From contig JAZRLW010000157.1 in NCBI GenBank assembly GCA_045647025.1, positions 1 through 40,807 of the forward strand: a DNA stretch of 40,807 nt, written 5' to 3'. The number at the start of each line of letters is the position of its first letter. Position 1 is the first letter of the stretch. Of this stretch, positions 1-40,807 are shown one piece after another. Under the pieces are notes generated by a model, which was not told the origin of the DNA, did no database searches, and worked only from the letters and a program-made list of their open reading frames with translations. This DNA comes from Eubacteriales bacterium. GTDB taxonomy: Bacteria; Bacillota; Clostridia; Oscillospirales; UBA644. The translations under genes and the position numbers were made by a program.

Positions 1-609
1 AAAAAGATTAACGAGCTCGGCGGTAAGGTAGTAACCCTTTCCGGTCCCGACGGATACATATACGATAAAGACGGCATCTCCACCGAAGAAAAGGTTAACT
101 TCATGCTTGAAATGCGCGACTCCTGCCGCAACAGAGTTGAAGATTACGCAGACAAGTTCGGTGTTCCCTTCTTTGCAGGCAAGAAGCCCTGGGGCGAAAA
201 GGTTGACATCATTATGCCCTGCGCTACCCAGAACGAAGTTGGTATGGGAGAAGCTAAGCAGATCGTTGAAAACGGCGTTAAGTACTATGTTGAAGTTTCC
301 AACATGCCCACCACCAACGAAGCAGTTGCTTACCTCAAGGCTAACGGCGTAGTAGTTGCTCCCTCCAAGGCAGTTAACGCAGGCGGCGTTGCAGTTTCCG
401 GTCTTGAAATGTCACAGAACTCCATGCGTTACAGCTGGACCGCTGAAGAAGTTGATGCAAAGCTTCAGCAGATCATGAAAGACATATTCAACAGTTCCGT
501 TGCAGCAGCAAAGGAATACGGTATGGAAGGCGACCTTGTTGCAGGCGCAAACATAGCAGGCTTTATCAAGGTAGCCGAAGCTATGAAGGCTCAGGGTATC
601 GCATACTAA
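1..609 (+). CDS. gdhA: NADP-specific glutamate dehydrogenase, C-terminal part (5' end lies outside the window)
   Basis: Frame 1 is open from base 1 (KKINELGGKVVTLSGPDGYIYD...) and runs into the listed 103..609 ORF. The sequence is typical of the Glu/Leu/Phe/Val dehydrogenase C-terminal domain (PCATQNE, NAGGVAVSGLEMSQN). Confidence 0.9.
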   Translation, partial: KKINELGGKVVTLSGPDGYIYDKDGISTEEKVNFMLEMRDSCRNRVEDYADKFGVPFFAGKKPWGEKVDIIMPCATQNEVGMGEAKQIVENGVKYYVEVSNMPTTNEAVAYLKANGVVVAPSKAVNAGGVAVSGLEMSQNSMRYSWTAEEVDAKLQQIMKDIFNSSVAAAKEYGMEGDLVAGANIAGFIKVAEAMKAQGIAY

Positions 610-628
610 TTTAACGAAAGTACATTTT

Positions 629-661
629 GCCCAACCTCACCCGAGGTTGGGCATTTTATTT
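629..661 (+). terminator. Rho-independent terminator after gdhA
   Basis: Stem gcccaacctc (629-638) pairs with gaggttgggc (643-652), with a 4-nt loop and a following attttatttt run. Confidence 0.75.
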
Positions 662-668
662 TAATATC

Positions 669-697
669 TTGACAGGTCTTTGTTTTATATGTATAAT
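669..697 (+). promoter_or_regulatory. Sigma-A type promoter for the 732 CDS
   Basis: TTGACA (669-674), 17-nt spacer, TATAAT (692-697). Both hexamers match consensus exactly. Confidence 0.6.
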
Positions 698-731
698 TAA
701 ATCATAGATCTCTTTAAAAGGATATAGGCGT

Positions 732-1865
732 ATGACAACCAAAAGTGCTGTAAAAAGAATAGCCAAACTGGAAGCTTATATGGACGAAGTGATAGAAGCT
801 CGAAAAGCAGGCGTTAACATACAAAAGGACAAGGAGCTACACTATAAAGTATCCATTCTCTCGAAATATATGAAAAGCGGAGCATGGCTTTCGGATTACA
901 CACGACAAGAAAAAGGGGATTTCCCCAAAGACATGAAATGCGGAATCCTTTCACAGGATACCCTTTACGATCTGCTTACGGATATAGATAAAGAAAAAAG
1001 GACTGAAAGCTCAAATTCCCGTACCATATTCACAAAAAAAAGAGCTATTATCATTTCAGTAATCCTGATTCTACTCATAGTTCTTATTGCATGGATATGG
1101 TGGGGAAATACAACCCTTGAAGTAAGCAATTACACAGTAGCAAGTGAAAGATTACCAAAGGAATTTGACGGCTTTACAATAGCTCATCTTTCCGACCTAC
1201 ATAACGAGAAGATAAAAGGCGTTATCCCCGAGCTTACTGAAGCAAAGCCTGATATTATAGTAATAACGGGAGATATTGTTGACGGCGAAGGAATGGATGT
1301 AACCTTGCGCTTTGCAAAAGATGTCACCCAAATAGCCCCTTGCTACTACGTTACTGGAAACCACGAATCATGGATATCTCAGGAAATTTACGCCGTATTG
1401 GAGGCAGGCTTGAAAGATGCGGGAATAACCGTACTGCACGATGAAAAAGTCCTTATTGAAAAGGACGGAGTATCCATTTCACTTGTTGGACTTGACGATC
1501 CCGCCTACGGCGAATACCTCGGCATAGACGGTGCAATAAATGCGGAAGACATAAAAGAATTGGCCGAAGAAAACAATTTTACGGTTCTTTTATCACACAG
1601 ACCTGAGCTTTTCGACCTTTACGTGGAAGCCGACGTTGACCTTGCATTAAGCGGCCACGCCCACGGCGGACAAGTAAGACTGCCCTTTATAGGAGGCATT
1701 ATAGCGCCAAATCAAGGGCTTTTCCCAAAATACGATGCAGGACTCTTTGTAAAGGACAGCACTCATATGATAGTAAGCCGAGGCATCGGAAACGGAACTG
1801 TTGTACCAAGAGTAAACAACCGCCCCGAAATTATCCTGATAGAACTGCAAAGTGCCAAAAGCTGA
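732..1865 (+). CDS. Membrane-anchored metallophosphoesterase with an N-terminal DUF4298-like domain
   Basis: The N-terminal ~90 aa resemble stand-alone DUF4298 proteins (SGAWLSDY..GDFPKDMKCGILSQDTLYDLL). One TM helix follows (AIIISVILILLIVLIAWIWW). Calcineurin-like phosphoesterase motifs are present: HLSDLH, TGDIVDG, GNHE, SGHAHGGQ. Confidence 0.8.
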   Translation: MTTKSAVKRIAKLEAYMDEVIEARKAGVNIQKDKELHYKVSILSKYMKSGAWLSDYTRQEKGDFPKDMKCGILSQDTLYDLLTDIDKEKRTESSNSRTIFTKKRAIIISVILILLIVLIAWIWWGNTTLEVSNYTVASERLPKEFDGFTIAHLSDLHNEKIKGVIPELTEAKPDIIVITGDIVDGEGMDVTLRFAKDVTQIAPCYYVTGNHESWISQEIYAVLEAGLKDAGITVLHDEKVLIEKDGVSISLVGLDDPAYGEYLGIDGAINAEDIKELAEENNFTVLLSHRPELFDLYVEADVDLALSGHAHGGQVRLPFIGGIIAPNQGLFPKYDAGLFVKDSTHMIVSRGIGNGTVVPRVNNRPEIILIELQSAKS

Positions 1866-1893
1866 TATTTATCCACTTTTCGCAAAGGTGAAA

Positions 1894-1932
1894 GGAATGT
1901 GTCACAAGACTGACACATTCCTCCTTTATTAT
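1894..1932 (+). terminator. Rho-independent terminator
   Basis: Stem ggaatgtgtca (1894-1904) pairs with tgacacattcc (1911-1921), followed by tcctttattatt. Confidence 0.7.
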
Positions 1933-1965
1933 TATTAAGTAATCATTATTTTGACGGAGGCAACT

Positions 1966-2685
1966 ATGCTCTTTTTTATCCCAGCCGCAAATGAAGGCGA
2001 CGTTATACGTCTTTCGGACGAAGAACAAAGACATCTTTACGCTCTCCGCCCCCGTATCGGAGATAAGCTGACCTTAAGCGACGGCGAAAATTACACTTTT
2101 GAGGCAGAGATAACCGCCGCCGATAAAAAGGGATTTTCTATAACCCTCGGTAAAGCGACTCCCATAGAAAAGGAAAACTCAAAAACCACCCTTTTTCTTG
2201 CCTTGCTTAAAGGAGAAAAGATAGAAACAGTCATTCAAAAATGTACAGAGATCGGCATTTCCAGAATAGTTCTCTTTTCCTCTGCAAACTGTGTGGTATC
2301 TGCAAAGGGCAAGGAAGACGCCAAGATTTCCCGCTACGAAAAGGTGGCAAGAATGGCCGCAATGCAATGCGGAAGCCCCCTGATTCCCAAGATAGAAGGA
2401 ATACTTACCTTTAACGAAGCTGTGGAAGAAATGAAAAACTCAAACGGCGTATTTTTCTACGAAAAAGCCGAGTATCTCCTCTCTCAATGGCTTGCAAAAA
2501 ACGAAATCTATAAATCCGAAATATCCTTTATGACAGGCCCCGAGGGTGGCTTTACCCCCGCGGAAGCCCAAAAGATACTCGACTCAAATATTCCTTCCCT
2601 CTCTCTGGGCAAGAGAATATTGAGAGCAGAAACAGCTCCCATTTGCGCGCTGTCGGTAATAAAAGCTTACCGCGGAGAAATCTGA
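1966..2685 (+). CDS. rsmE: 16S rRNA (uracil1498-N3)-methyltransferase
   Basis: Motifs GPEGGF..E and LGKRILRAETA near the C-terminus, with a PUA-like N-terminus. I prefer ATG 1966, 5 nt after GGAGG, over the listed TTG 1951. Confidence 0.85.
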   Translation: MLFFIPAANEGDVIRLSDEEQRHLYALRPRIGDKLTLSDGENYTFEAEITAADKKGFSITLGKATPIEKENSKTTLFLALLKGEKIETVIQKCTEIGISRIVLFSSANCVVSAKGKEDAKISRYEKVARMAAMQCGSPLIPKIEGILTFNEAVEEMKNSNGVFFYEKAEYLLSQWLAKNEIYKSEISFMTGPEGGFTPAEAQKILDSNIPSLSLGKRILRAETAPICALSVIKAYRGEI

Positions 2686-2698
2686 AAGGACCAAAAAG

Positions 2699-3880
2699 AT
2701 GAAAGCAAAAAAAATATTGATATTAATTCTTACTCTGGCATTTACCCTTTCCTTTGGGGTATCTTTTTCTGCTGCGGAGGTTAATAACGAGCTGGCAAAA
2801 TTAAAGCTCTATATCCGCGAGCAGATTATCCAGCCCCAAACAGCGGAAGAGAACGTAATATACGCAAAAACATCTCTCATATACGCTGAAATCGAAGCAA
2901 ACGTCCCCGAAGTTGATATGACCTCGGCAGAGAGCATAGCCGATACCCTCTGCGCTATCATTGCTCTCAATGGCCTCGTTGAGGAATTGCCTTACGATGT
3001 TGAAACCCTGACGTCTGCCCTTATTGCTATGCAGGATGAAGAAAGCGGAGCATTTGGAAACAGCATTTTAGACAGTTGCAAATCAATCATAGCTCTTATG
3101 GCGGCAGAGGCAGAATTTGACGTAGACAAAGCCATAAGATACGTAATAAAATCCCAAAACTACGATGACGGTTCTTTCCGTGAAAAGCTTGTTATTCCCG
3201 TAAGCTATGACAAGGCTGCAGAGCGTATGGAATCAGAATTGTCCATGAGAAACACCTATTGGGCAGTTGCCGCTCTTTCGGCTTATACCTCAACAAACTC
3301 CGACCTTCTTGAAAAAGACTCCCTCAAACAGCAGATAATTAACGAAGCGAAAAAATCGGTAAACAAAGCCGTTGATTACGTAAAGTCATATATTGAAACC
3401 GAAGAAACAGAATTTGCATCCCCCGTGACCGTTGCCTACGCGATTCTCATTCTTACCGATGCGGGTAAAGTGGCAGAAACCGACGAATTTGGTAATCTGA
3501 TGAGCTTTTTACTTAAGTTTGCAAACGAGGACGGCTCCTTCAGAGCCTCCGTAAGCGGCGAAGAATCCTTCGACAGAGAAGCTACAATGATGGCCTTAAG
3601 AGCTCTGGAAGCCATAAGATACAGCGCTTCCGAATACAAATCCCTTGCGGTTAACGGCGGATTTAACCAAGGCCTTGACCTTGAAGGACTTAAGCCCATG
3701 CTTACCATAGTAGGTGTAATCGCCGCCCTTTCCGTAGTTATGTGGGTGGTTATATTCTTGATCAAAAAGCCCGGAACACAGACCCTTGAAGAATTCAAAG
3801 CAAAGGTAAAAGAAAAACTCCCCCAGGCCTCGGAAGAGGAAATGGATATATCTAAGATAGAAGAAAAAGAGGAAGAATAA
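2699..3880 (+). CDS. Secreted, C-terminally membrane-anchored protein with prenyltransferase/squalene-oxidase-like (alpha/alpha toroid) repeats
   Basis: N-terminal signal peptide (ILILILTLAFTLSFGVSFSAAE). Repeated ..DGSF / ESGAFG motifs (EESGAFG, YDDGSFR, NEDGSFR). C-terminal TM helix (MLTIVGVIAALSVVMWVVIFLI) followed by an acidic tail. Confidence 0.55.
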   Translation: MKAKKILILILTLAFTLSFGVSFSAAEVNNELAKLKLYIREQIIQPQTAEENVIYAKTSLIYAEIEANVPEVDMTSAESIADTLCAIIALNGLVEELPYDVETLTSALIAMQDEESGAFGNSILDSCKSIIALMAAEAEFDVDKAIRYVIKSQNYDDGSFREKLVIPVSYDKAAERMESELSMRNTYWAVAALSAYTSTNSDLLEKDSLKQQIINEAKKSVNKAVDYVKSYIETEETEFASPVTVAYAILILTDAGKVAETDEFGNLMSFLLKFANEDGSFRASVSGEESFDREATMMALRALEAIRYSASEYKSLAVNGGFNQGLDLEGLKPMLTIVGVIAALSVVMWVVIFLIKKPGTQTLEEFKAKVKEKLPQASEEEMDISKIEEKEEE

Positions 3881-4527
3881 TGCTCTACACTAACTATATT
3901 TGGGATTTTGACGGAACCATAAGCGATACTTACCCCTACCATTCTGAAGCTTTGGTAAAAGCTCTGCAAACCTATCCCAACGCCCCCGCACATAATGCAG
4001 AAGAAATATATGCAAGAATGAAAAAAACCATAGGCGACGGCATTGACCCCTATAGAGAAAGTTGCCCCGGAATAAAGCAGAAATACAGAGAGTTTTATGC
4101 TCAAATAAGGGAAACAAAGGTTATCCCTCCCTGCAAAGGCGTGGTTGAATTTATCAAAGCTGTTGCTGAAAACGGCGGTAGAAACTATCTTTATACCCAC
4201 TCTGCAAACTACACCAAAGATATGCTTGCAGACTACGGAATACTTGAGTATTTCTCCGACTTTGTCACCAGCGAATGCCCCGCTGACAGAAAATTCCCCC
4301 TCAAGCCCAAGCCTGATGCAGTTCTCTATCTTCTTGAGAAAAACGGCCTTGACCCTAACGACACCATAATGGTTGGTGACCGAGAAATAGACGTTCTTGC
4401 CGGCATGAACGGCGGCACCAAGGCTTGTATGTTTGACGAAGGTGGATTCTATAAGAATTCTACCGCAACCCACTACGTTACCAACATGAAAGATTTCGCT
4501 GATATTTGCGGAATAAAAATTGACTGA
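3880..4527 (+). CDS. HAD-superfamily hydrolase (phosphatase-like)
   Basis: DxDGT nucleophile motif (IWDFDGTISDT) and a distal GDREIDVLAG motif. The ATG overlaps the upstream TAA by 1 nt. Confidence 0.85.
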   Translation: MLYTNYIWDFDGTISDTYPYHSEALVKALQTYPNAPAHNAEEIYARMKKTIGDGIDPYRESCPGIKQKYREFYAQIRETKVIPPCKGVVEFIKAVAENGGRNYLYTHSANYTKDMLADYGILEYFSDFVTSECPADRKFPLKPKPDAVLYLLEKNGLDPNDTIMVGDREIDVLAGMNGGTKACMFDEGGFYKNSTATHYVTNMKDFADICGIKID

Positions 4528-4536
4528 TAATCTCTT

Positions 4537-4566
4537 CGGGGGCTTGACAAAGCCCCCGATTTTATT
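4537..4566 (+). terminator. Rho-independent terminator after the HAD gene
   Basis: Stem cgggggctt (4537-4545) pairs with aagcccccg (4550-4558), followed by attttatt. Confidence 0.8.
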
Positions 4567-4573
4567 GTATAAT
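4544..4573 (+). promoter_or_regulatory. Candidate lepA promoter embedded in the preceding terminator
   Basis: TTGACA (4544-4549, spanning the hairpin loop), 18-nt spacer, TATAAT (4568-4573) immediately preceded by TG. Confidence 0.5.
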
Positions 4574-4629
4574 TAATTAGTTATATAACAGTATTGTTTT
4601 CACACAATTAACGGAGGAATCATCGTTAA

Positions 4630-6426
4630 ATGGAAAATATCCGTAATTTCTGCATAATTGCCCATATAGACCACGGCAAGTCCACCTTGGCAGACAGAAT
4701 ATTGGAGCTGACTGAAACCGTTGCAAAACGCGACATGGAAGAACAGCTTCTTGACAATATGGACATTGAACGTGAAAGAGGCATAACCATAAAGGCAAGA
4801 GCCGTAAAGCTCAATTATAAGGCTGACGATGGCAAGGACTACGTGTTCAATCTTATAGACACCCCCGGCCACGTTGACTTTACCTACGAGGTATCCCGTT
4901 CTCTCGTTGCTTGCGAAGGCGCCATACTTATCGTAGACGCATCCCAGGGTATAGAAGCACAGACCCTTGCAAACACCTATCTTGCGGTTGATAATAATCT
5001 GGAGATAGTTCCCGTAGTAAACAAGATAGACCTTCCCAACGCAGACCCTGAAAAGGCCATTAAGGAAATAGAGGACGTTATAGGTATTCCGGCAGAGGAT
5101 GCTCCCCTTATTTCCGCAAAAATGGGCACCAACATTAAGCAGGTATTGGAGCAGGTGGTACAGATGATTCCCCCTCCAAAGGGCGATCCCGAAGCTCCTC
5201 TGAAAGGTCTTATTTTTGACTCTGTTTACGACAGCTACAGAGGCGTTATCGTTTACGTAAGAATCATTGACGGTAAAATAAAGGCCGGCGACAGAATGAA
5301 GCTTATGTCAACAGGTGCGGTATTTGACGTTGTTGAGGTTGGATATCTGCAGCCCGTAGGCTACCGTGCCTGTGATGAGCTTACCGCGGGCGAGGTTGGA
5401 TACATCACTGCCAGCATAAAGACCGTAAGCGATACCCGCGTAGGAGATACGGTCACCTTGGAAAACCGTCCTGCCGCAGAAGCCCTTCCCGGATATAAGC
5501 AGGTTCAGCCCATGGTATACTCGGGCATATATCCCGCTGACGGCGCAAAATACGAAGACTTACGAGAAGCCCTTGAAAAGCTTCAACTTAACGATGCTTC
5601 TCTGGTATTCGAGCCCGAAGCGTCCACAGCCCTCGGGTTTGGCTTCAGATGCGGATTTTTGGGTCTTCTCCATATGGAGATAATTCAGGAACGTATTGAG
5701 AGAGAATACAACCTCGATATAATCACCACAGCTCCCGGCGTTATATACAGAATTACGAAAACCGACGGCAGTGTTAACTATATAGATAACCCCGCATCAT
5801 TCCCCTCCCCCTCTGAAATCCAGATGGCAGAGGAGCCCATTGTAAAGGCAGACATAATCCTCCCCTCCTCTTATACGGGAACAGTTATGGACCTTTGCCA
5901 GGAAAGACGCGGTACCTTCATCAATATGACCTATATAGACGACACCCGTGTAAATCTCCATTACGAGCTGCCTCTTAACGAGATAATATACGACTTTTTC
6001 GATGCGCTTAAGTCCCGCACCAGAGGATACGCGTCCTTTGACTATGAGTTTAAAGAGTACCGCAAGGGCGAGCTTGTTAAAATGGATATTCTTCTCAACG
6101 GCGACGTGGTCGACGCTCTGTCATTTATAGTTAATGCAGAACACGCCTACTCCCGCGGAAGAAAGATAACCGAAAAGCTTAAGGAAAATATTCCCCGTCA
6201 GCTTTTTGAAATCCCCGTTCAGGCTGCCATCGGCGGCAAGGTAATTGCCCGCGAAACCGTAAAAGCAATGAGAAAAGACGTTCTTGCAAAATGTTACGGC
6301 GGTGACATAACCAGAAAGAAGAAACTGCTTGAAAAGCAGAAGGAAGGTAAAAAGCGTATGCGCAAGCTGGGATCGGTAGAAGTACCTCCCGAAGCCTTTA
6401 TGGCAGTCCTCAAGCTTGACGACTGA
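4630..6426 (+). CDS. lepA: Elongation factor 4 (translational GTPase LepA)
   Basis: GTPase motifs [17 protein letters not shown] and NKID. The LepA-specific C-terminus is present (..[21 protein letters not shown]). Confidence 0.97.
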
Positions 6427-6445
6427 TGCTATTGCTCACATTTCA

Positions 6446-7540
6446 ATGAATCCAAAAGGTATCTATCTGCACATTCCTTTCTGTGCGAAAAAATGCGCAT
6501 ACTGCGATTTCTATTCCCGTGGAGCATCCCCTGCCCTTGTGGAAGAATACGTCCTTGCGCTCACAGAGCAGATAGGCCTTTCAAAAACAGATACAAACCC
6601 CGTCGGAAGTATCTATTTCGGCGGGGGTACTCCGTCCATGCTTACTGAAAAACAGCTTGGACGGATTTTTTCGGCCCTTGAAAAGTATAATTTAACCCCC
6701 GATGCAGAGATAACCATAGAATGTAACCCCGAGGATTTCACTCAAGATTTCGCAAGGAGTGTAAAGGCTATAGGCTTTAACCGTATCAGTTTAGGGGTAC
6801 AGAGCTTTGATAAAAACGAGCTGATTTCCATAGGCAGAGCCCATACCACCGAAATGGCAGAAAATGCTGTGGTTATCGCAAAAAACCACTTTGATAACGT
6901 ATCGGTAGACCTTATGTTGGGTACTCCTGCACAGACGGAAGGTAGTTTGGAGCTATCCCTATCAAGGTGTAAGACTTTACAGCCAAATCATATATCGGCA
7001 TATCTTATGAAGGTGTACGAAAATACGGTTTTCGGCAAAAAGGGTGTAAACGAGGCCGAGGAGGAGCTTTCCGAAAGGCTTTATCTGAAAACATCAGACT
7101 TTTTGAAGGAAATTGGGTACGAGCATTACGAAATATCCTCGTTTTCTCTTGACGGCAAGCACTCCCGCCACAATATGCTCTACTGGACGGGCGGCGAATA
7201 TATAGCTTTCGGTGCAGGTGCCTGCGGATACGAAAATGGTATACGGTACAGATACCCCGGCAACGTCGAAGAGTTTGCTAAAAAGTATGGGCAGATAGGA
7301 AGGATAATCGAAGAAGAGGAAACATCATCTTCACTAAAGGAAGAAAATCTTATTTTCGGACTCCGAACATCAAAAGGAATCCTCATTGACGGCCTTACTG
7401 AAGAGAGCATTGAATACGCAAATATGCTCTGTAAAAATGGATTTGCGGAAACCTCAAACAGCATATTCCGCCTGACGCCAAAGGGTTGGCTTATATCCAA
7501 CGAGATAATCACGGAGTTGCTTATTAGAGAAGGAGAATAA
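6446..7540 (+). CDS. hemW: Radical SAM heme chaperone / oxygen-independent coproporphyrinogen oxidase-like protein
   Basis: CxxxCxxC cluster motif (HIPFCAKKCAYCDF) and GGGTPS. It follows lepA, a conserved Firmicute gene order. I prefer ATG 6446 (MNPKGIYLHIPFC) to the listed TTG 6416. Confidence 0.9.
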   Translation: MNPKGIYLHIPFCAKKCAYCDFYSRGASPALVEEYVLALTEQIGLSKTDTNPVGSIYFGGGTPSMLTEKQLGRIFSALEKYNLTPDAEITIECNPEDFTQDFARSVKAIGFNRISLGVQSFDKNELISIGRAHTTEMAENAVVIAKNHFDNVSVDLMLGTPAQTEGSLELSLSRCKTLQPNHISAYLMKVYENTVFGKKGVNEAEEELSERLYLKTSDFLKEIGYEHYEISSFSLDGKHSRHNMLYWTGGEYIAFGAGACGYENGIRYRYPGNVEEFAKKYGQIGRIIEEEETSSSLKEENLIFGLRTSKGILIDGLTEESIEYANMLCKNGFAETSNSIFRLTPKGWLISNEIITELLIREGE

Positions 7541-7583
7541 TTAAACAAAACGCAGAACAATAACCTTGAATTTCCTGGAGAAA

Positions 7584-8201
7584 ATGTTTATGTTGATAAT
7601 TGCATTCATAATAAACTTAATAATTGTACTCTGCGAATTTCTCACCCTTGGACATATTAGGAGCAAACGGAATATTCTGAAATACTATACTTATTTACAA
7701 AATTTTATAGGCTTAATTGTAAGCCTCATTTTCTGCATTTGCTTGATTGTATGTATAGTATCTGACAGAGCAATACCAGAATTTGTAAAGGGATTGCGAT
7801 ATGTAGCTACCTGCGGATTGCTGGCCACAATGTTTATATTTATTGTATTCCTTGGAGCAGGAAAGAAAATTGCAATCACAGAAGACGATTTCTTGTTTGG
7901 ATTTAGTGCAAAAACGGGAAATATTATTTTGCATTATATTTGTCCAATATTATCTTTGGTAAGCTTTGTGCTTTTTGAAAGGGAAATTAATTTATCCAAC
8001 GGTATCTGGACGGGAATTGTGGCAATTCCTTCGTGCATATATTGGACAACCTATATTCTGCTTTCTGTAACTAAACTATGGAAAGAACCTTATAATTTTA
8101 CATCCCAGAAAGCGAAAAACAATATACGCGAGAAGCTGTCTGTTTTGACAATCCCATTGTCATTCATAGCAATCTCTGTTATTTTATGGAATGTCAAGTA
8201 A
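7584..8201 (+). CDS. Polytopic membrane protein (about 6 TM helices), family not recognised
   Basis: Six hydrophobic segments are visible. The start is ambiguous between TTG 7566, ATG 7584 and ATG 7590; ATG 7590 has the best spacing from GGAG at 7577-7580. Confidence 0.65.
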   Translation: MFMLIIAFIINLIIVLCEFLTLGHIRSKRNILKYYTYLQNFIGLIVSLIFCICLIVCIVSDRAIPEFVKGLRYVATCGLLATMFIFIVFLGAGKKIAITEDDFLFGFSAKTGNIILHYICPILSLVSFVLFEREINLSNGIWTGIVAIPSCIYWTTYILLSVTKLWKEPYNFTSQKAKNNIREKLSVLTIPLSFIAISVILWNVK

Positions 8202-8226
8202 ATTCCAATTTCTCAAATAGCACAAA

Positions 8227-8265
8227 CTACCCCGACAGACATCAAAGTCTATTGGGGTAGTTTTC
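8227..8265 (+). terminator. Rho-independent terminator
   Basis: Stem ctacccc (8227-8233) pairs with ggggtag (8254-8260), with inner agac/gtct pairing, followed by ttttc. Confidence 0.6.
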
Positions 8266-8339
8266 TATATTTTCCCAGTGTCATCATTTTTTTCTTACGC
8301 ATAATATAAGAAATAAACGATAAAAAGGGGAAATAGGAT

Positions 8340-10154
8340 ATGTGCGGCATAATAGGATACATCGGCACCGAAAACGCCACTCCCATACTTATTAGCGGAC
8401 TTAAACGGCTTGAGTACAGAGGCTACGACTCTGTGGGAATTGCATTATCCGCAAATGATGAAATAGCCACATACAAGGTAAAAGGAAGAATTTCCGCACT
8501 GGAGCAAGAAATAGCGGACAAAACGCTATGGGCCACATCAGGTATCGGACATACAAGATGGGCAACCCACGGAAGTCCCGAAAAAAAGAATGCCCATCCC
8601 CACCTCAGCAACGACGGAAAGGTTGTCGTGGTTCATAACGGAATAATAGAAAACTACGGAGAGCTGAAAAATTTTCTGACAGATAAAGGCTTCACATTCA
8701 TTTCCGATACGGACACGGAAGTAATCCCCAACCTCATAAGTTATTTTTATAAAGATGACCTGCTGTCGGCTATACTGCAAACTGCGGCATTGCTAAATGG
8801 TAGCTTCGCTTTGGGAATAATGGTACAGGATAAGCCCGACGTAATGATAGCCCTGAAGAAAGACAGCCCCCTTATAGTAGGGCTTGGCGAAGGCGAAAAC
8901 TTTATAGCATCGGATATTCCCGCCATACTTGAACACACCCGTGACGTTCTCTTCCTTGAGGACGGAGACTGTGCAATTCTAAAAAAAGATAAGGTAGAAG
9001 TATTCGACCTGCAGGGAAACAGATTACAACGTGAGATACAAAGAGTAGATTTTGATATATCCGCGGCGGAAAAAGGTGGATACGATCATTTTATGCTAAA
9101 AGAAATCTACGAGCAGCCCCTTGCCGTCCGCAACACCCTTGCGGGAAGGATACACTTGGGTACACCCATATGCATAGAAGGGCTTGACGGAAGCGAGATA
9201 AAAAATATAAACAAAATCTATATAGTTGCCTGCGGAACGGCCTACCATGCGGGACTTACGGGGAAGAAAGTAATTGAGAATCTTATAAAAATTCCTGTGG
9301 AGGTGGATATTGCCTCCGAGTTCAGATACAGGGATCCTATTATAGATTCATCCTGCCTTACGGTAGTTATAAGCCAGTCGGGAGAAACGGCCGACACTCT
9401 GGCTGCCCTTCGTCTGGCAAAGGAGCAAGGCTCAACTACCGTTGCGCTGACAAATGTAGTAGGCAGTACGGTATCAAGAGAAGCTGACAGAGTAATCTAC
9501 ACAAATGCGGGACCCGAAATAGCCGTGGCATCAACAAAGGCTTACACCACACAGTTGGCGGCATTATATATTCTTGCTCTCTTCTGGGCAGAAAAGCATA
9601 ATACCATTTCCACAAATGAAATAGATTCATACAAAAAAGAATTGACTCAAATTCCATCTCTTATGGAAAGCATACTAAACAACCACTCGGTTATACGGAA
9701 TTTTTGCAGCCGCATAAAAGATGCAACTGACGTATTCTATCTCGGCAGGGGTGGCGATACGCCTTTAGCCATGGAAGGAGCCCTCAAACTTAAGGAAATA
9801 TCCTATATTCACGCAGAGGCCTACCCAAGCGGTGAGCTTAAACACGGTCCCATAGCTCTCATTGAAAAAGACACCCCCGTTACATTCCTGTCAACCCAAA
9901 CTACTTTACAGCAAAAGACAGAATCCAACGTCAGAGAAGTTATATCAAGAGGTGCCTACACCTTCGGCATAATCAAAGATGGGTTTAAGGCCGATTTTTG
10001 TGATGATTACTACAAAATCCCCGATACAAACGACCTGTTTTCTCCCCTGCTTACAGCACTTCCAATGCAACTTATTGCCTATTATACGGCATCAATTAAA
10101 GGTATCGACCTTGACAAGCCTCGCAATCTCGCGAAGTCCGTTACTGTAGAATAA
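8340..10154 (+). CDS. glmS: Glutamine--fructose-6-phosphate aminotransferase (isomerizing)
   Basis: N-terminal nucleophile MCGIIGY, two SIS domains (SQSGETADT), and the C-terminal ..KPRNLAKSVTVE. Confidence 0.97.
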   Translation: MCGIIGYIGTENATPILISGLKRLEYRGYDSVGIALSANDEIATYKVKGRISALEQEIADKTLWATSGIGHTRWATHGSPEKKNAHPHLSNDGKVVVVHNGIIENYGELKNFLTDKGFTFISDTDTEVIPNLISYFYKDDLLSAILQTAALLNGSFALGIMVQDKPDVMIALKKDSPLIVGLGEGENFIASDIPAILEHTRDVLFLEDGDCAILKKDKVEVFDLQGNRLQREIQRVDFDISAAEKGGYDHFMLKEIYEQPLAVRNTLAGRIHLGTPICIEGLDGSEIKNINKIYIVACGTAYHAGLTGKKVIENLIKIPVEVDIASEFRYRDPIIDSSCLTVVISQSGETADTLAALRLAKEQGSTTVALTNVVGSTVSREADRVIYTNAGPEIAVASTKAYTTQLAALYILALFWAEKHNTISTNEIDSYKKELTQIPSLMESILNNHSVIRNFCSRIKDATDVFYLGRGGDTPLAMEGALKLKEISYIHAEAYPSGELKHGPIALIEKDTPVTFLSTQTTLQQKTESNVREVISRGAYTFGIIKDGFKADFCDDYYKIPDTNDLFSPLLTALPMQLIAYYTASIKGIDLDKPRNLAKSVTVE

Positions 10155-10160
10155 ATTAAA

Positions 10161-10195
10161 AGTATCCGCCCTTAAACAGGCGGATACTTCTCTTT
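10161..10195. terminator. Bidirectional terminator between convergent glmS and the DUF4037 gene
   Basis: Stem agtatccgcc (10161-10170) pairs with ggcggatact (10179-10188). It is preceded by an A-rich run and followed by a T-rich run. Confidence 0.7.
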
Positions 10196-11114
10196 ATCCC
10201 ATTATATGTTCGCCCCGAATATCGGGGTTCTTTATTTTTTTAGCTATTTCAAAGGCGTGAGCCTCAAGTGAGGTACTGTTATCCGAGATAAGTCCTTGAT
10301 TGGCCATTTCTTTGGAGATTGCGGCCGCTATATCCTCAATTATTTCGGCCTTAATACCGCCGCCATCACCCACGTTTGGCTCGGACAGAAGAAACTCCAA
10401 AGGCTCCGCCATATCAGAAAGCAAAGAAAGCTCTCTCATAGCCCTGAACATCCATTTGTAATATGGCATATATCTTCGGTTAAGAAGAAAAATCACTTCT
10501 GCCGCGTTTTGAACAAACTCAGACAGAGCTATTCCAGCCGCACCCTTTTCTCCATGGGCAAGACAGCGTGAAAAGTTATACTGTCCTGACTGGCCAGCAA
10601 AAATAGCGTGACGGCTTATTCTTTTCAATCTCACCTCTTCGGGCATTCCCGTCAGGATGGTATTTCTTATGGAAGTAAAAAGGCCGTTTCCGTCATAAAA
10701 GACTTCTCCGTTGACAGCCTCTGCAAAATATGACGAGGGGGTATACATCCAATCGTTAATAGTCTCGGGAGCACCTCTTCGCCCCGTATATTCCATATAA
10801 AAATCCCCCACCGACACAACTCCGCGATAGAAAGACCCTTCAGCGCTTTTTTTAGCAGATGAGCCGTTTTTCAGCCTTGAATAGGCTCTTTGGAGAGAAA
10901 ATCCTATCTTATCGAACACCTCATCGGTCACCCAGATAATGCAATCCTCACCGTAATCGTGGTCAACGGATATCTCATCGTCATACCCAAAGCATTCAGA
11001 CCCGTGCCCAACAAGTCCTACCGCAATATATGGCATATAATCGGAGAAATCCCTCTCCAACATGAGCTTTACCTCTTGCTCAAAAAAACGCCGGGCAATT
11101 TCAATCCCTTTCAT
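10194..11114 (-). CDS. Pol-beta-type nucleotidyltransferase / DUF4037-like protein
   Basis: N-terminal NTase signature GLVGHGSECFGYDDEISVDHDYG. I prefer ATG 11114, 7 nt after GAGGG. This start overlaps the upstream TPR gene's stop by 14 nt. Confidence 0.65.
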   Translation of the reverse strand: MKGIEIARRFFEQEVKLMLERDFSDYMPYIAVGLVGHGSECFGYDDEISVDHDYGEDCIIWVTDEVFDKIGFSLQRAYSRLKNGSSAKKSAEGSFYRGVVSVGDFYMEYTGRRGAPETINDWMYTPSSYFAEAVNGEVFYDGNGLFTSIRNTILTGMPEEVRLKRISRHAIFAGQSGQYNFSRCLAHGEKGAAGIALSEFVQNAAEVIFLLNRRYMPYYKWMFRAMRELSLLSDMAEPLEFLLSEPNVGDGGGIKAEIIEDIAAAISKEMANQGLISDNSTSLEAHAFEIAKKIKNPDIRGEHIMG

Positions 11115-11874
11115 ATATATCCCTCGACCTCTTTTCAAGTTCTTCAGCCGTTACAAAATACCCGAATCGGGAAAAAGCGGGAAAGCACTTTGAACAGATA
11201 AAAGCATAATTTCCGTCGTGTGGTAAATCTTCCGAAAGAAGGAGTGTCTCCGCCATATCCATATACTCGTAAGCTTTCACGTCAAATGGATCTGCATCGG
11301 CCAGCATCACCGCAAGATTTACATAGGATACAGCGATTTCGCCACACACTCCCTTTGATTTGAGCTTCTCCACAGCATTCAGATACAGATCCTCAGCCTC
11401 ACTTATCATACCAAGCTCCGAATACGCCGTAGCCGTATTGTTATAAAGCCCCGCAAGCAAAAACGGGTCAATATCGGGTGCGCTTTCAAAAACGTTTTTA
11501 GACTCTCCGTAAAGGGGGAGAGCCTCTTTAGCCTTACCGAATGCCTTCATTGTGGTGGCACAGTTGAGAATCACAGTAGCGCCGGAAATGGTATTGCGGA
11601 TCCCCAAGGCATCGAGAGTTGCCAGGGCGTTCTCACATGCCTCAAGCCCTTTTTCGTACTGTCCCAAACGTCTGTAAAGACCAACCTTTTCACTAAGTAC
11701 GGTGACAAGACCTCTCATATCCTCAAGCTTACGGGCCTCGCCGTCCCAATAATCAAGAACCACCTCCGCCCCTGCAAGGTCGTTGCGGGAAAAGAGAGCA
11801 TCAAGCTTTTCGGTTATTCTGCCAACGGGGATAGTTCCCAGAGCCTCATTCCCACAGCTAAAACATTCTTTCAT
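11101..11874 (-). CDS. Tetratricopeptide-repeat protein
   Basis: Tandem TPR-like helix pairs (GLYRRLGQYEKGLEACENALATL; LYNNTATAYSELGMISEAEDLYLNAVEKL). I prefer ATG 11874 to the listed GTG 11883. Confidence 0.7.
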   Translation of the reverse strand: MKECFSCGNEALGTIPVGRITEKLDALFSRNDLAGAEVVLDYWDGEARKLEDMRGLVTVLSEKVGLYRRLGQYEKGLEACENALATLDALGIRNTISGATVILNCATTMKAFGKAKEALPLYGESKNVFESAPDIDPFLLAGLYNNTATAYSELGMISEAEDLYLNAVEKLKSKGVCGEIAVSYVNLAVMLADADPFDVKAYEYMDMAETLLLSEDLPHDGNYAFICSKCFPAFSRFGYFVTAEELEKRSRDIYERD

Positions 11875-11900
11875 AAAATTCACCCACCACTAAACATAAA

Positions 11901-11936
11901 TTTCCCCACAGGCGGAAGAACCGCCCGCCGGGAAAT
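11901..11936 (-). terminator. Imperfect stem-loop terminator after the reverse rubrerythrin gene
   Basis: On the minus strand: tttccc-ggcg-ggcgg-ttctt-ccgcc-tgt-ggggaaa, followed by tttatgttt. Confidence 0.45.
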
Positions 11937-11966
11937 GGAGGTCACATTATATCTTTAAGGAGGCTT

Positions 11967-12515
11967 TTATTTGCCGAAATATCTCTCAAGAAGACCTGCG
12001 AATGCACGGCCGTGTCTTGCTTCATCCTTTGCCATCTCGTGAACAGTATCGTGGATAGCGTCAAGGTTAAGCTGCTTTGCCATCTTTGCAAGCTCAAACT
12101 TACCTTCGCAAGCACCGTTTTCGGCAGCAACTCTCAATTCAAGGTTCTTTTTGGTGGAGTTAGTAACTACTTCACCGAGAAGCTCTGCAAACTTGGAAGC
12201 GTGTTCTGCTTCTTCGAGAGCAGCCTTTTCCCAGTAAAGACCGATTTCGGGATAACCTTCTCTGAAAGCTACTCTGGACATTGCGAGGTACATACCTACT
12301 TCGCAGCATTCGCCGTTAAAGTTAGCACGGAGACCTTCAATGATTTCGGCGGGAGCATCCTTTGCAACACCTACTTCATGCTCGGAAGCCCAGGTAACGG
12401 TATCTTCTACTACTTCTACAAACTTTTCAGCGGGAGCCTTGCAGAGAGGACAAGCCTGAGGAGGATTCTCACTTACTACTACTTCGCCGCAAACTGTACA
12501 TTTCCATTTTTTCAT
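11967..12515 (-). CDS. Reverse rubrerythrin (N-terminal rubredoxin-like domain + C-terminal ferritin-like diiron domain)
   Basis: CTVCG...CPLCKAP lies at the N-terminus. A four-helix-bundle region with E..EH-type motifs follows ([15 protein letters not shown]). The domain order is reversed relative to the rubrerythrin at 26934. Confidence 0.88.
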
Positions 12516-12546
12516 TTTAAATTATCTCCATTCATCAATTAAATTT

Positions 12547-13218
12547 TTATATAAAGAAATTGTCGCGCAATATAAATCTGTTTTTACGGTAATCTATCAG
12601 CCCCGCAGCCTTCATTCTCGAAAGCTCAGCCGAAAGAGCCGTTCTGTCAGCCGCCAAAATGTCGGCCATACCCTGACGGTCGTCTGGAACGTCGAATTCC
12701 TTGTCCCCTGCCCTCTGGTACATATCCGTAAGATAAGACGTTATCTTTTCCCTGAGGTTGTGTCGGGAAACGTATCTCAACCTATTAAGAAGATTAAGCT
12801 GTTCGCCGCTCATCATCGTCAGCAGATTAAACATCATCTTTTTGTGTGAATCACAATAGTTGTCACAGCCCCAGAGAATGGTGTTAGCATCTATGAGCAA
12901 CGCCTCGCACCCTTTATTCCCCGCGTGGACGGTCAGCCCATCTCTCGTGTCCGGAAGCGCAACCGCCAGCCCGAAAATTTCTCCTATACCCGCTACGGTC
13001 ACCGCATAGGAATGCCCCAGTGTATCAGTACGTCGGGTTTCAGCTCTGCCGGTTACCACTATCCCCGCCCTGCTTATAGGGTCACCGAAGGATAATATTT
13101 TTTCACCCGGCTCAAAGCTGCTGACAACAGCTCCCGTGCATCGGAGTATCTTTTCAACCTCTTCACTGCTGTGCCCACGGAACAGAGGAATGGACATTGC
13201 TTTTTCTAAAACTGTCAT
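12547..13218 (-). CDS. Crp/Fnr-family transcriptional regulator
   Basis: cNMP-binding-like beta-barrel (IPLFRG....FEPGEKI..GD) and a C-terminal HTH (RQGMADILAADRTALSAELSRMKAAGLI). Only 31 nt separate it from the downstream rubrerythrin gene. Confidence 0.88.
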   Translation of the reverse strand: MTVLEKAMSIPLFRGHSSEEVEKILRCTGAVVSSFEPGEKILSFGDPISRAGIVVTGRAETRRTDTLGHSYAVTVAGIGEIFGLAVALPDTRDGLTVHAGNKGCEALLIDANTILWGCDNYCDSHKKMMFNLLTMMSGEQLNLLNRLRYVSRHNLREKITSYLTDMYQRAGDKEFDVPDDRQGMADILAADRTALSAELSRMKAAGLIDYRKNRFILRDNFFI

Positions 13219-13260
13219 TCTTTTACCTCGTTTCGTTGTCTACACAACCTTGGTGAGGAT

Positions 13261-13289
13261 AGTATATCATACTTTTTGCAAAAATGCAA
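13261..13289 (-). promoter_or_regulatory. Promoter of the Crp/Fnr-reverse rubrerythrin operon
   Basis: Read on the minus strand: TTGCAT (13289-13284), 17-nt spacer, TGaTATACT extended -10 (TATACT = 13266-13261). Confidence 0.5.
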
Positions 13290-13303
13290 TAGGTTTTTGC
13301 AAA
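13273..13303. promoter_or_regulatory. Two TTTTTGCAAA elements 21 bp apart (candidate operator)
   Basis: TTTTTGCAAAAA (13273-13284) is a perfect 12-bp palindrome. TTTTTGCAAA recurs at 13294-13303. The first copy fills the spacer of the minus-strand promoter. Confidence 0.4.
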
Positions 13304-13357
13304 TTTCTTTGTGAATTTTTTGTGACGCACCAAGAATTGATTTATAAAAATTATCCC

Positions 13358-13386
13358 TTGCTTTTTTCTGCGCACTATGGTATAAT
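13358..13386 (+). promoter_or_regulatory. Promoter of the module A RR-kinase operon
   Basis: TTGCTT (13358-13363), 17-nt spacer, TGgTATAAT (TATAAT 13381-13386). Confidence 0.5.
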
Positions 13387-13417
13387 GGTAGCAACACAAA
13401 TTTCGAAGGATAAACAA

Positions 13418-14143
13418 ATGACCTACAAAATAGCCATATGTGATGACAGCGCAAAAGACACGCAATACGTCGCTGATATCGTCAATCGATGGGGATATGA
13501 AAATTCTGCCGCCTTGAGCATAAAAAGATTCTCCTCTGCAGAAGCCTTTCTCTTTAATTATGAAGACGAAAAGGATTTTGATATTCTATTGCTTGATATA
13601 GAAATGAACAGGATAAACGGTATCGACCTGGCAAAGCAGATAAGGGCTGTGGATAGTACCGTTCAAATCATATTCATTACAGGATATCCCGATTTTATAT
13701 CGGAGGGCTACGACGTTTCCGCCCTTCACTATCTTATGAAGCCGGTAAAAGAAGACAAACTTTTCTCGGTTCTTAACAGAGCAACCCAAAACATAAACAA
13801 AGCAGATGTTCATATACTTATCCAATCCGGCGGAGAACAGATAAAGCTCTCTGTCAAGAAAATCAAATACGTAGAAGCAGCATCTCATATGTTACGTATA
13901 TGCGCCGAAGATAAAGTCTATGAAACAAGAATGACCATAGCAGAAGCCGAGAAAAATTTAAGTGACGGATTTATACGCTGCCATAGGTCTTATCTTGTAA
14001 ATATCCGACACATATCCCAAATATCAAAGACTGACGTTATACTTGACGGAGGAGAAATGGTTCCTCTTGCAAGAAGTGCCTATAAAGACGTAAATCAAGC
14101 ATTCATCAAATACTATACGGAGTCACAAAATGAAGTTATTTGA
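13418..14143 (+). CDS. LytTR/AlgR-family response regulator (RR-A)
   Basis: Receiver domain (IAICDD, LLLDIEM..NGI, MKPV) plus a LytTR DNA-binding domain (CHRSYLVNIRHI). The true start is ATG 13418 after AAGGA. The listed 13136 extension runs through the divergent promoter region. Confidence 0.9.
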   Translation: MTYKIAICDDSAKDTQYVADIVNRWGYENSAALSIKRFSSAEAFLFNYEDEKDFDILLLDIEMNRINGIDLAKQIRAVDSTVQIIFITGYPDFISEGYDVSALHYLMKPVKEDKLFSVLNRATQNINKADVHILIQSGGEQIKLSVKKIKYVEAASHMLRICAEDKVYETRMTIAEAEKNLSDGFIRCHRSYLVNIRHISQISKTDVILDGGEMVPLARSAYKDVNQAFIKYYTESQNEVI

Positions 14144-14810
14144 CCTCATATTCGGGCGTGCCATAGACCGCCGCATAGCCGCATATCAAAATGACCTTAT
14201 AACGAAACATTGCGACGAGGTACAGAACATCTACAAGACTATGCGCGGCTGGAGACACGACTATCATAACCACATCCAAACGATGCTTGCCCTCACGGAT
14301 AAGCCCCAAGAGATGAAAGAATATCTCCTTATGCTTAACGATGACCTTACCACCGTAGACACTGTAATAAAGACGGGGAACGTAATGGTTGATGCCATAT
14401 TAAACAGTAAGCTTTCACTGATAAAAAGCAGAGATATATCCGTGAACGCAAAGGCGGTAGTCCCCCCATCTCTTGAAATCTCTCAAATAGACCTCTGCGC
14501 CATAATCGGCAATCTTCTCGATAACGCTATGGAAGCCTGTTTGAGGATAGAGGATAAAGAAAAAAGATTTATCCGTATATTCATAGGTATACTCAAAGGA
14601 CAACTGTATATCTCCGTAACAAATTCTATGGGAAACAGTATACATAAAAACGGAGCATCCTACGTATCGTCCAAGACAGATACAGAATCAGGCCTGGGAC
14701 TTATGCGCATAGATAGGCTCGCGGATAAATATCAAGGATTCGTGAACAGACAACACGAGGACGATATCTTTGCCACTGAAGTTATGCTGCCATTAAACAA
14801 CTCACGCTAA
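14130..14810 (+). CDS. Soluble GHKL histidine kinase of the AgrC/HPK10 type lacking a membrane sensor domain (HK-A)
   Basis: H-box WRHDYHNHIQTM, N-box IIGNLLDNAMEA, G-box SGLGLMRIDRLADKY. No hydrophobic segment is present. The start overlaps the RR-A stop by 14 nt. Confidence 0.85.
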   Translation: MKLFDLIFGRAIDRRIAAYQNDLITKHCDEVQNIYKTMRGWRHDYHNHIQTMLALTDKPQEMKEYLLMLNDDLTTVDTVIKTGNVMVDAILNSKLSLIKSRDISVNAKAVVPPSLEISQIDLCAIIGNLLDNAMEACLRIEDKEKRFIRIFIGILKGQLYISVTNSMGNSIHKNGASYVSSKTDTESGLGLMRIDRLADKYQGFVNRQHEDDIFATEVMLPLNNSR

Positions 14811-14816
14811 AAAACC

Positions 14817-14854
14817 AACCGTTTGCGCCAAAAACAGCACAAACGGTTATTTTC
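14817..14854 (+). terminator. Rho-independent terminator after HK-A
   Basis: Stem aaccgtttg (14817-14825) pairs with caaacggtt (14840-14848), followed by attttc. Confidence 0.6.
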
Positions 14855-14855
14855 A

Positions 14856-14864
14856 TGATATACT
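14856..14864 (+). promoter_or_regulatory. Extended -10 element for the membrane-protein/ABC operon
   Basis: TGaTATACT at 14856-14864. There is no good -35: AGCACA sits at the expected position, inside the terminator stem. Confidence 0.4.
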
Positions 14865-14901
14865 TTCATCAGAGAAATCCGATGAAGGTGTTGATGCATT
14901 T

Positions 14902-15270
14902 ATGAAATCCCCCATTAAAAACCTATACAATCGCCCCTTTTATTACGGCTGTATAGTTTGTACAATAGGCATAATAATTCTTGCAATAACTCTGTATTTT
15001 TATATAACAGACCCCTATACGAGGTTTGAAAACTCCCTTTTTCAGGGCGCAGCAGTATTCCAGGACGTTATGAATATCTTTTGGGGATACGTGGTGGCCA
15101 TATCTATTACGGTCTGCGGGCTCGCCACCTTTAACCTGTCATATCATGCCCAACGCTCCGACTACGGGAAGGTTGCTGCTGTGATAAATAAAATTTCACT
15201 TGTAATCACAGCCGCATCGGTTATTCTGGCAGTCTGGTTTACCTTACAGGTAATCTTCGCATTTAAATAA
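14902..15270 (+). CDS. Small membrane protein (about 3 TM helices), unknown family
   Basis: Three hydrophobic segments (CIVCTIGIIILAITLYFYI; IFWGYVVAISITVCGLATF; LVITAASVILAVWFTLQVIF). It is the first gene after the extended -10 element. Confidence 0.6.
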   Translation: MKSPIKNLYNRPFYYGCIVCTIGIIILAITLYFYITDPYTRFENSLFQGAAVFQDVMNIFWGYVVAISITVCGLATFNLSYHAQRSDYGKVAAVINKISLVITAASVILAVWFTLQVIFAFK

Positions 15271-15286
15271 AAAGGGGTGGAAAATT

Positions 15287-15487
15287 ATGCTGTTTTTATC
15301 ATATACAGTGGGTAAAGGCGTACTCACGGCAATGTATTTCCTTTTTACAGTTCCATTGGCAATGACTGTATTTTCGATTTTTGCAATAAAAAAACTAAAG
15401 ACTTCAGCCGACGAGCATTTCTCTGTTGAAGACATGAGAATAGAAGCCTTTAATAAAGAAAAAGAACTTGAAGAGGATGTTTATTAA
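15287..15487 (+). CDS. Small membrane protein (1-2 TM helices with an acidic C-terminal tail)
   Basis: Strong RBS (AGGGGTGG, 7 nt before the ATG). Hydrophobic N-terminal half (GVLTAMYFLFTVPLAMTVFSIFAI) and a charged tail (NKEKELEEDVY). Confidence 0.55.
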   Translation: MLFLSYTVGKGVLTAMYFLFTVPLAMTVFSIFAIKKLKTSADEHFSVEDMRIEAFNKEKELEEDVY

Positions 15488-15501
15488 GGAGTGATAAACA
15501 A

Positions 15502-17316
15502 GTGAAAGAAAAGAAAGATAAAAAGAAGAGAGAAAAGCCTGCCTATTCTCTGTTTTCCAATATACTCTTTATGAGTAAGGTGGCATGGAAAAACGAAAGG
15601 TCAATACTTTTCTCATCCATTTTAAGAATACCTCTCAACACAGCAGCATCTATGATGTCTGCCTATTTGGCAAAGGTTGCAGTTGATTTTATCATAGACG
15701 GAATTACTCCGCAAAAATACGTTCTTTATATAGGGGGATTATTGCTGCTTATTACCTTTATCAATATTATTTCAGGCATAACCTATGGCGACGTAGCTAA
15801 AAAGAGTATACTTAATCGCTTCAGATACACCGAAATGTGGTCGGATAAAATGATGGAACTTGACTACGGCCATCTCGAAAGTCCTGACGTCAGTAATCTG
15901 GCAAAAAGGTCAAAGGGATACATGGGAGGTAATTTTCTTCAGATGTTCGATAACATCTTCGGAGGATTTGCCGACCTCACGACAATAGGCACATTTTCGG
16001 CCTTATTACTGGCACTTAACCCGCTACTCTTCATCCTTATAGTGGGAATGACGGCTCTTGACTTTTACGTAGGTACCCTGACAAATAAATGGGTAACAAA
16101 AAACTATAAAACTCTTACAAAAATAAACAACAAAAGAAACTATCTTAAAAGCAAATCGGCGAGCTTTAACCATGCAAAGGATATCCGCCTTTACGGAATG
16201 AAGGGCTGGATCATGTCTGCATTCAAAGAACTGAACGACCGTTATATATATTGGTTTAAAAAGGAAATGAGAGTTACGTATGCCGTCAGGGCTTTGGGAC
16301 ATCTTATGACCCTTATACGTGATTTAACGGGATACGTATTCCTTATTTTTTCCATAGCAAACGGAAAGATATCCGCAGGTGATTTTGTATTCTACACCGG
16401 GATAATAACCCAATTACACCAAAATCTCAGTTATGTATCCGAAAGGCTAAAAACGCTTAACAAAACAAGCATTGAAATGTCCGAGCTGAGATCTTTCCTT
16501 GACATCCCCGAGGTCTTTACCCAAGATAAAGGGCAGCCTATCCCCACCGAAGCTCCCGAAATAGTCTTTGAAAACGTTACCTTCCGTTATCCTAAAGCAG
16601 AGGATGACACCATTAAAAACGTTTCATTTCGTATTAAAAAGGGTGAAAAGATTGCCCTTGTTGGACGTAACGGCGCGGGAAAGACCACCCTTGTTAAGCT
16701 CATCTGCGGGCTTTACCACCCCACGTCGGGTAAAATATACGTTAACGGAAATGAAATAACCGATTACAATAAGAAAGAATATTTTTCTCTTATTTCCGCG
16801 GTATTTCAGGATATTAACGTTATGCCCCTGTCAATATCGCAGAACGTTGCAATGAAGATTAAGGGAGAAATTAATGAGGAAAAGGTTACCCAATGCCTTA
16901 TAAAGGTCGACCTTCAGGATAAGATACAGTCTTTACCCAACAAGGAGCAAACCGTTTTAGGTAAGAGCTTTTTTGAAGGAGCCATAGATCTCTCGGGCGG
17001 TGAGATGCAAAAGCTTGCCCTGGCAAGAGCCATATACAAGGAAGGTAAGATCATAGTCCTTGACGAGCCCACCGCAGCTCTTGACCCCATAGCAGAACAT
17101 AATATGTATGTAAAATACAGTGAACTTGTTTCGGGAGCAACGTCGGTCTATATCTCTCACAGATTGGCTTCAACCCGATTCTGCGATAGAATACTTCTCC
17201 TTGACGAGGGCGTTATAAAAGAAAATGGTACCCACGAGGAGCTTATGGCAAATAAGGGTATATATGCTGAAATGTTCGATATGCAAAGCTATTACTATAA
17301 GGAGGAAGTAAAATGA
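15502..17316 (+). CDS. ABC exporter, fused permease + ATP-binding protein (module A, subunit 1)
   Basis: N-terminal 6-TM domain. Walker A GRNGAGKTT, signature LSGGEMQK, Walker B IVLDEPTAALD, H-loop YISHRL. GTG start 10 nt after AAGGAG. Confidence 0.9.
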   Translation: MKEKKDKKKREKPAYSLFSNILFMSKVAWKNERSILFSSILRIPLNTAASMMSAYLAKVAVDFIIDGITPQKYVLYIGGLLLLITFINIISGITYGDVAKKSILNRFRYTEMWSDKMMELDYGHLESPDVSNLAKRSKGYMGGNFLQMFDNIFGGFADLTTIGTFSALLLALNPLLFILIVGMTALDFYVGTLTNKWVTKNYKTLTKINNKRNYLKSKSASFNHAKDIRLYGMKGWIMSAFKELNDRYIYWFKKEMRVTYAVRALGHLMTLIRDLTGYVFLIFSIANGKISAGDFVFYTGIITQLHQNLSYVSERLKTLNKTSIEMSELRSFLDIPEVFTQDKGQPIPTEAPEIVFENVTFRYPKAEDDTIKNVSFRIKKGEKIALVGRNGAGKTTLVKLICGLYHPTSGKIYVNGNEITDYNKKEYFSLISAVFQDINVMPLSISQNVAMKIKGEINEEKVTQCLIKVDLQDKIQSLPNKEQTVLGKSFFEGAIDLSGGEMQKLALARAIYKEGKIIVLDEPTAALDPIAEHNMYVKYSELVSGATSVYISHRLASTRFCDRILLLDEGVIKENGTHEELMANKGIYAEMFDMQSYYYKEEVK

Positions 17317-19178
17317 AAAAGAATAGACTTTCCCTTAAACTTATAGCACGCAGCCTTAAGGAGATACATTACATACGCAAAGGATATATGGCCATAAGCT
17401 TGCTTGACGCCGCCTGGGAGGCGTTCCATACATATCCTTCTATATGGATGTCCGCAATACTGTTGGATGCCGTAGCAAGAGGAGAAGATATTAAAACACT
17501 TCTGACCTATGCAATAATTACTGCCGGAGTAGATTTTATCACTCGAGGAATACGCGAGGTATTTCGTTATCTTCAACGCACAGCCGATAGAGAGTTTGAC
17601 GAACAGTACGCTATCCGTTTCTCCCAGTTTAATCTCGATACGGATTACTCGTATATCGAAAATCCCGCTACTCACGAGCTTCGGCGCAAGGTAAACAGAT
17701 TTAAAAACTACAGTAATCAAGGTATACTGTACACGTTCAACTCTTTCCGTAATATTATGTACGGAATCGTTAACCTCATCCTTGCAACGGCTTCAATAAT
17801 TCCCTTTTTCCTTGTTTCGACGTCGGGCGCCGAAACAGCCGGAATAATAGCCTTTGCGGCTTCGCCATTGGCCTCGGCAATAATAGTTGTCATCGTTATT
17901 ATGAGAGCCGTATTCCAGCTCTTCATGACCGCATATGGAGAAAAGTACTGGACAAAATTCAATAAAGAGATCGAGAGCTTCGATAAAATATACAGCCACT
18001 ATATAAAGAGGATTTCTGACCCAAAGATGGGAATGGATATTCGCATATACGGTCAAAGAAAGATAATCGAAGAAGAGATTGAAGGCGTTTTCGTGGATTG
18101 GACAAAAGCAAAAAAGCGTATTCAAAACAAGAACACCCTTCTTGACAGTATATGGTATATATCGCATCTGTTACTATCCGTATGCTCTTATATTTTCATG
18201 GGATTAAGAGTGCTTGCAGGATTGTTTGGAGTAGGTTCTCTACTAAAATATGTCAAGCTTATATCTAACTTCAACAATTCTGTCTCTGAGGTCACATGGG
18301 GAATTGCAAGTTTGGCAACCAATACAGAAGCCTTGGAATTATATTTTGAATATATAGACCACCCCTCCGAAATGCATAAGGGTGTTCTTCCCGTTGAAAA
18401 GCGCATACTCTGCGACGGCGGAGACAAGGACTATGAAGTAGAGTTTAAAAACGTATCTTTTAAGTATCCAGGATGCGATAACTATGTACTTAAAAACGTA
18501 TCTCTGAAATTTAAAATCGGTGAAAAACTTGCCGTGGTAGGTATGAACGGTAGCGGCAAGACCACCTTCATTAAGTTACTTTGCCGCCTTTACGACCCCT
18601 CCGAAGGAGAAATACTTCTCAACGGCATAAACATCAAAAAGTACGACTACGACGAGTATATGTCTATCTTCTCTGTAGTATTTCAGGATTTCAAGCTATT
18701 TTCATTTACCCTCGGTCAAAACGTAGCAACAAGCTCCGAGTATGACCCCGAAAGGGTAAAGGAATGTCTTGAACAGGCAGGTATGGGAGAGAGATTTGAG
18801 CAACTCGAAAACGGCGCGGAGACCTTCCTTTACAGGGACTTTGAGGAAGAAGGGATACAGATATCGGGAGGCGAAGCTCAAAAGATAGCTCTCGCAAGAG
18901 CCCTTTACAGAAACGCTCCCTTCGTTATTCTGGACGAACCCACCGCAGCTCTTGACCCTGTAGCCGTGTTTGATATATACTCCCGTTTTAACAGCATAGT
19001 GGGAGATAGAACCACCATATACATAAGCCATAGACTGTCCTCCTGCAGATTCTGTGATAGTATTATGGTGTTCCACGAAGGCTCCGTAATTCAGCGAGGA
19101 ACTCACGACGAGCTTATGGAAAATACAGACGGTAAATATTACGAGCTGTGGACTTCTCAGGCACAGCACTATTCATAA
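17313..19178 (+). CDS. ABC exporter, fused permease + ATP-binding protein (module A, subunit 2)
   Basis: Walker A GMNGSGKTT, signature ISGGEAQK, Walker B VILDEPTAALD, H-loop YISHRL. ATGA overlap with subunit 1. Confidence 0.9.
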   Translation: MKKNRLSLKLIARSLKEIHYIRKGYMAISLLDAAWEAFHTYPSIWMSAILLDAVARGEDIKTLLTYAIITAGVDFITRGIREVFRYLQRTADREFDEQYAIRFSQFNLDTDYSYIENPATHELRRKVNRFKNYSNQGILYTFNSFRNIMYGIVNLILATASIIPFFLVSTSGAETAGIIAFAASPLASAIIVVIVIMRAVFQLFMTAYGEKYWTKFNKEIESFDKIYSHYIKRISDPKMGMDIRIYGQRKIIEEEIEGVFVDWTKAKKRIQNKNTLLDSIWYISHLLLSVCSYIFMGLRVLAGLFGVGSLLKYVKLISNFNNSVSEVTWGIASLATNTEALELYFEYIDHPSEMHKGVLPVEKRILCDGGDKDYEVEFKNVSFKYPGCDNYVLKNVSLKFKIGEKLAVVGMNGSGKTTFIKLLCRLYDPSEGEILLNGINIKKYDYDEYMSIFSVVFQDFKLFSFTLGQNVATSSEYDPERVKECLEQAGMGERFEQLENGAETFLYRDFEEEGIQISGGEAQKIALARALYRNAPFVILDEPTAALDPVAVFDIYSRFNSIVGDRTTIYISHRLSSCRFCDSIMVFHEGSVIQRGTHDELMENTDGKYYELWTSQAQHYS

Positions 19179-19197
19179 CGACCAGGGAAAAGTACAG

Positions 19198-19234
19198 AAA
19201 AAAAACGGTAAGCTTTCAAGCTTACCGTTTTTTC
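19198..19234. terminator. Bidirectional terminator between convergent ABC and HK-B genes
   Basis: aaaaaaaacggtaagctt-tca-aagcttaccgttttttc: a perfect palindromic stem flanked by an A-run and a T-run. Confidence 0.85.
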
Positions 19235-19245
19235 ATTTTTGAATT

Positions 19246-20523
19246 TTAAACCGGCAATATGACCCTAAGAGAAAACACACCGCCATTTGCGGCAAATTCA
19301 CACAACCCACCGTGCTTTTCGGTAATGGCACATATACTCTGACAGCCATACCCATGCCCCTCTTGGGATGAGATGGGGATTCCGTCCTTTATTTGGATAT
19401 TATCTTTGCAGGGGTTCTTGATTTCTATAAGAAGCTTCCCGTCCTTAACCTCGCAGTAAAGATCAACCTTACCTGGCAACGAGGGAGTTTCTTCAAGGGC
19501 GTGAATGGCATTTTCAAGTCCGTTTGAAAGAAGCGAGCAAAGCTCTGTATCGGGAATGGAAATATCTTTTGGTATTCTGGCGTAAACGGAAAGCTCTATG
19601 CCGCCTTTATCGGCCTTTGAAGTAAAATAGGAACAAAGAAGATTGATAGCCTCGTTTTCGCAAAATCTCTTTTGGGATACAGCCTCGATATCCGAATGCA
19701 CCTTTTTTATGTATTGACGGGCCTGTTCGCTGTTCCCCGAAGAAAGCATTCCATCAAGCATATTGAGGTGATGGCGCATATCGTGTCTGTAAATAGCCGT
19801 TTGACTTGCAGAACGGTGAAGAACCTCCATCTCCACCTCTGCCTGCCGTAAAGACGACTCCACCGCTGCCCGCTGATTTTCGGCAGACAAACGGTTCTGG
19901 GTCTGTACGTGATAAGCAGCCACGAATATGATGTAGAAGATAATTGTAGCGGTGGGAAGAAACTCATTAAGAGCCTTTATTCCCGAATAAAGCATATCGG
20001 AATATACCGCCGTAGCGTAATCAAAAAGGTAATATGCTACGGGCAGGCTTCCAAAAAGGAGAAGGGTGCGGGTAGAATAGGTCATTGCGTGGTATGCGGC
20101 TTTTGTAAAAAAGCGGGAAAGTAGGTAATAAATAACGCCTATAAACAGCGTATAAGTAATCTGCTCCACAAGCTCCGACTTTGTAATAACGAAGGAGACA
20201 AGATTGACCCAGCGGGGTAGCTGACAGCAAAGATAGGCAGTACATACACTGACTATTGCAACGCCCACGGGCTTTTTCAACACAAGAACCAAAACCAAAA
20301 TTATTGGAAGATGTATCAGCACCGGATAGATAAACCTAACCGTATCTGTGCCCCATACAAACCATCCCACCCCCTGCGCTGCAAGAAAAGCACCGGCAAG
20401 CACGAATACCGTTATCTTTTGTCCTATGGCTGTCAATCCTCCAGCTACATTCATGCTTAAAAACACGCCGAACAGAAGTATCAAACAGTAATTGAAGACT
20501 TCAAGTATATCTACAAAATTCAT
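19246..20523 (-). CDS. AgrC-like polytopic sensor histidine kinase (GHKL, HPK10 type; HK-B)
   Basis: The N-terminal ~200 aa carry 6-7 hydrophobic helices. H-box YRHDMRHHLNML, N-box LLSNGLENAIHA, G-box GHGYGCQSI. Confidence 0.9.
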   Translation of the reverse strand: MNFVDILEVFNYCLILLFGVFLSMNVAGGLTAIGQKITVFVLAGAFLAAQGVGWFVWGTDTVRFIYPVLIHLPIILVLVLVLKKPVGVAIVSVCTAYLCCQLPRWVNLVSFVITKSELVEQITYTLFIGVIYYLLSRFFTKAAYHAMTYSTRTLLLFGSLPVAYYLFDYATAVYSDMLYSGIKALNEFLPTATIIFYIIFVAAYHVQTQNRLSAENQRAAVESSLRQAEVEMEVLHRSASQTAIYRHDMRHHLNMLDGMLSSGNSEQARQYIKKVHSDIEAVSQKRFCENEAINLLCSYFTSKADKGGIELSVYARIPKDISIPDTELCSLLSNGLENAIHALEETPSLPGKVDLYCEVKDGKLLIEIKNPCKDNIQIKDGIPISSQEGHGYGCQSICAITEKHGGLCEFAANGGVFSLRVILPV

Positions 20524-20529
20524 CAGTGC

Positions 20530-21255
20530 TCACCTCTTCTTTCTGTCAAAAATCAGTTCTATATAATTCTTCCGCAGTTGAGGATAAAATGATCTTGATA
20601 CGGGAACAGTTCTCCCCGAGTTGGTCACAGCTCCCGAAGGAGAAAGCTCCGAAATACGGAGCATATTAACGATGTATGATCTATGGACCTGCATAAAACT
20701 TTCAAAAGAGATCAACAGGTCCCTATATTCGTTCATAGATCCGAATATCTCGTGAAAAGAGCCGTCGGCAAGATAAAAATAAAGATGCTTGCCGTTTATT
20801 TCAACATATTCAATCAAAGACACGGGCACACGAACAATGGTTGCGCCTTTTTTTAAAATCATAGAGGGGCAGGAACTCTGCTCTGCAAAATACAACTCAT
20901 CAAGAAACGGAATAAGTCTTTCCTGATTAACCGGCTTCAATATATAATCGGTTGCCTTGACTGAATAACTCTCATAGGCAAACTCTGGAGAGGAGGTTAA
21001 AAAAACTATACGGGCAGTACCATCCGTCGCACGAAGTTCCTTTGCAACAGATATACCGTTAATCCCCGGCATAACCACGTCAAGAAGATACAGGTCAAAC
21101 TTCTCCTTCTCGGAGGATTCTATCAAATCAAGAGGATTGAGAAAAGTGCGGTACCGCAGTTGAGCTTCAGGGTGGGAATTTCTCCATATCTCAAGGACGG
21201 AGACTATACGTCCAATCTCATCCACTACGTCATCACATATTGCAATGTACACCAT
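20530..21255 (-). CDS. LytTR-family response regulator (RR-B)
   Basis: IAICDD, YLLDVVMPGINGI, LKPV and the LytTR motif VHRSYIVNM. I prefer ATG 21255, 8 nt after GAGAGG, to the listed GTG 21264. Confidence 0.9.
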   Translation of the reverse strand: MVYIAICDDVVDEIGRIVSVLEIWRNSHPEAQLRYRTFLNPLDLIESSEKEKFDLYLLDVVMPGINGISVAKELRATDGTARIVFLTSSPEFAYESYSVKATDYILKPVNQERLIPFLDELYFAEQSSCPSMILKKGATIVRVPVSLIEYVEINGKHLYFYLADGSFHEIFGSMNEYRDLLISFESFMQVHRSYIVNMLRISELSPSGAVTNSGRTVPVSRSFYPQLRKNYIELIFDRKKR

Positions 21256-21291
21256 GTACACCACCTCTCATATATCATTTTTGCCGGGCTA

Positions 21292-21320
21292 ATTATACCA
21301 TAAAAACAGAGCGATAGCAA
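21292..21320 (-). promoter_or_regulatory. Promoter of the RR-B/HK-B operon
   Basis: Read on the minus strand: TTGCTA (21320-21315), 17-nt spacer, TGgTATAAT (TATAAT = 21297-21292). Confidence 0.55.
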
Positions 21321-21330
21321 TACCGAAATT

Positions 21331-21365
21331 TACATTTCAGGACGAAAATATATACATTTCAAGAC
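21331..21365 (+). promoter_or_regulatory. Direct repeat, candidate LytTR regulator binding site
   Basis: TACATTTCAGGAC (21331-21343) and TACATTTCAAGAC (21353-21365) share 12/13 identity and start 22 bp apart. The pair lies between the two divergent promoters. Confidence 0.55.
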
Positions 21366-21392
21366 AAAAAGCGTCGGAAGCTTTATTTTTCA

Positions 21393-21401
21393 TGATATAA
21401 T
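21393..21401 (+). promoter_or_regulatory. Extended -10 of the RR-C promoter (weak -35)
   Basis: TGaTATAAT at 21393-21401. The -35 position (21373-21378, GTCGGA) is poor and begins 7 bp after repeat 2, the geometry expected of an activator-dependent promoter. Confidence 0.5.
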
Positions 21402-21436
21402 GAAATTGAAAAAAGATAAAAGAGGAGGTTTGTCAC

Positions 21437-22171
21437 ATGATAAAAATTGCCATATGCGATGACAATATCTCTACGCTGGACAGCATGTACAATCTTATCG
21501 ACAAGTACGGCAAGGGACACGGGCTGAGCGTAGACTGCCAGAAATTCCACAGCCCTCTTGACTTGATCGCTGAAATAGAAAGGGGCGCAAAATATGACGT
21601 TCTCTTTATGGACGTACTGATGCCCGGCGAAAACGGAATAGACACCGCAACGGAAATACGCAATTACGACAGTACCGTAAAAATCATCTTCCTTTCATCT
21701 TCTTCTGACTTTGCAGTACAGTCCTATTCTGTGGGAGCCTACTACTATCAGCTTAAGCCCGTATCACAAGATATATTTTTCAAACTGATGGATTCTGTAC
21801 TTTCTGCATGTGAACAGGAAAAATCCAACAGCCTGATCCTCCGATGTAAAAGCGGCATAACCAGAATAGAATTCAAGAGATTGGAGTATTGCGAGGTAAT
21901 ACACCGTACCCTCTTTTTTCACTTATCTGACGGCAATATTCTTGAAAGCATAGGAAGCATGGACGATCTTTACAGCCGCCTTGCTGATAAGGGCGTTTTT
22001 TTGCGTCCACACAGATCATATCTTGTAAATATGGACTACATAAGAACTATGTCTTATAAATCCATCGTTATGATGTGCGGAGATGAGATTCCTCTCCCCA
22101 GAGGGAAATACAGCGAACTTAAAAACTGCTTTATGGAATACTCCTTCAAGAATCACTATCCCGTGTTCTGA
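21437..22171 (+). CDS. LytTR-family response regulator (RR-C), paralog of RR-B
   Basis: IAICDD, LFMDVLMPGENGI, LKPV, HRSYLVNM. It shares blocks with RR-B (MPGxNGI, FL(T/S)SS..FA..SYSV.A..Y.LKPV). Strong RBS AGAGGAGG. Confidence 0.9.
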   Translation: MIKIAICDDNISTLDSMYNLIDKYGKGHGLSVDCQKFHSPLDLIAEIERGAKYDVLFMDVLMPGENGIDTATEIRNYDSTVKIIFLSSSSDFAVQSYSVGAYYYQLKPVSQDIFFKLMDSVLSACEQEKSNSLILRCKSGITRIEFKRLEYCEVIHRTLFFHLSDGNILESIGSMDDLYSRLADKGVFLRPHRSYLVNMDYIRTMSYKSIVMMCGDEIPLPRGKYSELKNCFMEYSFKNHYPVF

Positions 22172-22222
22172 CATTTCATGGACAAGTTGTCAAAGAATGT
22201 CGATTTGATACATTTCAGGTTC
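22171..22222 (+). promoter_or_regulatory. Two further copies of the ACATTTCA box upstream of the TM2 gene
   Basis: ACATTTCATGGAC (22171-22183) and ACATTTCAGGTTC (22210-22222). TATAAT lies at 22262-22267, with a weak -35 (TTTCAT, 22239-22244). Confidence 0.35.
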
Positions 22223-22314
22223 GATTGATACAAAAATCTTTCATCCCCTCGAAATAAATACTATAATATTAATAGGTCTAATGACTACATAAATAAAGTA
22301 GGAGGAAAAATTTC

Positions 22315-22518
22315 ATGAGCAAAATAGCTGCTATTTTAATCACCTTCTTTCTGGGCGGGATGGGTATCCATCGTTTCCTTGCAGGTAAGGTAGGCACCGG
22401 CATCATCTGGCTTGTTACCGGCGGTGTTTTCGGTATTGGTTGGCTTATCGACTTTATTCAGGTTTGCCTCGGCAAGTTCACCAAGAAAGACGGCACACCC
22501 TGGGTTACTGAAGGCTAA
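22315..22518 (+). CDS. TM2 domain-containing small membrane protein
   Basis: Typical TM2 pattern FFLGGMGIHRFLAGKVGTGIIWLVTGGVFGIGWLIDFI. Strong RBS AGGAGG. Confidence 0.85.
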   Translation: MSKIAAILITFFLGGMGIHRFLAGKVGTGIIWLVTGGVFGIGWLIDFIQVCLGKFTKKDGTPWVTEG

Positions 22519-22633
22519 GATCTTCTCATTTTCATTTTTTGTATAAACATGTAGCGGAGCGGTATATGCGGCATATCTGCCGTGTAACCGCACCGTTGCA
22601 TTTTGCCACATATCATAGAAGGGAATTACTACC

Positions 22634-23392
22634 ATGTCAGAAACAATTAAAACAAAAAAAACTCCAGATGAGATATTGGAACTTATAGTTGTTATCATGC
22701 TTGGCATTACTGCTCTCTTTACCGCTTGGGGCAGCTGGATAGGAAGCCTTCACGGCGGTGAACAGGCTACCAGTTATACCACCAGCAACAACCTTGCATC
22801 CGAAGGCAACTCTGAATACAACGCAGGCGTACAGCAGATGAACCAGGATATGCTTCTCTGGAACGACGTCAGCGATATGCAGATGGAAATAATCTTCGCT
22901 CAGGGTAGCGAAGATACCAACACCGTAGAAAAAGTATGCTATCAACTTCTTTACAAGCTTGATGAAAACCTTAGCGAAAGAATGGCGGCAGAAATTGGTT
23001 GGAACTACTATCTCTCCGAAGAAGATTATGCAGACCCCACGGCTACGGTTCTTGCCTGGATGGAAACCGATGCTGCATTCACTTCTCCATTTTTTAGTGA
23101 GGACTATGTAAACGGATATTTTGAAACGGCAAACGAGCTTCTCGCACAGTCCCAGGAAGTTCTTGAAAGCGGTAAAACATCCAATGCCAACGGCGACGCA
23201 TTCGGTCTCGTTACAGTTATTTACAGCGTTGTTCTTTTCCTTTTAGGTATTGTCAGTTCCTTTAACAGCACCAAAAACAAGTTTGCTATTGTTGCTATAT
23301 CTCTTGCGGCATTCCTTTTCGCAACCATTTATATGTTCACCATTCCCATGCCCAACGAGTTTAACTTCGCAAGCTTTTTCACGGGTGCATAA
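22634..23392 (+). CDS. Membrane protein (N-terminal TM, long acidic helical exo-domain, two C-terminal TMs); DUF4337-like architecture
   Basis: Hydrophobic segments LIVVIMLGITALFTAWGSWIGSL, LVTVIYSVVLFLLGIVSSF and FAIVAISLAAFLFATIYMFTI. The family assignment is tentative. Confidence 0.65.
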   Translation: MSETIKTKKTPDEILELIVVIMLGITALFTAWGSWIGSLHGGEQATSYTTSNNLASEGNSEYNAGVQQMNQDMLLWNDVSDMQMEIIFAQGSEDTNTVEKVCYQLLYKLDENLSERMAAEIGWNYYLSEEDYADPTATVLAWMETDAAFTSPFFSEDYVNGYFETANELLAQSQEVLESGKTSNANGDAFGLVTVIYSVVLFLLGIVSSFNSTKNKFAIVAISLAAFLFATIYMFTIPMPNEFNFASFFTGA

Positions 23393-23425
23393 TTGTAAAG
23401 CACGCTATTTGTACTGCTGTTTGAG

Positions 23426-23449
23426 TACATTTTAGGTACGTTTCAGAAC
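23426..23449 (+). promoter_or_regulatory. Two adjacent box-like elements upstream of the lipoprotein gene
   Basis: TACATTTTAGGTA (23426-23438) and TACGTTTCAGAAC (23437-23449), which overlap by 2 nt. TATAAT at 23479-23484. The -35 position starts 6 bp after the second element. Confidence 0.35.
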
Positions 23450-23530
23450 AAATACGATCTTTATCAAAAATTAAAGTTTATAATGTGAATAAGTAACAGA
23501 TTACATAACTAACTTTTGGAGGATATTTCA

Positions 23531-23863
23531 ATGAAAAAAATTATCGCAACAGTATTACTCGCAGTTTTCTGCCTCTCTTTTGCAGCTTGCGGAGGCACCG
23601 ATAAGCAGCCCGCTATCGACGCTTTCAACGCTACCAGCCAGAACTTTAACGAGCTTGCTACAGCAATCAATGCTGATATTGAAGCCTATGACGAAGAAGT
23701 TGTTACTACCTTGACCGATATGGCTAACCTTCTCGCTCAGTATCAGGAAATTCTTTCCGGCGACCAGGAGATCGCCCAGGAAAATCTCGATGAGATGATC
23801 GCTTGGTTTGCTGACGTTGACGAATGGGTAGACGCTGTTAAGGCTGAACTCGGCGTTGAATAA
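23531..23863 (+). CDS. Small acidic lipoprotein, unknown family
   Basis: Lipobox LSFAAC|GG after MKKIIATVLLAVFC. The mature part is helical and acidic. I prefer ATG 23531, 8 nt after GGAGG, to the listed TTG 23516. Confidence 0.75.
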   Translation: MKKIIATVLLAVFCLSFAACGGTDKQPAIDAFNATSQNFNELATAINADIEAYDEEVVTTLTDMANLLAQYQEILSGDQEIAQENLDEMIAWFADVDEWVDAVKAELGVE

Positions 23864-23883
23864 TATTTAATTCGATTTCAGGC

Positions 23884-23912
23884 GGGCGCGGATTTACCGC
23901 GCCCACTTTTTT
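23884..23912 (+). terminator. Rho-independent terminator between the lipoprotein and protease genes
   Basis: Stem gggcgcgg (23884-23891) pairs with ccgcgccc (23897-23904), followed by acttttttc. Confidence 0.85.
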
Positions 23913-23944
23913 CGCTTTCTGAATTTATACTAAAAGGTGATCTT

Positions 23945-25906
23945 ATGAAAAAGATTTCGGCACTTATTTTGGCAATCGTAATGATACTGTCATTTTGCGC
24001 CTGCGACGCCCTGCTTGAAGAGGACTGGGGCGGCGACGGTATAATAGACGGACAGGCAAAAAGCGAATGGGCAGTATATTGGTACCTTTGCGGTAGCGAC
24101 CTTGAAACCAACGGGGGCTTTGCAACAACTGACCTCATTGAAATGATGGAAGTACAGCTTCCCGAAGACGTTAACGTAGTTATTCAGACGGGCGGCGCCG
24201 CAGTATGGCAAAACGATCTTATGGACGCTTCAAAACAACAGCGCTGGCTTTACAATAAAGACGGACTGCAGCTTCTGGAAGAGCAGGAATTGGCTAATAT
24301 GGGCGAGGCCCAGACCCTATATGAATTCCTGTATTTTGCAAATAAAAACTTTCCCGCAGAAAAGGTTGCCGTTACATTCTGGAACCACGGCGGCGGCTCG
24401 GTAAGCGGCGCGGCCTTTGACGAGGTATACGGGCTCGATTCTCTTGACCTTGTAGAGATGTATCAGGCCTTTGATGCCGTATGGCCTGCAAACGCAGACT
24501 CACCTGCTCTTGAACTCGTAGGCTTTGACACCTGCTTAATGGCAACGGTAGACGTTGCTTCAGTATTCAGCAACTTCTCAAAATACCTTGTTGCATCCGA
24601 AGAAGTGGAACCCGGTAACGGCTGGTTCTATTCGGGATGGATGGGAGAACTGGCAAAGGATCCTTCTATGAACGGCGAAAAGCTTGGTATAGCTATCTGC
24701 AACTCCTACTACGAAGGCTGTGAGGCCGTAGGAACCCAGGATCAGACCACTCTTTCTCTTACCGACCTTACGAAGATCAAGCCCTTACTTGATGCTTACG
24801 AAACCTTCGGTCAGGAAGCATTGGTGGCGGCATCCGAAGACCCCGGATTTTTTGCTGTATTCGGAAGAGCCGCAACACAAAGCGAAAACTACGGTGGCAA
24901 TACGAGAGAGCAAGGATATACCAATATGGTGGACCTTGGACATCTTGCCAGACTCACCGCCTGGATGTTGCCTTCTGCCCAAAGCGTTTGTGATGCCCTT
25001 AATGAATGTGTGGTCTACAAGGTCAACGGTCCCTACCGTTCCGAGGCTACGGGCTTAAGCTGTTATTACTCCTATAACGGCGACATATCCGACCTTAACG
25101 GCTACATTAACGTTGGCGCAAGCCTGGCGTTCAAGCACCTCTACGCATACGGAATTACGGGAGAGCTCGCCGAGGGCGGAAATGAATATCTCAACACGCT
25201 CGACATAGACTATTTGCCCGAGCTGGTTACCCTTGCAGATATGGATTGGGACGGAGCACCCCTTGACCTTAACGACGAGGGCTCGACGATCCTTACCCTT
25301 GGTGAGGACGCATGTAATATTCTTGCAGGTATAGGATTTTCATTATATTATGTAGACGAAGAAACGGATACCATGTTGTGGCTGGGAACAGATAACGACA
25401 TTATTGCAGACTGGGATAACGGTATCTTTTACGATAATTTCCGCGGCGTATGGGGTGCAATAGACGGAAATCTTGTATTTATGGAGCTCTCCTTTGAGGG
25501 CGAAGATTATAACCTTTACTCCGTACCCGTTCTTCTTAACGGTGAACTATACAACCTGCAGGTGGTATACGACTTTACTGCCGAGGAATGGTCTGTACTG
25601 GGCGCATCCCAAGGCCTTGACCAGTCAGGTATGGCAAGCAAGGAGCTACGCATCCTCCGGGCAGGTGACGTTATAACAACCATCTGGAAGATGGCCTCCT
25701 ATTCGGGGGACGACGACTTTGAGATGTACACTGTAGCCGATATTCCCGTTACTGAATACACAACTTTCGGCGAAGCTCCCCTCTTCGACGGCAGCTACGC
25801 TATGGTATTTGAAATGTGGGACGCGGCAGGCAATTACGCCTACTCCGACAAAGTAACCTTTGATTGCTACGACGGTGAAATCTGGACCACGGTATACGAA
25901 GATTAA
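23945..25906 (+). CDS. Clostripain-family (peptidase C11) lipoprotein with a ~250-aa C-terminal extension
   Basis: Lipobox ILSFCAC|D. C11 catalytic His context TFWNHGGGS and catalytic Cys context VGFDTCLMA. Confidence 0.85.
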
Positions 25907-25918
25907 TATTCTATTTTA

Positions 25919-25960
25919 AGATAGGAAAAAGGAGAGCGAACGCTCTCCTTTTTCCTATCT
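25919..25960. terminator. Bidirectional terminator (20-bp stem)
   Basis: agataggaaaaaggagagcg (25919-25938) pairs with cgctctcctttttcctatct (25941-25960), between convergent genes. Confidence 0.8.
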
Positions 25961-25968
25961 TTCGCATT

Positions 25969-26739
25969 TTAATATCTTACGCTTATCTCGCCCGAAACAA
26001 GGGCCTCTTCTCTACCGTCGGGGTATCTGACCAACAGACGACAATTATCGTCGATACCATAGGCGTACGCCATATCGTCCGGCTCCCCCTGAACGAAGGT
26101 GGGAGTACGGTATATCTTGACTTCCTTGCCGATAACACAGGACAAGGCTCTGTACTCTGTCATATAGCTGCCCTTTTCGTTGCAGTATATGTGAGAAAAC
26201 TCTTTAAGGATAGATTTTACAAGTCTATCTCTTAATTCCCGATCATATCTATCACACAAAGCCCCTGCTATATCCTTTATATCATCTGGGAATCCCTCTT
26301 CTGGAACAAACAGGTTTATCCCTATGCCCAAAACGACATACTCAAGGCCGCTGTAATCGGTATTAAAGGCAGCCTCGGTAAGTATACCGCAAACTTTTTT
26401 ACCATCGAGAATTATATCGTTGACCCACTTTATTTGGGGCTCTCTGCCCGTTATTGCGACTATGGCCCTGCACACTGCAACGGCTGCGGCGGTAGTTATC
26501 ATTAAGCTGCTTTCTGCACCACCCGAAGGACGGAGCAAAAGGCTCATATACAGACCTGTGGAATCGGGAGAATAAAATCTGCGACCTACTCCCCTGCCCC
26601 TACCAGCAGTCTGATGAGAGGCAACTATAACCTTGCCCTCTGAAACGTCTTGTTTACCCATATCCTTCAGAATATCGTTGGTTGAAGTAACAGCATCAAA
26701 ATACTCAACGTCAAAAATAAGCCTTTTTTTTGCAGTCAT
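25969..26739 (-). CDS. birA: Biotin--[acetyl-CoA-carboxylase] ligase, class I (no N-terminal HTH)
   Basis: Motif QTAGRGRGVGRRFYSPDSTGLYMSLLL and KWVNDI. I prefer ATG 26739, after AAAGGTGGTGG, to the listed start at 26826. Confidence 0.85.
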   Translation of the reverse strand: MTAKKRLIFDVEYFDAVTSTNDILKDMGKQDVSEGKVIVASHQTAGRGRGVGRRFYSPDSTGLYMSLLLRPSGGAESSLMITTAAAVAVCRAIVAITGREPQIKWVNDIILDGKKVCGILTEAAFNTDYSGLEYVVLGIGINLFVPEEGFPDDIKDIAGALCDRYDRELRDRLVKSILKEFSHIYCNEKGSYMTEYRALSCVIGKEVKIYRTPTFVQGEPDDMAYAYGIDDNCRLLVRYPDGREEALVSGEISVRY

Positions 26740-26933
26740 AAAATTGCCACCACCTTTCAAATAATCCCGATCGCAGTACATGAATTTTGGCATAAAGAGC
26801 GACTGTATCTTTGCGATGCAAAACATCTTTCACGCTATTATACAATATTTTTCAATTCTTATCAAGAGGGTTGAGAATATTTTCCTCAAAAGAAGTGTAA
26901 AATATCAATAAACAAAGAAAGGACTGATACTAT

Positions 26934-27470
26934 ATGGAACTTAAAGGCTCAAAGACAGAACAGAATCTCCGCGCCGCATTCTCGGGAGAAAGTGAAGCTA
27001 GAAACAAATACACCTATTTCGCGGGAATTGCAAAGCAGGAAGGCTATGAACAGATAGCCGCCATATTTGAAGAAACCGCATCAAACGAAAAGGAACACGC
27101 TGAACAGTGGTTTAAGGAACTGCAGGGTATCGGCACAACCCCCGAAAACCTGAAAAACGCCGCTGCCGGCGAAAACTACGAGTGGACCGAAATGTACGCA
27201 ACCTTTGCAAAAGAGGCAGAAGAGGAAGGATTTTTCTCAATCGCTGCAAAATTCAGAAAAGTTGCGGAAATCGAGAAGGCTCACGAAGAAAGATTCAAGA
27301 TTCTTCTCAACAACGTCCAGATGCAGCAGGTGTTCAAAAAGAGCGGCGAGGTTCTTTGGATATGCAGAAACTGCGGACACCTTGTAATGGGCACAGAGGC
27401 ACCTATGATGTGTCCCGTATGTGCGCATCCCCAAGCGTATTTTGAAATAAAAGCCGAAAACTATAAATAA
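26934..27470 (+). CDS. rbr: Rubrerythrin (classical order: N-terminal diiron domain, C-terminal rubredoxin-like domain)
   Basis: [13 protein letters not shown] and EKAHEERF diiron motifs, with C-terminal CRNCGH...CPVCAHP. Confidence 0.92.
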
Positions 27471-27473
27471 AAG

Positions 27474-27506
27474 AAAAATGAGGGGCAAATCCCTCATTTT
27501 TCTTTT
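27474..27506 (+). terminator. Rho-independent terminator after rbr
   Basis: Stem atgaggg (27478-27484) pairs with ccctcat (27491-27497), followed by tttttctttt. Confidence 0.85.
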
Positions 27507-27526
27507 ATACATATTTGTAAACTGTA

Positions 27527-27556
27527 TTGACATATCCCCCCTCCTACATGTATAAT
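27527..27556 (+). promoter_or_regulatory. Promoter of the MarR-ABC operon
   Basis: TTGACA (27527-27532), 18-nt spacer, TATAAT (27551-27556) immediately preceded by TG. Confidence 0.6.
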
Positions 27557-27569
27557 TATACGGTAATAA

Positions 27570-27589
27570 TTAACTGGTTAACGATTAAC
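27570..27589 (+). promoter_or_regulatory. TTAAC-repeat element, candidate MarR operator
   Basis: TTAACtgGTTAACgaTTAAC contains an inverted repeat (TTAAC/GTTAA) and a GTTAAC palindrome. It begins 13 nt downstream of the -10. Confidence 0.4.
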
Positions 27590-27616
27590 CTGTAAACTAT
27601 CAGAAAGGAGCAATAT

Positions 27617-28117
27617 ATGGAGGAAGAAAAAGCCGTCGGCTTTAAAGAATCCGAAAACCCATCTCCCGAAAAAAGATGCGTGGGCGCACTTATCACAACG
27701 AACCGAGCTCACAAGTCTATGGTGGAAAAATACGTAGACCAAACAGGTATGCATCGAAGTCAGCATCATCTTTTGATGATTATAGCCCGAAGTCCCAAGG
27801 TTCCTTCCCAAAAAGAACTCGCGGAAAAGCTAAAAATCAGCCCTGCCGCAGTGGCGGTTACTCTGAAAAAGCTTGAAAAACTGGGATACATTGAACGGTG
27901 CGCCGCCGAAACAGACAACCGCTATAACGAAATAAGGATATCCCCCAAGGGCAAAGTCCTCCTTGAAGATACCCGCAACATGTTTGAAAAGCTGGACAAA
28001 GCGGTATTCGACGGATTTTCCCCCGAGGATTTTGACAGATTTTTAGACTACATGAACAGAATACAGCAAAATATACTCCTCTGCGATACTGCCGCAGAAG
28101 AGCAGAAGAAAGGATGA
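27617..28117 (+). CDS. MarR-family transcriptional regulator
   Basis: Winged-HTH region (SQKELAEKLKISPAAVAVTLKKLEKLGYIER....D.R). ATGA overlap with the downstream ABC gene. Confidence 0.9.
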   Translation: MEEEKAVGFKESENPSPEKRCVGALITTNRAHKSMVEKYVDQTGMHRSQHHLLMIIARSPKVPSQKELAEKLKISPAAVAVTLKKLEKLGYIERCAAETDNRYNEIRISPKGKVLLEDTRNMFEKLDKAVFDGFSPEDFDRFLDYMNRIQQNILLCDTAAEEQKKG

Positions 28118-29982
28118 CTGTTTTGAGCAGACTCAAAAAAGCAGAAAACAAAAGCAGAGTTCGCTGGTTCAAATACGTAAAACCCTATCTTCCCTACTTC
28201 ATAATAGGCCCCCTTTGTATGATAGTAGAGGTTATTGGCGAGGTATTGATGCCCGCGTTTCTCTCCGCAATCGTTGATAACGTTACTCCCATTACCGATG
28301 TGTCTCAATCTGCAGAGCAAAGCGGTATTTCAAAGATAGTAACCGATATAATTGAAAAATTCAGCCAAAACGTACAACCTAATGACACCAGCTACATACT
28401 TATCATTATGGTATTTATGATAATCACCGCGCTCCTTATGATGTTGGGCGGTGTGGGCGGATCCTACTACGGAGCAAAGGCCTCGGTAAACTTTGCCGCA
28501 GACCTGCGTAAGGATATGTACGCAAAGGTACAGAGCTACTCATTTAACAACGTTGACAAGTTCTCCACCGGCTCCCTCGTCACCCGAATGACAAACGACA
28601 TTACCCAGATGCAGAACTTCGTTAATATGCTGTTAAGAATGTGCCTCCGTTCCCCCGGCATGCTCATAGGCGCCCTTATTATGGCAGTATCCCTTAATAA
28701 GCAGCTTGCCGTAGTATTGGCAGTAACCATACCCATACTCCTTATAACCCAGGCAATAGTTATATCAAAGGGCTTCCCCCGCTTTTCCAGAATGCAGGAA
28801 AAGATTGACGGCCTTAACTCAAACGTTCAGGAAAGCCTTACAAACGTAAGAGTTATAAAGTCCTTTGTACGTGAAGACCACGAAAAGAAGAGATTCAGAA
28901 AGTCCAATAAGGGACTTAAAGATGCGGGAATCTCCGCTATGAACATTATGATAATAATGTCACCCCTTATGTCCCTTATTATGAACGCCACTACCATTGC
29001 AGTAGTTTATCTTGGCAGTAAATACGTTACCATCGGAAATATGACCGTAGGTAATCTTGCCGCATTCATTACCTATATAAACCAGATACTCTTCTCCCTT
29101 ATGATGGTTACATTCCTCTTTATGATGTCCTCCAGAGCCCTGGCCTCTGCAAAGCGTATAAAGGAGGTTCTTGAAGAAAACCTTGATATAAGTGACGAAA
29201 ACGCTACATGCAAGGATAAGACGGTAGAAAACGGCGATATCGAATTCAGAAACGTTTCCTTCAGATACTACAAAACCAGTCAAGATAAAGTACTTGACAC
29301 AATCAATCTTAAGATAAAGGGCGGAGAAACGGTAGGTATAATCGGTTCTACGGGTTGCGGCAAAACCACTCTCGTATCCCTTATTCCCCGTCTTTACGAC
29401 ACCGACGAAGGCGAAGTCCTGGTAGACGGAACTAACGTAAAAGAATATTCTCTTAAAAACCTCCGCGAAGGTATCGGTATGGTACTTCAGAAAAACGTTC
29501 TTTTCTCGGGTACTATAGAAGAAAACCTCCGTTGGGGCGACCAGGATGCAGATATGGATGCCCTTAGAAAAGCGGCTGACCACGCCCAGGCAGACGGTTT
29601 TGTCACTTCCTTTACCGAAGGCTACCAGACCGAGCTCGGTCAGGGCGGCGTAAACGTTTCGGGCGGTCAGAAGCAACGACTCTGTATTGCCAGAGCGCTG
29701 CTTAAGAAACCCAAGATAATCATTCTCGACGACTCTACCAGTGCAGTCGACACGGCCACCGAAAAGAAAATCAGAGAGGCCTTTGCCACCGAGCTTTCAG
29801 GAACCACAAAGATAATTATCGCCCAGAGAATATCCTCCGTTATGGAAGCGGATAAGATAATCGTTATAAATGACGGTGTAATAACGGGCATGGGCACTCA
29901 CGACGAACTGCTCATAACCAATACCGAATATCAGGAAATCTACAATTCACAGATGGACAGCAAAAAGGAGGGTGAGAAATAA
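28114..29982 (+). CDS. Heterodimeric ABC exporter subunit with a degenerate catalytic site
   Basis: Walker A GSTGCGKTT and signature VSGGQKQR. Walker B IIILDDSTSAVD has Asp in place of the catalytic Glu, as in LmrC/BmrC/TM287-type subunits. Confidence 0.9.
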   Translation: MTVLSRLKKAENKSRVRWFKYVKPYLPYFIIGPLCMIVEVIGEVLMPAFLSAIVDNVTPITDVSQSAEQSGISKIVTDIIEKFSQNVQPNDTSYILIIMVFMIITALLMMLGGVGGSYYGAKASVNFAADLRKDMYAKVQSYSFNNVDKFSTGSLVTRMTNDITQMQNFVNMLLRMCLRSPGMLIGALIMAVSLNKQLAVVLAVTIPILLITQAIVISKGFPRFSRMQEKIDGLNSNVQESLTNVRVIKSFVREDHEKKRFRKSNKGLKDAGISAMNIMIIMSPLMSLIMNATTIAVVYLGSKYVTIGNMTVGNLAAFITYINQILFSLMMVTFLFMMSSRALASAKRIKEVLEENLDISDENATCKDKTVENGDIEFRNVSFRYYKTSQDKVLDTINLKIKGGETVGIIGSTGCGKTTLVSLIPRLYDTDEGEVLVDGTNVKEYSLKNLREGIGMVLQKNVLFSGTIEENLRWGDQDADMDALRKAADHAQADGFVTSFTEGYQTELGQGGVNVSGGQKQRLCIARALLKKPKIIILDDSTSAVDTATEKKIREAFATELSGTTKIIIAQRISSVMEADKIIVINDGVITGMGTHDELLITNTEYQEIYNSQMDSKKEGEK

Positions 29983-31967
29983 TGGCAAGAACTCTTGAAG
30001 AGCTTCAAAAGCAATACAGCAGTAAATCTCACGCTCCTCAGAAGGGTCCTATGGGAGGCGGCCCAAGAGGTGGTGGCCCAAGAGGCATGGGCGGTAAGCC
30101 CAAAAACGCAAAAGGCACAGTGCTTCGCCTTATGGCATACCTCAAGCCTTACAGACTGCACCTGGTAAGCGTTATCTTTTTTATGATAATAAATACCCTT
30201 ACCTCCCTCCTTGGCTCTTATATGCTCCGTCCTATAATAAACCACGTTGCGGGAGAAGCAGATGCAAAGGTTGACTTTGCAGATAAGATCATAACCGCAT
30301 TCTGCGACACCTTTACCCCCTTTGCAAATATGGTAACGGGAAGCGAAAGAGCCAGCGAAATAATGATTTATCTGGTGACGGGCCTGTGTATACTTGTTTT
30401 AATATACTTGATAGGTATAGCGACCTCCTTCTGTCAGAGCAAGATAATGGTACACGTTTCCAGAGGTGCCATTGAAAAAATCAGAAACGACCTCTTTGAC
30501 AAAATAGAGGGTCTTCCCGTAAAATTCTACGATACCCACAGCACGGGCGAGCTTATGAGTCGCTTTACAAACGACGTTGACAATATCGGCATGATGATAG
30601 ACAACTCGGTAATAAGCTTCGTATCGGGAACCATAACCCTTATCGGAACCTTTACAATGATGATATATACCAACGTAATCCTCACTCTCATTACTGTAGT
30701 ATTTATCCCCATATTTGCCTTTGGCGGTATGCTCATAGCAAAGAAGAGCCGTAAATACTACGTTGGTCAGCAGGCCGCTCTCGGCTCCGCGAACGGATAT
30801 ATAGAAGAAACGGTTACCGGTCAAAAAGTAGTAAAGGTATTTAACCACGAGGACGTATGCAAGAGCGAGTTTGACCTTCTTAACGAAGACCTTAGAAACA
30901 AACAGTTTAAGGCACAGTTCTACGGCGGTATTATGGGGCCCGTTATGGGTAATACAGGTCAGGTAAGCTACTCCGTTACCGCAGGTGTTGGCGGCGTGCT
31001 TTGCGCCCTTACAGCTACGGGAGTAATAACCGCAGGTAGCCTTATATCCCTCTCCGTAGGTGATATTACGGTATTTGTAAACTACGCACGCCAGTTCTCA
31101 ATGCCCATAAACAACCTCTCTCAACAGATGACCACCATTTTTTCCGCACTTGCGGGCGCAGAGAGAGTATTCGCAATCATGGATGCTGAGCCCGAGCTTG
31201 CAGATAAGCCAGATGCAAAGGATATGACCGATATAAAGGGCGAAGTCGTACTTGACAACGTAACCTTCGGATACAACCCTGATAAAACCGTACTTAAAAA
31301 CATATCTCTCTACGCAAAGCCCGGCCAGAAGATAGCCTTTGTAGGCTCTACTGGTGCTGGTAAAACCACCATAACCAATCTGCTTAACAGATTCTACGAT
31401 ATACAGTCAGGCTCCATAACCATTGACGGTGTAGATATCAGAGATTACAAGCGTGAAGATCTCCGCAAAAATATAGCCATGGTTCTTCAGGACACACATC
31501 TCTTTACCGGCACTGTAATGGAAAACATCCGTTACGGACGTCTTGACGCCACCGACGAAGAAGTTATCGCAGCTGCAAAGACAGCCAGCGCAGACAGCTT
31601 TATCAGACGTCTTTCCGACGGCTATAATACCATGATAGAGGGCGACGGTGCAAATCTTTCCCAGGGTCAGCGCCAGCTTCTCAATATAGCCCGCGCGGCA
31701 ATCTCAAAGGCTCCCATATTGGTTCTTGACGAAGCTACAAGTTCCGTTGACACCAGAACAGAGCGCCATATCGAACACGGTATGGACAGACTGATGAAGA
31801 ACAGAACCACATTCGTTATTGCCCACAGACTTTCTACGGTACGCAATTCAAATGCAATAATGGTGCTTGAAAACGGTGAGATAATAGAACGCGGCAGTCA
31901 CGAGGACCTTCTTGAAATGAAGGGCAGATACTACGACCTTTATACAGGTGTAGTTGAACTTGACTAA
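29982..31967 (+). CDS. Heterodimeric ABC exporter subunit with a consensus catalytic site
   Basis: Gly/Pro-rich N-terminal tail. Walker A GSTGAGKTT, Walker B LVLDEATSSVD with canonical Glu, and a degenerate signature LSQGQRQ. This complements the partner's degenerate site. Confidence 0.9.
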   Translation: MARTLEELQKQYSSKSHAPQKGPMGGGPRGGGPRGMGGKPKNAKGTVLRLMAYLKPYRLHLVSVIFFMIINTLTSLLGSYMLRPIINHVAGEADAKVDFADKIITAFCDTFTPFANMVTGSERASEIMIYLVTGLCILVLIYLIGIATSFCQSKIMVHVSRGAIEKIRNDLFDKIEGLPVKFYDTHSTGELMSRFTNDVDNIGMMIDNSVISFVSGTITLIGTFTMMIYTNVILTLITVVFIPIFAFGGMLIAKKSRKYYVGQQAALGSANGYIEETVTGQKVVKVFNHEDVCKSEFDLLNEDLRNKQFKAQFYGGIMGPVMGNTGQVSYSVTAGVGGVLCALTATGVITAGSLISLSVGDITVFVNYARQFSMPINNLSQQMTTIFSALAGAERVFAIMDAEPELADKPDAKDMTDIKGEVVLDNVTFGYNPDKTVLKNISLYAKPGQKIAFVGSTGAGKTTITNLLNRFYDIQSGSITIDGVDIRDYKREDLRKNIAMVLQDTHLFTGTVMENIRYGRLDATDEEVIAAAKTASADSFIRRLSDGYNTMIEGDGANLSQGQRQLLNIARAAISKAPILVLDEATSSVDTRTERHIEHGMDRLMKNRTTFVIAHRLSTVRNSNAIMVLENGEIIERGSHEDLLEMKGRYYDLYTGVVELD

Positions 31968-31980
31968 ATAGTATAAAATC

Positions 31981-32017
31981 AAAAGGCGGATGCAAATTGC
32001 ATCCGCCTTTGTTTTAT
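31981..32017. terminator. Bidirectional terminator
   Basis: aaaaggcggatgcaa-a-ttgcatccgcctttgtttt, a palindromic stem between convergent genes. Confidence 0.8.
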
Positions 32018-32032
32018 TTACGTTCTGTATTA

Positions 32033-33109
32033 TCAGTCAATAACTACGCTGTTGTCTTCAACAAAGTCAAGAACCTTTTCCTGTACCATATAGAAACGGA
32101 GATAATCCTCGCCATAGTAGGAAACGAACTCCTCGGTGGAATTAAACTTGTTCTCTTCTGCAAGAGTAGCAAGTCTTTCTTCGTAGTACTCATCGGTAAT
32201 GGAAATATTCTCCTTCTGAGCAATACCGCCGATAATGAGATTCTGAACAACGGTTTCATAGGCATACTCTTTTGCGGTGTCATAAAATTCCTGCTCAGTA
32301 ATGCCATAAAACATACGCATAAAATCAGCAAGACTCATCCCGTACTGCGTTGCGTAAGAAGTATACGCAGCTACAAATTCATTATAGTTTGCGTCGTATT
32401 CACTTGCGGGATAATCCTTAACTTCAGTTGCCTCGGATACCATGTCCATCAGATAGCTCTGCTTATATGTTTCTCTCTCGGTTGCCAACTGCTGGTTAAG
32501 GGTATCTCTTATATAGTTAGAATAATCAACGGTGTTGGTATATTCGCCTTTGGATATGGTGGTAACAAATTCATCGTTATACTCGGGATACTCGGACTCT
32601 TCAATGTAATTAAGAGTAACCTTGAAAAGAACGGGTTTACCTGCAAGATCGGGATTGTTATTGTACACCTCGGGGAAGGAAAGGTTAAGGTCCACCGTTT
32701 GGCCGGGCATAACGCCTACAAGACCTGCCTCAAAGCCGTCAATAAAGGAATTGGAGCCAAGCACAAGGCTATAGCCCTCTGCAGTGCCACCATCAAACTG
32801 AACGCCGTCAAGAAATCCCGCAAAGTCAATATTTACACTGTCGCCGTTCTGAGCTGCTCTGTCGGTAATCTCTGTAACGATCATATTTTCGTAAAGAAGA
32901 TCTGTAATGGCGTCATCGATATCCTTTTCCGTACATTCGGGGGTCATATCTATCTCCAGCCCCTTATATTCACCCAACACTATATAGTCGGAAATGTTAG
33001 CGGTAAGATAATCAAAGGAATCGTTTTTAACGTCTTCCTTGCCCTTACAGGCGGTAAGGCAGGAAATAAAAAGAATACCCGCCAAAATAATAGCTAAAAC
33101 TTTTTTCAT
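32033..33109 (-). CDS. Lipoprotein with a trigger-factor-type FKBP PPIase domain and trigger-factor-like C-terminal domain
   Basis: Lipobox FISCLTAC|KG. The PPIase block GDSVNIDFAGFLDGVQFDGGTAEGYSLVLGSNSFIDGFEAGLVG..PGQ....LSFPE.Y.....LAGKPVLFKVTLNYI matches the trigger factor PPIase pattern. ATG 33109 follows GAGG. Confidence 0.75.
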   Translation of the reverse strand: MKKVLAIILAGILFISCLTACKGKEDVKNDSFDYLTANISDYIVLGEYKGLEIDMTPECTEKDIDDAITDLLYENMIVTEITDRAAQNGDSVNIDFAGFLDGVQFDGGTAEGYSLVLGSNSFIDGFEAGLVGVMPGQTVDLNLSFPEVYNNNPDLAGKPVLFKVTLNYIEESEYPEYNDEFVTTISKGEYTNTVDYSNYIRDTLNQQLATERETYKQSYLMDMVSEATEVKDYPASEYDANYNEFVAAYTSYATQYGMSLADFMRMFYGITEQEFYDTAKEYAYETVVQNLIIGGIAQKENISITDEYYEERLATLAEENKFNSTEEFVSYYGEDYLRFYMVQEKVLDFVEDNSVVID

Positions 33110-33302
33110 AATTAACCTCATTCTGTTTTTTTGCATTATTATTATACTGTTTAGCTATATAAAAATCAATATCAGTTTTTTGAACTTTTAAAGAGATTTT
33201 ATATAAAACCTCTTATTTTCTTCCATTTACGCAGAATCGATATTTATTTGAACATGACATTTGTTAATGTACGAACATATTGTGAATTAACCCCCTTACC
33301 CA

Positions 33303-33331
33303 TTGAATTTTACACTTCTGTATGCTATACT
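33303..33331 (+). promoter_or_regulatory. Promoter of the CNNM transporter operon
   Basis: TTGAAT (33303-33308), 17-nt spacer, TATACT (33326-33331). A nested stem-loop follows at 33344-33384 (cttac..gaacgca..tgcgttc..gtaag). Confidence 0.45.
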
Positions 33332-33392
33332 AATATGAATACACTTACAAGAACGCAAAAAAAAGCTGCGTTCAATAACGTAAGATAAGAAA

Positions 33393-34520
33393 ATGGAGTT
33401 GATTTTTTCCTTTATGGACGACAGTAGTAGTATATGGCAATGCTTGATACTTTTTGCCCTGATACTTCTCAGAGGTGTAATGGCCGCAACAGAAACGGCG
33501 TGTATGAACGCTAACAAGATAAGGCTCAAGACCCTCGCAGAAGAAGAAGATAACAAAGCTGCTAAAAGAGCCGCAAAGCTTCTTGAAAAATTTGACGATG
33601 ACCTTATAGCCCTGCTCATAGGTCAGAACGTCATCAGTATCGCCTCCACGGCGGTTGCAACCACCCTGTTTATCTCATGGGTAAACGGCAACGAAGCCCT
33701 CGGCTCGGTACTCTCCACGGTAATTATGACCATACTCATATACCTTATCGGAGAAACTATACCTAAGAATATCGCAAACGCAAACGCAGACGCGTTTATG
33801 ATGGCAATGGCTCTGCCCCTTGACATTTTCTCAAAGATCCTTACTCCCTTTATTTGGGTATTTTCAAACCTTTCGGCTCTTCTGAGAAAAAAGCTTTCGG
33901 GTGACAACAAGGAGCCTACCATGACTGAAGAAGAATTCCAGTCTGTGGTAGAAACCATAGCCGAGGAAGGCGTTTTGGAGCATTCGGAAACCCGAATCAT
34001 TAAATCTGCGGTAGACTTCGGTGACAAAACGGTAAGAGACGTAATGATTCCCAAGGAAAGTATTTTTGCCATTGAACGCACAGTTCCCCACGATAAGGTA
34101 AAGGAACTCCTTATAGACGTTTCCTATTCAAGAATTCCTGTATACGACAAGAATCTTGATAACATTATCGGCATACTCAGATCAAAGCAGATATTGGAAA
34201 GTCTTATAAGCGGTTCAAAAAGAATAACCGACTTTACTCTCTATCCTGTACTTAAAACAAAACCCTCTACCAAGCTCGATGCTCTTTTTGAAGAAATGGG
34301 ACGCAAGAGAACCCATATGGCCATAGTTCGCGAAAAGCACAGAACCATAGGTCTGGTGACACTTGAGGACCTTCTTGAAGAGCTGGTAGGCGAAATATAC
34401 GACGAGGACGAGGACATAGACCAGAAGCTTCTTGAAGAGCAGATTGCCCTTGAAGACCTTCCCGACGTCCCCGATAACGAGGTCTCCGACACCTCCGACG
34501 AAGAGGAGGTAACAGCATGA
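33393..34520 (+). CDS. CNNM/DUF21 + CBS-pair transporter lacking the CorC_HlyC C-terminal domain
   Basis: DUF21 membrane domain, then the CBS-pair region (VRDVMIPKESIFAI...; HMAIVREKHRTIGLVTLEDLLEELVGEIYDEDE). It ends in an acidic tail directly after the CBS pair. Confidence 0.85.
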   Translation: MELIFSFMDDSSSIWQCLILFALILLRGVMAATETACMNANKIRLKTLAEEEDNKAAKRAAKLLEKFDDDLIALLIGQNVISIASTAVATTLFISWVNGNEALGSVLSTVIMTILIYLIGETIPKNIANANADAFMMAMALPLDIFSKILTPFIWVFSNLSALLRKKLSGDNKEPTMTEEEFQSVVETIAEEGVLEHSETRIIKSAVDFGDKTVRDVMIPKESIFAIERTVPHDKVKELLIDVSYSRIPVYDKNLDNIIGILRSKQILESLISGSKRITDFTLYPVLKTKPSTKLDALFEEMGRKRTHMAIVREKHRTIGLVTLEDLLEELVGEIYDEDEDIDQKLLEEQIALEDLPDVPDNEVSDTSDEEEVTA

Positions 34521-35800
34521 TTACAGATATAATTCTTATTGTTGTTATAGTACTCCTCGTAGGTCTTTCAGCCTTCTTCTCCGGCTCCGAAATAGCCTTC
34601 GCATCCGCAAATAAAATGCGAATGAAAAAGGAAGCGGAAAAAGGAAGAAAAACCGCAAAGATTGCCCTCTACATATCAGAGAACTACACGAAATCCATAG
34701 CTGCTATCCTTGCAGGTAACAACCTTGTAAATATTGCATGTGCATCCGCAGCGACAGTACTTATGACAAAGCATTTTAACAATGCTGAAACCATAACAAC
34801 CATCGGCCTTACTATTATCATTCTTATCTTCGGTGAAATATTCCCCAAGATTATCGCATCAGAAATTGCAGATAAGGTAGTTTACGTTATCGCCTGGCCC
34901 TTAAAGGTAGTAATGGCTATCCTTTCCCCCGTAGTCTATCTCGTGTCTGCACTGGTAAATAAGCTCTCCCCCATATGGACACCCAAGGAGCCTCAGCCTC
35001 AGGTAACCCAGGAAGAACTTGTAAATCTTATAGATGCCATCGAAGAAGAAGGCGTATTTACCGAAAAGGAAAGTGAGCTTATCAAGTCCGCCGTTGAATT
35101 TACAGAAACCACGGCAAAGGATATACTTACCCCTAGAGTAGATATGTTTGCTTATGATATAGACGACGACATAAAGACTCTGCTCAAGGATAAGGACACC
35201 ATGTCCTACTCCCGAGTTCCTGTATATAAAGACAGTATTGATAATATTATAGGTATCCTTTCCTCAAAGAAACTGGTTAAGGAAATGCTTATAAATCCCA
35301 GCGTCAAGGTTGAAGATCTGCTTTCTCCTCCTATGTTCGTACATATGACCAGAACCGTATCTTCCATCCTTAAGGAATTCCGTCGTACCCGCTCCCATAT
35401 GGCTGTGGTTATAGACGAGTTCGGCGGTGTTATGGGTATTATTACCCTTGAAGACGTAATCGAAGAGATCGTTGGCGAAATATACGACGAAAGCGACGAG
35501 GTTGAAACCGAGTTTGAAGAAACCGAAGACGGTATCTTTATCGTTGACGGCGGCCTTAACATTTACGACCTCTTCAGCCTTATCGAATACGAACCTAAGG
35601 ATTTCGAAAGCGAATACACCACCGTAGGCGGTTGGGCAACCGAAATGCTTGATAAATTCCCTGAGGTTGGCGACACCTTCACCCACGGAAGAATAACCCT
35701 TACGGTTACCGAAGCGCAGACAATGCGAGTTGAAACCGTAAAGGTAGAACTTGCTCCCGACCTCGAAGAGGAAGAAGCAGAAAAAGAAGATAACGAATAA
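34517..35800 (+). CDS. CNNM/CorC-family transporter (DUF21 + CBS pair + CorC_HlyC domain)
   Basis: Same architecture plus a C-terminal transporter-associated domain (DGIFIVDGGLNIYDL....TVGGWATEMLDKFPEVGDTFTHGRITLTVTE). ATGA overlap with the upstream paralog. Confidence 0.9.
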   Translation: MITDIILIVVIVLLVGLSAFFSGSEIAFASANKMRMKKEAEKGRKTAKIALYISENYTKSIAAILAGNNLVNIACASAATVLMTKHFNNAETITTIGLTIIILIFGEIFPKIIASEIADKVVYVIAWPLKVVMAILSPVVYLVSALVNKLSPIWTPKEPQPQVTQEELVNLIDAIEEEGVFTEKESELIKSAVEFTETTAKDILTPRVDMFAYDIDDDIKTLLKDKDTMSYSRVPVYKDSIDNIIGILSSKKLVKEMLINPSVKVEDLLSPPMFVHMTRTVSSILKEFRRTRSHMAVVIDEFGGVMGIITLEDVIEEIVGEIYDESDEVETEFEETEDGIFIVDGGLNIYDLFSLIEYEPKDFESEYTTVGGWATEMLDKFPEVGDTFTHGRITLTVTEAQTMRVETVKVELAPDLEEEEAEKEDNE

Positions 35801-35804
35801 TACG

Positions 35805-35836
35805 AAAAATCGGCTCACACGAGCCGATTTTTTTAT
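35805..35836 (+). terminator. Rho-independent terminator
   Basis: Stem aatcggctc (35808-35816) pairs with gagccgatt (35821-35829), followed by tttttt. Confidence 0.85.
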
Positions 35837-35912
35837 TACCCGAAAAGGTTTTCACCGTTTTGTCAAAATATTATTTTATAATATAGAAAATACTTTTAGT
35901 GGAGAATAACAT

Positions 35913-38066
35913 ATGAACATCTCTTCTGCTTTAGCTACTCAATTCAAGCTCCGTCCCGAGCATACCGAAAACATTATTAAGCTTATTGACGACGGAAACA
36001 CCATACCCTTTATTGCCCGTTACCGTAAGGAAATGACCGGTTCCTGTGACGACCAGGTATTAAGAGAATTTGCAGACAGACTTAACTATCTGCGAAACCT
36101 TGAAAAGCGCAAGGAAGAGGTTATTGCGTCCATAACCGAGCAGGAAAAGATGACGCCCGAAATCGAGGCAGATATACTTAAAGCAACTACCCTCGCAGAG
36201 GTAGAGGATATATATCGTCCCTTCCGTCCTAAACGCCGCACCAGAGCCACCATGGCAAAGGAAAAGGGACTTGAGCCTTTGGCTTTGATAATTATGGCCC
36301 AGGACGAAAAGGATATTGAATCCATCGCCGCTCAATATATATCCGAAGAAAAGGGCGTACTGACCGTTGAAGAAGCTCTGTCCGGAGCTCTTGATATTAT
36401 TGCCGAAAATCTTTCCGATGACCCACATATCAGAAAACAGCTTAAAGAGATAATAGACCAAAAAGGTCTCTTGAAGACGGTTCAGGCAAAGGAAGAAGAC
36501 AGCGTTTACGCCCAGTATTACGACTATGCCGAGCCTATAAAAAAGATACCCGACCACAGAATCCTCGCTATAAACAGAGGCGAAAAAGAGGACTTCCTCA
36601 AAGTATCCCTTGCATGTCCAGACGAAGAATGTGTTAAGGCTATCACCGACGAAATAATCGTTTACGGCTCCACCACCGAAAAGTATCTCCGTGCCGCCGC
36701 AGAAGACAGCTATTCAAGACTCATCTTCCCTTCCATAGAAAGAGAAGTCCGTTCCACTCTCACAGACAGAGCCGCAGAACAGGCCATCAGAATGTTCGGC
36801 CTTAATCTCCGTCCCCTTCTTATGGCACCCCCTATAAAGGGCAAGGTGGTACTTGGCCTTGACCCTGCTTACAGAACGGGTTGTAAGGTCTGCGTAGTAA
36901 GCCCCACGGGCAAGGTTCTTGCCACCTCGGTGGTATACCCAACCCCTCCCCAGAACAGAGTTGAAGAAGCAAAAGCAAAGCTTCTTGATTGGATAAACAA
37001 ATACTCGGTCGACTGTATCTCCATAGGTAATGGTACCGCATCAAAGGAATCGGAAATATTCGTTGCCGAACTGATAAAAGAAGCATCTCGCCCCGTAACC
37101 TATATGGTTGTAAGTGAAGCAGGCGCATCTGTATACTCTGCATCTAAGCTGGGCGCAGAGGAATTCCCCGACTTTGACGTATCTCTCAGAAGCGCAGTAT
37201 CCATTGCCCGCCGTATGCAGGACCCCTTAGCAGAGCTTGTAAAAATAGACCCCAAAGCCATCGGTGTAGGTCAGTATCAGCACGATATGCCTCAAGCAAG
37301 ACTCTCCGAAACCCTGGGCGGTGTGGTTGAAAGCTGTGTTAACAGCGTTGGTGCTGACTTGAACACCGCATCCCCCTCCCTTCTCTCTTACGTTGCCGGA
37401 ATCACCCCCTCCGTGGCAAAAAATATTGCCGAGTACAGAGAAGAAAACGGAGCATTTACCGACAGAAAGCAGCTCCTTAAAGTTAAAAAATTAGGTCCCA
37501 AGGCTTACGAACAGTGCGCAGGATTTTTAAGAATACCCAACGGTAAAAATCCCCTTGACAACACTGCCGTCCACCCCGAAAGCTACGAAGCCACCGAAAA
37601 GCTCCTTGAGATGTTCGGATATAAGGGCGAGGACATTCGCACAGCCGACCTTAAAACCCTCCCCCAGACGGTTGAAAAGTACGGAAAAGACAAGGTTGCC
37701 ACAGCAATAGGTATAGGTATCCCCTCTCTTAACGATATCCTTACAGAACTTGCAAAGCCCGGAAGAGATATCCGTGACGACCTGCCCGCGCCTATGCTGC
37801 GTAGCGACATAATGACCATGGCCGACCTTAAGGAAGGAATGGTTCTCAAGGGCACGGTAAGAAACGTTATCGACTTCGGCGTATTCGTGGACATAGGGGT
37901 TCACCAGGACGGTCTGGTACATATCTCACAGGTATGCGACAGATTTATCAAGCACCCCTCGGAAGTAGTTAAGGTAGGCGACGTTGTTGAAGTCACCGTC
38001 CTCTCTGTAGACGAAAAGAAAAAGAGAATCTCCCTCTCCATGAAAGCAAAAAAGCAACAGGCATAG
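35913..38066 (+). CDS. tex: Tex-family transcription accessory protein (YqgF-like, HhH and C-terminal S1 domains)
   Basis: N-terminal TIPFIARYRKEMTG, a central YqgF/RuvX-like region (VLGLDPAYRTGCK), and a C-terminal S1 domain (GTVRNVIDFGVFVDIGVHQDGLVHISQ). Confidence 0.95.
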   Translation: MNISSALATQFKLRPEHTENIIKLIDDGNTIPFIARYRKEMTGSCDDQVLREFADRLNYLRNLEKRKEEVIASITEQEKMTPEIEADILKATTLAEVEDIYRPFRPKRRTRATMAKEKGLEPLALIIMAQDEKDIESIAAQYISEEKGVLTVEEALSGALDIIAENLSDDPHIRKQLKEIIDQKGLLKTVQAKEEDSVYAQYYDYAEPIKKIPDHRILAINRGEKEDFLKVSLACPDEECVKAITDEIIVYGSTTEKYLRAAAEDSYSRLIFPSIEREVRSTLTDRAAEQAIRMFGLNLRPLLMAPPIKGKVVLGLDPAYRTGCKVCVVSPTGKVLATSVVYPTPPQNRVEEAKAKLLDWINKYSVDCISIGNGTASKESEIFVAELIKEASRPVTYMVVSEAGASVYSASKLGAEEFPDFDVSLRSAVSIARRMQDPLAELVKIDPKAIGVGQYQHDMPQARLSETLGGVVESCVNSVGADLNTASPSLLSYVAGITPSVAKNIAEYREENGAFTDRKQLLKVKKLGPKAYEQCAGFLRIPNGKNPLDNTAVHPESYEATEKLLEMFGYKGEDIRTADLKTLPQTVEKYGKDKVATAIGIGIPSLNDILTELAKPGRDIRDDLPAPMLRSDIMTMADLKEGMVLKGTVRNVIDFGVFVDIGVHQDGLVHISQVCDRFIKHPSEVVKVGDVVEVTVLSVDEKKKRISLSMKAKKQQA

Positions 38067-38069
38067 CCC

Positions 38070-38762
38070 ATGAAATACAGTAACGTTAAAAAAGCAACAT
38101 TTTTATCCCGCCCAAACAGATTTATCGCAAAGGTAAATCTTGAGGGGAAAGAAGAAACCGTTCACGTAAAAAATACGGGACGATGCAAAGAGCTTCTGGT
38201 CCCCGGAGCAACGGTATGGCTTGAAGAAGCGACAAATCCGGTGCGGAAAACAAAATACGACTTGGTTGTCGTACTCAAGGAAGAAAAAAACAGAGAGCCC
38301 ATACTCATAAACATGGACTCCCAGATAGTCAATGACGTCGCCGAGGAATGGCTCAGAAAGGCATTGCCCCACGCAGAGATCAGAAGAGAGGTTATCTACG
38401 GTAATTCTCGGTTTGATATTTTTGTCAGTACACCCAACACCTCCGCTTTTATTGAAGTCAAGGGTGTAACTCTCGAAAAGGACGGCCTCGCTCTCTTTCC
38501 CGATGCACCCACACTAAGAGGGGTAAAGCATATACGAGAGCTTATCAAAGCCCATGAAGAAGGTTTTGAATGTTATATTCTTTTCGTTGTCCAAATGAAA
38601 GGAATATCAGAGTTTAAGCCCAATACCGATACCCATCCCGAATTTACAGCCGCCCTAAAAGATGCGGTAGATAAGGGCGTATACATAGTCGCCATGGACT
38701 GCAACGTATGGGAAGACGGACTTGAGATATCGGAACCCATAAAGAAGATATCTTTAGAATAG
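38070..38762 (+). CDS. sfsA: Sugar fermentation stimulation protein A homolog (SfsA nuclease-fold DNA-binding protein)
   Basis: FLSRPNRFIAKV....VHVKNTGRCKELL at the N-terminus, and EVKGVTL....A.FPDAPT.RG.KH..EL in the core. Confidence 0.9.
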   Translation: MKYSNVKKATFLSRPNRFIAKVNLEGKEETVHVKNTGRCKELLVPGATVWLEEATNPVRKTKYDLVVVLKEEKNREPILINMDSQIVNDVAEEWLRKALPHAEIRREVIYGNSRFDIFVSTPNTSAFIEVKGVTLEKDGLALFPDAPTLRGVKHIRELIKAHEEGFECYILFVVQMKGISEFKPNTDTHPEFTAALKDAVDKGVYIVAMDCNVWEDGLEISEPIKKISLE

Positions 38763-38820
38763 AAAAAAACTGACCCCGAAGGGGTACCTTCCATAAAGCA
38801 GGTTTACCTACCGAGAAAGC

Positions 38821-38857
38821 AAAAGGAGTACGGACGTTTTTGTCTGTACTCCTTTTC
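38821..38857 (+). terminator. Rho-independent terminator after sfsA
   Basis: Stem ggagtacggac (38825-38835) pairs with gtctgtactcc (38842-38852, one G-U pair), followed by tttt. Confidence 0.7.
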
Positions 38858-38919
38858 ACATGCCTTGCCCTGCAAGGTATAGTGTGTTACACTTTTTAGG
38901 TATACTATCGGGCGGTGAT

Positions 38920-38954
38920 AAGCCTCCCTTGTGTAAAGGGAGGCTTCGGTTTTT
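38920..38954 (+). terminator. Second plus-strand terminator-like hairpin with no CDS in front of it
   Basis: Stem aagcctccctt (38920-38930) pairs with aagggaggctt (38936-38946), followed by cggttttt. Confidence 0.5.
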
Positions 38955-39037
38955 GTGTCCCGAAAGTCCGTCTGTTTTTCCTGACAAGCACTGCTTTTGT
39001 GGGCACAAAAGCATATAGAAAATTTTTCTTTTTGAAG

Positions 39038-39535
39038 TTATGTATTTACAATTTCAAAGTGCTTCTCAATATAATTTTTTGCTTCGTCAGAGCATATTAA
39101 CTTAAGCAAATATTTTTTCTTTTTTCCGCGAAATACAATATATTTCAAATTTGGAAAGCCTCGTCCCGAAAAGCGATAACCGCGAATTTTCATAGAATAT
39201 CCTGTGGTTATTTCTACAGAAACAATATCTCTCTGAAAAAATACTTTTTCGCATTTAAAACCAAAGTAATAGTCAACAGCTACGATCTTGTCATCGGTGA
39301 CCTCTACAAACGCTCTTTTCATATCGTAGATAATTATGCCAAAAACGCTGCCAAGCAATAAAAACGGAAAGATAGTCAAGCAAAATGGAACGATAAAACC
39401 ATGTGTTTCGATAACAAGCGCTACGAACGCAAGAACGGGTATGAACGCTAACATTACACCACATACGGTCAACATAATTTTTCCGCCCTTTGTTGTTCTG
39501 TACTCTTGAGGCAACTCATGTGTTTTGAATGTCAT
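39038..39535 (-). CDS. Small membrane protein (2 TM helices + soluble C-terminal domain), unknown family
   Basis: Hydrophobic hairpin IMLTVCGVMLAFIPVLAFVALVI / FIVPFCLTIFPFLLLGSVFGIII, then a beta-rich tail. I prefer ATG 39535, after AAAGGCGGTGAG, to the listed start at 39640. Confidence 0.6.
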   Translation of the reverse strand: MTFKTHELPQEYRTTKGGKIMLTVCGVMLAFIPVLAFVALVIETHGFIVPFCLTIFPFLLLGSVFGIIIYDMKRAFVEVTDDKIVAVDYYFGFKCEKVFFQRDIVSVEITTGYSMKIRGYRFSGRGFPNLKYIVFRGKKKKYLLKLICSDEAKNYIEKHFEIVNT

Positions 39536-39557
39536 GATCTCACCGCCTTTCAGTCTT

Positions 39558-39586
39558 ATTATATCATAAAATTTATTACTTTGCAA
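39558..39586 (-). promoter_or_regulatory. Promoter of the 39535 membrane-protein gene
   Basis: Read on the minus strand: TTGCAA (39586-39581), 17-nt spacer, TGaTATAAT (TATAAT = 39563-39558). Confidence 0.55.
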
Positions 39587-39608
39587 GCAAACACAAGAAC
39601 AAATTTTG

Positions 39609-39640
39609 TTGGCGCACCTGCGATAAAGCAGGTGCGCCAA
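39609..39640 (-). terminator. Stem-loop terminator after the LCP gene
   Basis: A 13-bp GC-rich stem, ttggcgcacctgc (39609-39621) pairing with gcaggtgcgccaa (39628-39640). The downstream minus-strand sequence is only moderately T-rich. Confidence 0.55.
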
Positions 39641-39655
39641 TGAGGTCAGTTTTTT

Positions 39656-40807
39656 CTATTTTCCGTAAATATAATTACTCAAATCTTTTTTAGCTTCTTC
39701 AAAATCAACACTCAAGGCAAGCATATCTCCGTACCAGACGGATTCGTAATCCCCTTCTTCGGGAATTCGGTGATCGTCAATGGTGATTTCGCCACCCAAA
39801 AGAATATCTCTTGCAAATGAGATTATCTCGTCATTTGTAAAGTTGGTTGCAATAAGAGGTGCCGCATAGTTTATAAGCTCTACCACCTCGGTAAGAGAAT
39901 ACTCGGTCAATATTTTGGTGTAAATAGCCTCTATAGCATCTCTCTGTCGGCGGGTACGGGAAGCATCAGCATTACCTACGGAACGGTTTCTAACGAATAC
40001 CGTTACCTGGTCGCCGTTCATATGATTCCATCCGGGAACGATATTGCTCATAACAGCAGCGTATTCACTGCTTTTGAAATAATTTGCCTCTGCCGTTGTT
40101 ACGTAAAGTTCCACGCCTCCTATTTTATCAACCAGAGGTGCAACGGAACTAACCACGACGGTAACGTATCGCTGAATATCCATACCGAAAAGGTCATTTA
40201 CGGTATTGATTGAAAGCCCCACTCCTCCGTAAAAATAGGCTGTATTGAGTTTGTTCCAATACTTGCGACCTTCAATGGGAACAAGCATATCTCGCTGAAG
40301 AGATACAAGCTTTATTTCACGGGTCTTCTTATTGTATGACACAACCATCATAGAGTCGGTTCTGCCCCTGTCACGGTATGCATCGCGGGTATCGCGTGCA
40401 AGAAGGATAAAGTTAAGAACGTCAGGATCCTTTTGCTCCTTATAATAGATTGGAGTATTGGAGGCATCGGGCTCGTAATATTTATCGTATACCACGAAGT
40501 CCTCGTATGTGCCAACAGGCTTTGGGGCGTCTTCGGGTGTATATGACGGGGTATCGACAGTGTTATCACCGTCATCCATAAACTCATTTTCATCTATCAC
40601 GGGATCGGAAGGAACGTAATCGGAGGGAAAATTGAGATCAGGAATATATTCCTCTCCTCGATGAACGATATCAACGTCCGATTCACCCAATTTATCAAGC
40701 AGTGAATTAACGAAAATAACTCCCGCAATCACGGCTATAAGAAGTACACCAACAATGATATATACAGCTATCATGCCCTTGCTTTTAAGAGCATCAACAA
40801 GCCTTTC
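39656..40807 (-). CDS. LytR-CpsA-Psr (LCP) family cell-envelope phosphotransferase; N-terminus possibly outside the window
   Basis: TM anchor IAVYIIVGVLLIAVIAGVIFV, then an LCP core (DSMMVVSYNKKTREIKLVSLQRD....NKLNTAYFYGG). An ATG lies at 40774, but the frame stays open to the window edge (ERLVDALKSKG precedes it). Confidence 0.85.
   Translation of the reverse strand, partial: ERLVDALKSKGMIAVYIIVGVLLIAVIAGVIFVNSLLDKLGESDVDIVHRGEEYIPDLNFPSDYVPSDPVIDENEFMDDGDNTVDTPSYTPEDAPKPVGTYEDFVVYDKYYEPDASNTPIYYKEQKDPDVLNFILLARDTRDAYRDRGRTDSMMVVSYNKKTREIKLVSLQRDMLVPIEGRKYWNKLNTAYFYGGVGLSINTVNDLFGMDIQRYVTVVVSSVAPLVDKIGGVELYVTTAEANYFKSSEYAAVMSNIVPGWNHMNGDQVTVFVRNRSVGNADASRTRRQRDAIEAIYTKILTEYSLTEVVELINYAAPLIATNFTNDEIISFARDILLGGEITIDDHRIPEEGDYESVWYGDMLALSVDFEEAKKDLSNYIYGK

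Follow-up and report, generated by a model that had tools for sequence, protein, structure and literature searches.

A LytTR-type two-component regulon for cell-envelope proteins and its possible wiring as a two-tier cascade

The locus summarized in Table 1, which lies in a window of 40.8 kb (the whole contig that was analysed, 40,807 nucleotides), is best read as a regulon of cell-envelope proteins under LytTR-type two-component control, wired as a two-tier cascade; we give this reading a probability of roughly 0.55. Its likeliest form is a rewired cascade that runs from the kinase HK-B through RR-B to transcription of rrC, and from RR-C to the envelope genes. A near-consensus promoter would transcribe HK-B and RR-B; the approximately 7-TM domain of HK-B would sense a conserved cue, probably not a strain-specific peptide; phosphorylated RR-B would bind the B-type operator and activate the divergent promoter leading to rrC; and RR-C would bind the two C-type operators, turning on the TM2 protein and the acidic lipoprotein. 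T3 would be reached from the TM2 promoter by read-through of an attenuator hairpin, and the C11 protease only by terminator read-through or from a weak promoter of its own. If this is true, a sensor kinase and two regulators in series turn on a few surface proteins, a tethered cysteine protease among them, and the physiological output would be the remodelling or processing of surface proteins.

Genes and boxes alike are confirmed as real: all seven ORFs lie at the coordinates given for them, Pfam returns the families that a sequence-only reading had named (Response_reg, LytTR, HATPase_c_5, a weak SPOB_a, TM2 and Peptidase_C11), and both the gene set and its DNA switches are found again in many relatives. 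In the literature we found no description of them. The sequence-only reading as a whole stands in part: its families, operon, RR-C and boxes hold; its single motif, its branched wiring and its Agr label lack support or call for revision.

Table 1. Features of the locus, with positions in the window.
Feature	Position	Strand	Details
Bidirectional intrinsic terminator, ABC exporter genes/HK-B	19199..19234	.	15-16 bp stem, T runs on both strands
HK-B sensor histidine kinase	19246..20523	-	HATPase_c_5 2e-12, weak SPOB_a match
RR-B receiver + LytTR regulator	20530..21264	-	Response_reg + LytTR; likely start ATG 21255
Predicted sigma-70 promoter, RR-B/HK-B operon	21292..21320	-	TTGCTA-17-TGnTATAAT, near-consensus, 10/12 matches, extended -10
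B-type bipartite operator TTACATTTCAGGAC-GAAAATATA-TACATTTCAAGAC	21330..21365	+	32-35 bits; reads toward rrC; TATAAT 21396-21401
RR-C receiver + LytTR regulator	21437..22171	+	Response_reg + LytTR; RR-C orthologous group, without kinase
C-type tripartite operator GTCGATTTGATACATTTCAGGTTCGATTGATAC	22199..22231	+	32 bits; TATAAT 22262-22267, TM2 promoter
TM2-domain protein, 67 aa	22315..22518	+	TM2 2e-16; 2 TM segments
Strong stem-loop between TM2 and T3	22549..22601	+	-38.8 kcal/mol, z = -5.2
T3, 3-TM protein	22634..23392	+	Three TM segments; conserved
C-type tripartite operator GCTGTTTGAGTACATTTTAGGTACGTTTCAGAA	23416..23448	+	23.5 bits; TATAAT 23479-23484, lipoprotein promoter
Acidic lipoprotein, 110 aa	23531..23863	+	Signal peptide + lipobox
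Single box unit TTCGATTTCAGGC	23871-23883	+	Just before lipoprotein/C11 terminator
Strong intrinsic terminator, lipoprotein/C11	23884..23904	+	8 G-C pairs + T run
C11 (clostripain-family) lipoprotein protease	23945..25906	+	Peptidase_C11 1e-37

The regulators and their two operator classes

HK-B and RR-B lie on the same strand with a gap of 6 nt and form one operon, as had been proposed, RR-B being the predicted cognate of HK-B. The kinase carries the motifs YRHDMRHHL and GHGYG, an N box and a SpoOB-like DHp domain; its first ~205 residues hold about 6-7 hydrophobic segments (by eye and hydropathy), and its homologues number more than 2600. RR-B groups with the RR-B orthologues of the related loci L088, L090, L092, L004 and L001; ahead of that operon in L004, L001 and L090, TGATAAAAT extended -10-like motifs are seen by eye in the corresponding place, and the rrB/hkB promoter looks constitutive. 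RR-C is indeed divergent from RR-B and paralogous to it (37% identity); the two form separate orthologous groups, with LytTR domains only 25-34% identical, so that different DNA specificities are plausible.

The sequence-only reading had one shared box marking the regulon. As a 13-mer with at most 3 mismatches this box is not enriched window-wide (15 matches vs 11.6 expected), five matches being clustered on the plus strand in three intergenic regions; its 8-mer core ACATTTCA occurs 9 times vs 1.5 expected, a count reached in 0 of 100 shuffles. The regulon is real, but it has two operator classes and not one motif. Matrices trained only on other genomes (B-type on L088, L090, L092 and L004, C-type on L008, L009, L013 and L048) recover exactly one B-type and two C-type sites in the 40.8 kb, where the next best sites reach 8.5 and 4.9 bits and shuffled sequence gives at most 13.3 and 10.4 bits. 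All three operators end 29-30 nt before their TATAAT, a spacing similar to that of most operators in relatives, and the lipoprotein operator has an orthologue in L007 (23.2 bits).

B-type sites occur only beside RR-B orthologues (L088, L090, L092 and L004, with a repeat seen by eye in L001); in every RR-B locus examined the operator faces the divergent gene, with the RR-B operon behind it, and most of these loci keep the distance of 27-30 nt to a -10 element that is seen in the window. The gene that this promoter would drive encodes a membrane protein of ~100 aa in other genomes, and is rrC in the window. C-type sites are confined to RR-C loci, where they precede T3, TM2, lipoprotein, C11 or rrC itself; in four loci outside the training set (L094, L010, L101 and L102) they score 35-43 bits, with three lying immediately behind the kinase gene HK-C, and some 1.1 Mb of other genomes' T3 loci give zero spurious C-type matches and one marginal B-type match (16.7 bits, L076). 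Operator architecture thus tracks the regulator group across at least 15 loci and the classes never mix, a pattern easier to reconcile with a series cascade than with a single shared regulon; this co-occurrence suggests the assignment of each class to its regulator. At the rrC promoter the operator is C-type in L008 and B-type in the window, L007 and L093, a swap in which the rewiring appears to be visible.

RR-C, its missing kinase and the output genes

In L008, L009, L013, L094, L101 and L102 the RR-C orthologue is directly followed by its own kinase, HK-C; HK-C is absent from the window and from the L007 and L093 loci. Because RR-C of relatives has this kinase, the layout of one kinase and two regulators, which the sequence-only reading had taken for a branch, would be a derived loss of HK-C and not designed; HK-C may lie elsewhere in the genome, unlinked to the contig. 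Three divergent alleles, whose regulators differ by 30-50%, share the hybrid layout (HK-B, RR-B, divergent RR-C, TM2, T3, lipoprotein). RR-C has its acid pocket, D59, the conserved Ser/Thr stretch FLSSS and K107 all intact, so that it probably needs a kinase; by eye, its alpha-1 helix shows no convergence toward that of RR-B. Since HK-C is lost here, the phosphodonor would be HK-B, an unlinked kinase or a small phosphodonor, or RR-C would act through its induced concentration alone.

TM2 genes also come after HK-C, in L009 and L101. The stem-loop between TM2 and T3 is likely an attenuator or partial terminator, and L007 has a hairpin with a T run at the same position. T3, for which no Pfam family was found, has an all-helical domain, presumably extracellular, between its first and second TM segments, and no operator of its own in the window. 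The acidic lipoprotein matches no family and is homologous to lipoproteins after T3 in L013 and L008 (34% identity and E = 3e-11 with the L013 protein). In the C11 protease both catalytic motifs are intact, FWNHGGG aligning with that of the His in clostripain (9cip) and GFDTCLM with that of the Cys, and a C-terminal part of ~290 aa is without assigned family. That this protease belongs to the box-marked output set, as had been claimed, is suggested by synteny; the strong terminator before it, the lack of a full B-type or C-type operator for it in the window, and the missing gene in the close relative L007 speak against it.

Many Clostridia carry T3 beside LytTR pairs and C11 genes. Of 25 T3 loci whose flanks extend for at least 9.5 kb in both directions, 8 have a LytTR regulator within 4.75 kb, 9 a kinase and 7 a C11 gene, vs 0, 0 and 0 in the next 4.75 kb. 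C11 orthologues (70-75%) adjoin pairs of the HK-C or HK-B type in L008, L009, L013, L048, L094 and L088, and an HK-B orthologue (55%) has p100, a SHOCT protein and a C11 gene at its side, the last 70% identical to that of the window. Kinase and regulator orthologues elsewhere are linked to C11, TM2 and lipoprotein homologues, so that the sequence-only reading survives the linkage test that it had itself set. The host has a gut-type Clostridia genome, and the regulator cassette resembles a recombination hot spot.

Alternative wirings and the question of the signal

Several features sit uneasily with the cascade. RR-C keeps its phosphorylation residues; the B-type operator abuts the -35 of the RR-B promoter, and its main role could therefore be autoregulation; the repeat units of the two classes are alike (CATTTCAGG vs CGATTCAGG), so that either regulator might bind the sites of the other; L013, with no RR-B nearby, has a bipartite-looking site at its rrC promoter; and T3 and C11 would be reached only indirectly. 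The contact with the RR-B promoter would also suit two unrelated neighbouring modules, HK-B/RR-B regulating itself and other targets elsewhere, RR-C being served by an unlinked kinase or a decaying remnant, and the adjacency of TM2, T3, lipoprotein and C11 having no regulatory meaning for HK-B. Recombination could well have brought the modules together in such a cassette, but the constant orientation of the B-type operator and its spacing, the same in most loci, the hybrid layout kept in three alleles, and the intact functional residues and C-type operators of RR-C make this distinctly unlikely. A branched single regulon, in which HK-B phosphorylates both RR-B and RR-C and both read a TACATTTCAGGAC-like box at three promoters, implies two redundant or competing regulators. 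It is unlikely in view of the operator classes that follow the regulator group, the low identity of the LytTR domains and the kinase that normally accompanies RR-C, even though one kinase stands beside two intact receiver domains, HK-B is paralogous over its full length to the missing HK-C (36% identity to the HK-C kinases of relatives), and the core (C/A)(A/G)TTTCAGG is common to both classes.

An Agr quorum-sensing locus is rejected, and the label 'Agr-like' of the sequence-only reading is weak; its statement that no agrBD or C39 exporter is linked holds. Of the 37 ORFs covered by the Pfam scan, which leaves aside the 372-aa ORF at 39656-40774, none matches an AgrB family or has a C39 peptidase domain, the two upstream ABC exporters (15502-19178) being without C39 as well, and Pfam calls no AgrB/AgrD in twelve related loci with precomputed gene tables; no credible AgrD-like small ORF is present in 21265-21436 or 22519-22633, the intergenic regions long enough. 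The AgrA equivalog scores 45-48 bits vs a cut-off of 400, and AgrC models find no match. AgrC sensor domains are hypervariable; that of HK-B, to the contrary, is conserved like the kinase core (54.8% vs 54.1% and 52.7% identity over 102 orthologues, with 82/205 columns conserved to 90% or more), and this speaks against HK-B being a pheromone receptor of the Agr type. HK-B as the receptor of a cyclic AgrD-type peptide from an unlinked agrBD, in the manner of VirSR, is thus very unlikely, the more so as an approximate VirR-box pattern is not enriched in the window. The visible genome is only 40.8 kb, however, and agrBD may lie elsewhere in it, unlinked to the contig; the ~7-TM sensor, HATPase_c_5 core and LytTR partner are as in AgrC/AgrA and VirS/VirR (PMC2688746).

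Comparison with known systems

By analogy, the closest precedent is the control of ccp by VirS/VirR in C. perfringens. VirR reportedly has a LytTR-type DNA-binding domain. The two systems share a 6-7 TM sensor kinase without linked peptide genes and a C11 protease as a target, in the window a putative one: VirR acts directly on the C11 gene ccp via direct repeats just upstream of the -35 (PMC2838878), and of the VirR targets only ccp (alpha-clostripain) is conserved in every strain tested (PMC2838878; PMC2688746). There, agrBD is thought to supply the signal of VirS (PMC2688746), whereas the window has a conserved sensor domain and no known agrBD. It differs further in its box sequence (by comparison with the approximate VirR-box pattern), in having two regulators that appear to act in series, a TM2/T3/lipoprotein set and a lipid-anchored protease, and in showing no sign at the locus of regulatory RNAs like VR-RNA, virT and virU.

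With Agr (AgrBDCA) the window shares an HPK10-type polytopic kinase, a LytTR regulator and, beside the -35, direct repeats spaced by about 21-22 bp, as are those of AgrA; it differs in lacking AgrB, AgrD and a hypervariable sensor, in its constitutive-looking rrB/hkB promoter and in its envelope-protein outputs. LytSR and BtsSR (YehUT) likewise have small membrane proteins under their control and no role as quorum sensors, and BtsR and LytR are the best NCBIfam matches of RR-B and RR-C, all well below cut-off; HK-B, however, is without 5TM-LytS, GAF and His_kinase domains, and the scores lie far under the equivalog cut-offs. In ComDE and BlpRH of streptococci, LytTR regulators act on direct repeats, but with a pheromone gene and a C39 ABC exporter that the window lacks; ComE of S. 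mutans is such a LytTR-family regulator. Constitutively expressed, it activates its promoter without the kinase (PMC12323615), and this over-expressed, kinase-independent form may serve as a precedent for an induced orphan RR-C. As in cascades of two-component systems and orphan regulators, one system would induce the regulator that stands a tier below, and this second regulator is without the partner kinase that it once had; in the window, by contrast, the tiers would be paralogous LytTR regulators, with the rewiring visible as the operator swap at rrC.

Genes of the module and their families

The seven reading frames that the sequence-only reading had named are all present where it placed them, and Pfam puts each in the family that it had given. 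HK-B, the polytopic sensor kinase, matches HATPase_c_5 at 2e-12 and SPOB_a below the cut-off; its first ~205 residues are hydrophobic and form about 6-7 TM segments, as judged from hydropathy and reading of the sequence. Both receiver-LytTR regulators, RR-B and RR-C, keep the phospho-acceptor residues (the DD pair, D59/D62, Ser/Thr and Lys), and in RR-C every phosphorylation residue is kept. By its domains and operators the set is an HPK10-type kinase/LytTR two-component system with predicted phosphotransfer and DNA binding: the kinase has a HATPase_c_5 core, a SpoOB-like DHp and a polytopic N-terminus, the regulators combine Response_reg and LytTR with intact phospho-acceptor residues, and the operators are direct repeats about two helical turns apart that abut the -35. 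The C11 lipoprotein protease scores 130.6 bits for PF03415 (Pfam cut-off 25.8), and its NHGGG and FDTCLM (FDxCLM) motifs align with the catalytic His/Cys motifs of clostripain (9cip) and also of a C11 zymogen (6mzo); it is not the clostripain equivalog (TIGR02806, 28.5 bits against a cut-off of 550). No Rfam family is found in the window, and PADLOC gives no defence-system match for the output proteins. For RR-C, an exact-sequence look-up returned no other contig and a scan of metagenome_contigs no close relative.

Features of the module and of its surroundings in the window
Feature	Coordinates	Strand	Description
Rubrerythrin gene	11967-12515		beside Crp-family regulator
Second LytTR module	13136-19178		upstream of HK-B
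RR-A	real start near 13424		second LytTR module
HK-A	14130-14810		second LytTR module; soluble 226-aa GHKL kinase, no TM segments
122-aa 3-TM protein	14902-15270		second LytTR module
Two ABC exporter genes	15502-19178		second LytTR module; no C39
HK-B	19246-20523	minus	HATPase_c_5 catalytic domain, weak SpoOB-type DHp match
RR-B	20530-21264	minus	Response_reg and LytTR; 6 nt upstream of HK-B, same strand
rrB-hkB promoter	21320-21292		near consensus, extended -10
Predicted B-type operator (bipartite)	21330-21365		B-type matrix 32 bits; next best 8.5, shuffle maximum 13.3
RR-C	21437-22171	plus	Response_reg and LytTR; 37% identical to RR-B
Predicted C-type operator (tripartite)	22199-22231		C-type matrix 32 bits; next best 4.9, shuffle maximum 10.4
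TM2-domain protein (TM2), 67 aa		plus	downstream of RR-C; PF05154 60.1 bits, gathering cut-off 27.9
Hairpin	22549-22601		between TM2 and T3; -38.8 kcal/mol, z = -5.2
T3, 252 aa		plus	downstream of RR-C; three TM segments, no family
Predicted C-type operator (tripartite)	23416-23448		C-type matrix 23.5 bits; next best 4.9, shuffle maximum 10.4
Acidic lipoprotein, 110 aa		plus	downstream of RR-C; no family
Intrinsic terminator	23884-23904		strong; between lipoprotein gene and C11
C11, 653 aa		plus	downstream of RR-C; Peptidase_C11, signal peptide, near-canonical lipobox
Rubrerythrin gene	26934-27470		beside MarR-family regulator

The two rubrerythrin genes that flank the region have opposite domain order, the rubredoxin-like domain being N-terminal in one and C-terminal in the other. 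In two related loci, L007 and L093, HK-B directly adjoins a Crp-family gene; the ~6-kb block with RR-A and HK-A was thus either inserted in the window or deleted from both of these loci.

Operators and regulator groups

Counted with up to 3 mismatches, the 13-mer box of the sequence-only reading is not enriched over the whole window; its 8-mer core is (9 occurrences against 1.5 expected), and the signal becomes clear only with full operators. The box of VirR, which we take to be CCAGTTNTNCAC-like, has three matches in the window at 1 mismatch against 1.85 expected, and none in the module.

The related loci compared here comprise 80 genomic loci that encode homologues of the 3-TM protein T3, and contigs with homologues of HK-B, T3 and RR-C. 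The orthologues of RR-B and those of RR-C form two groups that are well separated, their LytTR domains being only 25-34% identical, and each group has its own form of operator; the two classes are never mixed across the loci compared. In the T3 loci closest to the window (L008, L009, L013, L048 and L094; T3 identity 77-82%), an RR-C orthologue (53-62%) has behind it a ~7-TM kinase of its own, HK-C, which is 36% identical to HK-B over the full length. Here a 33-bp tripartite element of three units at 10-11 bp spacing, for example GTCGATTCAGTACATTTTCGGTACGATTCAGG, occurs at the promoters of T3, TM2, the lipoprotein, C11 (L048) and rrC itself (L008). RR-B orthologues (L088, L090, L092, L004 and L001; kinase about 55% identical) are adjoined by a bipartite element of the form (T/G)(A/G)CATTTC(A/G)GG, an AAAA-containing spacer and then ATACATTTCA.G, which always points away from the RR-B operon, toward the divergent gene.

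Position matrices for the two classes were built solely from foreign sites and then scored on the window, where they match one B-type and two C-type sites; the boxes therefore resolve into two predicted operator classes, an RR-B-type operator before rrC and RR-C-type operators before the TM2 and lipoprotein genes. These matches confirm the box-marked regulon that had been proposed from the sequence, with two classes of operator in the place of its single box. C-type sites of 35-43 bits are also found in the non-training loci L094, L010, L101 and L102, three of them directly after HK-C, and ~1.1 Mb of foreign T3 loci give no spurious C-type match and one marginal B-type match. The outer operator units lie 21-22 bp apart, and a TATAAT follows 29-30 nt past the end of all three window operators, as it does for most foreign ones.

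RR-C orthologues normally have HK-C directly downstream; it is missing in the window and its two closest relatives, L007 and L093, where rrC is divergent from rrB-hkB. Upstream of rrC, L008 has an autoregulatory C-type operator, whereas the window, L007 and L093 have a B-type operator in its place. Elsewhere, the B-type operator precedes a conserved ~100-aa single-pass membrane protein (p100), which is followed by a SHOCT protein and C11 (L088), by SLH proteins (L004, L092) or by an 823-aa protein (L090); the window holds no p100 homologue. A likeness of p100 to LemA, suggested by eye, was rejected, since hhalign against LemA proteins gives 10% probability and covers the TM segment only. The alpha-1 helix of RR-C, compared by eye, shows no convergence toward that of RR-B.

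Two regulators with one kinase recur in another form in L102 (a Roseburia MAG, 8121-11003), where an extra LytTR regulator lies directly upstream of RR-C and HK-C. The upstream neighbours in this locus are Ddl, Acyl_transf_3 and alanine racemase, and those in L101 (3531-8520) are VanY/M15, a beta-lactamase-family protein and an ABC-F protein, which hints at a cell-wall context. Some HK-B homologues (P0035, P0036 and others) are 670-672 aa long and combine Response_reg, LytTR and the GHKL kinase; they are either regulator-kinase fusions or the product of missed stop codons between rrB and hkB.

Output set, signal and cassette alleles

The T3 family is large, at more than 1150 clusters, and well conserved: when 23 members are aligned, the columns average 67% identity. 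Neighbours were counted in 25 T3 loci that have 9.5 kb or more to either side. Within 4.75 kb of T3, a LytTR regulator is encoded in 8 of them, a GHKL kinase in 9 and C11 in 7; the next 4.75 kb has none of the three in any of these loci. TM2 is not enriched near T3 at wide phylogenetic range (2 versus 3); within the close clade, a C-type operator stands at TM2 in L009, L101, the window, L007 and L093. The window lipoprotein is homologous to the lipoproteins after T3 in L013 and L008. The comparison of neighbourhoods around orthologous kinase/regulator pairs, which the sequence-only reading had named as a check on its module, places C11 orthologues (70-75% identical) beside HK-C-type pairs (L008, L009, L013, L048, L094) or an HK-B-type pair (L088). 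Relatives add other members to the set, most of which are membrane-anchored or surface proteins: LemA, DUF4428 or SHOCT zinc-ribbon proteins, an Ion_trans channel and a 1004-aa LysM protein. The gene for the channel (~280 aa, a small voltage-gated-type cation channel) often directly adjoins T3, in 12 of the 80 T3 loci (e.g. L009:934-1779, L048:10775-11608), independently of two-component genes.

Within the window, the hairpin downstream of TM2 is followed by a weak U tract, has no Rfam match and has a counterpart at the same place in L007; it could act in attenuation, or in RNA processing or stability, to set the ratio of TM2 to T3. C11 is separated from the lipoprotein gene by a terminator, is preceded by a single box unit rather than an operator, and is absent from L007, so its predicted membership in the regulon of this genome rests on synteny. 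The AlphaFold model of T3 is all-helical (pLDDT 89.8). A functional analogy for T3 from structure was rejected: Foldseek against the PDB gives nothing below E = 0.05, with TM-scores mostly below 0.3 and at most 0.48.

The module is not an Agr locus, and the label Agr-like given to it from the sequence is a weak one. Pfam finds neither AgrB (PF04647) nor a C39 peptidase domain in the 37 scanned ORFs, which are all but one plausible gene of the 40.8-kb contig, and the two ABC exporters carry no C39, so that the absence of a linked agrBD pair or C39 exporter is borne out over this length; nor is AgrB called by Pfam in twelve related loci with gene tables. The module's two longest intergenic regions (21265-21436 and 22519-22633; the others measure 67-142 bp) contain no credible AgrD-like small ORF. 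Against the AgrA equivalog NF046049, with a cut-off of 400, RR-B scores 48 bits and RR-C 45 bits, and HK-B matches no AgrC model in NCBIfam at E <= 0.01. In AgrC-type pheromone receptors the sensor domain is less conserved than the kinase core; HK-B lacks this faster divergence, a trait of Agr specificity groups, its identity over 102 orthologues being 54.8% in the TM domain, 54.1% in DHp and 52.7% in CA, with 82 of 205 columns of the membrane domain at least 90% conserved. Because the sensor domain is as conserved as the core, AgrB is not found and neither regulators nor kinase are placed with AgrA or AgrC, we favour a conserved cue for HK-B, which would be sensed in or at the membrane.

To the right of ~22700, over T3, the lipoprotein gene and the start of C11, the DNA of the window and of L093 is 97-100% identical, and the Crp gene is 96.6% identical. 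Across HK-B, RR-B, RR-C and TM2 (19200-22700) the identity is just 45-85%, and the proteins there are 64% (HK-B), 49% (RR-B) and 70% (RR-C) identical. L007 has a third allele of the regulator cassette. The divergence of HK-B between alleles is uniform along the protein and not limited to the sensor domain; as a unit, the regulator cassette behaves like an allele that is swapped between genomes that are near-identical elsewhere. L093 also has an extra 219-aa lipoprotein (L093:4462-5121) between T3 and the lipoprotein gene, an internally duplicated paralogue that is 55% identical to the window lipoprotein, and its HK-B frame (L093:206-1480) has an in-frame stop, reflecting either a pseudogene or a sequencing error.

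A predicted cascade and its precedents

The reading that we prefer, with a probability of roughly 0.55, is a two-tier cascade from HK-B through RR-B, rrC and RR-C to the envelope genes. HK-B would activate RR-B, which would act at the B-type operator to drive transcription of rrC; RR-C would in turn act at the C-type operators to express TM2 (with T3) and the lipoprotein (possibly with C11). RR-C may receive its phosphate from HK-B, from an unlinked kinase or from acetyl phosphate, or it may act by dosage alone, for which ComE, where action by dosage has been shown (PMC12323615), is a precedent.

The sequence-only reading had seen instead a designed branch, in which one kinase serves two regulators in a single regulon with a shared box. 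This we consider unlikely, as the window boxes fall into two operator classes and RR-C is normally followed by its own HK-C in relatives, which leaves the branch unsupported. Nor does the analysis lend support to the part in making or destroying the cue that the same reading had suggested, as a speculation, for the surface protease. That two functionally unrelated systems simply stand side by side is a doubtful reading, to which we give little weight. Only 40.8 kb of the genome is visible, so an agrBD pair may be encoded elsewhere and HK-B may take part in quorum sensing of the VirSR kind; we regard this as quite improbable in view of the conserved HK-B sensor domain and of AgrB being found neither in the window nor in the twelve related loci.

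Beyond the two-tier cascade, the HK-B and RR-C families, with more than 2000 clusters each, may tentatively be seen as part of an undescribed superfamily of ~7-TM kinase/LytTR systems dedicated to envelope surveillance, in which two systems would have been fused here by kinase loss and operator swap, and cassette alleles exchanged. Such a superfamily would span Lachnospiraceae-like and other Clostridia and deploy small membrane proteins (TM2, T3, LemA, SHOCT, p100) with one large surface effector, which may be a C11 protease, an SLH protein or a LysM protein; divergent cassette alleles between near-identical genomes would then be a sign that selection diversifies the signalling step. Gut Clostridia are rich in LytTR two-component systems, and to our knowledge experimental work on LytTR comes almost entirely from pheromone systems that pathogens use (Agr, Com, Blp, VirSR). 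For commensal Lachnospiraceae-type bacteria, this locus and its relatives make a regulon available for testing, with two operators predicted and the promoters defined. Its outputs all lie at the cell surface, and among them is a tethered C11 protease of a kind that could cut surface proteins of the host or of bacteria. They also offer a clean natural case of network rewiring, with a kinase lost and an autoregulatory operator replaced by that of a paralogous system; if cassette swapping between near-identical genomes is general, the notion of signalling 'alleles' would reach beyond peptide pheromone loci.

No account of this gene set came up in a search of the literature. [quoted passage not shown] The present module differs from it in its box, in having two regulators in series and a lipid-anchored protease, in the accompanying TM2, T3 and lipoprotein genes, and in its conserved sensor domain. 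Components and logic are familiar; what stands out is the rewiring at the level of the operators and how broad the family is.
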